In this document: positions 1 through 64,000 of the stretch, in pieces
Layout: the number at the start of each line of letters is the position of its first letter
Numbering within the stretch: position 1 is the first letter of the stretch
NCBI GenBank assembly: GCA_965153455.1
Contig: OZ234493.1
Location: 19,148,213-19,212,212 of the forward strand
Direction of reading: 5' to 3'
Length of the DNA stretch: 64,000 bases
From: Sphagnum compactum
Lineage: Eukaryota
The notes under the pieces: generated by a model
The model's input: the letters and a program-made list of their open reading frames with translations, nothing else
The model's database searches: none
What the model was told of the DNA's origin: nothing
Translations under genes and position numbers: made by a program

Positions 1-424
1 TGTAATTATATAACAATTTAAGCTTCGAAAATATAACATAAATCACATAAACTAAATGTTTTTTTTTTTTGCATAAAATATAAAAAACTGACAATAACAA
101 AACATGTGTGTGTTTTGAAATTTTAAATGATTTTGGATGATTTAAAATCACAAAACTTGGCATTATGTTTCATACATTAAACATTTTAAATCTTGTTCAC
201 ATTGAAATCAATTTCAACCTAATTTAACTCAAATAACTAAAATATAAATATGTAACCCAAAAAAAACTCTTGGCAATTACATGATGTGTATGAATGCTAA
301 ACTTAAGTCATTAGATATCCCAATTGAATAACATTAGTGTTGTTACATGGTTTCAATTTGATTTTTCTGTTAATTTCCAATTCCAAGACCTTCAAAGAAT
401 TAATAATGGATCCAAGGGTAATAA

Positions 425-1338
425 TGTCGTAACCCTAGCCTTGGGCTCACGACCAAAGCAAAGGTTTGCAAAGGCGTGGGTCAAGAGTGAAGCTTGGGAG
501 TCACATTTCATGTTCCCAGGAGTGTAGGAAAGTGTGAGGGAATGAACCTTCACACTTCCAAATGAGCTCCCATTTTGCGAGTTGGAGTCCCGGTGGACTT
601 TCGAATTTTTAGAGAACGATTACAAGGGTAAAAAATCATTGGATTGAAAAGTTTTTTACACCATTGAAAATCTCTTGGAACGTAGATGTCTAAAGTGCAT
701 TCCATGACCCATTTGGGTGCTTAAAACACAAGTTATGGCCAAAAGAAGGGCCGGGAGTCAAACTGCCAATTTGACTCTCGAATTAAAAGTCGAGAATTGC
801 TTTGATTTATTTGCATACAGGTGGTGTGCCACATATCGTTGGAAAGCTCTCGACAAGGGTTACAATGTTGCTTTAGAACTCACATTAATCGGAGGTCTGC
901 ACAAAGAGTTATGGGCCTTCAAAGTTGTAGGAGTCTCAATTTCGAGAATTTCGGGATTCTAACTTGGGAGTCGTAGGACAAAATGACATTTTGATGCTGG
1001 CCCCATAGCCAAACACAGAGAAACTATAAAGGGAAAGGTGGTGGCTTCCCCCAAGTCCAGGTCATGGTGAGTCTTGTGAGTCTGTGTTTGCCCGTGGCTC
1101 ATCCGTGCACCAAAAATGTTCCAACTATGCACTAATCGATTTGTTGCTTGGTTTGTGCAAGTCTGTGTGAATAATTGACCCGTTTGTCATTCTTCCTAAT
1201 CCCCATCCCAGAACTCTAGCATGCCCTTCTACCTTCGAAGTGCTGCAAGTCATGGAACGTACCCTAATTTTTTATCTTTCCGTTGTTTTCACATTTGGAT
1301 TCGTAGTTGAATCTACTAAAGAACTTGGGGGTGCGTCA
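425..1338 (+). mobile_element. Solo LTR (about 914 bp) of an LTR retrotransposon family; strand given only relative to the copy at 29728-30632
   Basis: Starts TGTCGTAACCCTAGC and ends GGGGGTGCGTCA (TG...CA, short imperfect terminal inverted repeat). Flanks AATAA/AATCA give a 4/5 target-site duplication. It is colinear with the inverted copy at 29728-30632 and has no internal gag/pol. Confidence 0.8.
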
Positions 1339-3214
1339 AATCATCTTCAAAGCTTTAAGGGATTCAATTTCCAAGTTGTCAATTTTTAAAAAAAACTCAA
1401 TTATAAAAAAATATTTAAACAAAATTTTATTTAATTTTAATGACGAAAATAATTCTAAATCCAATAACTTTTGCTTTGTCATTTCAAAATTGCAAATCAT
1501 TTAATGTGCACATCATCATGCCTTGTCAAAATTTTTGTGATAGTATGAAAAATGCAACAAATAGCCCCAGAGTTTGGGACAATTAAAATGTGATCACAAA
1601 ACAAAACAAATAAAATAAAACAAAGACTAATCTTAACACAATAACCTTTCTTTATAATCATTTTCATTTTAGTCACAATCTCATTTGTGTCACCTATTAT
1701 TTTGGTAACCATCCCTTTTAGTAAGAAACACCATCTTTTAGAGTCACTTTGACATTCATTAATAACACAAAATATTTACAATTAAAAAAAAAACTATAAT
1801 GGGAGAAATTTAAAACAAATATTAGGGTTTATTAAATTATAGTTTCCTTGGGCATTGTTAGTGTTGTTATGTGTTAAGTTGTGCAAACTAACAACAATGA
1901 ATCCAATTGAAGAATTTTTAAATTTTTTTAAATTTTTTTAAAAATACAAATAAACAAAGAATGTGTGAACTTGTCAAGAAAACAAAAAATCTAGTTAACA
2001 AGGTACACAAGCTAATAATTAAAGAGCCCCATTTCAATGTAAATCATAACATTAGAATAGGCAAAAAAACGCAACCTTCTTCAAGTCTAATAATGCAAAG
2101 TAGAGCTTAGAATAAGCTATGTAGAAAATTTAAACAATTGGCACATTTATTCTACCACAATTTGTAAAGTTTTTAACCTATAATCACAATCTTGTAAAGG
2201 TTTATATGGAATGTGATTATACATGTTTAAATCACAATTCGTTAGTGTCACAAAAAAAAAGTGGTCACCAAAGGCATGATTACAAAGGGTGTTTACTGTA
2301 AATGCATAATCACAAGCTAACATTATTTCCCAAGGAGACATTTAATGTAAAGTTTGAGATCTACATGTGTCAAATGACCATTTACAAAGGGTATTAGGTA
2401 ATTGTCCAACCTATTTTTCATCACCTTATCATTATATAAATTTTTAATATATACATATTAAAGCCACTCTATATTAATTATAATCCATTATTTCAGATCA
2501 TTACATACTTTATATTATAATTAAATGAATTATTTGAATAAAATATACCCTATTTCTTAATTAATTAATTAATAATTTTTACTAACAACTAAGATATTGC
2601 ACCTTATATTTACACTCATATATTTTTTATTTATTTTTTACTAGTGTCCCCCCGGGGGTTATTTGACCAATTCTTAGATTTGTACAAGGACTACAATTTT
2701 ATTGCAGAATGGGGTCTTAGAGTTTTTGATAACCAGTGGTCATATATACAATCTGACCTTATTTGATTTTCTGAGAACACTAGTTACACATATGCAAGAA
2801 CCACCGGGATAACCGTTGGTTATTTGCTCGCATGTCTAATAAACTCCTAACAACCGGATAACATGATGCAAAAGAGTGATGAAGTAGTCAGGTGCCGCGA
2901 CAAGGAAAAGGATGTCATAAAGTAGAAGTCCTTATACTAAAGAGCGGATAAATGTTTGAAAGTCTCAACAGCTCAAGAAAAGAAGCAATAGGACCCTAAA
3001 GGAGAGGGAAAGAGAGAAGAGGGAAAGAAAACTAGAGGATGCCTAATTTTTTGCACAACACCAAAATAGGCGAATGCAAGATCACAAGAATTTGGATTTT
3101 AATAACAAAAGCATGATGTTGTTGTAAAGTTGATCAACCAACATTTGAAACTCTGGATTTTTTAACCAATCGGACTATATTGCCACTAACTATAATCAGT
3201 GCAACTAAAACTCT

Positions 3215-3439
3215 TTTTGGTGCTTTTGGCGTCAAATATATGTATTGCCTTTGGTTTTCTTTTCCAAATTGTGAGGGATCATTTACTAAGACTTCTTTTT
3301 GGTGCTTTTGGCATCAAATATATGTAATGCCTTTGTTTTTCTTTTCCAAATTGTGAGGCATCATTTGCTAAGGGCGAAAGCACCAGTTGTTTTTCTTTTC
3401 CAAATTGTGAGGCGTCATTTGCTAAGGGCGAAAGCACCA
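3215..3439. repeat. Nested local tandem duplications (about 82-bp unit x2, then about 54-bp sub-unit repeated)
   Basis: TTTTGGTGCTTTTGGC(G/A)TCAAATATATGTA occurs twice, TTTTCTTTTCCAAATTGTGAGG three times and TTTGCTAAGGGCGAAAGCACCA twice. Confidence 0.8.
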
Positions 3440-4449
3440 AATTCCATTTTATGTTTTGAAGTTGGAAATATGCCTAGGTTGAAAGTAGTTTGGCAATGGG
3501 TGAACTCAAAAAGTAACAATGCCATAGAGACATTCAAGATACCATCTATTCAAAAGAACAATACCTTTGCCAGCCCCAGGGGAAGAAATTCTCAATCATG
3601 TTCACTATGTGGAACTGGGATCATCTATGTGCTTGTAGCATAGAGTAGAGCTCCTTGTTTTGATCACCACTCTCAAATGGTTTCTTCCTTCAAAGGTTCT
3701 GATGGGCAGGATTAAGATTTTTTCTCTAACCCTTAACTCGGCCACCATATACAACAAACTGAATCTCAAATATCTAATTCCGGACCTTAATGACCTAACC
3801 ATGGAAGTTCGTTTGCCTCCTTCCAAAATTTCCCATTTGCTTTTCTCTTTCCAATGGACATATTCATGAGGATTTGATATTGTTAATGTGCATCTTTGCT
3901 GATTAATTGGAGCCTACATGTATACTACACCACATTTATATGAGCTGTCCACAATAGCTTTCACTGGGTTTCATGATCAAGTTTGCTAACTTAATACTAC
4001 AATCTGGTCTCTGTTATGCCACTTTGTGCAAGATGGCCAGCATAATTGCAACGTTTCTTAGTGAGAGTCAACTCAGCCTGTTTTTCCAGTTATTCCCCTT
4101 TTGCATGGTTATAACTTACAATCCCTTACCTCAAATTGTATTTTCAAGCAAAATGGTTCAAAGTTTAATCCACTTGTTACTGTCCAAATCTGAAGTTTGA
4201 AATCTTACCAAGACTATGATTTGGCTACCCAAAACATTAAGTCAACTTGAGACTGACCTTTGTTATTATAAGTTTTGTTAATATACACCCAAGTTTGAGA
4301 AATTTACAAGATTAACATTTAATAGTTAGATTTAAATTTGCCAGGGAAAGAAGTTTGACCATTGAAAAAAGTACCTATTTTGTGTATAAAATGGCAAACA
4401 TAACATACCATTCCACACTGAACTTCAAGTCGCAGCTAACAGCTTTCTT

Positions 4450-6340
4450 CAATAAACAGCTTCATTCTCTTCTCCATCAACCTCCACTTTGTCTGAATCA
4501 TCGAGAAATGGGCTTGTGCCATCCAGTTCTTTTGCACTCCAAACCTCGTTTGCAATCTCAGCATGTGGATTATCACCATCATGATCTCTAAGTGTCGTTG
4601 CCTCTTCACCATCTTTCACATTCAAGCAACAGCATCAAAAATTGAATATGCACAAAATTGTTCGTCATAAGATTGAACACGGTTTTAAAGTGTGAGTGCC
4701 CCAAAATTCTGAACAATTCATCACTATGGCAGTTTCCAAAGAAGCATGATAAAATGATCAGCTGATTTTCATCAGGAGTTCCCTTCTGAATCTGTACACT
4801 ACAAAACAGCATGTAATAACACATTGCAGTATACTAATAATACTATGTACCAAAGATTCCAACAAAGAGCAAAGTCTTTATACCCAGCACATCTTTCTTT
4901 TTGAGAAATTCTTTAGAGGCATTGTCAAGAGCCCTAACCTCTTGATTTTCCATCCTGGATTCCAAACTGGAGCTCTGATGTGGCACCCCCGATTGTCTGC
5001 CCTGATTCTACTGAATCCTGGAATGGTTCCTCTGTATCACTGATCTGCTTTGCGGCATCTTGCTTTACACTTCCCAGAAATTGCTCCCTTCCATCTTGCT
5101 GCACACTTAAGATCAGAAGCAACTTAGGGACTTTTCTCTCAACCCACACAAAAGAATTGGTAGCCTACAATTACAAACCAAGATCTTCAAATACAAAACC
5201 TTGACCAGAAAATCTGTCTTAATCTGTGCAATTAGCATTCCAGAAATGCCACATTTGCGTAGAAGCTAGAATCCACTACCTTCTCCAAGTATTAGATAAG
5301 GAAATGAGAAAGACAAATCAACTGTTCATCCAAACCTTGAACTATTATTTGGAGCTAACCTCAGATTTAGCAGAAGGCAAGTGCAGTCCACGCTCCGCGA
5401 ACCTGTTGCCTCCTCCCTTAAAGCTCCCAACACCCATACACCTCACTCCTCCAAATTCTGAGCTCCCAATTCTACAAGACTTTGAGCGCAGTAATGGTCC
5501 TTCTCTCTTAACTCTTGATGAATCCTCAGAGTATGCTGCGGGAATGGATCCTTCAATACTCTTCAACAGACTGAACGCCTGTATTTGCACACTGAATTTT
5601 TCACCCTGCTTTCTGGGTTGAGGAAAACCATTCCTTGTGAAGCTGGGGACTTCGGTTGCTGTCTGCAAACATTGTGAGGAGGAGATGGGTCTAGAAACCA
5701 AACCCTGCAGCCCCATTCTCTGTTGCAGTGACACCAATCTGCACACCAATGACTTGGTCCTCATCACTGCAAGAGTTTGTGAAGCAAAATTCCCTGTTCC
5801 AAAAGCAAGAAAGCAATCGAGGACTCTCTATTCTCTTCTCTGAATTGGCTGACTTTCTGCCTCCAACTTCTTCTGGTTTGATCTTTCTTTCAGATTTGAG
5901 ATAAAATCTCTGTCACTTACATATCAATACCTTGTTGATTTGCACCATGGATATTTTGCTCATCACTGCCTTTCGAAGGGTTTCAGACCTTCAAAGACTG
6001 ACTCACTCTATGTTGCAGAAAATTCCTTTGAAACATACAAAATCGAACTCTTACCTTGCTGATGCAATTTGCAACTAGTATACCAACCTTCAAAAATAAA
6101 ATCTTGCAAATAGAATCGACAAATCTGACACTCAATTCTCCCTCTCAAAATACCCAAGATGAACCTTCTTTGTGACTTCACAAGTCCTCCCAGCAACCTC
6201 CCCAAGAAGATCTCGTCTCTTCCTCCCCTCTCCTCTCCTCTCCTCTGTCTGCAGAATGCAGGTATTGAGAGACTTAACTTGGAAGTTTTTCTTACTAAGA
6301 AAATCCTACACCTCAAAGAGTGAACTATTCTTCTTCCCAA
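4450..6340 (-). pseudogene. Possible degenerate multi-exon gene of unknown product
   Basis: Minus-strand coding-like blocks with plausible AG/GT boundaries (e.g. ..gtgcag|CAAGATGGAAGG near 5100, acidic DGEEATTLRDHDGDNPHAE near 4610) are broken by stops and frameshifts. No family recognised. Confidence 0.3.
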
Positions 6341-7243
6341 AGCTCAAAATACACCCACAAAAGCCCAGCAAAACTGCAACTTTCAACGCCACGAATGCAC
6401 AAAGAACCACGGCCACGTCGAGAGTTTTTCCCTTAAAGTTCTCCAAACGGAAAAAAGAAGAACAAGAAGAAGATGGAAAGTCTGCACATAACTAGTAGAA
6501 GCTTCTTCTTTTTCACAAGCTAAAACGATGTCAAAACCTCATGAAACCTCACACTGCTTGATCACGCATGCTAAGAGCAGAAAGAATCAGTGTCCTCTTC
6601 CCTCCCCCTCCTCCTCCTCACAAACCCAATTGCAAGAACATGCGGAAGTATTTCTTGTAATCTTGGTTACTATACTACGGAAGTACTACTGCTGCTGATA
6701 TGGACAAGAAGAAGAAGAAGAAGAAGAAGAAGATGATGACGAGGATGGGATTTTGATCCTGTGAAGAAGAAGAAGATAACTTCGCACGCACAGGGCAAGA
6801 GCCAACGTAACTGAATTCTCCAAGCAATAAAGAGAGAAAGACAGGGCGATGGATGATGCGGAAGAAAGGACAGGAAGATCATCCACGCGGTGGGGCGAGG
6901 GGCGGCACATTGGCAAGTGACGCAATCGTCAGATTGTTCTGTTCTAAAAGTGAGCAAAACGCCGAATGAGAGGGAGGATCTCCTAGTGTGCCAGCAACAA
7001 GCCTTTCTGCACACACACGTACCTTCTTTGGACTAAACTCGTTGTCATTATGTGGACACAAGTGGCAACAGCAAGAGCACCAACAGCTTTTATTTTTTCT
7101 GCGAATTTCGAATTCCAGCCATGATCTGGATGATCCTAGTCACGCAGAAGATTGCGCCAAAGAGTCGTAGGACAGAGCCGAACCCTAGAAAAGATCAACG
7201 ACCTCTAGCTGCACATGAATCCCTCCCTAATCGCCGCACGACA

Positions 7244-7560
7244 AACCTCGTCTCCCGTCACGCTTGCACTCTCTCGTATCTCTGGTAACAACCTCGTCTC
7301 ACGCGGCGCTTGCACTCTCTCGTATGTCCGGTAACAACCTCGTCTCACGCGGCGCTTGCACTCTCTCTTATGTCTGGTAACAACCTCGTCTCACGCGGCG
7401 CTTGCAATCTCTCGTAGGCCTCGAAACAATCTCGTGTCTCACGACGGTTGCATTCTCTCTTTCTCTCTCGAAAGAAACCTCGTGTCTCACGATGCTTCCA
7501 CTCTCTCTCCATCTCTCTCAAATAAGCCTCGTGTCTCACGACGCTTGCAATCTTGCATAC
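7244..7560. repeat. Minisatellite, 46-49-bp unit, about 7 copies
   Basis: Unit AACCTCGTCTCACGCGGCGCTTGCACTCTCTCGTATGTCCGGTAAC starts at 7244, 7290, 7336 and 7382, with diverged copies at 7428, 7476 and 7525. Confidence 0.9.
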
Positions 7561-7868
7561 TATCTCTAAGGTTTTATTACGAGGCTTGCACAAATTGACT
7601 CTCAAGTTTCTCTCACTTTGTGAAATTTTTCTCTGTGTGTGCCTTATTGGGGAATGCGCATTTTGGTGAAGCATCTTCTCGTGGAACTCTGATCCAATTT
7701 ATGCGGCAATTGATTGTGGAAAATTGTATTATTGGCTCTGAGAAGAATATAGAACATCTCTATTCGGATCAGACCTCAAAAGGACATTATTTTGCTTACA
7801 GATTCAGATTCATTGTGGGTGCTTTGGTGCACTGCATTGCATGCTCCAAGGAGCACTGGCACAAGAAC

Positions 7869-8328
7869 ACACAATGATCCTTTTACCAAGCGAGATGTCT
7901 GTTATGAAATCATGAGGAGGAGGCACGATGATCCTTTTACAAGAGAGATGTCTGTTATGACATCATGATGTGGAGGCACGATGATCCTTTTACAAAAGAG
8001 ATGTCTGTTACGAAATCACGAGGAGAAAAGAAGGCACAAATGGTCCTTTTACAAGAGAGATGTCTGTTATGAAATCACTGAGGAGCAAAGAAGGCACAAT
8101 GATCTCTTACAAGAGAGATGTCTCTTGTGAAAGCATGGGCATAGAGCAAAGAAGGCACTATGATCTCTTACAAGAGAGATGTCTCTTGTGAAAGCATGAG
8201 CATAGAGCAAAGAAGGCTCAATGATCCTTTTACAAGAGAAATACATGTTTTGAAATCATGAGGAGCAAAGAAGGCACAATGATCTTTGTACAAGAGATAT
8301 GTCTGTTATGAAATCATGAGCATAGAGC
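7869..8328. repeat. Minisatellite, 53-62-bp unit, about 8 copies
   Basis: Core ATGATCCTTTTACAAGAGAGATGTCTGTTATGAAATCATGAGGAG(CAAAGAAG)GCACA repeats at about 7874, 7928, 7981, 8040, 8099, 8160, 8222 and 8279. Confidence 0.9.
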
Positions 8329-8712
8329 TGTGGAAGTGGCAATGTCACCCTAGATTTGACTATGTTCATTCCTCTGTGAAACACAAATAACAGTCTTTCC
8401 AGATGATTTTTACAGAGTGTTTGTCCAAAGCTCTAGTCTGTTACCTTGAAGGAAAAGGAAAAGGAAAAGGAGATTGTTTTATTTACAGTACTATGGTGCA
8501 TTGCATGGTCTAAGGAAGGAGCTCTGGCACAAGAAGGCACAATGATCCTTTTGCAAGAGAGATGTTTGTCATTCACAAGGAGCATGGAACTGTGGGGGGG
8601 TGGTAATTGTGGCTGTGTTCATTCATCCTATGTGAAACACAAAGCAACATTTCTTTCAGATGTTTTTTACATATGTTTGTCCAAAGCTCTTGCAGTTCCA
8701 CCAAGCCAATTT

Positions 8713-9860
8713 GTACTCTCTGAAGCTACATTGATGTGCTCAATTGCTTGCATTGTGTAATGTCCCCTGTGATTGAAGCTAGGCGCACTCCTTTGCTTTT
8801 GTCATGGGCTTATCAATGCAGCTTGCCACTGAGTGAAGCTTTGCATATAATCTGAAGCCAAATATATTATCCCTTCTTGCTCTGATGCCCAGAAGTCCTG
8901 AAATGTCTGCTACCATGCCAGAATCTTCTTCATTGGTAAACTGCACAGGCACTGCTAGATTGTACGACATCAAATTTGTGTGAAACTTGATTCTGCGAAC
9001 TTGCACAAAATTGATTGAGACAAACAATGAGAGCAACAGCATTCAAGGTACAAATAGAATCACAGTTATTCTAGTCTACAAATTTTCAAATTGCATTTAG
9101 CAAAGGCCTGAAAATTGTTCTTTAGTAGCCATTGTCATCTCTCACAATGGACTTCTGGCAGACAAAGTCACAGAAGCTTGTCAGAAGCTCCCCAAGCAAG
9201 GGAGTTGAAAGACAGTGGTGTGCAGGTTGGTGACACACAAGTGATGATGATGGGCACCATGAAGTCAGTCGAAGCCATGCTGAATCACATGAGAGATAAC
9301 TGGGCAGCTTGGTGGAACAAAGTGATGATGATCAGCACTGTGGAAGTCTATCACATCCATGCTGGATCACATGAGAGATAACTGGGCAGCTTGGTCACAC
9401 ACGTCATGATGATGGGCATCTTGAAGTCTGTCAAAGCCCATGCTGAATCACATGAGAGATAACTGTGATCACATCTCTAGAGCTCCATCTCTCCCCTCTG
9501 AGGAAAGCAGAGACCCAAACCGTCAGATAATCTCCCCCAAAGAAGCAACTGGAATATCTGCACTCAGGGACATTGCCAAGGGCCTAAAGACTGTCCTAAA
9601 CAGTTCAGTTTTCAAAAAGGCTGCTCATGAAGCTCAATGCAATGTGCCCAAAAGTAGTAAGATCTGAGCAATTGCTTTCTGCAACAAATGTGGCAGAAGC
9701 TTCCTCAGTGCTCCAAGCATGTGAAGAACTTCAACTGCACCTCTATTGTCAGGGGAGTCAGCAATCTCTGATTTCCCTTCCCACCAGATAGAAACTAAAC
9801 AAGGATCAGAATAACCAGATAGAAACTTAGATAATTTGGCCAAGAACCGTTTCCAATAGA
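8713..9860 (-). pseudogene. RRP12-like (ribosome biogenesis HEAT protein) pseudogene fragment
   Basis: Minus-strand frames give RGAVEVLHMLGALRKLLPHL..ILLLLGTL/ELHEQPFL/DSL*AL/SADIPVASLGEII and GLL/ASEQEGIIYLASDYMQS/VASCIDKPM/AIEHINVASES. These follow, in order, the plant RRP12 segments I recall (GAQEVLYILDALK..ELHQPLV..DSLNAL; LASEHEEAIFAA..CIDE..IEKLCA). Many frameshifts and stops. Confidence 0.6.
9241..9465. repeat. Tandem repeat, 81-bp period, 3 copies
   Basis: GT(G/C)ATGATGAT...CCATGCTG(A/G)ATCACATGAGAGATAACTG units start at 9241, 9322 and 9403. Confidence 0.85.
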
Positions 9861-10375
9861 TCTTAAGATTTCTCCAACTTTCTCTTCAGATTTCGGCAAT
9901 CTTGTGGGGTGACGATATGCCTCTGCACAACGGCGGCATTCCACTCACGAATAGTTTCAACACATTCCTGCCGCTCCAGCTTTCAAGATTTTAGGGTGTC
10001 AGAGTTCTGGAGGGTTTTCCGGCAATCCAAGCGGGTGAATTTTCAGGATGAGGTTCAATCTGGAATTGCCCGACTGAGAAATGCACAGGTGGTGGTGGGA
10101 GAGAGATTGGAGTTGGGTCGACTTCGGATGCTCGAGAGGGATTGAATTTGTGTCCACTTTGGATGCTCGAGAGGGATTTGCATTTGGGTCTACTTCGGAT
10201 TCTCTTCTCGCTTTTGTTTGCCGAAAATTCTTGACCTGATTAGAGTGATATCTTCCGAAGCAAATCGAATGATTGGACACAATCTATGCAAGATGCAAGA
10301 TCTCATCAAGTTGGCTTTTATGCGATCAAAGGTACATGATTTATTACGAAGTCCCTGGAGGTCAGAGAGAGAACC

Positions 10376-11952
10376 TGTGCGGGAGTTCTTCTTGGATCCT
10401 TCACAATGGTGGGATCACAGATCTGGGAAGGTAACCGAACATCAATCTTGTCAGAGACTTCATATGTCACTGGAGCCATAGCTCTTGTTGGTGTCAATCT
10501 TGTTGTTCTCTCTCTCTCTCTTGGTTGCTATCCTGCCATGGTCTAAAGCTTTGGCAGAAATTCTCTTCAGATCCTTTGAACTGGTGGGGGATAGTAGTAG
10601 TAGGGCTGGAGAAGGTAAGTAACTGCAATGTGCTTGTGGAAAAATTCTCTTGCTGATGGGGAAGATCAGTGTGGCTTTCTCTGTTCTTAGAATAGAATTT
10701 TATGCCAGGGATGTGGAGATTCACATGGCTGATCAGTTTGATCTGGATTTCTGGTACCTGGATTTCAAGCACAAGAAGACACAGGAAGGACTCTGGCTTG
10801 ACAGCTGAGGAAACCTGCCATTGGTGGCAGCAGATGTGGCTGCAATGGCACCAGGCACAGTTCAATTGAACATTTTTGCATGGAATAAGAAGCTTACAAA
10901 ATATGTGAATCATGGGCAACCTGAGAACGTGATGCAGCTCTTCTGATAAATGCAATGAGAATGAATGAGTCCTGACAAATTCACTTTTTTTCAGGTGATT
11001 AACGCATGTGCTGGTTTGGGAGCACTCAAAGATAGCAGGCATGCTCATCAATGGATCATTGAAAGTGGTTTTGAGTCTGATGTCTTTGTGGGGTGTAGCC
11101 TCATTGACATGTATTCAAAATGTGGGGGCATCGACAATGCTTGGAGAGTGTTCAACAAGATGCCACCACACAATGTGGTCACTTGGAATGCCATGATATT
11201 GAGACTTGTGAAATGTAGGCAAGGGTACAATGCACTTGAACTACTTTGACATATGCAACAGGAAACTGTGTGGCCAGACTCTGTTACTTTCATGGGGGTG
11301 CTGAATGTATGTGCCAGCATAATTTGAACTTGAAGACGGCAGGTGTGTTCATGAGCACATTGTTAAAATGTTATGAAATCAGATATCTTTGTGGAAAATA
11401 GCCTTATTGCCATGTATATGAAATGTGAGAGCATGGAGGATGTATGCAAAATGAGGGAGCATTTCAAAATGTGGTCTCTTGGAATGCCATATTTGGAGGA
11501 TGTGCCATGCATGGGCATGGTAAGGAAGCTCTTAAACAATTTGATCAGATGTGGGAAGAAGGTGTCAGTTAGATGATGTTACTTTTGTTTGTCTTCTGTC
11601 AGTTTGTAGCCATGCAGGTTTGGTGGATGATGGCATGCGCTGCTATTGAAAGTGTTGCAATGGCAGACAAAGGAAACAGATGTGAAAAAACTCCTGGATT
11701 GAAGTGAATAACAAGGTGCATACAATGGTAGTAGATGATCAGGACCACCCTCAGGTGACTTCAATCATGCAGAATTGAAGAGACTGTCAGGGCTCATGCA
11801 TGATACAGAGTTCATGCCATACACTAAATTAGTGCTACATGATGTGGAAGAAGGAGATGAAGAAGAAGGGTGCTTCATTTGTGTCACCATAGCAAGAAAT
11901 TGGCTATTACACTGTGGCTCATGAAACACAAACTCCTGGTACTCCACTCTGA
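10376..11952 (+). pseudogene. PLS-class PPR-DYW pseudogene with N-terminal OSB-type PDF motif
   Basis: An exon REFFLDPSQWWDHRSGK ends at a GT donor (10431). YLDFKHKKTQEGLWL follows at 10755 and runs into PPR motifs (SPDKFTFFQVINACAG, ESDVFVGCSLIDMYSKCG, NVVTWNAMI). Then come the PG-box-like WIEVNNKVH and the DYW start (FVLHDVEE..LCHHSKKLAI..TPGTPL*). It has many stops and frameshifts, an internal deletion near 11650, and no DYW C-terminus. Confidence 0.9.
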
Positions 11953-12092
11953 CCAATCCAGCATTCATGCCCTCACAAGTAGGCTGACAAGTCTTTGTAG
12001 TTTATTATTGACTGTTAAATGGGGAAGAGCTCTGGCAATTTGGAGTTCATGAAAACTCATGCTGTCAGGAAAGGTTGTGATATGCTTGGCAG

Positions 12093-12256
12093 GTTCAAAA
12101 CCTGTTCAATCCAAAATATAGTGGAACTATATAAGATTTGAAGTTGATTTGGAAGAATAATGGCATCCCTGGCTTTGGCAAAGGCAATGGCACCAGCTTT
12201 GCATGAATTATCCTTAACCCTGCAGTGAAGTTTTACAGTTATGAGCAGGCATCTAG
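12093..12256 (+). pseudogene. Mitochondrial carrier (ADNT1-like) isolated exon fragment
   Basis: After cag|: VQNLFNPKYSGTI*DLKLIWKNNGIPGFGKGNGTSFA*IILNPAVKFYSYEQAS. This matches the ADNT1-type segment QVQNP..KYxGTxQGLKxIW..EG..GxFKGNGTNCARIxPNSAVKFxSYEQAS and has two in-frame stops. Confidence 0.8.
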
Positions 12257-12885
12257 CTGTGTGCACTCCTGATGTGCTGTAACAGTTGCATACAGAATGG
12301 GATGTCAAGGTAGGAGGCAGAGTGTGAGCAATTGGGTTTTCCGGCCCACAACTATGTACAACTGCAGTGACAGAAGTACAGTATGATAGCTAAAATCATC
12401 TATCGGCAATGGTGGGAGTGAGGTCAAGAAGGCAATGTATTGGGGTGGAAGTAGTAGAATATGGCTGTCACTTCCTTTATGATAGGATCAAGGGTCTGAT
12501 CATTTCATCCTATTGCATGATCTTGCAATGCAATCTTGTGGGCTAACAGCAAAAGACCAAGGTGAGTATTTTATGTGCCCATTCTTCAGTGCAACACTTA
12601 GCTAATACAGGAGCACAAATAGGTCCATTTGTTACCCTAAATGGTTTGTGTTAGTATCAGATCTGTCTATCACAGTTGTGAGCAGGCTCTGTTGTGAGCT
12701 ACCTTCTGTCATTTGTGAGTGTAGGCCAAAATATCCGCAATATTCAAGAATTGCAATTCTCTGGTGCTTCAATATTATGCTAAATGGTCTCTGCAGTATA
12801 AATTGGTTGTTATTGTTTTTCCTGTGCACCTAGAAAATGTACCCCACTTTATGTCTTTGTGCTGGGGCTTGTGCTGGGATTATTT

Positions 12886-13035
12886 CCAGGTGTTGCAGTA
12901 GAGTTACTATGGACACTAGTTGGTGGTAAGGTTCAGTTTGTGGAGGCCACTGCAATGCTTGGAAAGGGGGACATACATTTGACAGGACGGCTAGGAGATG
13001 TCATCAAGGAATCATCACAAATTGATCTGACCTGG
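12886..13035 (+). pseudogene. Lon protease (peroxisomal LON2-like) isolated exon fragment
   Basis: [50 protein letters not shown]|gt matches the start of the Lon protease domain (PGVxVGLVWTxxGGEVQFVEAT..[21 protein letters not shown]). Conserved residues are altered and no other Lon exons are visible. Confidence 0.85.
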
Positions 13036-16000
13036 GTTTATCATACAAACTGCAGGATTTGTAGATTCAAACAGCTTGCTTCCCTCCTCTTCTTCATGAG
13101 AAAGTCCATGTAACAGACTGCCTAAAATGGAGGTTTATCCTTAGCACTTACAGACAACAAGTCTTGCCAAAGTGTATGATAGCGATATGAACTCGGAGCA
13201 AGCGCAGTGTGTTAATCTGGGGTGTAAAAATTTGTGAGATTTCTAATTGAATCAGTTTCTCAGAAAAAACTGTTGTATTTGGACCTTGATTCATGCCTTC
13301 TTCCGATGGGACTTTTGTGCAGAGGCAGCAGACATTGTAAGTTTCTGATACTGAAAGAAGGATCCACTTCCTCTAGACCATTATTGCAGGACTGCACATG
13401 ATGCAATCTTGGGCTTTCATGTTGGGACACCTGACCATCTGCCTCGACTTTGAATCGATGCTGCAGAATTCACCGGAACAAAAATACCACTTTTGGTTTG
13501 CTGCTGCTCACTTATCAAGGTTTTGTGACTACAGTCTGTTCATGTGCAGACTTTGTGGACTTTTGACATTACCTCTAGGAATGTGGCCTGAACCAAAACT
13601 CAGAAGCAAACCTCTTTTTCCTTCTGCAATGCCTACCAAAGATTGCAACCTGAAAGCAAATGCTCACAATTTGTCCAACTCATCACCAACATGCGCAACA
13701 GAGTGTTGAAGTGGGAGGGATCGGACAAGGCACCGTGGAACAATGAAAAGAAATATTGTCTTGCTTCTGTTTGTTGGAAACTGCTGCTGATGCACACACT
13801 TCTTGTTGGTATATCCGATCCTTGGCCGCAGATCGTTCAAGGACAAAAGAAAAGTGCCAAGATGAAATTGCCAGAGAAGGTCGAATTTGTATCGATGATA
13901 GACCACGGCCGAAGAACAGATTAGACTGGCTCATGAGGCTGTCAATCTGATAAGCGGCAGTAGAAGACTTTGCAGTAGAGATCGCTGGCCGCAACACAAA
14001 AACTCTCACCCTCTGCACACACAAGCCCCCTCGTCTGCGTCATCAATGAGTTCCGTGCGGGCATCTGTGGAAGAGAATGGCACTTCCACTGGTGTGTTCT
14101 TCGAACTACGATTCCATTCTTCAAAAATTGAACAGGCTCTCGTTGGACAGAGGGTTTCATATCGATCTAGAACGGAGCTGCTGGTCGAGCTGCAACATTG
14201 AGTGATGAGACGGAGAGAGTCACAATACACACTCAGTCAATTCATATCACATCTTCTGAGGCGAAACAGGATGCGCGAAAGATTCCAGTCTAAAGCGGCT
14301 AGGCAACACGTATTGAGGAGCACTTCTGTTTTGTGAGCAGTAGTGAGTACACTAATGGACCGGTGGGGGGATTGAACTTCACAAGGCCTGCAGCGCCATT
14401 TTTGACTGAAGCTGCAAAGCTCCTTGACAGTACCAAGACATTCATTTTTTATTGCAATGTTTTATCTCTCTCTTCTGTTTCTCTTGCCTTCGAGGTTTCC
14501 TCCTGCCAGAAATTGTTGTGCTTGTCATATGGATCATTGCAGTTTGCCAAATGAGTTAGTCCAAACTATTTCGTCTTTGATGCTTCTGCAATCTGCTGCC
14601 TAGAGCTTAGCACATGGTATTATACATGGGTTAATGACTCTGAAGCCATCATGACTTTGTATTTCCTCATAAGCTGCATGCATTTCTGAGCATGAGAAGT
14701 GCAACTTAGATGCATGCTATTCCATTATTTTGAACCCCAATGAACTACAATAAAATTCCAAATAAATAAATAAATAAATAAGGAAATTTTTAATTACTTA
14801 ATTTTATTATTTATTCATATTAATTAATTGGAATACTATTAATATTTTTTAAAATATTTTTCATTATCAACTAGCATATTATTTATAATTACTACATAAT
14901 ATAATTATTATTTAAATATTAAAACCATTTCAAATATTTTATTGTAAATATATTTATTTCATTCTAAAATAATTAATATTAAATATAAATATTCCATTTA
15001 TATATAATCAAAAAATTAATGTATTTTTGGGATGATTTTTAATTAATTATTTAAATAATATAATATAAATAAGTTATAAATTATATGTTATTCTATTTAT
15101 TTTTATTTCTATTTTTAAAAATATTTAATAATTTAATTTACCTAATTTCTTAATATTGAAAATTATTGTAAAATATTTCTACATAAATTTATTTCAATTT
15201 ATTTATTATATCAATTAATGCTATAATTTATTGTTAATTAATGTATAAATATTATCAGTCATAAATCGAAAATATATACTATTGAAATAAAATTTTATTT
15301 TAATTCTGAAAAATAAGCCAGATTTTATTTTCTGCCGTTATTCAATAAAATGCTAAATGATGTTTACAACAAAACAAAATCAGAGTCAAGTATTTTTTTA
15401 ACATAGAAATAAATAATAAATATTATATAATATGTCATTTTACTATAAGATATAAAATACATAACATGTAAAATTCTGCACATATTACATATAAATTTTT
15501 TATTTATCGAATATTTTTATCATCACTTATATATAATATATGAAAACATTTATTTGTTACATGCTATATTGATAAGAAATATATATATTTGTAAATAAAA
15601 TGAATATTATACTAGAGGTATTGATAATTTGTAATAGAAATTTCATTTAAAAAATAATTATATTTCAAAAATAATTTATATTTTAAGACTATATAATCAA
15701 AGTCATATTATAACATAAATTTTAATGTGTATGTATTTAGTATACCATATCTAAAAGTATTGTATTTTGTAAATATAATAACATTAAATGGTCTTGAGGT
15801 TAACATTATTATATGTTGATATATCATATTTTATGAATTATTTGTATTAAATTTCATAATTAAAATGTATTATGTCATACCAAAACAATCATATTTTTAA
15901 ACTTTCTTTCATTTGGACAAAGTATGAAAAAGATAATGATAGTTAAAGAAAGAAAATGTTTTCAAGACATCATTGTTGAAATGTATTGGACTGCAAGATT

Positions 16001-16658
16001 TACATGCAATTTTCTTCAGTTCAAATATATTTTTTAAATTTTTAAAATTTTTGTGTAGATTTTGGAAAACCTTTCATAATGAAGTTTAAATAATTTCATT
16101 TGGACATAATATGAGAAGGATATTACTAATTAAATTTGACTTTTAGAAAAGGTTTAATTGCATCTCAATTTAAAACTAAGGTGCAAATAAAACATTTAAC
16201 CCATATGTTTTGTCTTTGAATCTATGTTTGAAATATATTTGAATTTTCAATTATGACATCACTGATATTATAATGTCTCGCATACCTTAGGTCTGAAAAT
16301 TACGAAATTAATTCCATTATATCCTAATTGACAATATTTTTCAAAAAATTTAGAATACGCCCTAATTCCTTTGAAATTTTTACTTAAATATTGATTTATT
16401 TTTAATGAGACAAAATAAATATCCACTAATTTATACAATGGTTGTGGAAACAACACAAAATTAAGCCAAATCACCCCTAATGTTTGTCATAAGCTTTCCA
16501 AAGATACCAAGAACATGGTCTAAAGCACAACAATTTGGGAGCTCTCAAGTCTCAACATGACAAACAAACAAATTACATTCTTTTGAATAGCTACATCTTT
16601 AGGGTGAGGGCAAAAACAATTAGTGCACAACTACAATCCTTTTTTTCCTTAGCAAGGG

Positions 16659-16860
16659 GGGCCAAGGCAAATTGACCCTGACATTCTGATCATGGTTAAA
16701 AAACCCCATAATTTATAGATTTGGATTAAGGACCTTAATTTAGTATATGGAGATGATATTTATAAATATTTAGAGTATTTATAAATAGTTTAAATGGGTT
16801 TTGGGGTTTTTTTTGTTTTTACCATAATCCCAATGTGAGGGTCAATTCGCCTCCGCCAAG
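16659..16860. mobile_element. MITE-like element (about 200 bp), degraded copy of the element at 41707-41908
   Basis: Ends GGCCAAGGCAAATTGACCC ... GGGTCAATTCGCC form an inverted repeat. The interior (TTATAGATTTGGA..ATGATATTT..AATATTTAGA..TTTAAATGGG..TTTTACCAT..TCCCAATGTG) is shared with the 41.7-kb copy. Confidence 0.7.
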
Positions 16861-19800
16861 AAAGGGAGGATGGTGAGAGGAATGTGAGAAAATAATTATT
16901 ATAAACAATCATGTTTTTCTTTTCCTAGTAGGGAAAGGATGGAGAGAAGGGAAAGGGCATTGTCATCAATGACATTCCTTTTTGTCCTTTTCTTAGGGGG
17001 GGGGAGAAACATTTTCCCCATGCCCACATTTCATATGTCCCAATCAATGTTTTTTAATGTGGCGAATTTTCATCATTTTTTGAAAAAAAATGTGGCCAAC
17101 AACAACAACGCAATCGATTTTATTTTTTTAAATGGCCTAAAATTCGCAAAATTTCAGACAATTTTTTTTTTTTAATTTGCCAAATTTCTACCATAGGCTA
17201 TAGCACTTGTAGTCACATTAATGAAGGATTTTTGAAAAAATCCACAATGAGTTCTCTTGTGGAGCGATGGCAAAATATTGGCATTTATGATTGCCAACTT
17301 AGCAAAATCGAAAAACTCAAAAATAAAATTAAATCATCAATCCCAATACCATGGCATCACTAAGAAAATCATTTTAAAAAAGTTATGGCTGAAAAAAAGG
17401 ATATTTTTGATATTTTGTGTAAATTCAAAAAATGGAAAAAAAATGGGGAAAAAAACACCAAAGTTTCAAAACCATAATTTTAAAATAAAAAATGCATGAG
17501 ATTCCTAGTAAAAGTGGGGAGGTGGACATTGTTGTTGATGCTTTGCCGTTTTTCCTATTTTATTTTTTTAAAATCTTTTTCTTCATTTTTTAATTTTGGG
17601 CATTGTGATGTAACTAGTCCAACTCTGATTTTTCATCTTCTTCTAAATGGGAGGGTGTCAAGGAAAAAAATCCTCTTTAGTGTTTTTTTCTTCATTCATT
17701 TTTGTGATGTAGTTATAACGACAATCATTTGTAAGACAATTTAACTAAATTTTGCTATAAACACAATTTATGAAGATAAAAAAGTTTAAGCATGGATGTT
17801 TAAACTTTTTGTGGATCCTTCACATTTTGTGTTAAATCAAGCCTTAGGGAAGAACAATCCTAAAATAATTGGCTCTCATGAGGTAAAGTCAAGGCAAACC
17901 ATTTTCTTAAAAATGCGCTCCCTTAAGGCTTTCCCATGGTTAAAACACATCTACTACACAATGTTCTAAATTCGAAAAGTTCCCATTTAAGGAGAGGACC
18001 ATTTTAAAAACTCAACAAGGAAATTTTCATGCTTGTAAATACATTGTGAAAACAACAATAGCGTTTTAAGCTATATGGTAGAACCCAACAAAAACAATGG
18101 ATTTTTTTATCAAAATATTTTTTTTAATTTAATAATTAAAACCCAAAAAATCATAGTAGACAATGGAATGCATGTAAAGCAAAGGTGAATTGTATGCATA
18201 CAAGATTGAAATTCACACAACCTCTAGATGTAAAAAAAAATAGCAAATCCCTTGACCTTGAAATGTGATCATTCAATGTATAATTGTATGGCTTGAATGC
18301 AATATTCATGCGAATGTCCTTTTCCTTTGTTTGATTCTTCATTTGTGCAATAATGTTTGACAATCATGGATGGATGAAATTCATCCATATTCATCTACAT
18401 TCATCCTTGCCCACCTACCATTGAATTCACATCCATTACAAATATGTACATGAAGAATATATGTGTTTTGTCCATACATTCTTTTCAATGGATGTTATAA
18501 GATATTTATTTTTCATTCCTTACAACATTGAATGCTTGCATGGTAACCCCATGCATTCTATGAAAATGCACTCCAAAAAGACAACCTCTTAGAGCTAAGG
18601 ACGGTAGTTTGGGGCCTAGGGGTGAAATTTAAAGAATGCTTGGCATACAAGGCATTACTCTCAATAAAGAAAAAAGGTTCATTTCTTCATTTTTCATCAC
18701 GTGGCATCTTTTTCAACCTCCTATCTTGGTGATGTTTATATGAATTGAAGTTGTAATTGACAATAATTTTGAATCTCTAATTCGCCACAAGACAGTGCAA
18801 AGAAATGTATGGTTCAAGAAAATACTTTTAAAAGAATGCATTACACAAGATTGTAATGCATTAGCACTGACAAGGGGGGGCAAGGGGGGGTGGAAAGGGG
18901 GGGGGTTTAATTTGGTTTATAATGGGCAAATATTTCAAAGGGAAAACATGTTTGGTGCTTTATGCATGTGATGATTTTAAACATTTCAAATATCATAATG
19001 GAATGTAAATTTATATGTGGGAATAAACCCTCCCATCTTTGGAACTTAAATAATCATTCAATGAAATAAATATGCTATTTTAAAATAGTGATGAAAATTT
19101 TAATCATATTTCTAAAATTGTTAGTCATTGGAAAATATTGAATTCTACTCTAAGCTCTTGGTTAATTATGAACTTGTTCTATTCATAAAGATTAGTGAGA
19201 TTGAATTGAATCCTACACCCCCAACACAAGTAAACACATAGGTTATGTAGGTAGGGAAGTAGGTTGGTTGGTTGTGGGTAAGTTTATTGTAGGTAAATAG
19301 GTAGCTAACGGGTTGGTTTTGGGTAAGCATAATGTAGGTAGGTAGGTTGTTGATAGGTAGGTAGTTAAGTAAATACATAGGTTGTGGATAGGTAGCAACT
19401 AGTTAGCTAGGTAATTAGAAGGTAGGTTGTGGATTGCTAGGTAGGTAGGTTGATTGGTTGTGGATAGGGCATAGATTTAAATAGGTATAGGTTGGCATGT
19501 ATGAAAATATTAATCACTTATCTATTTACCTACCTCTATATTTGTTATGTAATTTCCTACTTGTACACACACACATAATGCACAAAAATGTGAAATAAAC
19601 ATGTTCATTTCATTGTTGTGAGGTCTTTCAATGCATTGATTAAAGACTTGGTGTGTGTTTTCTTCTAGTGGTCTTGGTGAGGATAACTCCATTAATCAAA
19701 ACCTTCATGTTTTCTTCCCCATTGTCATGGTTTTTTGACCTCATATTCATTCCAACAAAAGGTGACCATGTACACCAAGCGATTTCATTGGATTATGAGT

Positions 19801-20874
19801 GAATTCATTGATTATAGTGAATAAGACCTAGTGGGGAAGTAGTGAATTCACTGGTCTAGTAAATGGGGACTAATAAATGGTTATTTATCCAAGTTTTATA
19901 AAAACAAATTTAAAAACTTGTATCCTTGATTGAGACATGTTCTGAAAGTAACAACTATCTTGCTAATTCAACCCCACCTCGCCCCAAAATTATTGTTTAA
20001 AAAATTATTATTATTATTAAAAAATGTCATCAATTCTAAAACAAACATTCATAATCATAGGACCAATTAGGCCAAAAAATACAAATACAAATAAAAAAAC
20101 CTTACTAACTAGTTGGAATTGGAACCTGGAAAAATCAGATTTTGGGGTGGTTTTGACTTAGGTCCAATTATAGCTAGAGGCCATTCTCAATTTTAGTTTT
20201 GAAAAAAAAATGCACAATTTGTGATTGATGGTTTGGATAATTGGTAACCAAACTAGGACCCATAATCAAAATTGACCCAAAAACTAAAACCGACCAACTC
20301 TGGTTCAAAGTTCAAATATTTTAAGCTTTATTTTTTTGAAGGAGATATTCTCAAATGTCCCCCAAGTGTCAATGAAAAAATAATGCATATATATGTTTAG
20401 GGTGTCAATAATACAAAGCAAATACATATTTGTTTACCAGGGTGAATTAACACCCAATTACACCACCTAGGGTAATTTCACGTTGTGGTGATGCTAACAA
20501 TGATTAGAGGCCACCAATCTTACCATTGAAACCAATTCCTTGTAATTTTATGACTATACACACAAAATTCCATTTGTGTATTATAATTTTATAATTTTTT
20601 TTAAAAACCAAATGGAATAGTTATGAATGGTTCCTACAAATCCTTATTTTCCCAATAAAAGGTAAAACAAAAAAATCATGAAGATTGGGTTAGGAAGGAA
20701 AAATCAATTGAATTTGTTTACGTGCGAAGGTGAATGACATAGGCTTACCCTATGCTATCCTATTATCAAATAATGTTTTATATTTGTATTGCCACTACAA
20801 AACCTTTGAAAAATGATATAATTAGTACCATTGGAAAGCTTTCAATGTGTATGGTGCAACCAATCATTTTTTTT

Positions 20875-21550
20875 TCAATTTTATAATGTAACTACATTGG
20901 CAACCATCCATAAAAGGATTTAGCCACATTTGGCTAACTTTTTTTAGAATCTTGCTACTTTTTAGCTACTTCTAGGGGCACACAATCTAAACGTGGTGAA
21001 CAACACCTTATCCCCTATTTTTTGGTGAATGTTTTGAAAACCAAAAAAAACTCACTGAACACCTCGCAAGTCATTTTTAGATTTTGCATTGGTGCGAAAT
21101 TTTGCAGCAAAAAAAATGTTGGGTGCAACTTGTTGGTTTTAGAATGTTGGAGCCAAGGTCCAAAAGTTATTGAATATGGAGTATTATTTTAGCCACATTT
21201 AGCTAAATCCTCAAGTGGATTATTTCGACTTTGGGGGAAACATGAAATTTTGTTTTTAGGATAACATTGAAATGAAACAATGTTTTATTTTATGGTGAAT
21301 TTTCATGAATTTTGAACTGAAAAATATGATTTCGACCTATACAAAACATTTTTTGATGACAAAAATGGCCCTAATTAGCCAAATTATGAGGAAGTTTTTT
21401 TTTTCAAAATTGCCAAATTTTTATCATAAGTTCTAATAGGTAGCCAAGGATAAGGACGGATTATAGTTTTCTTTAATTTTCAAATCTAATAGGTAGCCGG
21501 ATTTGGCTAAATTATTTAAAAATTTATCACCACCCTAGTTACATCACAAA
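20875..21550. repeat. Fragments of an AT-rich interspersed repeat family (also at about 17040-17330, 17690-17765 and 41370-41590)
   Basis: Recurrent motifs GATTTAGCCA(C/A)ATTTGGCTA, TAGGTAGCCAA and TTTGTGATGTAG or its reverse complement appear at several loci in both orientations. Confidence 0.55.
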
Positions 21551-24500
21551 TTTCATTAAGAAAAAAACCCTATATGAAGGTGTGATTTCAAAACGAGTAG
21601 GTTGGCATATATGGGTTGGGGCCTTTAAAATACAGAGCCCAAAATTACAATCGCAAAGTAAGTTTGCCAGATCACAATGGTAATTACTAAATACAACCTT
21701 TAAGAATGGGTAGCTTAATGGTGTGGGATTAAGGACAAAGGTTTTTTAGGGTTTTTTTGTTGCAGCTGAAATCACAATTGGTCATAGGAAGATTTATAAC
21801 AAACTAGCGGGTGGTTTAATGACCCATTTTCAGGGTTTGCATAATCCACCTACTAAAAGCATTTGGCATTTCAAGGCCTATAATAGGTATTGCAAAGTTG
21901 TTTTTGCGTAACAAATTAAATTGCAAGCTTTTATTAGTTGATCAAAGTCAATTCCTTTTCTTTTTGGATTATCATTGCAAAAAATGATGATGATGGATGG
22001 TTAGTGGTCTCGGTGTTGTTGTGTATGTTTGTGCAAGATGGCGAATAGGGAGCCTCACAACAACCTTCCTAAGAGTAGGTGTGGCGGAGGATTTTAGAGT
22101 GAACATATAGTTGTTAATGATCCACCAATTAATGTCTCCTTTAAACCTCACACCATGCTTCTGAACAACTAGTTGAATAGACTAGTGAACCACAATTAAG
22201 GAGGAGGGTCGATCAATGATTATATCCTTTCCCACAAATGGATTGCTTGACATTGATAAATAGCAGTGCATTTCGAGGACGCCAAGCAACATTGTTAGCA
22301 CCAATGGCTTGGAAGTGACCTTGGTCGAATGTAGTGAAACTTCTAAAGGCTCATTTGAAATGGTTTGGTTTACCCCAAACACTTGATTTAATATGGTTGA
22401 CGGGAAGGAGAAAATTGTGGTTCGATCTCTTAAGGCTCAAACTTTGGAAATGAGCCTATCTCCTAAAACTCCTTAGCCTATAAAGATAGATTGCACGCAA
22501 TTCCAATTGGATCTACTCAAAGAGCCATTGCTTAGATGGCTGTAAAAGCCTATAGAAGACCAAAGCTTGCCACAATTGGTGAAGTTTTTACCGTATAAAC
22601 AAAAAATGGCAATAAGTGCATTTCAAAACATTTTGAACAAAGTCAATAATATGTAGAATTTGTTGTCCATCTTCGAAAGTTGCTTGCATTACAAATGTTT
22701 TATTCCTTACATATAAGGTAACTATTAAGTTGGACATCGATCTACACTTCTTAATTGGTGTTGATTGGTCCTTACTTTTTAGAAGAACATACATGTCTAC
22801 TAGGTCTAAAGCTTTTTATAAAATGAAAGACCCTTTGCTTTTGGGCATTGATTAAATGTTGAAACATGTGTAGTTTGCCTAGGTCCCATTACGGTATATG
22901 TTGATGTTAAAAAAATTTGGACTTGGACATACCAAGTGTGATTGTGTTAGTAAAATGTTAGAGAAGCCATTACATATGAGCATCAAATTGGTTAGATAAT
23001 GTTCCTATATAACAACTTAGGAATATCCAAACTTGTCATTATTACCCTGTCATGGTATGCACAATGTGATCTAGTAGTTGAAGTTATAGACACATGAATA
23101 AGGGATGATTGATTTTCCTCAAGCAAATTCACTTGGCTCCATCTAGGTCATTTGGAGACCTATGAGGTAGAGGGGGGATATTCAAATTGTATACATGGTA
23201 GACCTTCCAAGACAATTGATGCCATGGTAGCTGGAAGCCTATGCCCATTAAATAGACTAGTATGGGACCTTGCACTTGCTTGTGATGGAGGTTGCAGGTA
23301 ATAGTTTGGGGCAAAATGGAGTCTCTGATAATTTGCAACATCCGATACCAATGTCAAGTAACTCAAGTTGTCAAGGACAACCTAGTACTAATACTAGTGA
23401 AGGCAAATGTCCAAACTAATCTTGATGCCCAATTTTTTGCTTTTGTAACTTTCAACATACTACGAAAGGTTGAATTATATTTCCTTCCAAAAAATGGACT
23501 TTGTAAGGTTAGGTTTGGAATGATAGCTATAACCTGATGTTAGAGCCATCATTTGTGGATGGCAACGACTTTAGGCTTAATCTGATGGCAAATGGAGGGA
23601 TTTCTATAGGAGGACCTGTTGCTAATGGAGATTGTGCAAGCATGGGGACCCCATAATGTTAACATAGTCTTGGGGAAAGGGGATGGTTTCTAAGACAATA
23701 GGAGGAAGATGAATTGACAAAATCCAAAATTCGTGCCTTCTTGGATGAAAAGGCTTTGGAGTTCAAAAAGCTCCAGACACCACTTCATGAGGAACTTTAT
23801 GAAACCTCAATGAGGAGTTTATAAATTCCTGCATCAACTGGGCATGCAAAAAGTTTTATTTCACCTTTGAACCATGTTATTGCGAAATAACAAACGCACA
23901 ACCCCAGCAAATCATCGGGCAATCTCAGTGGAAGGTCAATTGGAATTAGCAACCAAAAGAGTGAGATGAATGTGAATTCTGGGAGCCCCAATGGAATTAG
24001 AGCACCTTCTCCTAGTGTCAATTGTTCCCCTCTTTTGGAAATTTCGTTAGTAAGGTTGAATGAATTGAAAGGTTTTATTAATGATACACAACAATCGCTA
24101 CCAAGCCCTAGTCTGAGTTATAGTCAACGTCAAAGGCTATGGAAATAGGAGCGTGAGCATGAGCTTAGAATGAAGCAAGAGGAGAAACAAAAACAATTGG
24201 TTAAACAAGGTTATCCAATGTCTCCACCCAACTCAAAGGGGCTTCAATGACCTATTAGTCGTCTGGCTACTACTTCCCAAATTTAGCAACTTCATCTCAT
24301 TTAAGGATTTGATTTGATACTCTATTTGTAGTCTTCCCCCAATTCTAGTCCATGGTGATGGGTTGCCCCTAGTTATGTACTTCCCTTCTATAGGGTGCAA
24401 GGTCTTTCTTTCCCTATGTCACTATTTTTTTTTCTTTCTTTGTGTCTTTTTATATTTGTGATCTCTTGTATAACATGTTTAGACTCTCATTTGGAAAGCA

Positions 24501-27500
24501 AGATTAGTTACCAACTCCAACCTAACAATGGGTCACCTTGGCCCTCATCTTTGGCTCTTTTATTGTGTATCTTTTAGTTAATAAAATTAAGGTGTTTGTG
24601 GATTTGTGAATGAGACAACTTATAGTTGTGGAAGGTTTCATTTTTTGTGGTTTAATTTTGGCTTATTATTACATTATGCTAAAAGTCTTATGAAGGTTGG
24701 CATTCCTACACAAATTATGAAGTTATTATTGTCTTTCCTTTTTGTTGTCTATCTCCTATTACACAAATATTGATAATTGGAACGTTCCTCATGTTGTGTG
24801 TTCATGTCATTTCTTGAAAAAAGTTAGGTTGACCACATATAATAGGGGTTATTGCCAATAATTCATTTGCCAGAAATGAAGTAGTTTCGGTACATGTGGT
24901 AGGAGGTCTTGAAACAATCATGCATTTGTCAGTGTTTTAGTTCCACTAGGTTATATACGTTTCAAGGAATTCTACCAATAGGAAACTCATCTGCAAGTTG
25001 ACAAAATTGCGTCCCTTTCAGGGGTTTGGGGCTAGGCATGGATCCGGATATTTTTAGTGAAAAAATGATTTTTTTGTTGGACTTCAGTTTAGAGCTTCAG
25101 GGGACTTTAATCGTTGATCAATTGTCATGATCAATGATTAGCTAGTGGATGGTGACTAAGATCATCTCACTAATGGATGGGTTTCTCTTCTTTTTACTCC
25201 TGCCATTGTTGTGCTACTGTCCTTGTTGTGTTGGTGTATGACACAAGCAAGTAAACCTATGGCTAGCATGCATGCATTTGCTTGAGGACACATGTTTTTC
25301 ACCTTCACTTTTAGTTTATCCATTATTGTTACTCTTCCTTTTAAGATTGGAAGTGGGGTATGTTGGCCATTTGGGTGTAATCACAAGAATTGGAGGATGG
25401 ATTTTCAGAGTTACTAGGGTTGTTAACACTAGCCTTTGGGGAATGTGGAGTTCCATTGGTTGGTGTTCTGGATGTGGGGTTTGGGGATCATTTGAGCTTA
25501 GAGTTGTTATAGTAAATTGCAATCCTAATTTTCCAAAAGAAGTTTAGGTCACTAAGACATTTGCCATACTTGGATTGTCCTTTTAACTGCTACAAACTTA
25601 TTATGGCTTTCGGCTCTTATTTGTTGCTTGATATGTGGCCAAAATGTTGTGATTGAGATTTAGTGATGTTGTTGCTTGGGATGTAATGATTTTTGGGGTA
25701 TGTGAAATTTGAGCAAGGGCAGAAGGTGTTGCAATATTTGGACTATGGGGATGACATCATTTTCCTAATAATTATGAATATGTGCTCATGACACATAAGG
25801 TGTACAAATGCATGTGATGCATCAAAAGACTTTCAAGCATGAGACATGGTGAACACCATTATTATTGCAAGGAGATCATTGATGTGTGTAATGTTTCATT
25901 TAGTTTTTTTCTTCAGGTAGCGCAAATTGTTTTATGATTTAGCAACAAGAATCTACCATTGCCCTTGTTTTCACAGCACCATGATTTAATAATCCTATTT
26001 CCATGCATCTAGTGTTTATTTTAATTTTTATATCCCTCTTTGGTCATTGACTTTCTCATTTTGTAACATCCAAGTGATGGACTTAATCAAGCACACAACT
26101 AGATGTAACTGATAATATGCAACTTTACATTTATGTGCAAATTTGCTGAACTTCTTGTGATCCTTTCACAAGTAAATATTCATCCATAACTCTCTCTTGT
26201 AGCCATTTGAGATACATGATAGTTTTTTTCTCCAAAAATAACTTTTAATTCATTCAATGCAAGCGTACCTAAAATTGTATCTAGGTATGCCAATTTTACT
26301 CAAATGGAGTCATTGTTCATATTGTTGTTCTATTGTGGAAGAGGTTGCGGCTGACCTAAAGAGGAAGTTGGCACAAGCTTTCACAAAATTTGAATACTTT
26401 TTCAGTTTCTTTTCCCCCTCCTATCATCTTTGCTGCCAAAAGAGTATGTGGTTGAACTAAGGATAATCGGTTGGCTCAAGCTTCCACATATTATTTGTCT
26501 GTTTTTTTCATCCTCCTTTTGTTTATTGCTACTCTTGGCATCTTTGCTATCAAAAGGGCTATGGTCAAGCTAAAGAAGTGGGTTGATGTAAGATTCAATA
26601 CATTTGAACATTTTTGTTTTCCCTTTTCTTGGCAATTTGTTTGTTGTTGTTTCATCTCCATTGCCATAGGTGTTATGGCTAAGTTGATCAGACAATCTCG
26701 CAAGTTCTGATGTGTTTTCTTTTACTTGGTTTTGTTTTGTTTTGTTTGTCATCCATTTGTGGCTACTCCTACCATCTCAAAATGGGTAGGTTTTGAGTGA
26801 GCTAATGAAATGGGTGATGTTGATGATCAATTTTGATATGTATATATTTGAATCATTTTTAACACAGTTGCAATGCATTTTGAGAGTTGGAATATGTTCA
26901 TGTGAGATAGATAGTAAGGATATGAGGACTACCAAATGAACATAATTCAACCTTATGTCGTATATAGACAAGGGCAACAAAATATTATCGATGCACATTT
27001 CAAATGTTCAATTCAAGAGGTGAAATCAATTAACCCTTCACATAGGTATCCATGAAGTAAAATTGTGGTAGTTTTATTTTTATTTTACTCACAAGATACT
27101 CAACAACAAAATCCTTTATTCTGAAGCTTAAATTTCAAACCATTAGCAAATAGATGGATGACACAATTTTTCGTCCCCAAAACATCCACATTCAAATCAT
27201 GTTGATAAATGGTAAATGATAAAAAGGAGAAAACACACATGATGATTGTTAGATTTGGTGCATTGCTTTGACCAGTAGTAGGAAAAGTTGAAGAGAATTC
27301 AGATCTACCTTGGGTGAGAGACAAATGCACCAAACATCTTCATTGGGAAGAAAAACATAATGATAAAAAATGTAAATAACCTTTCAAAAAAATTCCATGC
27401 ATTTTTCAATCATTTCTCTTAGTGAAATGTGACATTTCAAAATATAAATTAACCTTCTTCCATTGGGGTTGATCCCAATTTGATTAGGAAAGATACTTTT

Positions 27501-27700
27501 CACTTTGTAAGGTTCCTAGAATTTAAAAAATTCTTAAAGTGATGAGTTTGGATAGAGTTTTAGATTTAGTTTGTTCTTTTCAAATTTCCCTATTCTAAGT
27601 TCCTTGTGTAAAGTAAAGACCTAAGATAGGGGCATTCTCAAAATAAGGGGTCTAGGATGAAGCAATAGCCAAGTCGAGCCCCACATTTTGGGAATATCCC

Positions 27701-28444
27701 CACCCATGGGCTCTACCGACCATAAAACATGACGCAAAATTTATCATGAACCAAATCTATATAGGTCATGAAGCATAGGAGTGAGAGGGATATTATGCCT
27801 ACTTTTAGGTGTAATAACCCTCCCACTTTTGGGTAGTACGCATAATATCCCTCCCATTTTCGAGGAGAGAATTTGATGCAATATAAGGTGCCTTCCAAAT
27901 GCATTAAATTTTTTCTCAGAGTGTTCTATGTAAATGTAAATGCCAAGGCTTACAAAACCACCAGGGTATATTAGAAAGAGGGTGGTAAACTCCTCATGAA
28001 TGTATATGCAAGAGGGTGACAAACTCATCATAAATGTAATGCAAAATTTGACAAAACCACCAAGGTATGGAAAGAAGGTGGCAAAGTTCTCATAAATGTA
28101 AATGCCAAGTGGTACAAAACCACCAAGGTATGAAAAGGTGTTCCCATCAAATATATAAATGCCAAGAAGTTTTGTGATAAGAAATAGGTCTCATGCATAA
28201 GTAGGTAGATAGGAAAATAATAACTATTAGGTAAGTAGATGGTTTATTTATATATATGTAAAGGTTGTTTTTACTACCTACTTATTAACAACGTGCTTAT
28301 GGGTTGTTAATAGGAAGGTAGGGGAAAAAAACAACTAAGGTAACCACCATGGTTAGCTAGGGAATTGAAACTCAACAAAAAAAATTTCCTAACCACTTAT
28401 CATTCATCTTTCATGGTGCACTGGTGGGTGTTGGTTCATTGTGG
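27701..28444. mobile_element. Non-autonomous DNA-transposon-like element whose right part is shared with 49747-50009
   Basis: 28180-28444 is colinear with 49747-50009 (TAGGTAAGTAGATGG..TTTTTACTACCTAC..AAGGTAACCACCATGGTTA..GGTGGGTG(T/C)TG..TTCA(T/C)TGTG). Internal repeats TAAATGTAAATGCCAAG..ACAAAACCACCA lie at 27930-28160. The left boundary is tentative. Confidence 0.5.
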
Positions 28445-28884
28445 CCAAGAAGGTAAGGAAGCACCAAACATCAACAACCATAGAAGGTGCAAGCTCTTAA
28501 TCAATCCAATAGACTAAAAGTATTTTGCTCTAATGATCAATAGTAATGGCATTTCGCATTGTTACTAATAATGCAATCTTCATTTGGGAAGATAACGATT
28601 TACATTTGGGAAGGATTGATCATCGACGGATTGATATGTTGTCCCACATGAATCGCATCTTGTTTTATTTTCTTTGTCGATTATATTTAATTCCAATGTT
28701 GTGAAGAAAAGGATGTAAGCAATAGGCTTATCCATAAGCTTGCCTAAATCTTCTATGTAAGAGGAGATCATGACTCGAACAACCTTTAGAACTTGTCTTT
28801 CAATAATTGTTTCTTCTTTTTCTTGGACCTCTAATAAAGAAAAACCCAAGGTTTGATTTGAGTGTTAGAATTCAGACACGAAGT

Positions 28885-30962
28885 ATGGAGGACCAAGCTT
28901 TAAGTGTAGCTCTAGAAGCCATGAGGAAAGGCCAGTGCATTGCAATTATGGACTCAGATTCCAGGGAGGCCGAAACTAACCTTTTCTTCTTAGCAACTTC
29001 TCTTTTTCCGCTTTTTCTAAGAAGTCTAAGGACTACATCATGAAGGGAGATGTACATCTCTATGGCTCATGAGGTCACTTTTACCTTTGGTTTCTCTTTC
29101 ATTGGAGAGGTACCCATTACCCCACCCACAATTCTTCTTCTTTTATTTCCAGCAAACTCCCATCATTTCCACGTTTTGAGCTTCTTGCAGAATTAGTTGG
29201 GAGCTTGGTTTTTAACAAAATTTATGGAGTAATTATCTAGCTAGGGTTTCCTTTAGCTCTATTTGGATTATCTAGTGATGAGTTCCTATGACAATACAAA
29301 CTTAATTATTTACCTAATTGAAAAACACTCAGGTTTTCGCACTAAATGTGTCAAACTTAAGAATCTATAAACAAGCTTACAAAGCACAAAACAATAATGC
29401 AAGATCAACATCCATCCATGAAAACCTTAAACCTTAATCAATTGATCTTGTACTATGTCAATGCTTGAAAAAAACCCTAGCCATGCATTATTTTGAGGAT
29501 TTTAGTCATTGATTCCAACGAATTGTGGCAAGCAAGGAAAATGAGAATAAGTATTTGGAAGTTGGAAACTATGACCCCCTTAGGTACATTAGCTTAAATA
29601 AGATACTCAAAAAAATTGCACGTATGTTCATGAAACAAAACTATGGAAACGCATTTCAACCAATCAAAGGGTGTTTTACTTTGACATGTATTAAATGTTA
29701 TAAACTTAATGGAGAATTATCTAATATTGACGCACCCCCAAACTCCTTGAAAGATTCAAATGCGAGTCCAAAGGTGAAAACAATGAAAAAAAGAGTTGGG
29801 GTATTTTCCCTTACTCGCAACATTTCAAGAGTAAGAGGGGCGTGTTGGAGCTTCAAGATGGGGTCTAAGACAAGTAACAAACAGGTTAATTATTCACACA
29901 AACTTACACAAACTAAACAACAAGTTGGTTAATGCATAGTTGGTGCATGGACGAATCACGGGCATACATGAACTTACAAGATTCACCATAGCCCGGACTT
30001 GGGAGAAGCCTCCACCTTCCTCCTTATAGTATTCTCGATGATTAGCCACAAGGTTGCATTCAAAAGTCATTTTTCCTAGGACTCCCAAGTTGAAAGTCTT
30101 GAAATTTTCGAAATTGGGACTTTTTCATTTTGGAGGCCCATAACTTATTGTGTAAACCTTCGACTAACGTGAGATTTAAATCAAAGTTATAATTCTCGTC
30201 AAGATCTTTCCAACGATATGTGGCACGTCACTCAAACGCACATATTTCAGAGCGATTCCTGACTTTTAGTGGTCAGGAGTCAAATTGGCACTTTGACTCC
30301 CGACCTTTCTTTTGACCATAACTTGTGTTTTAAGTACTCAAATGGGTCATGCGAGCCCATTTTAGACATTTAAATTTCAAGAGCTTTCCAATGGCATAAG
30401 GAATTTTTTAATCCAATGAATTTTGACCCTTGAAATCACTCTTTGAAAACTTGGGACTCCATAGGGATTCCAACTCCCAAAGTGGGAATCCACTTAGGAG
30501 TGTGTGGGTTTATTCCCTCACACTCTCACTCACACTCCCGGGAGTGCAAAATGTGACTCTTGGGTTGCATTCTTGACCCACACCTTTCCATGCCTTTGCC
30601 TTGGTTACGAGCCCAAGGCTAGGGTCGTGACAAATATTGCATCACATGTGAAAGGAGAAGAAGCAAATGTGCCAAAGCTCGTGCTCAATGGGATTTTTAC
30701 TTGATGACAAGACTTGAAAATTAGTGCCCTTTATGTGGAGAGAAGTTTCACATGTTGTCAGGTTTTAGGGCTTCGGCGGGAGGTTGTGAACTTCAAGAAT
30801 GAAGTTGACAAAGAAGAAACAGCTAGGCTGTTTGGTGAGGAGTTTCATACCCTAGGCCACATCTTTTTGTGCATTGAGGATGCGGGTGGTCTACAAGTGG
30901 GAAATAGACAGACCAAACTTTCAGTGGCTTTTGCAAAATTGGTAGGCATTATTCCTATTTTA
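28885..30962 (+). pseudogene. ribB: Monofunctional 3,4-dihydroxy-2-butanone-4-phosphate synthase (RibB) pseudogene with archaeal-type signatures, interrupted by a solo LTR
   Basis: Exon 1 (28885-29109, GT donor) reads MEDQALSVALEAMRKGQCIAIMDSDSREAETNLFF..LRTTS*REMYISMAHEVTFTFGFSFIGE. After the LTR come MCQSSCSMGFLLD and, after a frameshift, VERSFTC..FGEEFHTLGHIFLCIEDAGGLQVGNRQTKLSVAFAKLVGIIPIL|gt. The motif order matches DHBP synthases (D..RExE, DRxxT, F..PGH, R.GHTE). Confidence 0.75.
29728..30632 (-). mobile_element. Solo LTR (905 bp), same family as 425-1338, inverted
   Basis: TGACGCACCCCC...GGCTAGGGTCGTGACA, with a perfect 5-bp target-site duplication AATAT (29723-29727 and 30633-30637). 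Confidence 0.9.
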
Positions 30963-32039
30963 GTATGTCAAAATCCTTTCTATAAAACCTCAAGCATTCC
31001 AAAGTTGTTAAGTTAGCATATTCCTTTTTTTGGTGTCACAAAAATGTTGTTTGGTTGTTTCATGGGCTTGTTGATGATGTTTACTAATTTCAATTTCTTT
31101 TGAATTGAATATAAAAAATGGGGTCATTACATAATGAGCTTGGTTGTGCCTTTTCACAATCCATAAGCATTTACAATCTGATCTGAATTGTACTAATTTA
31201 CAAATGTCATCTAAATGTAAAAATGTTTTAGGGCCCTGAACCTTGAAACTTTTTTCAATGCCAAATTTCTTCTAATAAGGAGCTGGGTGAAAAGTCACAT
31301 CCTAATGCGAATAATGTTGTTTTGGAAGCTAATTCATTTTTGCCCACCATCTATCATGGAACCTAGGATTTGAATGTTTCCGACAAATCATCAATTAACT
31401 TGATAGTTTTCAAAATCTAATTATTGAGGTCTTTCAAACATAAGGAATATATTTTCATCATTATGGGTTTGTTGGCTTTGATAACCTCAATAAATATTTG
31501 TTTCTTAAAACCGGAACCATGCATATATACCAATGTTTGTAGAGCATGGCACAATGGTTGTTGTCATGCTTTCTAAGTAGCACTTGCAATCGAGGTGTTG
31601 ACATAGTATGTAAAAGTGCCCAACATTCATTTTTTGCCTTTCAACTTGTAGGTCATAATCAAAAGATAGTCCCGATGTGCACTTGCAACAAAAACATTGA
31701 TCCCAATCTCAATGTCATCCATCCATGTGTGATCTATCATCCATCACTATTTTTTGTAATTGACCAAAATAGTTGAACATAGGACACACCACCCTGAGAT
31801 GCTTGACTAGAATTCAACTATAATTCAATTGTAGACCATGGGGGTGTTAAGAATATTCCATGAACTTCAAAATAGTTGGTTTTCGCCTTCATTTGTGCAC
31901 CAAAAGAATAGGTGGTTCAATTTACTTTGCAATTGTGAATAAATTTTAAATATTCAAAAAATTACAATTGAAATGTAGTTGAAGATGATGTCAAGTTGAA
32001 TGCGAGTTGGTTGAAAAAGAGGGGTTTCCTACTAATGAT

Positions 32040-35000
32040 TCAATTGGCAACAGATGAAGGTAATTATTTCAAATTGAAACACCTTAACAAATTAAGTTCC
32101 TTGAATGCATTAAATTGGCCTATAAACGTAAGTAATTCCTGCAAGCTCGTACAAATTAAGTTCACACAACTAAAACTTTTGGAGTGCATTTAATTGACCA
32201 ATGTACATGTAAGTAATTTTTGCAAGTTGAAACGTTCACACAAATCAAGATTTTCAAGTGCACTCAATGACCAATAGATGAAAATGGTTTTTTCAAGTTA
32301 GAACACTTTGACAATTGAAGCTTTTGGAATGTACCCAATTGACTAATAGATGAAAATACTTATTTCAAGTTGGAACACCTTGACAAATGAAACACTTTGA
32401 ATGTATTCAATTTGCCCATAGATGAATGTACCTTTTTCACAATGTTTTCAAGTTGGAGAAGTCTTATAAATAAAACTTTTGTAGTGCATTCAATTCATCA
32501 ATTAATGAACGTAGTTTTTTCAAGTTGTCACACCTTGACAAATTAAGTTTTTGGAGTACATTGATTCGCCAATAGATGAACGTAGTTCTTTCAAGTCGTC
32601 ACACCTTGACAAATTAAGTTTTTGGAGTACATTGATTCGCCAATAGATGAACGTAGTTCTTTCAAGTTGTCACACCTTGACAAATTAAGTTTTTGGAGTA
32701 CATTGATTCGCCAATAGATGAGTGTAGTTCTTTCAACTCGGAACACCCTTTCAAATTAAACTCTTGGAGTAGATTGATTGGACAATAGATGAAGGTAGTT
32801 TTTTCAACTCGGAACACCCTAACAAATCAAGCTTTTGAAATGCATTAAATTGGCCAATAAATGAAGGTAGTTCTTTCAAATTGGACCACCATTGTAAATC
32901 AAGCTCTTGGAGTGCATTCAATTGGTCACTAGATGAAAGTAGTTCTTTCAACTCGGAACACCATTGTAAATCAAGCTCTTGGTGTGCATTTAATTGGCCA
33001 ATAGATGAAGGTAGTTCTTTCAAGTTGGAACACCCTGGCAAATCAAACTTTTGGAGTGCATTCAATTGGCCAATAGATGAGGGTAGTTCTTTCAAGTTGG
33101 AACACCTTTGCAAATGAAGCTTTTGGAGTGCATTCAATTGGCCAATAGATGAAGGTAGTTCTTTCAAGTTGGACCACCATGATAAATGAAGCTCTTGGAG
33201 TGCATTCAATTGGCCAATAGATGAAGGTAGTTCTTTCAAGTTGGACCACCATGATAAATGAAGCTCTTGGAATGCATTCAATTGGCCAATAGATGAAGGT
33301 AGTTCTTTCAAGTTGAAACACCCTTGCAAATGAAGCTCTTGGAGTCCATTCAATTGGCCAATAGATGAAAGTAGTTCCTTAAACTCGGAACACCCTTTCA
33401 AATCAAGCTTTTGAAGTGCATTCAATTGGCCAATAGATGAAGGTAGTTCTTTCAAGTTGGAACACCATGATAAATCAAGCTCTTGGAGTGCATTCAATTG
33501 ACCAATATATGAAGGTAGTTCTTTCAAGTTGAAACACCTTTGTAAATGAAGCTTTTGGACTACATTCAGTTGGCCAATAGATGAAGGTAGTTCTTTCAAC
33601 TCAAAACACCATGATAAATCAAGCTCTTGGAGTGCATTCAATTGGCCAATAGATGAAGGTAGTTCTTTCAAGTTGAAACACCCTTGCAAATCAAGCTTTT
33701 GGAGTGCACTCAAATGGCCAAGAGATGAAGGTAGTTCTTCCAAGTTGTAACACCATTGCAAATGAAGCTCTTGGAGTGCATTCAATTGGCCAATAGATGA
33801 AGGTAGTTTTTTCAACTTGGAACACCTTTTCAAATTAAGCTTTTGGAGTGCATTCAATTGGGCAATAGATGAAGGTAGTTCTTTCAAGTTGGAACACTCT
33901 TGCAAATCAAGCTCTTGGAGTGCATTCAATTGGCCAATAGATGAAGGTAGTTCTTTCAAGCTGAAACACCCTTGCAAATCAAGCTTTGGGAGTGCATTCA
34001 ATTGGCCAATAGATGAAGGTAGTTCTTTCAAGTTGAAACACCCTTGCAAATCAAGCTTTTGGAGTGCATTCAATTGGGCAATAGATGAAGGTAGTTCTTT
34101 CAAGCTGAAACACCTTTGCAAATCAAGCTCTTGGAGTGCATTCAATTGGCTAATAGATGAAGGTAGTTCTTCCAAGTTGGAACACCATGATAAATGAAGC
34201 TCTTGAAGTGCATGTAATTGGCCAATAGATGAAGGTAGTTCTTTTAAGTTAAAACACAATGTTAAATGAAGCTCTTGGAGTGCATTCAATTGGCTAATAG
34301 ATGAAGGTAGTTGTTTTAAGTTTGAACACTCTGACAAATTTAGCTTGTGGAGTGCATTCAATTGGCCAATAGATGAAGGTAGTTCTTCCAAGTTGTAACA
34401 CCATTGCAAATGAAGCTTTTGGAGTGCATTCAATTGGCCAATAGATGAAGGTAGTTCTTCCAAGTTGTAACACCATTGCAAATGAAGCTTTTGGAGTGCA
34501 TTCAATTGGCCAATAGATGAAGGTAGTTCTTTCAACTCGGAACACCTTTTCAAATCAAGCTTTTGGAGTGCATTCAATTGGCCAATAGATGAAGGTAGTT
34601 CTTTCAAGTTGGAACACCATGACAAATCAAGCTTTTGGAGTGCATTCAGTTGGCCAATAGATGAAGGTAATTCTTTCAACTCGGAACACCATTGTAAGTC
34701 AAGCTTTTGGAGTGCATTAAGTTGCCCTATAGATACAGGTAGTTTTTTCAAGTTGGAACACCTTTGCAAATCAAGCTTTGGGAGTGCATTCAATTGGGCA
34801 ATAGATGAAGGTAGTTCTTTCAAGTTGAAACACCCTTGCAAATCAAGCTTTTGGAGTGCATTCAATTGGCCAATAGATGAAGGTAGTTCTTTTAAGTTGG
34901 AACACCCTTGCAAATGAAGCTTTTGGAGTGCATTCAATTGGCCAATAGATGAAGGTAGTTCTTTCAAGTTGGAACACCCTTGTAAATGAAGTTGTTGGAG

Positions 35001-35720
35001 TGCATGCAATTGGCCAATAGATGAAGGTAGTTCTTTCAAGTTCGAACACTCTGACAAATTAAGCTTGTGAAGTGCATTCAATTAGCCAATAGATGAAGGT
35101 AGTTCTTTCAAGTTGGAACACCATGATAAATCAAGCTCTTGGAGTGCATTCAATTGGCCAATGGATGAAGGTAGTTCTTTCGAGTAAAAGCACCATGACA
35201 AATCAAACCTTGGGAGTGCATTCAATTGGCCAATAAATGAAGGTAGTTCTTCCAAGTCGTAACATCGTTGCAAATCAAGCTTTGGGAGTGCATTCTTTTG
35301 GCTGATAAATGAAGGTAATTCTTTCAAGTTGGAACACCATGATAAATGAAGCTTTTGGAGTGCATTTAATTGGCCAATAAATGAAGGTAGTTTTTTCAAC
35401 TTGGAACACCCTCGCAAATCAAGCTCTTGGAGTGCATTCAAGTGGCCAGTACATGAAGGTAGTTTTTTCAAGTTGGAACACCATGACAAATCAAGCTTTT
35501 GGAGTGCATTCAATTCGCCAATGGATGAAGGTATTTCTTTCAAGCTAGAACACGATGATAAATGAAGCTCTTGGAGTGCATTCAATTGGCCAATAGATGA
35601 AGGTAGTTTTTTCAACTTGGAACACCCTCGCAAATCAAGCTCTTGGAGTGCATTCAATTGGCCAATAGATGAAGGTATTTTTTCCAAACTTTGGCATTGT
35701 GCCAAGTCAAGTACTTGTAA
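32040..35720 (-). repeat. 72-bp tandem array encoding 24-aa LRRs (41 coding units plus about 10 decayed 3' units)
   Basis: Consensus LQxLxLxxCxxLKELPSSIGQLNA; the plus-strand core GGAGTGCATTCAATTGGCCAATAGATGAAGGTAGTTCTTTCAAG recurs every 72 bp. Units at 32511-32795 have a 71-bp period. Confidence 0.97.
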
Positions 35721-38700
35721 TTATAAACAATAAAATAAATTAGTTGGTAATTTTTGAATCATGCATTTTTTGAGGCACAACCACTTCACGTTATTCAAAT
35801 TTCGCCCTTGGATGAAATTTTCGACTATAGTTGGTGAAGCTTCTGTTAGGTCAACCAACCTAAGGTTGCGAAATCCCTTTGAGCCGATTTGGGACAATGT
35901 AGGCAAATTGACACATTTTTTCAATGACATGCCTTCTAAATTTTCCACCACCTATCACATGAAATGAAAAGAAAAAAGATTATCTATATTAGAAAATTTT
36001 CATCCTAATCCCAATTTTTATCAGAAAAACATTCATTTATAAAATCAAGATTCAAAATTAAAACAGTTGGTCTTGGACTTTTTAAAAAATCATAAAAAAT
36101 CAAAATAAAATTATAGGATTGAAATAGTATAGTGACAACCTCATCCTTTTGTAAATATATATTTGATTTATTTGATTTCCATATAAATCGATTCATAATT
36201 GAAAGTTCCATTGCAATATTTCGACCCATGTCTTGTAATTGTTCATGTATGTACAAGATTCCATCTTCTGCCCACTCAATTAAAGATCTATGTTGTAAAT
36301 TTTGTAATTCAAACTTTGGGTGTTCATAATCTCCACTCCACACTCGACCAATTGTACTTATTTTTAAACCACCAAAAAAACAGGCAATATCAAAAAACAT
36401 GTTTTGATTTTGTTTATCCAAGTCCTCATATGATATCTTTAAAACACTCCAAAGCTCTTCATTATCATTGCCCCCTGTCAAACTTTTCCCACTTTTCAAT
36501 TTGCTCAATGCACCTTCCCACATTTCTAATTCTTTAGTATTGCACAAAAAAGAACCCAATACTTTAAGACTTAAAGGGAGTCCCCCACAAGCTTTTATAA
36601 TCTTCATACATATATCGTTGAAATCCTTTGTTGGAACATGATTTGCATTACCAAATGCATGGAACATAAAGAGTTTTCTTGCTTCCTCTTCCTCAAAAGA
36701 TTTCATGACCATTTTTCCATCTTCACTTACATGAGATTTTAGAATTTGCCAATTTCGACAATTCACAAGTACTCTGCTTTTAGAAGTTGCATTCTTGGCA
36801 CCCTTTTCAATGAGAAGTTGCAAGGATGTAAGGTTCTCCGCCTTGCCAACATCATCCACCACCACTAACACTTTCTTCGATATCATACATTGTCTAATTT
36901 TGTCAAGGGCTTCATTCACATTTTCATCTTCGCATAACCTTTTGCCACACAAATCATGTAGGAGTTGTTTAATGACATCATTAATATCATCCTTTGATTT
37001 CACATCCTCCAAAAAACTAGATTTGTCATATTCGTTGTGGAACAAATGATAGAATTTTTTGCTCAAAGTGGTTTTTCCAATCCCACCCATTCCAACCAAA
37101 CCAACAATAGATTGCTTTTGTAACAGGATGTTTATGTCTTGTGCTTTGTCGATCAACGCCACCTCATGACATGGCAAACTTGGAAGCAATATATTTTTCT
37201 GTCAAAATTCACAAAATATAGGTCATTTATATGTTATCTTTCTTATTTGATAACCAATATATATGACATTGCATATGCGATACACATCAAGTGTGCTATG
37301 ACCTAATGTGTTTCAAAGTACATGAACATATATGAAGTCAAAAGATTTAGATTTGATGTTTTTACTTCCATACATGTTCTCAAACATTTTAACAATATAG
37401 AATAACTTGGATGATCTCTGTTTGGTGGCTTGCAAATTGTCAAATGATTAGCATCCTCAACTATGTAATGGTTGTTGTTTGACAACTGAATAGCTGAGGC
37501 ATGTGGCACTAAAATTCCCTGCATGTGCAAAAGATTAAATTAATGGAATTCATTGACTTCTTTGTTCACTTATGCTTTAACTTATAAACCAAATGGTGGT
37601 GGAAATTATAATTTAATAACTATTGATGTTTGAGTAATAATGAAATATTGTGTACAAGTAATTTCCTTCAACCTTTTGGCAAAAAACCTTATATAAATAC
37701 ATCACAAAGTTATTGGTTTTTAATCTCATGAATCTTACATGCTTTAATGATGTTATGATTTTCCTTGTAATATTTATATGGAATTGATTTGATGAAGGGA
37801 AAATTTAAATTTATTTTTTGATGTTTGAAATCAATCAAATTTCATTTCCATCAATAGTTTTTCATGTAACAAAGTTCATAAAACACATGACCCATTCACC
37901 ACATTAATATATGTAGAAGTATTGAGTACATGATCCCACACAAGTTTTGACAATACGAAAAATGTTCAATTAACGAACCTAGTTGGATAACTTTCAATGT
38001 GATGAAATGAAATCTTACCCAATTTTTGTCGAGTGGTAATCCTTCGCTAAATGCATAAATGTTGAGGTCTTCATGAATGGCATTTTTAAAATCCGTTGAA
38101 AGGTGCTCCATTTGTGAGTTGAAAGATTCTAAATTTTTTAAAAACCCAGATTGGGTTGCATACTTGTTCAATGTGTTGATTCGTTGATGTTTCCAAATGA
38201 AATAATTTGATAGAGATTGGGTGCCACCAACATGTGGTACACTATAAAATACGACACCTTTAACATTGTTCAAAAATGTCTTACAACATTTGTGTACTTT
38301 ATCATCCAAACCATTTTTTGGCCGTTGATATACATGTTTGTGAGCTTCAACCACCAAGCTTTTGAGTACAAGACCTCCAAAACTATAAGCAACTAATGTC
38401 ACCGGTCCATCCCAAAGGGATTGATAACTACAAAATATTCAACAATGCACCAAAATTCCATTATCAACATTGTATTAGAATGACAAATTTATCCTATTAT
38501 ACTTGGGGGCAATTTTCCAATTCACACATGACCTAAGCCATAAGTTCATAATTGATTTGCTTGTCATATGTTGTTTATGGAATCCATTAATACACCTAAA
38601 AAATGTGACAACCATGTTTTGGTAAAACAATTATTATGCACAAGTATGTAGGTGTTTACATTCTTGTGTTAATGTACAACTCATCTTCTATGTGTTACGT

Positions 38701-39447
38701 TGGAAATATAGTGGAAATTTTAAAAAATTAAATTAAAAAACTATATATATACCTTTTTTTTAAAATAATTTTTTCGCAATGAAATGGATGAAAACTTTCT
38801 ACACATGTATCAATTTAATTTAATTTAATTCAATTGCATTACCCTAGATAAAGCTTAAAAAAACGCGAACTCAAAATTGCCATCAAAACCAAACTAGTTG
38901 TACCATGAACTTATAATATGAACATAGACTTTGTTATTATCTTCAAACAAGAACATTTGCCTTAGCCCCAATTTATCTTCTTCTACATGAATCTAACAAT
39001 TCAAGTAAATTAAAACTTGTTGGTGTGTATCACATGAACAATTAACTTGTGCAAAACATGTAAGAAATTCTAAAGATATAAACAATTATCATTAATGTAC
39101 ACAAGGAGAAGTTATTAATGTGTCCATAAATAGAGGAGATGGTCACACCTTGAATTTGTAATCAAACTTTGAACAAGGTTTTTGCCGATTCCAGTCACGT
39201 CATTGTGAACACTTGCCACAATGTTAGAATCATAGGACAATGATAAAATTTGAACATTGTTGTTCAAGTCTTCGGGTAGCCACTTTTCCGGCCAACATAT
39301 GCACTCTTCTCTATTGTTAGTCGGGCATGTTGTCCATGTTTCCTTCCATTCATCATTTGTGCCAAAAGCAATCCCATGAAAAAAGATGATCGTCAAGTTT
39401 GGATTATTGGAATTGCAAGAGGGATTTAAATCATGCACTAGATATTC
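32751..39447 (-). CDS. alpha/beta-hydrolase-NB-ARC-LRR immune receptor (HNL-class NLR); two in-frame stops in the LRR exon, so truncated or a young pseudogene
   Basis: Phase-compatible GT-AG exons are 39447-39149, 38427-38019, 37518-37366, 37198-36140 and 35951-32751; the first coding exon lies upstream and is uncertain. Hydrolase motifs: FFHG, WLPEDL, AYSFGG, FYSVPHVG, NHLTICKP (SERAC1/PGAP1-like). NB-ARC motifs: GMGGIGKTT, LVVVDDV, GGLPLSL, FFDIACFF, IHEQLQDMG. There are 41 LRRs of 24 aa, with TAA stops at 35723-35721 and 35084-35082. Confidence 0.92.
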
Positions 39448-40220
39448 CTGCAAAGAAAAAGAAAACGAGTGAACACAATTCTTTAAATGTCTCTTGGAAA
39501 TTATTTGACTATACATGAAATAAGAAAAATGTAATATACAAATTATAGTAGTTACATAAAAGCAATAATTTGTTGAAAAGATTAAGTTTAACAAGATCAA
39601 AATAATAAATGAATTGGAAAATACCAAATCTATCTTGCATGACTAACAAATGAAGATCATTCACATGTGTCATAGACCACAAAGTTTCAAAACATAGTTC
39701 AATAAGTGAATGTTGTTACATAGTAGGTGGAATGTATGCCAAACAATAAAAGTTAATGCTAAGAACCGGATTCTTTCAAGTTTGGGTTGATTTGCTTAGC
39801 CATCTAGTTTGGTTCATTTGCATTTCATGACATTTTCCCCAATATTTGGGCCTCTAAGGCCTCCCACAGCTAAGGAATTAGGACACAAACCCAATAAGAA
39901 TGTCCAAGAGCAGTTTAATAATTTGCTTTAGGTTGTTGGATCAAGACTACACATTGAACTTAACTCATAATCTATAATGAAAGTTCCAATCCTTACAAGT
40001 TCAATATAATCTTAGTCAATGCCAAATTTTGACAAATTTCCCTTTCACCAATTATACTTGTTATAGCAAATGAGTTGCCAACCAAATGTAAGAGGCTATT
40101 GTGATGACTCCATTTCGTATTGTTTTAAACATCATTTCATATTGTTTTTATCTAAACAACCAAACTGGAAAGTAAGCAAAGTAAAAATGTATGACAAGGA
40201 AGCTTGTAAATGATTGGGGA

Positions 40221-40290
40221 GTTCAGGTACCCTAGTGGCTAAAAGGTATGGTTGTGAAGCTGTTGGTTGGGAGTTCAAATCTGAACTAGA
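40221..40290 (+). other. tRNA-derived (SINE-head-like) sequence
   Basis: An A-box-like TACCCTAGTGG and a B-box-like GAGTTCAAATC sit at tRNA-like spacing, but the canonical acceptor and T stems do not pair, so this is not a functional tRNA. Confidence 0.3.
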
Positions 40291-40412
40291 CCTCCTTCTC
40301 CTGATGCTTTGTGAGGATAATAAGCTATCATGGTTGTAAGGGTCAAGGAAAATTGTCAACACCCAAACAAAATGAAAAAAAGCAAAGAAAAATCAAACTT
40401 CAACATGTGACT

Positions 40413-40779
40413 TGGGAAACCCAAGGAAAAACTGTGCAAAGAAAGCTCATCATAAGGTAATGAAAAGCACCACATTGCTGTGCCATCCAGAGCTTGAAGG
40501 AGCATTTTCAGCGGGGACCAAAGGTGTCTCAATCGCAGCAGGTATCTGCATAACATCTTTACATGGGAAATCCCAAGAAAAAACAGTGCAAAGAAAGCTC
40601 ATGATAAGATCAAGAAGAAGCACCACATGGCTGTGACATCCAGAGCTTGAAGGAGCATTTTCAGCGGGGACCAAAGGTGTCTCAATCCCAGCAGGGATCC
40701 GCACAACATCTCTCTTTCTTTCCGGGGGCCCTTGTGAAAGATCAACTCCTTTTCCCTTGAGGCCATCTGAATTTCCCAT
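40413..40779 (-). other. Candidate first coding exon of the NLR (MGNSDGLKGKG...) containing a roughly 153-bp tandem duplication
   Basis: ATG at 40779. DVxxIPAxIETPLVPAENAPSSSG is encoded twice in frame, on the same strand as and about 1 kb upstream of the first hydrolase exon. The splice donor was not identified. Confidence 0.4.
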
Positions 40780-41706
40780 ATTTCGCACTACTGAAATTCC
40801 TTTTGCTCACCGCTCTCATAAATATTTTTCTCTTAACCTTTTGGTCCCATAAAACCTGCTACAAATCCTTTGCCATCCCATTAGCATACACAGGGTATGA
40901 TGGGTGTCCCTCACACATCACAGATTCCCACAAGCTAAGCTGATCTTTCCACTAGATCTCCCCAAAAAACATCAACCGCTTTCCTCTTCACGATCTCCCT
41001 GGAATTCTCACACTCTTCTCTCACTCCTTTTCGACTTTTCTTGCAGATGTTTCTTCTTCTTCATTTTTTCCTCGCCCAGAAACTTCTAGAAGGGTTTTGC
41101 CGTGACTCTTCAGACTCTCGCATACACGCTTTACCGATTTCTTCTTGGCCACTGAACAATTGATTACTTTCTTTTGTGGAACACATGTCTCTATTTTCTA
41201 CTCGTAATTGAGGATGGAATATGCAATGTCAGCTTGAGACTTGTCAAACGCGCTTTACTTTTTCCCTCTGGCGTCCCCCATTATTATCATCATGACTTTT
41301 GTTCACATCCACACATCGACCTCTCTTTTACCAAAAAACTACAGCCGGAAAAAAGCTAAAAAATAAATTTTAAAAGTGCTAAAATCAGATGCTTTTTGAG
41401 ATTCTCAATAGCTAAAATTCAACCAAATCCAAAGAAAAATCGTCAGATTTCCATTCATGGTTTCCAAGTAGGTAGCCAAAAAAAGAGAAAGATGTTTAAG
41501 ATTTTCTAATGCCCAATTTAGCTCATAGCCAAATCTGACTAAATCTTCCTGCCGATGATAGCCACTTGGGGTATATCTCAAAACTCACCCAAAAAATATT
41601 GCTCCACACGTTTCCTGCTGTTGGGCTGATTTCACCCAGTGCATTATTGAAGCGTTCTGCCAGAGTTCATGTTGCAGGCAATGCATGATTAATTGGGCCT
41701 TGGGTG

Positions 41707-41908
41707 AACCGGCCAGGGTGAACTGACCCCCAAAACCCGTTCAAATGGCCATATTAGGCCCCAAAAATTATAGATTTGGACTTAGAGACGCTGATTTTGT
41801 CTACAGAAATGATATTTTTAATATTTAGAATATTTATGAGCAATTTAAATGGGCTCTGCGGTTTTTACCATGATCCCAATGTGGGGTCAATTTTCCTTGG
41901 TCAGGTTA
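41707..41908. mobile_element. MITE-like element with about 25-bp imperfect terminal inverted repeats
   Basis: Left end AACCGGCCAGGGTGAACTGACCCC; reverse complement of the right end AACCTGACCAAGGAAAATTGACCCC. A second copy lies at 16659-16860. Confidence 0.75.
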
Positions 41909-42505
41909 TCCTGGCCTACACTTGAACCACGGTGAAAATCCTAAAGTTTTTGGGGCCAACTTCAAAACATTATAGATACATGTAGCATCCTTAGAGCATC
42001 TCCACCCCACACCTGTAAACACCCCTTTTCATTAAATTTTGCAGCAGGATAGCATAACTCCTGCTCCACTCCGGTATGGATGTCGATTTTGCAGTGGTCA
42101 TTTAAACCCCTTTAAAAGGTTTTTTCTACTATGGATTTGGACATGCAGTCTTGGAGTTATTATGGGGAAAGGCCTCATTCAAGAAGGTGAATGCATTAAT
42201 GTAGGTGCAGGTTCAGCCTGGCCATTAATTTCAAGAGACGCTTCAGTCCTTGTCAGATTATATGTAGTGATCATCCTTCAAGTGCACCAGCATAGATACT
42301 GAAGAACACAGATTTCAGGAAAGTCTTTCTTTGTGGAATGAAAAGTTCTGTTTTGAACCCAATTTGCTTACTTATTGAAACACTTGACATGTATTGGACA
42401 TTTCACAACCTCCAATTTCAAAGAAATCATTTAGTTGAACAGGTCAAGTTTGTTTTGGTTATAGTCACTCAAACAAGTTCACTGCTTCTCATGGTTTCAT
42501 GTAGA

Positions 42506-45300
42506 GGTGCTATCTGGAAGGATGACAAGCTTATTGATGGTGTTCTGGAGACTCTTGATATGCTGCATGCAATGGCAAGCTCTGTTTCCACCACGCTGCA
42601 CTTCTTGCAGGATTTTTTTTCCAGACTCTAAATTTTGCACTTTCATGCACACATGTGACTCCATAGTTTGTGCAAAATTTGATCTTTCTTGCATGAGCTC
42701 GAATTTGGAATTTTTCTTTCCCGAGATGCAACATAAGAATGAGCTTCTTGGGCTTTGCGGGGCAAAAGATTGGTGTTTGTGACCAATAACGCCACCAAAT
42801 CAAGGAAGCAGTATGGAAAGAAGTTTGAGTCACTTGGTCTCAACTTGTCTAAGCCTTGAGGTATGTGTCTAGCAGAGTTCACTGTAGTTCTTAGGAGACC
42901 TTACCAACAATATAGGTATGTTTCTTTGATTGCATGGTCTGTTTCTTGGGTTCTGTCCCATATGACCCTGGTGAGAGCATCAATGTGCTTGCTGTGGTGC
43001 AGGAGGAGATATTTGCAAAATCCTTTGCAGCAGCTGCATACTTGAAATCAATCATTTCCCTTCTGACAAGAAGGCAGAGGCATTATTCTGTCTGGAGATG
43101 AACAGCTGAATTTGGGTTCTCCTTCCTGAAAACAAAGGGATGGGAAACAGTTTTAATGGAAACCATTTCTAGCTGGGGAATTGGCTAAAACCATTCACTC
43201 ATTTTTAACGGATTATTTCACAGGGGGATTTTGAATGTATACCAAGTCTATGTTGTTGGTGAAGCTGGAATCCAGTTGGAGCTCAAGCAAGCTGGCATCA
43301 GTTACATTGGAGACCCCGTACTCCTCCCTCCTGCCTGGCCCCACTTATCTTTGCTAATTACTTTAATATGGGTGACTGCACTAGAGTGTGTCTAGTTTAC
43401 ATCACATGTATCCCGGTGAATTTCTCTTTTCAACTGTTATGGAGGTTGTGCCAACAAGCATAATCATATTCAAAGGTTTCAATGTCATAGCTGTGGCTGT
43501 GTGTGTAAATGGGTTCAGAGACTCCCAGAAAGACAGGGACCGAAAAATAGACCTGGCACCAGTCATTTCATGCAGCATGACCAAGATGTAGATTGTCTGC
43601 CCTTTCTCATCTTGCCCTCATGTACATGCATTGTAGGATGCTGTCATAGCATGTGTCAACAATCGTCTGGTGTCTGGTGTTGTTGCTGTGACCTTGGGTT
43701 ATCTGCTGAGCTGCTGAGCTAAGGCTCTATAAACTTCTTCCTAGTGAGAAGAATGGGAATGGTTGGCTTTTGGTTTCTGTTTTACTCTTACTGTGGTGGG
43801 AAAAATGGTCCTGGGTGCAGGTGGGAGCAGTGGTTGTGGGACTTGAAAGGAACATTGTTTACTACAAACTTCAGTGAGTCTATGTGCTCCTTTCTGGTAT
43901 TTTCAAGTCATATTTGGTTGTTGACTTGTTTTGATGCTCATCATGCAAGTCCGCTTGTTTCATGATGGATCCTAGGCTAGGGATTGGAAGGAGAAAATTA
44001 CAAGCATGTGCAGGAGAGCAGCAGTGGTAGTTGCTGGTGAATGGACAGAGCATGATTTAGTCATAGCATCCCTGTCTCAGAGAAAGTAGATTGTGACAGA
44101 ACAAAGTTCACTTTACAAGTATTGGACTTGTCTTCTCGGTTTGGCTGCGATATTCTTGACTGGTTATAGGGTTGGATTGTTGGACAGGTATGCAACTCTC
44201 TGTGTGCAGGAGAATCCTGGTTGTTTGTTCATTGTGACCAACTCTGATATCCTCTCTCATTTGACTGATGCCCAAGAATGGGCAGGCAATTATTTTTTCT
44301 TATTAAATCATGAATACTTCTTGACTTGTTGTGCTCTAACCTCAAACTGAGGTGCCTCTGACATACATATTGTTGACAAGCTTGTGAATAGACACCCACT
44401 TGGGTCTCAACTTCTGTAGGTCATTTTGCAAATTGAAGAGTAAATGCTGAATGTGCCTGGGGAGTGTATAAAATTGCAGTCCCAGATAGAGATATCAACT
44501 TTGCTTGTTGAGATTTTTGAAATGGAAGAGAGGGAACCAAGGTACTCATGTCAGGGCTAAGGACTGAGAGGGAGGATGAAACAGGAGGGGGAGCCATGGT
44601 GGGAGCAATAAAAGGTTCCACAAAGACAGAGCCACTTGTACTGGGCAAGCCCTCCACATTTATGATTGACTGCCTTGCTTCAGAGTATGACCTCTTTTCT
44701 TACTTCCACACCTCTGTCTCCATGTTTCTTTCTTGATTTTGCACACAACTATCTTCTGCATATCTCACCTCTGATCCTTCCTCTCTGTTTGCTTTGGTAA
44801 TCTTTTGCATTGCTTACTCATAACCTTCTTGGCTGGATCTAGCTGTTGTGGATGCTGTAGAGTATTTATCAAGTATACTGTATTCATGTAACACATTGCA
44901 TGTGAATGCCGAGACCAATGCTTTATCATGACAGATTATTGGTCAACCTGAGAGCATTTCTGAATTTGTGGCATCTTCAATGAGAATTCACTCTGGAAAA
45001 CACATTGACATGCAATTTGAAGTCTTGCACATTAATCTGTACCAACCTTCAGGCTGAAGTTGCAGGATATTGTGTAGTGTGTGTCAGGTCCCCTTATGCT
45101 TGTGTTGTCTCCTTCTTTTGCAGATTTACAATCAGCACATCAGAGATCTGCATGGTGGGTGGGGTGATAGGCTGGATACTGATATTCTTTTTGTACAGAA
45201 CGGTGGCCGCAAAACTCTGCTTGTTCCTTCTCGTACTTCACCACCAACTGTGCTTATGTTTCAGATCCTGAGTATTTCCACTTCTCTGTAGGAATAGGGC

Positions 45301-45334
<34 letters not shown>

Positions 45335-45482
45335 TTGTTTCTTTGTCCTGTGTTTGCATGTGGGTTCCCATGGCTGTTCTCTTTGGTGCCTTGTAGGAGT
45401 AACAATTCTGGAGACACTCCAAAGCCCCAACAACTTCATCCAAATGGATGCTTACACAACCAGTTATCTGATAAGCAACTAG
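42506..45482 (+). pseudogene. PGLP1: Phosphoglycolate phosphatase (PGLP1-like, HAD IIA) unprocessed pseudogene
   Basis: Exons in the expected order: GAIWKDDKLIDGVLETLDML; GKRLVFVTNNATKSRKQYGKKFESLGL; EEIFAKSFAAAAYLKSI; VYVVGEAGIQLELKQAG; VGAVVVG; YATLCVQENPGCLFIVTN..LTDAQEWAG; GGAMVGAIKGSTKTEPLVLGKPSTFM; ICMV/GDRLDTDILF; GVTILETLQSPNN. Frameshifts occur near 43053, 43562 and 45160, and the DxDG exon was not found. Confidence 0.9.
45304..45332. repeat. (AC)n microsatellite, about 14 units, in the last PGLP intron
   Basis: Uninterrupted ACAC run. Confidence 0.95.
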
Positions 45483-47185
45483 TAAGGATACCAGGGGATT
45501 GGGCTTCCATCAACTCTTTGTGACAAATAATTATTCAGGCCATGGCTTCACAACCATTTGGGATATTTGCTCAATCAACCAACAAGGCCATCTAGATGCC
45601 AAGTCATATGCAAACCACAGTGCATTTCAAGATGCAGCTAACTGCTGGTGCTTTGAGTTCTGCCTATCACCATTACCTGTTCTCTGAAATGTGACGATGT
45701 GTGTTCCACAATTTAAGGTTCCAACTCAGTGGCCTTAAGTTCCGGAAGGAGACCGACTAGGTCTTTGAAGTAAAGAACAGGCTTGTGTGATCAGTGTGGT
45801 GGAACTACAGCACCATTGATCATTGGTGCACAACTGGAGAGGAATAAGAAGTTGGTCGCTGGAGACTTGCGATTCAGAAAATTTGTGATCTATTCTCACT
45901 CAGGTTTTCCAACTATGATCATTTGCATGATGATTCCAAGCTTGAGTAAAAATCTGCAGCACAGGTAACTGACACCGAATCCATTACGTTATTATCCTCA
46001 GAGGCTTTTAGCAACCAGCAATGGCTTGGCATGGAATGGCTCTGCCCTGCATGGCAGGCTCAAACAAAATCATAAGAGAAGATGAAATTGTGTAACTTGG
46101 TTGGGTACTTTGAATGCAAAAATGAATACGACAAAAACACTTGACAGCCTTGTCGATCTCCAGCTGCCATTCACAAATTGGTTCCCAATTCAATTCAAAA
46201 TTGTACCCCCAAATATTACACAAAATTAGCAAAGACTTCCCTCTGGACAGAGCCAAACAAAAGGAAGAAAAACAAAGAAATTGAAAAGAAAAGGTGCTCA
46301 ATTTTTTAGCAAAGTCTCTTCCCTCTGGGCAGACTCGGCAACACAGGAAGAAAAACAAGGAGTTCAAGAAACCAAGACAAGGAGAAAAACAGGAGAAAGA
46401 ACGTCACGTTTTGACCCTTGGAATTACGAGATCTATTTTTATTGACCCACTATCTCTTTCTTTCTTTCTTTCTTTGATTACATCCTGATCAAAGTTTTGG
46501 GAGGTTAGGAGTTGACAAAATGATTTGTCTTTATGTTCTATCTTCAATGTCAATGCCTAGAAAAGTGCATCTGTAGATCAGCTTTCTATCCAGGTTATAG
46601 TGCGGCCCTGAATGTTAAGTCAGTCAGAACTCACTCACTCTTTTTAGTTTTCAATCTGATTTCAGCCTTCGCATACCAACCCATCCTCAAGACATGTTGA
46701 GTTTTACTTGATTGCAAGGAGGCTCTGACGTAGAAGTAGATTTCAAGTCACTGCAGTCTCGCAATTGCAGGGATTGCAGCTACAAGCGACTTAGTGGTAG
46801 TAGAGCTCTTTAAGTGTTTGTATTTGTGGTGTAGAAGACATGATTCCGGTGGTGAAGCCTCTTAGTTTTGCAATTGTGATTGAGAAATTTGAGCTTTACA
46901 ATTGCGTGACACTGTGAGAAATTTCACTGAGACTCCTTTTACAGTGTTTTGTCAACTACCCAACAACTTTCTAACTGCTGGAAGGAATTAAATTCTCAGA
47001 GTGTATATATACTGCTAGACGCGAGCTCTCCATCGCATTCGCAGTTGTGATCGAGCTCAGTACGGTTGTGCCTTCTTCGCCCAGACTCTCTCGTACAACG
47101 CTGTGATATAATCTGGCTTTGATCTTGATTCGCTACTCTAACAGTCCAGCTGTAGTTTCAGAACTTTTCAGAGGGACCTGCAGCG

Positions 47186-47844
47186 ATGGCAGCGAGATTC
47201 TTCGGCAAGGGAGTTGTAGCATTGGGTCTGTGCCTGTTGGTTATGATGGCAATGGTAGCTGATCAGGCCAACGCCGCGACGTGCAACCTCGCTTCGCTAA
47301 TGCCTCGTCTCCCGGCAGTGGAAGGAGCGCACCCTCGTGCTCCGTCTGCGAGCTGCTGTCGTGTCGTCCAGACCGTGGACAAAAACTGTCTGTGCGCTCA
47401 GCTCAAATCTGGAACTTATCCAAAGCAAATGATTGAGAACGCGCTGCTGCTCCCAAAGAAGTGCAAGCGTACCAACCTCGCAGGTTTCAGATGCGGTGGT
47501 GAATACCTATGAATTCTTTCAAAATCCAGCATTGCTGAAGCCCAATACAAACCTGTGACATTCATGAGAAGTTAGAACTCGTGCGCTGCACTATAGTTCT
47601 ACTGCACATGAGTCGACGTTGGTCCAGATTGTGGGTGCTCGCACATACCACCGTAGTTCACAATGTATCAGACACTAATCCATCTTCTTTTTGAATATTT
47701 GATTCTTGAAAGTCCTAAGTTCGCACCTCTGATTTCATTTTCTCGACCTCCTTAGACATTATATGATGGGACTTTCTCTAATCTCGTCTTCTAAAGTGCT
47801 TGGGTTTCGTGGATTCATGTGCAGCATATACCATTCCACATTAA
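47186..47844 (+). CDS. Non-specific lipid transfer protein, type D-like; exons 47186-47498 and 47825-47844
   Basis: Hydrophobic signal peptide, then a C..(R)..CC..CLC..C..C scaffold. A GT-AG intron lies 4 nt after the last Cys codon, and the spliced end reads CGAYTIPH*. A TATA-like TATATATA is at about 47004. Confidence 0.88.
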
Positions 47845-49746
47845 GCGCATAATTCTCATACATTGCCGGGAATGAAAGAATTGCTCAAGAACTGTGAAAC
47901 AGTCCGGTAACTGCATCAAGAAAATGCTTCAAGTGATTGATTGAGCTGGCTTAGAGTTCTCTGCATGGTGAGGCTTGAAGCTGTACAGAACTGCATTTGT
48001 TGATGTGCTGGAAGATCAATAGATTGTTCCACCTGCATCTAACTATAAATAAAACAGTGCTAGTCACACTCCATCTACTGACTCATCTTGAGATGTGGGT
48101 GATGCAAGGAGTTACATACTTCAATTGTTTGTCGAATTGCAGCTGAAATTCTTCCAGGGCTAAAGCATGATTGGGTGCCTCAAAGTACTGTTCCAAATGA
48201 CTCTTTTCCATACTAAAATCACCATGTACATACATGATAGCAACTATCTTATCTTTTTAGTTTCATGTTAGATTTGGATATGATCACATCAAGTACTGAA
48301 TTATGATTGGAGTTGTCCTTCTCAATTGGTGCTACTCATGTTTTCCTCCTGGCATGGATCTACTCATGCACACTGATTGATCAGAAACTTGTTGATCAGA
48401 AGCTTTTCATATAACCTTGTTACCAAATTGTCCACAATGGCTTGAAGTTGAAAATTTGAGCTTGAAGCTTGAAATTGAGCAAAATCTTGGGTTTTGGAAG
48501 AAGAATTTCGAGATATAATTCTTAACAAGACAGCCCCTTAATTTATTTTTCCAGCTCTTCAATCACATATATAATTCACTTCCTCCCCATCAGTGGTATT
48601 TTTATTTTTGTTTTTTTATTTTTTTTCAAATTTCTAATGCTCAAGATGGATCTATCTATGAAGGAAGGTAGTTTGTTTGTGTTGTTTTGTTTTGCTTGCC
48701 ACATTGAGATCCTCCAAACACTTTATGCACAACACCACTTGGAACTTCCTTCTGTATTTGGTGAGCAAAGACAATTAAGAAAAAAATGCACCTCACTCCT
48801 ATCAACATACATGCTATATTTAAAATCAATGCCAAAGAAAACTTCTAATTTTTAATTCTAAAAGTATTATCGATAGTATTAAGGTATGATTTTCAGTTTT
48901 TTCTAGTATGTCACTCTTATTTTCAATCAAATATTGAGAATTATTCTAATCGTATATATATACATGTGTGCGTGTGAGTGTTTGTTTTGAAATTTTAAAA
49001 TTGAGAATAATATAAATTTTGACATGGAAACATTGAACTTGTCTAAAGGATACGATATATTAGTTTATGTAAAATGTCATTAATAATAGGAAAGATGCTG
49101 ATCAAATAAATATATAATATCTTTCAACACTTAAAAAAAATCTTGTATATATGTATACACCAGTGGTTAAAAGTAACCTTTTGATATCATAAAAAAATTC
49201 TCGAAGAGGGGGGGTGCCTATGGTGGTTGTATTGCAAACTTTTCAGACCAACAAGACATGCTCCTGAGATCTATGGTTGGGAATAAAGAATTGGTGCAAT
49301 ATAAAGAAGAGTTGTGACCCACAAATTAAGGACAAAGGCAAAGAACTCGTACCACTTGAAATACAAAGACAAGTAAGAGACTTCGATTTTGTCATGACCA
49401 TTGAAAAGGTACAATTTTTACATACAATTCTCTGCAATTCAAAAATAAAAAAATAATTTGATAACATTTTCTTATCTACCCAAAAGCTAAGGGACAAAAA
49501 TGAACTTTGCCAAGGATTGATTAAAAAATCCAAAATGTTATTTAGGACTTCACAAAGCTTGTGTGAATTCTAATAATTTTCCTAAAACTTGCATATGAAT
49601 CGGGAAAGGGAAATTACATCATTAAGCCTATGTCTAGTTTGGACCCAGATTGAAATTAAGATAGTTTGATATATGAAAATAGTCAAGGGAAATGCATAAA
49701 CCTCAACCGAGTTAATATTTGGTTTCACTTGGGTATCCAATTTTGT

Positions 49747-50009
49747 AAGAAATAGTTTTAATATATAAGTAGATAGGTAAGAAAATAGGTAATTATTAGG
49801 TAAGTAGATGGGTTTATACATAGGTAAGGGCTGTTTTTACTACCTACCTACTAGCAACTTGCTTGTGGGTTGTTAGTAAGTATGTAGTGTAAGAAAGCAA
49901 CCAAGGTAACCACCATGGTTAACTAAGGAACTGAAATGCAACAGAAAACTGTTTCTTGACCACTTCTCATCCATCCTTCCCGGTGCCTTGGTGGGTGCTG
50001 TTCACTGTG
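49747..50009. mobile_element. Second copy of the right end of the 27701-28444 element
   Basis: About 260 bp colinear with 28180-28444; similarity stops sharply after TTCACTGTG. Confidence 0.65.
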
Positions 50010-53000
50010 ATACAATTAGAGGGACCAATTGCAATAAGGAGTTGGCTAATGCCTTCCCAAATGAACATGCTATAGTGAGGCACTATTACATCTCATGTCT
50101 CCCTTCAAAAAAATATGCATACCAAAAACCTTAACATTTATTCTTTCGAAAATAACATTATCCCAATATGGTATAATGTGCCTAACCTTTTATCATCTAT
50201 GTAGTTGATTGTCACCTGTAGTTGTGATAGGTTTACCAACAATAGGTAGGATTACCACATATTAAACATCTCAAACTATTGGATTATGTCGTAATGAAAT
50301 TATTTTTGAAATCGTTGATTTTTTGAGAAATTCATAGCTCAAAGTGTCAAAATTTTGAAATTGCCCAATGGAAACCTAAGGGTTGTAGGCCTTGGTTGTC
50401 GACTTTGTCATTAAAGTCGAACTTGTTTTGCTTGTTCGATTATATTTCTTTGAGCTTTGATGGAGAATAGGATGTTGTGAGTGCAAATGTTTGGTGGATA
50501 TCATTGTGTTTTAAATCTCAAAATTTCTTTGAAAACATGTTTCACCAAAAACGATTCCTTTAAAACTCTTATTTGTCATCAACATAAAGCCTCCATGTAA
50601 CCTATTGGAATCCATTGGCTTTTGAAGTTTATAAGAATGAACTAAAAGGCACAAATAAAAGTCAACAAACATCAAAGCAAATGCAAACATGAATCAATAA
50701 ACATAACATATGGGTGTTAGGTATATGGATGAAGAATGATTACCATTTTCATTCACGACAAAAAAAATAAAAATATTATATTGTATATCTAAATATATTT
50801 TAATAAATATAACAATAATTTGGCACACCACTTTTGAGTCTAATTCCAATGATGATGATAACATTGGAACTAATATAAAATAAATGCTTATGCAATCCTC
50901 TAATCATTTCATGTTACCAAAATTTATTTTATTTTTTAATATACTTTGTATGGAATGAAAAGGTATTTTTTAGAATTTTTATTTTCTTAGAATTATATGT
51001 TTCCAACGCCATAGTTAGAGATGATGAAAGTGATGAACATATTTTCAATACCTTGTACACCGATTTGCATTTCATTTTTTCTTCAATTTAATTTAAATAC
51101 AATTCAATTAAACTTGAATTTAATTGATTAAAATTTGAGTTGAATTAAGTTGAATTTAAATTATAGTCAATATATATGAATTTCATTCAATGTATTTAAA
51201 TTCAATTCAATTCAAATTGCATTCAATGTCATTCAATATTTTTATTCAAATGAAACTTATTTTTTCATCATTTTGTTGTCAATAACAATATGTAACACCA
51301 TGAAGCCCAAGTTAAGGTTGGTGGCAATTATTAAAGAGTTATCTTTTTCTTACCTTGTCATTAGTTGAATATCCATAACAATTCAATCACAATATCAAGA
51401 ATGACATATGGGTGCAAACACAATCTAAGAAGCCATGGCTACAAGGTTAAAGTCCTTTTCAAGGATTGCATTTGACACATAACATTTTTATGTTGGTCAA
51501 CTTTTTTAATTTCTGCATTTTTCATACTCAATTTATAGTTGTGTTTTGAATATAATTAATTTTTATTATATTATGGTCTATATTATTTTATATATAATGT
51601 ATTCATGCTTTAACACAAAAATAATACAAAAATGAATGACTTTTGTTACAAACACATTTTCAAAATTCAAAATTTTCAAGGTCAAAAACAAATTTCAAAC
51701 AAATATGTTAGGTGTAGTCACACTAATAGGAGTCATAGCAAATGTAACTAACGCATATTTAGTTCTTCACGTTTAAAAGTGATAATTTAAATTGGTGTTG
51801 AAAATATCGAATTTTTTACTATAATAAAGTTCATAATATATCATTGGAACATATAAATTAATTTGAAAAACATCCAATGAATAAAAAACTTTCGAAAACA
51901 TTCATTAAACATTGTAATGTGTGTTTTTTAATACTAAAATGATTTACAAATAGACTTCAAAACTTTCGAAAACTACATATATTTTGAAATCTCTTACATA
52001 AACATTGACATAATAATATGAAAAAAAATTTAATTTAAAAAAAATTATTTTTGAAGGCTTTTAAAAAAAATTCTAAAAAAATTCCCCCACATGCAATTCC
52101 AAAAGCATGCAAGTGCGACTCATGTTATCCTATTTGCACCATGTTCAAATATCTTTTTGAATGAATTTTACCAATTTGAAATTCTTTTGTTTTTTTATAA
52201 TCATTAATGTTAAGATCCTTTTCAATTAAAAAAAAGAATGGTGCACATTTAATAAAGAAAAAAAAATCAAACAAAAAACTATTGTAATAGTTGTTTTGAA
52301 CATGCAAAAAGATTCTTGAAACATTATCAATTTGCATCAAGTTTTGAAAAATGAAAATTTATAAGCAATAATATTTAAAAAAAAATTAAAAACAAACATC
52401 CAATTTATTATGCTTCTCTTGTGATTTTTCAAAAATATAAAATTTAAATTTTACACATTATGACACACCTTGTGACTTCTTTTATTGTGTTTGCACCCAT
52501 ATACAAAATCATTACATTCTTACTTACAATGTGCGTGCAACTATTTTTTGATTAACAATTGAAAATGAAACACCAAGAAAGAAAAAGGAAAAATGTACTA
52601 CAATCTCTCTACTCTCTCTACACCCAACCTTAGGGTCAGACAAGTTGCTACATACTTTACGATCCACCCCTATGAGCTATTTAAAAATAACTTCAACTCA
52701 CTCATAAATAAGAGGTGAACATACCATACCAATGAGATGAATATGACATGCAATCCAAAAGTTATGTGCATGAAGCACAAATATCTAAAATTAGAGTAAC
52801 TTGGTATAAGTAACTTACGTGTAGGAGGAGAGGCCCTTCAGTGATTTGAGATCTGTGCCCGAGGCCGGTAGGCCAAGGGAACAAAAAGTCGAAAATCACA
52901 GAAGGGCCTGTACTCAGGTCCTTTTCCTAAGTAAAGCACTGCCTGAATTTTTTCACTTTTTAGAAATAGTGACAGGCTGGCTGGTACTTTCCGCTCGTCA

Positions 53001-53967
53001 GAAGATCCCTGTACAGCCTGGCTGCTACCTTCCACCGCAGAAGATCCCGCTTGCTGAAAACACAGGTTTCTTCCTTTAGGAGTAGGCGTAATTCCTCCTC
53101 TTTTCTAGAGGAACCTAATGAATCTGTAGTTAGAGTTCCATATTGAGAGGTCTTTTTTTCCATTCAGATTATTAGAAATGTGCAGCTCGAATTCAAAGAG
53201 TTAGAGTTGCGCTTCGCTGAATATTCTTCTTCTTCTTGCATGAGCCTTTCATGTATCCTTGTTTGAAGTTTTCGGTAAGAAAGGGTCTTGCATGAGCCTT
53301 TCATGTATCCTTATTTGAAGTTTTTGGTACAAAAGGATTTTGATTTCAGTGTGTAGATGATGGTGGTGGTGGTGGTGGTGCAGAAGGGTTTTTGGAGCTT
53401 CCAGTGATTTTGGTGGAACTTGTTGAACATGCGTGAGAAACTTTTGATTGAAAATTGTCCAGACAATTATAACCACCCACCTAAACTCTCCGAGAAGAAA
53501 CTCTCCTGTGGAATCTCAAGAAGGAACCCTGTGAATTCTCAAAACCGTGAAGGAACCTGTGAAGCTTAAACAGGAATCTCAAGAAGGAACCCTGTGAATT
53601 CTCAAAACGTGAAGGAATCTGTGAATCCTCAACAAGAAGAGACTTGCGACAATCAATACCCATTATTTCGGCAAGAATGGCGAGAAAAACAACACACCTG
53701 CATCGCAAACTCTCACAAACTGTGTTCGACTCTGATTCCAAACTCCAAAAGCAGAGAATGCTTGAATTTGATCAAGATCTCTTCTTCCATACCACAAAGC
53801 AGAGTGAAAATGGGAAAACAGATTCGCATCCTGGCTGCTAACAGCTTGTCTTAATTGCACAAAATTCACGACCCTACCAAAAATTGTAACCCGAAGAAAT
53901 TCGACCGGGTAGCAGCCAAACACAGTAGCTTTGTAAAGAAGAAGTACTTATTCTAGCAATGCGCGCC

Positions 53968-53976
53968 AAACCCTAA
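53968..53976 (+). promoter_or_regulatory. Telo-box (AAACCCTAA) upstream of NTF2
   Basis: Exact motif about 150 bp upstream of the NTF2 ATG, a typical position in plant housekeeping genes. Function is inferred. Confidence 0.45.
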
Positions 53977-54120
53977 AACTCGAGCTTTCTGTTGTTCTTC
54001 AACGAGGTACGCGGAGTCTCTGTCTTTGCGACATCTTTGCACGCATTTGCGCGCAGCCGGGAGTTAGGACTAGTGGATCGGATCAGTGGAATTGGATCCG
54101 TGTGTTGAGTTGAGGACGGG

Positions 54121-54963
54121 ATGGATCCGGATCAATTGTCGAAGGCGTTCGTGGAGCACTACTACTCGACTTTCGACAGCAATAGGCCCAACCTGCTGGG
54201 GTTATACCAGGAGAGTTCGATGCTGTCGTTCGAGGGCGAGAAGATCCAGGGAGCGCAGAACATCAGCAACAAGCTCAGCAGTCTGCCGTTCCAGCAGTGC
54301 AAGCACAACATCTCTACCGTGGATTGCCAGCCGTCGGGGACCCGCTGGCGGTATGCTGGTGTTTGTCAGCGGCAATCTGCAACTACCAGGCGAGGAACAC
54401 GCTCTTAAATTCAGCCAGGTACGCTGTTTTCCGAGCCAGAAAGCTTCGTGTTGTCATGCTCGTGGTGAGGATTCTGTCTGTCTGTGTGTCTGCCCATGAT
54501 CCTTGCGTCATTCATCTTCTTTCTTACTTGCAGAGCTTGTTCTGCTTGCTTGTCTGTCTGTGCATGGTCCTTGCGTCATTCTTCTTCTTCAGCAGAGCCT
54601 GTTCTGATTGTCTGTCTGTCTCTCTGTGTATGGTCCTTGCGTCATTCTTCTTCTTTCTTATTTGCAGAGTTTGTTGCGCTTCCTTGTCTGTCTGGTTGTG
54701 TATAGTCCTTGCATCATTCTTCTTCTTTCTTCTGTGTAAAACAAATTCTGCAGGGAGTGCATGGAGAGTTGTGTGGCCCCTTTCCAAGGACTAAATGCAG
54801 GAGATGTGTCGTGGTGACTCTGCAAGAGAGTCTTCAAGCTTTGGAAACTTTACAACTGGGATTCTGTTGTTTTCTGTTTATTGTGCAGATGTTTCACCTG
54901 ATTCCAACACCACAGGGAAGCTTCTATGTCTTCAATGACATCTTCCGACTGAATTATGCATAG
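54121..54963 (+). CDS. NTF2: Nuclear transport factor 2; exons 54121-54418 and 54889-54963, with an apparent +1 G at 54336-54339
   Basis: MDPDQLSKAFVEHYYSTFDSNR..MLSFEGEKIQG..KLSSLPFQQCKHNISTVDCQPSG / PAGGMLVFVSGNLQLPGEEHALKFSQ | MFHLIPTPQGSFYVFNDIFRLNYA*. This is the canonical plant NTF2 sequence once one G is removed. Confidence 0.95.
54500..54735. repeat. Intronic tandem repeat (about 65-73 bp, 4 copies) in NTF2
   Basis: TCCTTGC(G/A)TCATTC(A/T)TCTTC recurs at about 54500, 54568, 54634 and 54707. Confidence 0.85.
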
Positions 54964-56485
54964 CTGCTGCTGCTTTCTTTCTTTCTTTGTTGCTGCCAAA
55001 CTATTCTGGTGTTCCTTCTTACAGAGAGATCCTGAATTGCTGCCTGATGCTTGTCGTTGGAACTTGGATACAGAAACAATGATTCTACTCAAAAGAATGA
55101 TGCAGGGCTCATATCATTGGGGATAGTTTTGTTTGTTTTGAACTTCAATGAGAGAGACAGAGAAACAAAGGCTATGATGGTGTCTCTTCCCAGTCGAAAA
55201 ATGTGAAGCAGAGTTGTCTATTCCTCTTGACAAGAGCATAATACAATTGGTTCTTGAATTGTGATCAGAAGCATTCTGTTTTGTCGCTGCATTTTGCAAT
55301 GCCATTGTCTGTGGATTTTTTCATGCCATTGTCCAGATTTTTTGTGATGCATGGTGTGGTTCATGGGAGATGATTGTTGATTGCAGTTTCCAGTCATGGG
55401 AGACTTTAAAAAGTCAGAGACAAAGAGATAAGCTGTTTGTGTAATATAACTGGTGTCATCCATTTTGAAATCAATATATTCTTTAGTCAATATTGAATTG
55501 CAAAAGCACTATCAAGGTATGGGGAAAATACAATGCCTGATTTTGATAGTATATCAATTGCTGACACCAGGGAACAAGAAGCCAACACTTGTTGACAAAC
55601 TGCCCAGAAATGGTGAATGAGTAGACTTGAATATCTCTTCCAAATCACCCTGCATCTGTTGGAAACAATCCATTAACATATGGTACCTGGCACCTGCTCT
55701 ACAGGAAAATGTAGCCACCATCACAATCTGTGATGTGAACAGGGCTGTCTTGAGAATCAGCAGACAGTATGGAATTCTATTCCTACAGCCTTTTTCTACT
55801 TCCCACTCTCCAGTCAAGTGATGATTTCTAGAGAATGATTGGGAAATGCATGGTTAAGTGGAACTCCAATGAAGGTGTTCACCTGTTGCAACATAGAGGA
55901 ATCTGCACAACAACCAAGACTTCAGCATCACCAATAAAGTCATTCCAAGACAGTTTGTGTATTAAGTTTCTTATGTACCAACACATGTGATAGCATCATT
56001 CTCAACTGTAGATTCTTTTGTTGCGAAACATCAAGCATCGTCTGTTGTTCCTGACATCTGTAAGCCAATCCCAATCAGTGACTGTCGGCCTAGATTAAAA
56101 GGCTTGCAGCTGATATGGCATCAATTATCTATGAAGGGACAGGAATACTAATGATAGAAGTAGGCACATCCACATGAGGTGAATCAAGTGAACAGAACCA
56201 TACCTCAACATGGAATGTTGTTGAAGTGGTAAGCCCAATATGGGTTTTGTTGCTCCTTTGCACCCTCAACAACTCCCTTGCTTATGAATTACGCTGCCTT
56301 CTATTCAGTGCCACCTACTCAAGCTGGACATAGTTATGACCCACAGTTAATTCCTGATACAGCAGCCATGAGATACACCCCTTTAGCTTTGATTACACTA
56401 AGATATTATGTGACAAGAAAACACTTGTGCTCACGATTGTATTCTAACCAAGGTGCAGTTCAAGGAAAGGTAAGAAGCTAAACCT

Positions 56486-59746
<3,261 letters not shown>

Positions 59747-60471
59747 GTGTAAAGGAGCAATCTTGTGCTGCAACAGCAGCAGCAACACCTGAACGAAATC
59801 TCGCAGGTGCACGTTGCGGCAAAAGAACCCAAGACTCCTAACCCTAGTACTTATGCGATGAAGAAGACTGGAGCACTACTACCGGTGTGGAAACCCGAGG
59901 GGATTTCGATCTCATCACTTGAAAAGAGACAGTCCGCGTCATCCTCAGCTCGTGCACCGAAGCATTATGAATTGTAGCGGATTCTGCAGTCACGAAGATG
60001 GATGATGCGCTCAGTGACGACATCTTTACGGCCGCGCTGATGAGCCGGTGGTGGGGGGTGAGTGCTCTTTCAGTAGGCTGCGATGTTTTTTCTCTTCTGA
60101 TTTGTTCTCTCGTGGATTATGCGAGTTGTGCGAGTTGCGAGTCGACGATGTGGTACATACCGCAGTGGTGTGTGTTGTGGATGATGTTTTCAACCTAGTT
60201 TGTCATTGCACAGCTTTGCAGGATTTTAGAAATGGGGAGAGGACCATTGCTTGCACCTTGTTTGTAGCTGAAAGTGTTGTTCAGGTGGAAAAGAGTCAGT
60301 CTTTTGCACAATGGCCACCTTTACTTGATTGTGAGGATTCTTATCATGGTGTCCCTCCATAGATGCAAAAGGGTCAGAAGTGTAACAATTGTGATGGTAG
60401 ATTTGTCTGCATTAAGCTGTGAGGAACACATTAGCTAACCAAATGGATTTAGTTTGGTTTTCTTGTGGTAG

Positions 60472-62036
60472 CTAAGATGCAAGGTATCCTGATTTCAAAC
60501 ACAAGCAGACACAGGAGACATTCTGGTTCAACAACAGATCAACACCCCCATGGGTGGAAGCAAAGCTTGCAGCAATGGCACCAGAGACTGTACCAATGAA
60601 CATCTTTTCATAGAATGCAAGACTTACAAGATATGCTAAGGCTGGGCATCTCAAGAAGATGATGGAAACTTTTTGGCAAATACAATAACAAGGGCATGAT
60701 TCCCAACAAGTTCACTTTTTCTCAATTGCTCAACAAATGTGCCAGTTTACAAGCACATGAAGAAGGCAGACACATCCATACACAGATCATAGAAAGAGGT
60801 TATGAATCAGATGTGTTTGTTGGTAGTAGCCTTATTGACATGTATGCCAAATGTGGGAACATAGTGGATGCACAGAGAGCATTCAGCAACATGGCTGTAT
60901 GTGATGTGGTCACTTGGAATTCCATGATTCTGGGACATGTGAAATGTGGACAGAGGTTGAAGGCATCGGAACTATCTCAACAAATGCAATGTGAAGGAGT
61001 GCAGCAAAACATTGTCATCTTTGTTGGGTTGCTGAATGCATGCACTAGTGCAGCAACACTTCAGCAAGGAAGGCATGTTCATGAACAGATTCTCTGAAGG
61101 GGTTGTGAGTCTGATTTCTTTGTGGGTGGCAGCATTGTTGACATCTATGCCAAGTGTGGGAGCATAGAGGACGCACAGAGTGTTCAACAAAATGCCCAGA
61201 TGTAATTTAGTCTGTCGGAATCTCTTGCACATTTTGAACAGAGGTTACAAGAAAGTGTGTGAAGATTGGATTGGATCACTTTCATTGCCCTTCTCTCAGC
61301 CTGTAGCCATGCAGGCCTAGTGGTTCAAGGTGTGGTACTTTGAGTCCATGGTTTTGGTTTAGAACATTTTTGCAACATTGGAGCACTATGCCTGCATGGT
61401 TGATCTTCTTGGACTTGCCAGGCATCTGCAGGACACAGAGAATATTATCAATATAATGACCTGCAAACCAACTGTTGCTGGGTGGATGACTTCACTTGGT
61501 GCCTACAGAGTGCATGGGAATGTCAAGATGGAAGAACAGCTTGCAAAACAAGTTGTTAAATTGGCCCCTGCGAGTTCTCGGGGCTGTGGGTTGCTATCAA
61601 ATGTTTATGCTGCTGCTGAGGGATCTCAGTGCAAAGAAGTCTGAAGAAAGAATCAAGTTGCACCAGGATTTCTGTGCATGATAACAAGGTGCATGCTTTT
61701 ATGGAAGGTGACCAAAACTCCCTCAAATGATGGAAATTGCTGCAGAGCTACAGAGGCAGATGAAAGACATTGAGTACAAGTTCGATACCAAATTCATGAT
61801 GTGGAAGAGAAGAACAAAAGATGCTTCACTTTTTCCAGCACACAGCAAGAACCTGGCCATTGCATTTTGGCCTCTTCAGCACCTCCTGGTATTCCAATCC
61901 ACAGTTTCAAGCAACCACCACATTCATCACAAAGATAGCTGGAAGAGAAAGGATCATGAGCGATGGCGATTGCTTTCATCACTGTACAGCTGATGGTGTC
62001 TGTTCATGTGGTGATGATTATTGCCAGTGGACTTAA
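60472..62036 (+). pseudogene. PLS-class PPR-E-DYW pseudogene with N-terminal PDF motif
   Basis: ARYPDFKHKQTQETFWFNNRSTPPWVEAKLAAMAPETV (YPDF at 60485) leads into PPR motifs (PNKFTFSQLLNKCA, ESDVFVGSSLIDMYAKCG, DVVTWNSMI). Then come EHYACMVDLLG, the E domain (GAYRVHGNV..LLSNVYAAA) and a decayed DYW domain (HSKNLAIAF..FITKIAGR..CFHH..DGVCSCGDDY). Multiple stops and frameshifts. Confidence 0.92.
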
Positions 62037-64000
62037 GTCTCTTTAAGCAGGCATTTTCACTGACAACTTATCAAGTACTATAATTGCACTGCATCATGTG
62101 CATGTCATGGGCATGGCACCAAATGATAGAACCCATGTTAAGCACCACATTCTGTCCATGTTATGGGTGTGGCACCAGATGATATTACCCATGCTGAGCA
62201 TAATATGCTTGACATTCAGTATATGGGTTGAGGAAAAATGAAGACTGCAGAGGACCACACAGACTACAATTGAAGAAACAGTTGCAGGGAACTTGATCTG
62301 TCAGTTGTTCAGCCTGAATTGGGTGCATACATTCAAACCAAACTCAAATCTGCTGTCAAACTAGCTCAATTGTGCAGAGCAGTCAAAACCAATTGCAGTG
62401 TTTGCAACAACAGAAGCATTCATGTCATGGTAAAGACTCAAAACTTGAAGTCTATTTTTGACAATCATGTCATTGTTTGCGCTCTTGCTTCAATCACTTT
62501 CTTCTCTGATTGTGAATCACAACAGATTTCTACTGCTGGTTTGTAAGTTGCTTCAAAAAACCACTTCAGAACCAAAGCAGCTTACATCTGAAAAAGTCAT
62601 AATGCTTGCAGTTTCTCAAAATCACAGAATACTAACAATACAAATTTTCCTTACTTTGACAACCAAGTTCTCCTTTTAGGGTTGTGAGAAGCTTTTGTGT
62701 TGCTCTGGTGCCCTGCAAGTTTTCCCAAAGTACTGCGGTACTATGGTAGAATCATGTTTGCTTTGCTGCTGGATTGATGCTCATGCATATACATTATACA
62801 AATGTGAAAAAACCTCAAAAGCTCCACCTTCAACACAAATGCAATTGCAATACACTAAACCCACCATGCTTCTTTCTCCCCTTCAACAAATGCAACACAC
62901 ATGCATTGCAAATATGCTAAAACCTTGTTACTCTCTTCTCCTTGCCTTCAAACAAATGCATTGCAAATACCTTACCCTGACCCTGAGGTCATGTTCATTA
63001 TTAAATAATCCTCTAACAGTTACAACACTTTTTAATGGAAGTATGGCACTAAGGTGTTGAAAACAATCAGAATTGTGGCGTGTGCCTTGTTTGAACCAGC
63101 ACTCATGTTGGTGCCATGTCCTTTGTCAAGACATTTAAGTTTATCTACGTAGTTGCGTTTCAATCTTAGTTGGATTAGTTAATCTAGAACTAATTCAGTG
63201 TGCACATGATTTCAAATATGTATTGTTTAGGGATAAGTCTTTATGTTGAGTGTTTCAAATCAACTCCATAGCACACCAACTTGTGTAAGTTGCAAATTTC
63301 CATGCCCTTGCATTTTTGTTGCAAAACTTTTTCTGATATTGCAAAAGCTTTGGGCATTGCATTATGGGCTTGGATTCCTAAGGTGTTGTTGTCTATTTGA
63401 ATCACCAAAAGTGATTTGAAAGCTATACCTCACTTTGTGTGTTTGTGTCAAGTTCAAATTTCATTTGTCAATTGTTCGTGTTTTGCACATGACATGCATA
63501 TTGTGTGAATATTGTCGTGAGTAAAGTATTACAACTAGAGTAGGAGTTGTAGCTAGGAGCTACAAAAGCTTTGTAGATGAATTTGGTATTTTTGAAACCA
63601 CTTTTGTTTTAGCATACCATAAGCAATTAACCCCAATGGGAGGCCTTGTCCTAGAGTGGGAGTGTGAAGGGTGATGAATGTGCAAGCAAAAAAACACAAA
63701 AATGGAGAAAGGTGTGAAAAGGAGACTCTTTGCCAGATGAATAGCACAACCCCCCCCCCTCCCCTTTGCTCCCTTTTCATGTGCAAGTCTATTGTGTGGT
63801 AAATGCCATGTGCACCAAGCCAACAAAGAACATTAAATGTAGTCGAGTTGTGCACAAGCTTGCACTTGCAAATAAGCATGCCCGTCCATTGCGCTAAGTT
63901 TATTACAACAAGCTTTAGGGTTCATGTGTGCATGAGCTGCAAGTGCAATGAATCACAATTTGGGTGGCAAGTCTTTGTTTTTTTTTTAAATAAATTTGTT

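What the first reader, a model, noticed from the sequence alone, without database searches (positions are those of the whole stretch)
10376..10900. OSB-type PDF (ssDNA-binding) motif fused N-terminally to a PPR-DYW editing-factor architecture
Seen: FFLDPSQWWDHRSGK, an intron, then Y(L)DFKHKKTQEGLWL, followed by the linker AAMAPGTVQLN and the first PPR motif. Established: FFxxPxxWWDxRxxK...PDFKHKxTxEALW is the PDF motif of plant organellar ssDNA-binding (OSB) proteins, and PLS-DYW proteins are organellar C-to-U RNA editing deaminases that normally carry only a transit peptide upstream. Inference: a family joining an ssDNA-binding module to a sequence-specific deaminase could tether editing to nucleoids or transcription bubbles, or act on ssDNA. 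I do not know of a functional description of this fusion. This copy is dead.
Basis: partly seen in the sequence, partly recalled or inferred. Interest (0 to 1): 0.8.

Follow-up and report, generated by a model that had tools for sequence, protein, structure and literature searches.

The report
Dead PDF-motif PPR-DYW editing-factor gene
This is a decayed copy of a moss RNA-editing-factor gene whose intact, expressed relatives carry at their front end the same short nucleic-acid-binding motif known from plant organellar DNA-binding (OSB) proteins, a domain combination I could not find described in print.

Summary
Window 10361-10430 encodes ..REFFLDPSQWWDHRSGK followed by a GT donor. 10755-10808 encodes YLDFKHKKTQEGLWLDS*. 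The linker AAMAPGTVQLN and a PLS-type PPR tract follow. The copy is dead: a 1-nt deletion in a conserved Trp codon, an 18-nt deletion that removes the splice acceptor, Pro to Leu in P-D-F, 17 in-frame stops, frameshifts and a truncated DYW end. A second dead copy lies at 60476-62036.

The family is real. 144 of 327 stored relatives carry the motif just upstream of the first PPR, in Sphagnum, Calypogeia, Riccia and Diphasiastrum, in one to three tandem copies. Many are intact PLS-E-DYW proteins. Intact paralogues with the same intron exist (L029, L062), and the in-frame splice is seen in RNA reads.

The OSB link was tested only indirectly. A 536-bp contig encodes half an SSB-type OB fold, then the same motif: 53% identity, and all 12 residues invariant in the PPR set are kept. 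No named OSB sequence could be fetched.

Function is inferred: an accessory single-strand nucleic-acid clamp on the 5' side of the PPR footprint. Ten paper searches found no description of the fusion. I rate it a new variant of a known kind, interest about 0.6.

The parts
10361..10430 (+). Internal exon remnant with the first half of the PDF motif (..REFFLDPSQWWDHRSGK). It has a 1-nt deletion in the conserved Trp codon at about 10378/10379.
   Evidence: Sequence. DNA alignment with paralogues L003, L005, L006, L062 and L029. HMM 31.3 bits.
10431..10752 (+). Intron remnant. The GT donor is at 10431-10432. The 3' end, including the AG acceptor and the first exon-2 codons, is lost in an 18-nt deletion between 10752 and 10753.
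   Evidence: alignment, columns 427-444. The intron is conserved in paralogues and is spliced out in RNA of an intact paralogue.
10558..10616 (+). Degenerate duplicate of the first-half exon inside the intron (KFSSDPLNWWG..GLEK followed by gt).
   Evidence: HMM 16.3 bits. The same piece is found in L003, L005, L006, L062 and L066.
10755..10808 (+). Second half of the PDF motif, YLDFKHKKTQEGLWLDS. It carries Pro to Leu in the P-D-F signature (CTG at 10758) and an in-frame TGA at 10806-10808.
   Evidence: A TGA at the same alignment column is also present in L003, L005 and L006.
10809..10871 (+). Conserved helix and linker of the unit (..AADVAAMAPGTVQLN) that joins the motif to the first PPR.
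   Evidence: 29.8 bits. This stretch is a predicted helix in the model of relative P0125.
10872..11930 (+). Decayed PLS-type PPR tract with an E / DYW-start remnant. It has stops and frame changes, and the last roughly 57 residues of the DYW domain are missing.
   Evidence: Pfam PPR_2 at 1.5e-24 on the read-through. 17 stops in this frame over 10623-11960. tblastn segments change frame and end at 11926.
60476..62036 (+). Second dead copy of the same kind. It has the second half of the PDF motif with an intact PDFKHK, the linker, a PPR tract and a decayed DYW tail. No first-half exon was found for it.
   Evidence: HMM 65.9 bits. No second QWWD-coding site lies upstream of it.

Best explanation
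What it is (shown). Window 10361-11930 is a pseudogene of a nuclear gene family from a Sphagnum-like moss. Intact members of the family read: transit peptide, then one to three PDF units of about 55-60 aa, then a PLS-type PPR array, then E/E+ motifs, then a DYW cytidine deaminase. The PDF unit is the motif otherwise found behind the SSB-like OB fold of organellar ssDNA-binding (OSB) proteins.

How intact members most likely work (inferred). The PPR array reads the RNA upstream of the edited C, and the DYW domain deaminates it. The PDF unit sits directly on the N-terminal end of the array, which is the 5' side of the RNA footprint. I propose that it adds sequence-independent affinity for single-stranded nucleic acid. 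Its invariant aromatic and basic residues (W, F, W, D, K, P-D-F, K, L-W, W) would stack on and hold the strand. This would stabilise binding or keep the site unfolded.

The unit belongs to the RNA-binding part, not to the deaminase, because Riccia proteins have it with PLS repeats and no DYW. It is accessory, not essential for catalysis. The window copy itself does nothing.
For: Dead copy. 17 stops. Frame changes and a truncated DYW end. A 1-nt deletion, an 18-nt deletion and Pro to Leu, all relative to paralogues.

Family. The motif HMM hits 144 of 327 stored proteins. These searches were biased towards relatives of the query. In an unbiased-for-motif set of long PLS representatives it hits 7 of 146. 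81 motif-bearing proteins are 600 aa or longer; 32 pass a DYW-core regex and 37 end in CSCxD(Y/S)W-type tails. P0083 is a full PLS-E-E+-DYW protein.

Position. In the 46 long proteins with a complete first half, the motif starts at a median of residue 45. A conserved AAMAPGTVQ linker then leads into PPR-1.

Tandem copies. Seven stored proteins show 2-3 motif hits: P0009, P0254, P0115, P0041, P0025, P0188 and P0198. In P0188 and P0198 the extra hits are weak (13-30 bits).

Invariant residues. W13, F17, W23, D25, K30, P36, D37, F38, K41, L47, W48 and W57 are invariant in 46 sequences.

Fold. The AlphaFold model of P0125 has pLDDT 88.5: a helix, a small sheet of short strands, a helix, then the PPR helices.

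Link to OSB. P0328 has an SSB match (PF00436, 3.5e-09) followed by the motif. BLASTP gives 53% identity over 49 aa without gaps, E = 6e-17. The PPR-only HMM scores it at 68.6 bits, against at most 13.7 bits in 1000 shuffles.

Definition of PDF. Reviews describe PDF as a roughly 50-aa ssDNA-binding motif present in 1-3(4) copies (passages read).

Expression. The 293-nt GT..AG joint 6429|6723 in L029 is seen in 1 polyA RNA read, and a joint of the same length shifted by one base in 5 reads at 4 start positions. It is also in 2 metatranscriptome contigs.

Riccia. P0151 and P0156 have the motif plus PPR families only in the precomputed Pfam lists.
Against: No binding experiment or structure of a PDF unit with nucleic acid exists here.

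The fold of the PDF part could not be compared with known folds, because all structural matches covered only the PPR part.

Per the review passage read, OSB proteins bound ssDNA in preference to dsDNA or RNA. That speaks for DNA rather than RNA as the ligand.

The motif is absent from all 16 Ginkgo hits, the 1 Cryptomeria hit, the 1 Selaginella hit and 6 of 12 Diphasiastrum hits. Editing therefore does not need it.

PPR56 edits well in E. coli with only 14 residues kept upstream of its first PPR (passages read). I do not know whether PPR56 has the motif.

The OSB link rests on a single 536-bp contig of unknown true origin, filed in a bacterial MAG.

Most RNA reads matched at 95-99% identity, so they may come from a close paralogue or orthologue rather than from L029 itself.
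Confidence: 0.55

Rival explanations
1. Nucleoid or ssDNA tether. The PDF unit binds single-stranded DNA of nucleoids or transcription bubbles. This places the editing factor where the RNA emerges, so editing is co-transcriptional.
For: OSB PDF motifs are described as ssDNA-binding and as preferring ssDNA over RNA (passages). The PPR-linked unit keeps all 12 invariant residues of the SSB-linked one.
Against: Nothing here shows DNA binding or nucleoid localisation. The unit abuts PPR-1 through a short fixed linker, which fits an extension of the RNA-binding surface at least as well.
Confidence: 0.15
2. Protein-protein module. The unit mediates self-association or recruits a partner. It could be a helper built in cis in lineages that, by my recall, lack MORF/RIP helpers.
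For: OSB2 is reported to be a tetramer (passage). The named hits that carry the motif are bryophytes and a lycophyte. It is absent from all 16 Ginkgo hits and the 1 Cryptomeria hit.
Against: OSB oligomerisation may come from the OB fold. The invariant W/F/K/R pattern is more typical of a nucleic-acid surface (inference). No interaction test was run.
Confidence: 0.15
3. The DYW deaminase of PDF-bearing factors acts on single-stranded DNA.
For: Only the reported ssDNA preference of PDF motifs.
Against: The DYW domains of these proteins are ordinary by Pfam. Riccia has the motif without DYW. No evidence for DNA editing was seen.
Confidence: 0.03
4. The resemblance to OSB PDF is superficial. On this view the stretch is just a lineage-specific N-terminal extension of some PPR genes with no nucleic-acid role.
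For: No named OSB sequence was aligned here. Pfam has no model for the motif.
Against: 53% identity without gaps to a motif behind an SSB domain, with all 12 invariant residues kept. The motif is conserved from liverworts to a lycophyte.
Confidence: 0.05

Closest known systems
[quoted passage not shown]
   Same: They share the same roughly 50-60-aa unit with an invariant P-D-F and flanking W-W-D-x-R and L-W. The unit occurs in one to several tandem copies in organelle-targeted plant proteins. A fragment with an SSB fold plus this motif aligns at 53% identity.
   Different: In OSBs the units are C-terminal to an OB-fold-like domain. Here they are N-terminal to a PPR array, and no SSB or OB domain is present (Pfam on P0083). 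These proteins are therefore not OSBs. The 2026 OSB survey required both domains, so it would not have collected them.
PLS-class PPR-E-DYW RNA editing factors (for example Physcomitrium PPR56)
   Same: They have the same PLS repeats, E and E+ motifs and a DYW deaminase ending in ..CSCxDYW.
   Different: They carry an extra conserved module between the transit peptide and the first PPR. In the PPR56 work, E. coli constructs keep only 14 residues upstream of the first PPR, so such a module would not have been assayed.
MORF/RIP helper proteins of seed-plant editosomes
   Same: They offer a possible functional analogy only: an accessory part that improves RNA binding by PLS repeats. This is recalled; structures 5iwb and 5iww merely appeared among the PPR matches.
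   Different: MORFs are separate proteins with a different fold, and they contact L-type repeats. No similarity to them was tested or seen for the PDF part.

Membership tests
PDF motif (as defined for OSB proteins) | A unit of about 50 aa with a conserved Pro-Asp-Phe signature | tested here: met
   P36, D37 and F38 are invariant in 46 sequences. The unit is about 55-64 aa, judged from the tandem copies. The definition comes from passages read. In the window copy the Pro is mutated to Leu.
PDF motif (as defined for OSB proteins) | Sequence similarity to the motif that stands behind an SSB-like OB fold | tested here: met
   P0328 (L081) has SSB PF00436 at 3.5e-09, then the motif. It aligns to P0083 at 53% identity over 49 aa, E = 6e-17. 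The PPR-only HMM gives 68.6 bits, against at most 13.7 bits in 1000 shuffles. This is a single fragment of unknown organism.
PDF motif (as defined for OSB proteins) | Direct alignment with the annotated PDF regions of Arabidopsis OSB1-4 | not testable with these tools
   No named OSB sequence could be fetched. Zaegel et al. 2006 is not held. That OSB PDFs share the W-W-D-x-R and P-D-F-K-x-K core is recalled only.
PDF motif (as defined for OSB proteins) | One to several tandem copies | tested here: met
   Seven stored proteins show 2-3 hits. P0254 and P0009 have three clear copies; P0115, P0041 and P0025 have two. In P0188 and P0198 the extra hits are weak.
PDF motif (as defined for OSB proteins) | Binds single-stranded DNA | not testable with these tools
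   This needs a binding assay.
OSB protein family | An OB-fold-like (SSB-like) domain N-terminal to the PDF units | tested here: not met
   Pfam on P0083 and on the 46 members of alignment A3 lists no SSB or OB family among those shown. These are PPR proteins, not OSBs.
PLS-class PPR-DYW editing factors | PPR repeats of PLS type | tested here: met
   Window read-through: PPR_2 at 1.5e-24. P0083: PPR_2 at 1.8e-100.
PLS-class PPR-DYW editing factors | A C-terminal E motif and a DYW deaminase with the HxE and CxxCH zinc sites | tested here: met
   This is met in relatives. P0083 has DYW_deaminase at 3.7e-44, E_motif at 5.4e-15, and a weaker E+ match below the Pfam cut-off. 32 of 81 long motif-bearing proteins pass the regex. 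L029 and L062 are intact. The window copy keeps only the start of the domain.
PLS-class PPR-DYW editing factors | An intact reading frame (a functional gene) in this window | tested here: not met
   17 stops, frame changes, a lost splice acceptor and a truncated end. The second copy at 60476-62036 is also broken.

The most novel reading that the evidence does not exclude
In bryophytes and lycophytes a large share of organellar C-to-U editing factors carry a built-in OSB-type ssDNA-binding module. This module docks them on the single-stranded DNA of nucleoids or transcription bubbles, so that editing is coupled to transcription. In the extreme version, the DYW deaminase can reach DNA. This would be an ancestral solution that seed plants later replaced with separate helper proteins.
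Probability: 0.12. Interest if true: 0.85.

Novelty: new variant of a known kind. Interest (0 to 1): 0.6.

Why it matters
PPR-DYW proteins are the model for programmable RNA base editors and for how plant organelles edit RNA. OSB PDF motifs are the least understood plant organellar nucleic-acid-binding module, and I know of no solved structure (recall).

A conserved PDF module on the 5' end of many early-land-plant editing factors has three consequences:
- It gives a natural, testable handle on what PDF binds.
- It suggests a built-in affinity or helper element. In the one such study I read (PPR56), the heterologous constructs kept only 14 residues upstream of the first PPR.
- It documents domain shuffling between the DNA-maintenance and RNA-editing machineries of organelles.

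The window locus itself is only a pseudogene. The value lies in the family it points to.

Tried and rejected
- Pfam on the window pieces and on intact N-termini found no family for the motif.
- The word-index search for short non-PPR proteins with the motif gave 60 hits, all PPR fragments or short unannotated pieces from Sphagnum-type sources or Riccia, and no OSB.
- My one all-against-all HMMER job was wasted. hmmbuild treated the short rows as fragments, so the profile had 1004 positions and returned generic PLS proteins. I reused those only as an unbiased PLS sample.
- ESM Atlas searches with PPR families skipped gave no usable hit, twice.
- phmmer of the motif against PDB sequences found nothing relevant.
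- The metagenome scan returned 80 loci, all PPR-linked, and no OSB locus among the 80 kept of 480 relatives.
- The structure of a motif-only fragment (P0148) was poor, pLDDT 62.6, so I did not search with it.
- VIA-align and Foldseek searches with the good model matched only its PPR part, residues 73-123. The fold of the PDF part therefore remains uncompared.
- Three of the four genome contigs pattern hits (L082-L084) were chance matches in bacterial DNA.
- Zaegel et al. 2006 is not held, and supplements were closed. An earlier mention of PPR-linked PDF motifs there, or in supplements of PPR surveys, cannot be excluded.

Full report
**1. The observation**

On the + strand the window reads ..EREPVREFFLDPSQWWDHRSGK, ending at 10430, followed by gtaacc. 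About 320 nt later it reads ..DLDFWYLDFKHKKTQEGLWLDS, then TGA at 10806-10808. In the same frame it continues GNLPLVAADVAAMAPGTVQLN and then IFAWNKKLTKYVNHGQPENVMQLF, the first PPR. Pfam finds PPR families in the read-through (PPR_2 at 1.5e-24) and nothing for the upstream pieces.

A motif HMM built from relatives only scores the window pieces at 31.3, 23.6 and 29.8 bits. It also scores 16.3 bits on a degenerate duplicate of the first half inside the intron (10546-10590). The best hit outside the two gene copies anywhere in the six-frame window is 9.7 bits.

**2. The copy is dead, and how**

The frame of exon 2 holds 17 stop codons between 10623 and 11960. tblastn with intact relatives needs several frame changes. 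It ends at 11926, so about 57 C-terminal residues of the DYW domain are missing.

The DNA alignment with the closest paralogues (L003, L005, L006, L062, L029; 87% mean column identity) shows four further defects:
- a 1-nt deletion in the codon of the conserved Trp of ..KLW.EFF.., at about 10378/10379;
- an 18-nt deletion between 10752 and 10753, which removes the intron's AG acceptor and the first exon-2 codons;
- Pro to Leu in the P-D-F signature, CTG at 10758;
- a TGA at the same alignment column as in L003, L005 and L006.

P0001, a predicted protein 85% identical to the exon-1 ORF, carries the same ..EREPVREFF.. reading. I take this to reflect the same 1-nt deletion. So decayed copies of this lineage occur more than once in public data.

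The ORF starting at ATG 10269 is not the real start. In relatives the first motif half lies in a short internal exon, preceded by a transit-peptide exon.

A second decayed copy lies at 60476-62036. It reads DARYPDFKHKQTQETFWFNNRSTPPWVEAKLAAMAPETVPMNIFS*, followed by PPRs and a decayed DYW tail. No first-half exon was found for it.

**3. The family is real, intact and expressed**

A protein search with the exon-2 read-through gave 1692 hits. The best named ones are from Sphagnum species, Calypogeia fissa, Diphasiastrum complanatum, Ginkgo and others.

A simple regex found the motif in 57 of the 121 proteins then stored. The local HMM found it in 144 of the 327 stored. These sets were collected with motif-bearing queries and are biased towards the motif. 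Among 146 long PLS representatives collected without regard to the motif, 7 have it.

The consensus is ..eKLWrEFFsDPSQWWDhRsEKvNaRYPDFKHKKTqEALWL...NPPWVeAELAAMAPGTVQ, followed directly by PPR-1. In 46 aligned sequences W13, F17, W23, D25, K30, P36, D37, F38, K41, L47, W48 and W57 are invariant.

Other features of the family:
- Seven proteins show two or three motif hits. In two of them the extra hits are weak.
- In the 46 long proteins with a complete first half, the motif starts at a median of residue 45. That leaves room for a targeting peptide (inference).
- P0083 is a complete PLS-E-E+-DYW protein, with DYW_deaminase at 3.7e-44.
- 13 of the 46 aligned members match DYW and 15 match the E motif; 21 of the 46 are fragments under 320 aa.
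- Of 81 motif-bearing proteins of 600 aa or more, 32 pass an HxE..CxxCH regex and 37 end in CSCxD(Y/S)W-type tails.

In 80 loci from moss-associated metagenome contigs, the motif is followed by PPR coding on the same strand in 79; in L049 the contig ends. These loci are not independent, because several are the same place assembled in different samples.

In most loci the motif is unsplit. In 8 (L003, L005, L006, L029, L030, L039, L062, L066) it is split after ..EK by an intron of about 290 nt, as in the window. L029 and L062 have intact exon-2 ORFs of 855 and 754 aa, running from TNERYPDFKHK.. to ..CSC(M/T)DYW.

When RNA runs were laid on L029, the joint 6429|6723 (293 nt skipped, GT..AG, phase 0, joining EK to TNERYPDF) appeared in:
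- one polyA RNA-seq read;
- five reads at four start positions, as a joint of the same length shifted by one base;
- two contigs of a metatranscriptome.

Caveat: 59 of the 67 laid reads matched at 95-99% identity, so they may come from a close paralogue or orthologue.

**4. Is it the OSB PDF motif?**

Reviews describe the PDF motif as about 50 aa, named after conserved Pro, Asp and Phe, present in one to three or four copies C-terminal to an OB-fold-like domain, and responsible for ssDNA binding (passages read). The PPR-linked unit meets the length, signature and tandem-copy features.

I could not fetch a named OSB sequence, and the founding paper is not held. A pattern scan of the prokaryote genome collection gave four places. 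Three are chance matches. The fourth, L081, is a 536-bp contig filed in a bacterial MAG, and I take it to be a eukaryotic contaminant (inference).

Its single ORF (P0328) holds:
- the C-terminal half of an SSB domain (PF00436, 3.5e-09, 37.1 bits against a cut-off of 26; bacterial SSB structures also match);
- a poly-Gln linker;
- a stretch that aligns to P0083 residues 63-111 at 53% identity without gaps (E = 6e-17).

All 12 residues that are invariant in the PPR set are kept in this stretch. The PPR-only HMM gives it 68.6 bits, against at most 13.7 bits for 1000 shuffles of the same stretch. An SSB fold followed by this motif is the OSB architecture.

I take the homology as well supported, at about 0.9. 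It rests on one fragment of unknown organism, plus my recall that OSB PDFs share the W-W-D-x-R and P-D-F-K-x-K core. The PPR proteins themselves are not OSBs, because they have no OB or SSB domain.

**5. Structure**

AlphaFold2 with a 46-row alignment models P0125 (the motif plus 1.5 PPRs) at pLDDT 88.5. The elements are a helix over ..EKLWQEFFS, short strands at WWD, FKH and AL, a helix over WVETELAA, and then the PPR helices.

Structure searches matched only residues 73-123, to PPR proteins such as 5iwb_B (Z 10.7, rmsd 1.1 over 51 residues) and 9kfx_A (Z 9.0). The motif-only model was too poor to use. The fold of the PDF part is therefore not compared with anything.

**6. How it most likely works**

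These points are shown:
- the architecture;
- the fixed position of the unit, abutting PPR-1;
- its conservation across the named taxa (liverworts Calypogeia 5 of 5 and Riccia 2 of 2; Sphagnum; the lycophyte Diphasiastrum 6 of 12);
- its absence from 16 of 16 Ginkgo hits, 1 of 1 Cryptomeria and 1 of 1 Selaginella. Those lists are small and ranked by similarity, so this is not proof of absence.

This part is inferred. PPR arrays bind RNA with their N-terminus towards the 5' end (established knowledge, recalled). The unit would therefore sit on the 5' side of the footprint. With its invariant aromatic and basic residues it would act as a sequence-independent single-strand clamp that raises affinity or keeps the site unfolded.

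The unit goes with the RNA-binding part, not with the deaminase. The Riccia proteins P0151 and P0156 have it with PLS repeats and no E or DYW families on record. By my recall, marchantiid liverworts lack RNA editing.

OSBs are reported to prefer ssDNA over RNA. And editing works without the unit in many proteins. PPR56 edits in E. coli with only 14 residues kept upstream of its first PPR; whether PPR56 has the unit is unknown to me.

I put the cis-acting single-strand clamp at about 0.5 given the architecture, the nucleoid or ssDNA tether at 0.15, a protein-interaction role at 0.15 and DNA deamination at 0.03.

**7. Novelty**

None of the ten full-text searches returned a paper describing the motif in PPR proteins.
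- 'PDF motif' with pentatricopeptide: 1 paper, a review in which the two words are unrelated.
- OSB with DYW: 1 paper, irrelevant; passage read.
- 'PDF motif' alone: 5 papers, 3 on OSBs.
- Peptide strings: none relevant.
- OSB1 with pentatricopeptide: 12 papers; listing only seen.
- OSB-like or PDF domain with pentatricopeptide: 1 paper, without the latter word.
- OSB2/3/4 with PDF: found a 2026 OSB survey.
- Sphagnum with DYW and PPR: 2 papers; listing only seen.
- The first search served only to find the OSB reviews.

The following were not seen: Zaegel et al. 2006, all supplements, and subscription-journal PPR surveys. On this evidence the fusion is an undescribed architecture built from two known parts, that is, a new variant of a known kind. 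The locus in the window is only a pseudogene of it.

**8. Verdict**

- Observation: confirmed.
- Interpretation of the architecture: supported.
- Functional reading: open and testable.
- Interest: 0.6.

Noticed in passing
window 32751-39642 (- strand): A large resistance-gene-like locus. It has an NB-ARC domain (8.9e-36) with a Roq1-like winged helix, a long array of near-identical LRRs (ORFs of 776 and 212 aa), and upstream a weak DUF676 serine-esterase match (0.0007, just under the Pfam cut-off). This would be a hydrolase-NB-ARC-LRR arrangement.
   Followed up: partly
window 12889-13044 (+ strand): An isolated Lon protease C-terminal proteolytic-domain piece (Lon_C, 4.9e-13) just downstream of the dead PPR gene. 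No other Lon match was noted nearby; only ORFs of 130 aa or more were surveyed. It may be a gene fragment or a lone exon.
   Followed up: partly
window 58343-58795 (- strand): An exon-like piece of a tRNA-dihydrouridine synthase (Dus, 2.9e-09), about 1.7 kb upstream of the second dead PPR copy and on the opposite strand.
   Followed up: no
window 10558-10616; also L003, L005, L006, L062, L066: The intron that splits the PDF motif contains a degenerate duplicate of the first-half exon with its own GT. The duplicate is conserved among paralogues. It may be a relic of an exon duplication or an alternative exon.
   Followed up: partly
L003, L005, L006 and protein P0146: Several paralogues have a TGA right after the motif, at the same alignment column as the window's TGA (10806-10808). 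Their gene models end there as proteins of about 106 aa made of a transit peptide plus one PDF unit. They are probably pseudogenes, but stand-alone PDF mini-proteins are not excluded.
   Followed up: no
proteins P0151 and P0156 (Riccia fluitans, R. sorocarpa): 458-aa PLS-type PPR proteins with the PDF unit and a roughly 60-residue spacer, but no E or DYW families on record. By my recall their lineage lacks organellar RNA editing.
   Followed up: partly
L081 (536-bp contig filed under a bacterial MAG): It encodes an SSB-fold, poly-Gln, PDF-motif protein fragment. I take this to be eukaryotic (plant or streptophyte) contamination of a metagenome bin.
   Followed up: yes
L026 5542-5706 and L027 9824-9988 (- strand): A second, partial PDF second-half piece on the opposite strand near an intact PDF-PPR gene. 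This suggests that copies are clustered.
   Followed up: no

Follow-up and report, generated by a model that had tools for sequence, protein, structure and literature searches.

Intron-split remains of an archaeal-type stand-alone ribB homologue in Sphagnum compactum, very probably a pseudogene and one of many decayed copies

Plant RIBA is described by Hiltunen et al. (2012; PMC3509567) as a bacterial-type bifunctional fusion of DHBP synthase (DHBPS) and GTP cyclohydrolase II that is imported into the chloroplast. The ribB gene of Physcomitrella was listed as acquired from euryarchaeotes in Table 1 of Yue et al. (2012, Nat Commun; PMC3493653); going by that table, the archaeal origin of the plant gene has been known since 2012, and the family is not new. 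In the horizontal-transfer literature on Physcomitrella ribB, only Yue et al. (2012) dealt with this gene among the matches listed (titles and beginnings of abstracts), and the literature search found no paper joining DHBP synthase and Sphagnum. For the V. cholerae enzyme, Glu39 and His154 are named as metal-binding residues in two papers (PMC9305975, PMC5228156). The locus described here lies in a window of 64,000 nucleotides from S. compactum (contig OZ234493.1, positions 19,148,213 to 19,212,212), which is the whole stretch of DNA that was analysed.

The ribB-like pseudogene occupies positions 28885..30962 of the plus strand and consists of intron-split pieces of a homologue of the stand-alone, archaeal-type DHBP synthase (RibB). 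The peptides quoted for this place in an earlier, sequence-only reading (IMDSDSREAETN, FGFSFIGE, ERSFT, FGEEFHTLGHIFL and TKLSVAFAKLVGIIPI) were all found on that strand. Exon 1 (28885..29109, +) begins with the ATG at 28885, where archaeal and moss orthologues also have their N-termini in the alignment; the absence of a transit peptide claimed in that reading was thus borne out. The exon matched residues 1-74 of the Sphagnum protein P0002 with 61% identity (tblastn, E 7e-24), contains an in-frame TGA (29041-29043), and is followed by a GT donor at 29110 that is kept in 71 matching loci. Intron 1 (29110..29687, +) has AT as its acceptor dinucleotide (29686-29687), where several paralogues have AG; the acceptor was judged by alignment with 78 matching loci, and the start of exon 2 was placed at 29688. 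The 5' part of exon 2 (VLNVINLMENYLI...; 29688..29727, +), which was identified by a tblastn match to residues 136-150 of the Sphagnum protein P0003, empty-site comparison and read-through translation, ends with the first copy of the target-site duplication (TSD) AATAT at 29723-29727. It is separated by a solo-LTR-like insertion from the 3' part of exon 2 (30633..30962, +), which opens with the second TSD copy (30633-30637) and is followed by a GT donor at 30963. Sphagnum proteins matched this 3' part in two frames (30634-30732 and 30708-30965, tblastn), and its lesions on the plus strand are a TGA at 30649-30651, read from the sequence, and a 1-bp deletion at about 30712/30713, recognised by comparison with the related locus L078.

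Downstream, a remnant of intron 2 (30963..31246, +) extends to 31244-31246, where homology with the other copies ends (blastn against 80 loci). At the deletion junction (31246..31250), the remainder of intron 2 is gone, and so is the last exon, which encodes the C-terminal ~45 residues (GCVMLCKDG...). In three other loci (L016, L035 and L018), 5.5-6.2 kb of DNA, including the last exon, separates the flanks that meet here. At E below 0.1, tblastn matched the C-terminal part nowhere in the window. A supposed remnant of the last exon near 31550-31580, spotted by eye, was ruled out because this stretch aligns with DNA 5-6 kb 3' of the last exon in L016, L035 and L025 and because the C-terminal part had no tblastn match.

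The insertion within exon 2 (29728..30632, +; 905 bp) was delimited by empty-site comparison, and the LTR proposed from the letters alone was confirmed. It has TG...CA ends and the 5-bp TSD AATAT, its site is empty in paralogues, and copies of the same length are dispersed, all of which are characters of a solo LTR. In L014, L016, L031, L035, L045 and other loci, window position 29729 is joined straight to 30633. The insertion is a member of a dispersed repeat family of ~900 bp, another copy of which lies at 432-1338 (-) of the window with 75.5% identity, and full-length copies were present in other loci. No internal gag-pol region was found between two such repeats, and the label LTR refers to the ends, the TSD, the empty site and the dispersal. 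A DNA contig of run X1 crosses the right LTR junction (30581-30849).

The identity of the gene was examined with profile models. Two pieces of the window matched Pfam PF00926 (DHBP_synthase), namely 28807-29043 (E 5.9e-05, 23.1 bits, profile positions 3-35) and 30708-31016 (E 4e-4, 20.4 bits, profile positions 112-155). Scored singly, both are under the cut-off of 26.4 bits, yet they are colinear on the profile. The relatives all pass, with 62.3 bits for P0005 and 46.4 bits for P0001, both paralogues, and 138.9 bits for the Physcomitrium protein P0012. The only solved structures matched by the window were 1pvw and 1pvy/1snn (E 1.8e-05), which we take to be RibB of Methanocaldococcus jannaschii. 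Two of the three M. jannaschii motifs given in the sequence-only reading, DSDEREGETD and FGKEFRSPGHV, were visible in the structure alignment, and the third, GIPF, was not seen in any of the comparisons. Annotated Sphagnum proteins with PF00926 were 55-68% identical to the window pieces (E down to 3e-36). By these comparisons the homology of the window copy to DHBP synthase is clearly beyond chance, because two separate PF00926 pieces are colinear and are joined by the structure match and the Sphagnum protein matches. Against the NCBIfam ribB equivalogs TIGR00506 and NF004437 (PRK05773), P0012 reached 144.3 bits (cut-off 177.45) and 127.7 bits (cut-off 262); P0005 (74.4 and 68) and the window piece (20.9 and 16.1) were likewise under the cut-offs, and the marine-group-II-like protein P0109 was also narrowly below the ribB equivalog cut-off at 175.2. 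P0012 scored 144 and 128 bits on these stand-alone ribB models versus at most 78 on the bifunctional ribBA models.

Alignment A2 has 24 columns, not counting the start Met, that are invariant among the archaeal-type and green sequences; 22 of these can be aligned in the window copy, which keeps 11. The metal-site motif GHTE is RQTK, in which His is replaced by Gln, and T116/G117/D120 are I/S/Y; the Glu of the acidic loop is retained (REAE). What a catalytically competent RibB has and the window copy lacks is the GHTE His, half of the alignable invariant residues and an open full-length frame, which is interrupted by two TGA codons, the 1-bp deletion and the LTR, in addition to the lost acceptor and the missing last exon. 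In view of these lesions, no enzyme would be made. L078-L080 are colinear with window 25469-33667 at 85.2% identity. They share with the window copy both the 3' deletion junction and three lesions within exon 2, namely the LTR and its TSD, the 1-bp deletion and the second TGA; the exon-1 TGA is not shared. Since four lesions recur in a second locus that is ~84% identical, the death of the gene is old. We therefore regard the window copy, with high confidence, as a non-functional pseudogene, one of many decayed Sphagnum copies of an archaeal-type stand-alone ribB homologue. The sequence-only reading had called it a decayed, intron-containing copy, and the lesions, the PF00926 pieces, the structure match and the tree described below all agree with this. 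By itself the locus is a dead gene without a physiological role. Riboflavin synthesis in the plant presumably proceeds by the canonical plastid RIBA route.

The other copies in Sphagnum were then compared. Moss-associated metagenome contigs contained 132 relatives, the best 80 of which, ranked by likeness to a degenerate copy, were used. Among 55 distinct full-length versions of exon 2, stops were present in 47 and absent from 8; for exon 1, 8 of 30 distinct versions were stop-free. The medians of pairwise dN/dS for exons 1-3 were 0.65, 0.63 and 1.05, respectively, and were no lower among stop-free copies. Judged from the aligned copies, most carry stops or frameshifts and appear to evolve nearly neutrally. 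Open frames remain in the eight exon-2 versions and in several full-length ORFs annotated in Sphagnum, such as P0005 (226 aa). Because such versions exist and dN/dS is ~0.6, below 1, in exons 1 and 2, some open copies, although not the window copy, may be or have been under weak constraint. The nine annotated Sphagnum proteins examined all lack several invariant residues, the paralogues keeping 11-17 of 15-24, and among the 80 metagenome loci the highest count in the exon-2 region is 11 of 13. The intact paralogue that had been predicted was consequently not found among the nine annotated proteins and the best 80 of 132 metagenome loci.

At an E-value of 1e-3 or below, 91 family proteins were collected, including those of Physcomitrium, Ceratodon, Calypogeia, Selaginella, Mesotaenium, Closterium and Spirogloea, and further green members came from Pedinophyceae, Pseudoscourfieldia, Tetraselmis, Chromochloris and Scenedesmus. 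Mosses, zygnematophytes, several chlorophytes, a liverwort and Selaginella have intact, conserved orthologues. Of the 262 prokaryotic relatives of P0012, the best 80 were without exception titled as archaeal, and the top ones were 38-44% identical; the pattern of the prokaryote scan (GHTEL...), for which an alignment of 6 sequences was used, pre-selected archaeal-type sequences. In a tree of 101 rows, built by a quick method with SH-aLRT support only and no bootstrap, the green sequences including the window copy formed one clade of 34 rows (SH-aLRT 100) ranging from chlorophytes to lycophytes, and the Sphagnum sequences including the window copy formed a clade of 10 rows within it (SH-aLRT 100; stem branch 0.43). 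The green clade was nested within Thermoplasmatota archaea as the sister of marine group II (Poseidoniales-type; SH-aLRT 94). A branch with SH-aLRT 100 set the bacterial-type RibB/RibBA sequences apart, so the phylogenetic check called for in the sequence-only reading separated the green clade from these, the tree containing neither plant RIBA nor fungal RIB3. The ancient retention that had been suggested agrees with a single green clade inside Thermoplasmatota. From this topology we infer a single ancient transfer from an archaeon to an alga. The published archaeon-to-plant transfer is thus confirmed and refined by the chlorophyte members and by marine group II as the nearest archaea, and for both of these reasons the data suggest an acquisition at the algal stage, older than "land plants".

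Glu185 (M. jannaschii numbering), which we take to be catalytic, was present in 80/80 archaeal loci, in 22 prokaryote-like representatives and in 2 bacterial-type sequences. The corresponding column holds Val in 20 of the 22 green rows with a residue there and in 14/14 further rows. Among the Sphagnum rows having a residue in that column, five of seven have Val; the window copy, in which the MCQSSCS motif is present, is without this column, since it sits in the deleted last exon. The replacement of Glu185 by Val across the green family is a new observation, and term searches of PMC9305975 and PMC5228156 returned nothing on this residue. A non-plastid riboflavin step by the green family, as proposed in the sequence-only reading, appears doubtful because the Glu found in every archaeal sequence is replaced throughout the family, and for the same reason the annotation "riboflavin biosynthesis" of the intact plant proteins should be taken as putative. 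Val in place of Glu185 and the Cys-containing MCQGSCS, in a protein that is nevertheless conserved from chlorophytes to lycophytes, tentatively raise the possibility that the family is no longer a DHBP synthase and that algae turned the archaeal enzyme to a different reaction or to a role in binding. If that were true, the role would no longer have been needed in Sphagnum, in which the gene died and multiplied, or in seed plants, which lack it.

Other readings of the locus were weighed against that of an old pseudogene. An active cytosolic DHBP synthase might still be made if unusual splicing took out both the LTR and the stops, and the start codon (ATG), both intron donors (GT) and much of the frame are indeed recognisable. 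However, conserved coding blocks are disrupted by two TGA codons and a frameshift, neither the acceptor AG nor the last exon remains, and 11 of 22 invariant residues are replaced, among them the GHTE His. In addition, raw polyA RNA reads with the same species label gave a depth of 0 over 28882-30949, which includes both exons, in ~12% of one run at a likeness threshold of 95%, and a working gene is highly improbable. Eighteen polyA reads aligned at 30950-31400 with 95-99% likeness and probably derive from paralogues; two metatranscriptome contig sets covered only the LTR repeat and this downstream part (30950-31400). Contaminating archaeal DNA or mis-assembly would account for the archaeal-type signature and for nothing more. 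Its probability is negligible in the face of spliceosomal-type introns, plant-type flanks (an NLR gene and the LTR repeat), paralogous loci of ~84% identity in independent moss-associated assemblies, and independent DNA sequencing with the same species label that covered 30/30 bins of the stretch. One could imagine that Sphagnum received its ribB recently and separately from a peat-bog archaeon, with no connection to the gene of other plants, given that it lives among abundant archaea and that the acidic loop of the window copy (DSDSREAETN) has a more archaeal look than the loops of many Sphagnum paralogues. Yet both the window copy and the Sphagnum proteins, without exception, are placed in the green clade (SH-aLRT 100) beside other bryophytes and share the green-specific MCQ motif, as well as Val in five of the seven rows having that column, while the bog Methanobacterium sequences (L147, L150 and L156) are far off in the tree; such a transfer is scarcely credible.

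How the copies spread is a further question that involves the neighbouring gene. A convergent NLR-type gene (32000..38438, -) contains 24-residue LRRs with a repeat period of 71-72 bp (72-bp repeats), an NB-ARC domain and a weak DUF676 hydrolase-like N-terminal ORF; its Pfam matches were LRR_14 (9.3e-112), NB-ARC (8.9e-36) and WHD_ROQ1 (3.1e-12), with DUF676 (7e-4) under the cut-off. Of 43 loci whose downstream flank is 2 kb or longer, 9 have an LRR gene downstream of the ribB copy. The NLR gene is separate from the ribB gene and adjoins ribB copies in a subset of paralogous loci. That LRR genes occur at just these nine loci, and that dozens of dispersed copies include upstream non-coding DNA and introns, could be taken to mean capture by a transposable element instead of segmental or tandem duplication with NLR clusters. 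Such capture is unlikely, however: 22 long loci compared pairwise have no common sharp homology ends, the limits relative to exon 2 ranging from about -900 to -2600 on the left and from +400 to +6900 on the right, and neither terminal repeats nor target duplications were found at the borders of a unit. Furthermore, two annotated copies are near-tandem by their locus tags, and a single colinear block of 8.2 kb covers both the gene and the NLR gene.

Taken with the pseudogene reading, the history of the gene would begin with one ancient transfer from an archaeon to an alga, after which introns would have been gained and seed plants would have lost the gene. In the Sphagnum lineage, the gene has lost universally conserved residues and has multiplied into dozens of copies, some of them tail-to-tail with NLR genes. 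The window copy was broken further by the solo LTR in exon 2, two nonsense codons, the 1-bp deletion, the loss of the acceptor and the deletion of the last exon. Sphagnum is thus a lineage in which an acquired gene decayed yet rose to dozens of copies, some beside NLR genes.

Compared with the ribB of Physcomitrella (PMC3493653), the window copy falls in a common clade with P0012, is stand-alone without an N-terminal extension and has the green-specific MCQ motif. P0012 retains the conserved residue in every one of the 24 invariant columns of A2, the start Met not counted, whereas the window copy is dead and comes from a Sphagnum-specific swarm whose members, unlike the Physcomitrium protein, lack residues that are invariant elsewhere. 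The intact green proteins are ~31-39% identical to M. jannaschii RibB and colinear with it throughout, with REGETD, PGH (His147) and GHTE (His164), whereas the window copy has no equivalent of His164; MCQGSCS of the green proteins stands in place of archaeal (P/Q/R)YD..S. The RibB of marine group II (Poseidoniales/Thalassarchaeaceae), the nearest prokaryotic relative, differs in being intron-less and in keeping Glu185. With plant plastid RIBA (PMC3509567), the family has PF00926 and the nominal reaction in common; it differs from RIBA in being stand-alone and archaeal-type by the model scores of P0012.

The peptides quoted in the sequence-only reading, which had taken this segment for a decayed archaeal-like ribB, were present in the plus-strand stop-to-stop ORFs assigned to them. 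Two window pieces, 28807–29043 (E = 5.9e-05, 23.1 bits, profile 3–35) and 30708–31016 (E = 4e-4, 20.4 bits, profile 112–155), matched the Pfam profile PF00926 (DHBP_synthase) colinearly, each alone scoring below the 26.4-bit cut-off. The only solved structures matched by the window copy were 1pvw and 1pvy/1snn (E = 1.8e-05), which we take to be the Methanocaldococcus jannaschii enzyme; residues are numbered from the structure alignment, in which PGH contains His147, GHTE contains His164, and ICE contains Glu185. Five longer relatives were obtained in a protein search: four annotated Sphagnum proteins and one JGI metagenome protein, the closest with 66% identity across 84% of the query. The ribB-like relic at 28885–30962 is real, and it is an archaeal-type relic largely of the nature first described.

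The gene structure was determined by tblastn of Sphagnum proteins onto the window and by DNA comparison with 80 related loci from moss-associated metagenome contigs. Exon 1 (28885–29109, plus strand, as are all parts of the gene) contains an in-frame TGA at 29041–29043. Intron 1 (29110–29687) retains its GT donor, and its acceptor is AT compared with AG in several paralogues. The 5' part of exon 2 (29688–29727) is broken off by a 905-bp element (29728–30632, plus strand) whose termini are TG..CA and whose insertion duplicated the 5-bp target AATAT. The 3' part (30633–30962) carries a TGA at 30649–30651 and a 1-bp deletion near 30712/30713, and is followed by a GT donor at 30963. In the comparison with related loci, homology to other copies ended at 31244–31246 and restarted at about 31250. 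In L016, L035, and L018, the DNA past this junction is found 5.5–6.2 kb farther on, on the far side of the last exon; therefore, the last exon is missing from the window copy. No match to the C-terminal approximately 45 residues was found anywhere in the window by tblastn with Sphagnum proteins. In a computed read-through translation with X at the breaks, the window copy retained 11 of the 22 alignable residues invariant across 18 archaeal-type and green (algal and land-plant) sequences; GHTE was changed to RQTK, and T116, G117, and D120 to I, S, and Y, respectively.

The flanks of the 905-bp element were contiguous in L014, L016, L031, L035, and L045, which represent the empty site. A second window copy was found at 432–1338 on the minus strand (75.5% identity), and full-length copies of about 900 bp occurred in other loci, including L006 (2541–3441 and 4350–5254). 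For the exon-2 element, solo LTR is the most fitting description. In L006, L009, and L011, another copy of this repeat family interrupts exon 1 of a different ribB-like paralogue, at a site corresponding to window position ~28980; the ribB-like genes were thus hit independently a second time. Upstream of the ribB-like gene, short repeats of 30–40 bp (families D5–D7) are arranged in tandem or dispersed at 27900–28200, and the homology of several paralogues to the window stops near 27457, 27911, or 28031.

Three related loci, L078–L080, aligned with window 25469–33667 as a single colinear block of about 8.3 kb with 85.2% identity. Four lesions are common to them and the window copy: the LTR together with its target duplication, the TGA in exon 2, the loss of 1 bp, and the junction of the 3' deletion. 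The exon-1 TGA is absent from L078–L080, which have additional stops of their own. These shared lesions indicate that the ancestor common to the window copy and the L078–L080 locus (an orthologue or paralogue) was already broken about 16% divergence ago; the window copy is long-dead. PolyA RNA raw reads under the same species label, of which about 12 in 100 were read, gave a depth of 0 over 28882–30949, a weak negative. A DNA run covered 30 of the 30 bins of the stretch, and one of its contigs spanned the right LTR junction.

The sequence-only reading also implied an intact paralogue. A metagenome scan yielded 132 relatives from a few moss-associated samples; of these, the best 80, some of which are one locus recurring across samples, were analyzed. 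Exon 2 was matched by a single full-length HSP in 64 of the 80 loci; stop-free sequences accounted for 8 of its 55 distinct DNA versions, 8 of 30 for exon 1, and 24 of 29 for exon 3. The median pairwise Nei-Gojobori dN/dS values of exons 1, 2, and 3 were 0.65, 0.63, and 1.05, respectively, and those of stop-free copies (0.58, 0.60, and 0.96) were not regarded as lower. In the exon-2 region, at most 11 of 13 invariant residues were retained among the best 80 of the 132 loci, and the highest identity to Physcomitrium was 56%; Physcomitrium and its nearest tree row, P0014, share 78%. All nine annotated Sphagnum proteins examined lacked several invariant residues, and R174 was replaced in each. 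Therefore, no intact paralogue was found within these nine proteins and the best 80 of the 132 loci.

An NLR-type gene lies downstream of the ribB-like copy (~32000–38438, minus strand), with Pfam matches to LRR_14 (9.3e-112) and NB-ARC (8.9e-36), a Roq1-like winged helix, and an N-terminal ORF with a weak DUF676 (alpha/beta-hydrolase-like) match. It contains about 40 very regular 24-residue LRRs (71–72-bp DNA repeats). A single stop codon separates the LRR ORFs 32751–35081 and 35082–35720, which share one frame, and thus the NLR-type gene itself may be broken. As to how the copies spread, co-duplication with NLR clusters may account for a subset. Among the 43 loci whose downstream flank measured 2 kb or more, nine carried the LRR region on that side, oriented as in the window, and seven further loci had window segment 31250–31940 without LRRs. 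Homology limits among 22 long loci were scattered, and transposon capture may also have been a source of copies. In several paralogous loci, L016 (6623–12212), L035 (4710–10189), and L018 (6631–12801), about 5 kb of additional DNA separates the last ribB-like exon from the segment that in the window precedes the NLR-type gene. Hydrolase-NLRs have been described from non-flowering plants (PMC11218826).

A profile of four Sphagnum proteins detected 91 proteins at E ≤ 1e-3, which fell into two classes: numerous degenerate proteins from Sphagnum and moss metagenomes (with motifs such as DSKSKEAETD, HTPSHIF, and NGHIELS), and well-conserved proteins of 235–290 residues from Physcomitrium, Ceratodon, Calypogeia, Selaginella, Mesotaenium, Closterium, and Spirogloea. 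The family was extended by another profile to Pedinophyceae sp., Pseudoscourfieldia marina, Tetraselmis, Chromochloris, and Scenedesmus (annotated 'ribB'). Both searches scored the 8000 candidates with the most shared words, and their named matches included no seed plants or ferns. When representatives were searched exhaustively, 245 proteins reached E ≤ 1e-3. PF00926 scores were 138.9 bits for the intact Physcomitrium orthologue (P0012) and 62.3 and 46.4 bits for the Sphagnum proteins P0005 and P0001; none of the three reached the NCBIfam ribB equivalog cut-offs. The chlorophyte proteins P0092 (Pedinophyceae sp.) and P0093 (Pseudoscourfieldia marina) have Ala/Arg/Ser-rich N-terminal extensions of ~50–110 residues, whereas streptophyte members begin directly at the fold; therefore, localisation may differ among lineages.

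Glu185 presumably lines the active site of the M. jannaschii enzyme. Glu occupied this column in 80 of 80 archaeal loci (the best 80 of 262), 22 of 22 prokaryote-like representatives, both bacterial-type sequences, and 26 further rows with the archaeal-style YD motif (YE in one). Val was found in 20 of the 22 green rows that are not gapped in this column, the two exceptions appearing to have aberrant C-termini, and in 14 of 14 further rows with an MCQ/MVQ motif. A divergent eukaryote-like set (P0102, P0247, P0249, and P0251; 36–39% identity to Prasinocladus) has MVQ rather than MCQ and Val in this column. The intact green proteins retain the metal-site Glu and His as well as the Thr/Asp residues discussed for the V. 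cholerae enzyme in PMC9305975 and PMC5228156.

A scan of one genome per species, whose pattern (GHTEL...) is biased towards archaeal-type sequences, gave 262 prokaryotic relatives of P0012, of which the best 80 were all archaeal-titled; at the top were marine 'Methanobacteriota/Euryarchaeota archaeon' MAGs, Poseidoniales, and Thalassarchaeaceae (38–44% identity to P0012). A maximum likelihood tree of 101 rows (quick search, SH-aLRT only) was rooted on the two bacterial-type sequences and included 43 of these 80 loci, namely the top 24 and every third of the remainder. All 34 green rows formed a single clade (SH-aLRT 100, stem length 1.06), sister to a Poseidoniales-type clade (94) within a larger Thermoplasmatota grouping (98). 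In the bryophyte/streptophyte part of the green clade, the window copy fell among 10 Sphagnum rows (SH-aLRT 100, stem 0.43). This topology fits a single ancient transfer, with an early green alga as the recipient, and it excludes that Sphagnum received the gene separately and recently. Our literature search gave no paper on DHBP synthase in Sphagnum; among the papers it listed, none dealt with the Sphagnum copies or assayed the plant protein biochemically. The archaeal origin of this plant gene family has been in print since 2012: Table 1 of Yue et al. 2012 (PMC3493653) lists ribB of Physcomitrella as acquired from euryarchaeotes, and the text of that paper gives archaea as the source of a single acquired family.

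Follow-up and report, generated by a model that had tools for sequence, protein, structure and literature searches.

The window, a stretch of 64,000 nucleotides from Sphagnum compactum, carries on its minus strand what is, judged by its sequence, a Sphagnum alpha/beta-hydrolase–NB-ARC–LRR gene, with a regular array of 72-bp LRR units that differ mainly at a few exposed codons. It probably represents a large Sphagnum hydrolase-NLR family in which arrays with a uniform scaffold undergo turnover of their units and selection at the exposed positions, the copy in the window being broken or truncated. The features of the gene are as follows.

40624 to 40779, minus strand: exon 1 (approximate), with the ATG start (MGNSDGLKGKG...) and a GT donor; from tblastn of the Sphagnum homologues P0003, P0002 and P0007 and from translation.
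39151 to 39447, minus strand: exon 2 (approximate), N-terminal alpha/beta-hydrolase part; from tblastn and translation.
38019 to 38429, minus strand: exon 3 (approximate), hydrolase core with AYSFGG, resembling an A-x-S-x-G nucleophile elbow; from tblastn, translation and a weak DUF676 match.
37366 to 37518, minus strand: exon 4 (approximate); from tblastn and translation.
36134 to 37201, minus strand: exon 5 (approximate), NB-ARC with the P-loop GMGGIGKTT and a Roq1-type winged helix; from Pfam and tblastn.
35724 to 35951, minus strand: start of the last exon, an irregular N-terminal LRR or cap region reaching to ...LPTNLFYCL; from tblastn and the alignment of the homologues' pre-array regions.
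35721 to 35723, minus strand: first in-frame TAA, directly before unit 0, where the homologues have Gln (CLQ|LQVLDL); from the sequence, ORF limits and homologues.
32841 to 35720, minus strand: LRR units 0 to 39 (n = 40, 72 bp each, single register), consensus LQKLDLQWCSNLKELPSSIGQLNA; from an anchor search and Pfam LRR families.
35082 to 35084, minus strand: second in-frame TAA, which replaces scaffold codon 21 of unit 8 (GQL to G*L); from the sequence and ORF limits.
32751 to 32840, minus strand: unit 40, the 41st unit (32840 to 32769), with a 1-bp deletion in its QLNA part, after which the frame runs to a TGA at 32753 to 32751; from the sequence.
32505 to 32837, minus strand: repeat of 71-bp period, 4.7 copies with 90% matches, which is the frameshifted terminal unit amplified; from TRF and the sequence.
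32060 to 32504, minus strand: decayed units with stops in all frames, the 3' fringe of the array (approximate limits); from TRF and the sequence.

In the six-exon model built by tblastn, the ATG is intact, the exons are open and the junctions are GT/AG-like. Exon 5 matches NB-ARC (E 8.9e-36) and WHD_ROQ1 (E 3.1e-12) in Pfam, and its translation shows the NB-ARC motifs GMGGIGKTT, LVVVDD and GGLPL. DUF676 scores 19.6 bits (E 7e-4) on the exon 3 ORF, under the cut-off of 20.3, and 24.1 and 22.4 bits, above the cut-off, in the full-length homologues P0003 and P0007, whose NB-ARC is 85–89% identical to that of the window. The N-terminal domain that distinguishes hydrolase-NLRs is thus predicted for this gene. 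Such genes (HNL or Hyd-NLR) have been described in bryophytes (Xue et al. 2012, as cited in PMC4986451), the survey of Chia et al. 2024 names Sphagnum hydrolase-NLRs (PMC11218826), and the order alpha/beta-hydrolase, NB-ARC, LRR is common to them and the window gene. The available portions of these sources address N-terminal domains and phylogeny and do not mention internal conservation of the LRRs or hypervariable positions. Matches in tblastn are confined to 35.6–40.8 kb, and no other NLR copy was found in the 64-kb window. Among ten neighbouring ORFs, two have Pfam matches, which are Dus and PPR.

The existence of the repeat array, as originally predicted, is confirmed by two methods. TRF reports a 72-bp period with 48.6 copies at 32176–35684, and the anchor search over both strands of the 64-kb window found 40 units at exact 72-bp spacing, all of them on the minus strand. 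The register is exact over 2880 bp without a single indel, and the units abut directly, with no introns or other sequence between them. A count of 41 had been given; 40 units are exact, and the 41st has the 1-bp deletion. No copies of the unit were found on either strand of the window outside this one array. LRR_14 (E 9.3e-112) and other LRR families of Pfam match the array, which places an LRR domain C-terminal to the NB-ARC. Mean pairwise identity between units is 0.86 for nucleotides and 0.73 for amino acids, and 38 of the 40 units are distinct. The scaffold had been called almost invariant in DNA, which is overstated at this identity: the exact string LKELPSSIGQLNALQ occurs 11 times among the 40 units, and the 30-nt string of codons 15–24 is identical in 15 of them. 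Mean unit differences are flat over lags 1–12, so that no higher-order period was seen in the array, and it contains no repeated multi-unit blocks.

Variation among the units is concentrated at codons 3, 5, 7 and 8, and next at 10 and 11. The small residue alphabets that had been claimed for these positions are borne out by counts over the 40 units, namely K21/E16 at position 3, D23/H14/N3 at 5, Q19/S13/K3/R2 at 7, W16/G11/R7/E3 at 8, S25/F10/Y4 at 10 and N26/E5/S4/K3 at 11, and all six motifs quoted as examples are present. An AF2 model of units 9–40 is a solenoid (mean pLDDT 84.7), for which Foldseek returned the LRR solenoids of SHOC2, Leptospira LRR proteins and TLR7/8/9. It has a strand at unit positions 3–7 and a short helix at 17–21, so that mapping onto a solenoid, as proposed with the original prediction, puts the most variable positions on the strand and directly past its end. 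Side chains at positions 3, 5 and 7 presumably face outward, as in LRRs generally.

When units 0–39 are compared, with unit 40 dropped, pN at codons 3, 5, 7 and 8 is 0.32 against a scaffold pS of 0.136, a ratio of 2.35 (bootstrap 1.79–3.13) that is crude, being taken between repeats of one array with a bootstrap that disregards their shared ancestry. Scaffold pN/pS is 0.50 (0.37–0.67). The variation is therefore not spread evenly over the codons but lies, as predicted, at the x positions of the beta strand, where pN/pS exceeds 1 whereas that of the scaffold stays below 1, and positions 3, 5, 7 and 8 appear to be under diversifying selection on a putative binding face, as in NLRs with high internal conservation (HIC). 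Synonymous diversity among the units is low (pS 0.10–0.14), and so their likeness goes beyond protein-level constraint. Third positions of the four beta-face codons are nearly fixed (differing in 0–2 of 40 units), and their first and second positions hold 2–4 common alleles each. Most alleles at the hypervariable positions differ by single nucleotides and could arise by recurrent mutation. The beta-face haplotypes number 26 against 31 ± 1.7 under shuffling, which is near free combination.

The array had been taken as a single reading frame over 32751–35720; it is interrupted by the TAA at 35084–35082, and another TAA lies just upstream at 35723–35721, so that no single ORF spans NB-ARC and LRR. 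Both stops, at most 640 bp apart, are single C-to-T changes in CAA, the most frequent codon type of the array, and a 41-unit protein cannot be made from the assembled sequence. A non-standard code with TAA read as Gln was dropped by reasoning, the gene being a land-plant NLR with its other exons open under the standard code. Upstream of the array, 771 codons are open with plausible splice sites, and apart from the two stops the frame is perfect over 960 codons. At 12 near-invariant scaffold positions, the window array deviates in 35 of 468 cases (7.5%) and the family pool in 188 of 4884 (3.8%; Fisher p = 6e-4), a family figure that the extraction of units by motif biases downwards. The excess is modest, the window ranking 40th of 43 with three family proteins worse. 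Because there are only two disabling changes, a 960-codon frame and a scaffold pN/pS of 0.5, any decay must be very recent, and it could not be told from a base-call error or from a null allele that segregates. Since the two CAA-to-TAA changes block translation of the array while the upstream part is open, the window gene has most likely been broken recently or is a truncated hydrolase–NB-ARC form, with both the stops and the array length known from one assembly. Public sequence runs contain at best 0.30–0.38 of the sampled window words, and the Logan contigs of about 100 bp from four such runs, many of them multi-mapping, evidently derive from relatives and paralogues and are silent on both TAA codons, on the array length and on transcription.

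The NB-ARC exon has 57 Sphagnum matches at 48–91% identity. Arrays of the relatives agree with the window array in scaffold and in hypervariable positions and contain 3–24 units, against 40–41 in the window, whose array is 1.7 times the longest annotated; these are comparisons between genes, paralogues and orthologues, rather than alleles. The relatives are annotated with ordinary single-exon arrays, and no close Sphagnum relative was found among proteins of at least 1359 residues. In a family set of 449 units from 42 proteins, entropy is 2.4–3.2 bits at positions 3, 5, 7 and 8 and does not exceed 0.6 bits at 13 positions of the 24-residue unit, which are the scaffold and core leucines. Scaffold identity is 0.909 within proteins versus 0.860 between them, a difference that none of 1000 label shuffles reached. 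With the window, the seven closest homologues have in common only unit 0 and 0–3 beta-face haplotypes, and no unit-by-unit correspondence was found past the first unit. Unit number and order thus vary among close relatives, a comparison that the original prediction had proposed for paralogues. The arrays of the homologues likewise end with a frameshifted unit, for example in the tail of P0003, and since in the window this non-coding terminal unit has itself been amplified, a mutational copy-number process acts here independently of coding.

Recombination among array units is plausible on these observations. The variable unit number and order among relatives, the low pS, the identities of 0.909 and 0.860 and the amplified 71-bp unit agree with the proposal of a recombination-driven diversification, whereas a PHI-type test on the window units (observed 0.661 against 0.639 permuted, p = 0.74) is flat and gives it no support, and recurrent mutation under selection could supply the alleles. 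Incompatible site pairs (281 of 528) and a Hudson–Kaplan Rm of 22 reflect saturation and give no indication of mechanism.

Similar regular arrays occur in Ceratodon, in a liverwort and in flowering-plant TIR-NLRs that are named TAO1- or RPV1-like by their sources, and the pattern is not specific to bryophytes. The contrast with divergent angiosperm LRRs that had been drawn earlier fails on these TIR-NLRs, which have 15–29 in-register units with an internal identity of 0.67–0.75. They were picked by likeness to the window array and are a subset of TNLs; those retrieved with the NB-ARC query have at most 4 in-register units with 0.22–0.38 identity. The array-bearing angiosperm proteins (TAO1, RPV1-like, RPP1-like and SNC1-like; P0134 from Eutrema, P0145 from Populus, P0147 from Eucalyptus and P0140 from Camelina) have 24-aa units as in the window, a nearly identical scaffold (LxxLxLxxCSxLxELPSSIGxLxx) and variation at the similar positions 2, 3, 5, 7, 8 and 10, and P0134 aligns to 89% of the window array at 56% identity. 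They share with the window gene the type of NB-ARC with WHD_ROQ1 but have an N-terminal TIR instead of a hydrolase, and their arrays are shorter. Because the scaffold C-S-x-L-x-E-L-P-S-S-I-G-x-L is present in them too, its uniformity is partly an old structural constraint and not homogenisation. No paper treating TAO1-type TIR-NLR repeats as HIC arrays was found in the literature.

Among known repeat receptors, the window array fits the type of NLR with high internal conservation. Fungal HIC NLRs such as het-e, het-d and HNWD of Podospora are described as having near-identical tandem-repeat sensors in which diversifying selection acts on a few hypervariable positions, a repeat number that varies among family members and a turnover attributed to repeat reshuffling (PMC4986451, PMC12222747, PMC13449251). 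By a consensus-distance formula of our own, Psim-like and distinct from T-REKS, the window array scores 0.82 for protein and 0.91 for DNA, above the HIC threshold of Psim 0.7 given in PMC13449251. The NLR architecture, the near-identical repeats and the few hypervariable positions are shared. The repeats, however, are 24-aa LRRs instead of WD40, ANK or TPR; internal identity is 0.73 for amino acids and 0.86 for nucleotides compared with the 80–100% quoted for HNWD; and the window copy, unlike the fungal genes, is apparently broken, is known from one allele and has no RIP. Tomato Cf-2 and Cf-5 also serve in plant immunity, but are extracellular receptor-like proteins with plant-specific LRRs and, in contrast to the window gene, no NB-ARC. 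Many of the Cf-2 repeats are near-identical alternating 24-aa units. LRR copy number in Cf-2/Cf-5 varies from 25 to 38 through recombination (PMC10515242, citing Dixon et al. 1998). No account of LRR arrays with high internal conservation in bryophyte NLRs was found in the literature covered, though Fig. 8c and the tables supplementing PMC13449251, like the data sets behind PMC11218826, may contain examples.

In the explanation that is probably correct, family members would combine an N-terminal DUF676-type alpha/beta-hydrolase, a TNL-type NB-ARC and LRRs, and their sensor domain would be a head-to-tail array of 72-bp (24-codon) LRR units. In-register unequal exchange, conversion or slippage between units would keep the scaffold uniform and alter unit number and order, and selection would maintain or favour diversity at ligand-facing positions, as described for fungal HIC NLRs. 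The window copy would have lost translation of its array through the CAA-to-TAA changes before the array and in unit 8, and its 40–41 units would no longer be selected as a receptor. An intact gene encoding a hydrolase–NB-ARC protein with about 41 LRRs, in which both TAA codons come from errors of consensus or base calling or mark a null allele, is rather unlikely. It would account for the open upstream codons, the 40 units free of indels, the scaffold pN/pS and the origin of both stops in the commonest codon type, but it has to accommodate two independent nonsense codons within 640 bp, scaffold deviations about twice the family mean and an array well above the family maximum of 24 units in a set without a close relative of at least 1359 residues. 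Substitution errors are not the usual error type in modern long-read assemblies. An artefact in assembling so long a tandem repeat, affecting the length of the array or some of its content, is quite unlikely. Collapse or spurious expansion typically leaves identical blocks; the exact register over 2880 bp, the 38 distinct units and the lack of repeated blocks speak against it, although the array exceeds the longest annotated relative 1.7-fold and short-read mis-assembly of HIC arrays is on record (PMC12222747).

It is unlikely that no special diversification is at work and that an ancient, constrained LRR unit is simply held by purifying selection, with drift at exposed positions and a few recent duplications. 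Beta-face pN at 2.35 times synonymous diversity with an interval excluding 1, the likeness of scaffold synonymous sites as well, the near free combination of haplotypes and the lack of unit collinearity with close relatives all oppose this, and 38 distinct units without block structure are a poor fit to recent block duplications. The presence of the scaffold in angiosperm TIR-NLRs and Ceratodon, the flat PHI result and a scaffold likeness among paralogues (0.86) that exceeds NB-ARC identity (down to about 50%) can be said in its favour. A somatic assembly or shuffling of units, or a choice of exons, like that of lamprey VLRs or Ectocarpus, is highly improbable, and its one point of likeness to the window is a formal one, in that uniform LRR units carry variable faces. 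In Ectocarpus, candidate immune receptors are described whose repeat domains evolve under diversifying selection, with high rates of gene birth and death, repeat shuffling and one exon per repeat, for which exon shuffling was proposed (PMC3341825); the 40 window units are uninterrupted and have no exons of their own. The earlier parallel with lamprey VLRs gains nothing from the window, where the array is contiguous instead of being an incomplete germline gene with donor LRR cassettes on its flanks, no units lie elsewhere in the 64 kb on either strand, and relatives are annotated as single-exon arrays. It would be surprising if silent or truncated arrays like that of the window acted as germline reservoirs from which LRR units pass, by conversion or unequal exchange, to expressed paralogues, with the long array behind its stop codon kept as a donor. 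If this were true, Sphagnum hydrolase-NLRs, and perhaps TAO1-type arrays too, would generate their repertoire from cassettes, much as pseudo-V gene conversion does.

In fungi, near-identical-repeat NLR sensors with hypervariable faces have been worked out; for plants nothing was found in the literature beyond a survey-level statement in section 12 of PMC13449251. As a member of the proposed family of uniform-scaffold hydrolase-NLRs, the window locus is probably a dead or truncated copy, valuable as a pointer to that family and as a caution on annotating and assembling such arrays. Together with its relatives it is a concrete LRR-based plant example of these sensors, and the array type appears to span peat moss, other bryophytes and TAO1-like receptors of flowering plants. 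A unit type that keeps its scaffold fixed and varies at a few specificity positions offers natural material for receptor engineering and for work on the origin of new recognition surfaces.

The array is real and striking and belongs to a real NLR gene. A 398-aa ORF at 36005–37201 has Pfam matches to NB-ARC (E = 8.9e-36) and to a Roq1-type winged helix, and the array itself matches many LRR families. Upstream of the NB-ARC ORF, a DUF676 serine-esterase match stays below threshold in the window; the full-length homologues are above the DUF676 cut-off. Three homologues used in tblastn define a six-exon model whose exons are open, with an ATG at the start and plausible junctions of the GT/AG type. 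Taken together, these results identify the locus as a hydrolase–NB-ARC–LRR gene, a class covered by a bryophyte survey, according to its accessible text (PMC11218826).

Features of the gene and its array
40779–40624, 39447–39151, 38429–38019, 37518–37366, 37201–36134 and 35951 onward, minus strand: six exons (tblastn, three homologues)
35723–35721, minus strand: in-frame TAA directly before unit 0 (...LPTNLFYCL*LQVLDLAQC in the window, ...LFYCLQLQVLDLAQC in Sphagnum homologues)
From 35720 downward, minus strand: units 0–39, in register, each a 24-residue LRR with the consensus LQKLDLQWCSNLKELPSSIGQLNA
35082, minus strand: in-frame TAA in unit 8 (...SSIG*LNA), CAA in 36 of the other 39 units
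32840–32769, minus strand: unit 40, one base lost in the QLNA part, running into TGA at 32753–32751
32505–32837, minus strand: 71-bp version of the frameshifted unit 40, 4.7 copies, 90% matches (TRF)
Beyond the 71-bp repeats down to ~32060, minus strand: decayed units, seen in the sequence

No second NLR was found in the 64 kb by tblastn with the same homologues. An ORF at 58343–58795 (minus) matches dihydrouridine synthase (E = 2.9e-09), and one at 60663–61097 (plus) matches PPR repeats (E = 1.6e-16); these neighbours, the former a fragment, are ordinary plant genes and form no NLR cluster. AT-rich stretches at 14001–22000 and 48001–52000 (GC 0.26–0.33) separate gene-like blocks of GC 0.40–0.45, and a 63-bp tandem repeat (28010–28137, 2 copies, 81% matches) lies downstream of the NLR gene.

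TRF reports a 72-bp tandem array at 32176–35684 (48.6 copies, 84% matches). An anchor search places 40 copies at a spacing of exactly 72 bp between 35678 and 32870 of the minus strand and detects two further, degenerate copies; the plus strand and the rest of the 64 kb have none. Because the frameshifted, non-coding terminal unit has been tandemly amplified, copy number changes at the fringe of the array without coding constraint. Among the 40 units, 38 are distinct (only 17 = 18 and 23 = 28 are identical), and no higher-order period is seen. The six example motifs of the original prediction all occur in the array, and its residue alphabets at the variable positions are correct. Its description of the scaffold as almost invariant at the DNA level is overstated: the exact 15-residue scaffold is present 11 times among the 40 units, 15 of the 40 have an identical 30-nt string at codons 15–24, and mean pairwise identity is 0.86 for nucleotides and 0.73 for amino acids.

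Diversity was calculated over units 0–39, leaving out unit 40 with its deletion and skipping the stop-codon cell. At codons 3, 5, 7 and 8, on or just after the β-strand (the β face), nonsynonymous diversity is 0.32. In the scaffold it is 0.068, with a synonymous diversity of 0.136, or 0.103 once the TTA/TTG polymorphism at Leu6 is removed. The ratio of β-face pN to scaffold pS is 2.35 (bootstrap over units 1.79–3.13) and scaffold pN/pS is 0.50 (0.37–0.67), so variation is not spread evenly with dN/dS at or below 1, the outcome that the original prediction named as one that would refute it. Units 9–39 alone give the same picture. Third positions of the four β-face codons differ in only 0–2 of 40 units; first and second positions carry 2–4 common alleles. 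An AlphaFold2 model of a 776-aa piece, built from the single sequence, is a regular solenoid (mean pLDDT 84.7, pTM 0.66) with the strand at unit positions 3–7 and a short helix at 17–21; its Foldseek matches are LRR proteins such as SHOC2, Leptospira LRR proteins and TLR7/8/9. From general LRR structure, residues 3, 5 and 7 presumably lie on the concave face.

Shuffling of units by recombination had been proposed as the source of this variety. Combinations are indeed close to free, yet haplotypes are significantly fewer than with shuffled columns: 26 against 31 ± 1.7 over the four β-face positions in 40 units, and 34 against 38.8 ± 1.0 over eight variable positions. Residual associations link positions 7–8 and 8–10, and the Leu6 synonymous site with positions 3 and 8. 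Incompatible pairs make up 281 of 528 informative-site pairs (Rm = 22). A PHI-type test found no distance effect (p = 0.74). Most alleles at the variable positions differ by one nucleotide and could have arisen by recurrent mutation. For the Gln/Ser alternatives at position 7 (CAA/TCA, a single CCA intermediate), copying is the easier explanation. Recombination within the array is plausible.

The original prediction took 32751–35720 as one open frame and missed both TAA codons; a stop-to-stop ORF listing breaks the frame at 35082. Both are C-to-T changes in CAA, and, as assembled, they are predicted to prevent translation of the array. At 12 scaffold positions nearly invariant in the family, the window deviates in 35 of 468 cases against 188 of 4884 (p = 6e-4), about twice the family mean, which puts it 40th of 43; this comparison leaves out each protein's first unit, and its family value is biased downward. 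Since the remainder of the gene is intact, any inactivation would be recent. Alternatively, with ~771 codons open before the first TAA, the locus may encode a truncated hydrolase–NB-ARC protein. In all, the window copy is probably either dead or truncated. According to the available text of PMC3991678, Physcomitrella PpC24 likewise has a stop that separates NBS from LRR.

The NB-ARC exon, used as a protein query, gave 4062 matches. Among the best 120, the top 57 are all from Sphagnum (fallax, compactum, jensenii, tenellum, balticum and troendelagicum; best identity 89–91%), followed by Ceratodon and angiosperm TIR-NLRs. The longest in-register chains in these 57 have 0–24 units, and a second search found no close Sphagnum relative among proteins of at least 1359 residues; the 40–41 units of the window, as assembled, therefore exceed those of every annotated relative in the collection. 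In many family gene models the array is missing, the model breaks off ahead of the array or shortly into it, or its end is the repeat read out of frame (ITYIYWPIECIP..., TTFIYWPIECTP...); the protein records P0008, P0012, P0014, P0016, P0020 and P0033 are among those with an early stop or out-of-frame end. This suggests a family prone to widespread truncation, frameshifts or annotation failure.

From the 42 family proteins that have 6 or more units, 449 units were obtained, which are biased toward intact ones because they were extracted by motif. Positions 3, 5, 7 and 8 of these units have entropies of 2.9, 2.4, 3.2 and 3.1 bits; the values are 1.6–2.2 bits at positions 10, 11, 13 and 17, an intermediate 0.7–1.2 bits at positions 2, 14, 23 and 24, and at most 0.6 bits at the remaining 12, which are the core leucines and the scaffold. 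Scaffolds are more alike within proteins (identity 0.909) than between them (0.860), a difference reached in 0 of 1000 shuffles, and clade-specific variants such as LQELPT... and ...QLTT occur. In the seven closest homologues only unit 0 matches the window, and 0–3 β-face haplotypes are in common.

The premise that such arrays set bryophytes apart from angiosperms fails. Searches with the array found angiosperm TIR-NLRs, a subset picked by likeness to the window array, with 15–29 in-register units of identity 0.67–0.75, an almost identical scaffold and the same variable positions. A Eutrema protein named TAO1 in its source is 56% identical to the array over 89% of the query; regular arrays also occur in Populus, Eucalyptus and Camelina. 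TNLs from the NB-ARC query have at most 4 units in register (identity 0.22–0.38). Scaffold uniformity must be partly an old structural constraint. In P0140, a Camelina sativa protein named SNC1-like in its source, residues ~972–1667 hold 29 in-register units, including ~12 consecutive 48-aa unit pairs that do not differ in a single residue (lag-2 identity 0.94); this array either expanded very recently or is an artefact of assembly or annotation. Ceratodon NLRs carry 24–31 units with a 48-aa period (unit identity 0.55–0.60), and near-identical 47-aa LRR pairs occur in a liverwort (Calypogeia) NLR and in Sphagnum kinase-NLRs. The kinase-type models P0052 and P0114 have 7–13 such pairs; in P0052 the array precedes a P-loop (GIVGMGGIGKTT, ~residue 1290), so that either the domains stand in an unusual order or two gene models have been fused. 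Four unnamed ENA proteins with Pfam Roc/Ras-type GTPase and LRR matches (P0164, P0167, P0178 and P0208) are ROCO-like LRR-GTPases with 17–35 in-register units (48-aa period identity 0.74–0.90), and high internal LRR conservation thus extends beyond NB-ARC proteins.

The window pattern matches fungal NLRs with high internal conservation (HIC) as described in the available texts (PMC4986451, PMC12222747, PMC13449251). Its repeat similarity (Psim-like) score, from our own consensus-distance formula rather than T-REKS, is 0.82 against the 0.7 threshold of the fungal work (PMC13449251). In its accessible text, that 2026 survey reports an enrichment of HIC repeats, including LRRs, in ATPase-containing proteins throughout the tree of life and says of the mechanism that it "apparently also occurs" in plants (section 12); no bryophyte or LRR detail was found in that text. 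No description of HIC LRR arrays in Sphagnum or mosses was found in the main texts of the literature searched. The array differs from that of Ectocarpus, where the available account gives one exon per repeat (PMC3341825), and from lamprey VLRs, which use cassettes, none being present in the 64 kb; it is reminiscent of the LRR copy-number variation described for Cf-2/Cf-5 in the accessible part of PMC10515242. The phenomenon is not bryophyte-specific, and recombination is at most a plausible driver. The window array illustrates well a known evolutionary regime, for a repeat type and a lineage in which that regime has barely been documented.
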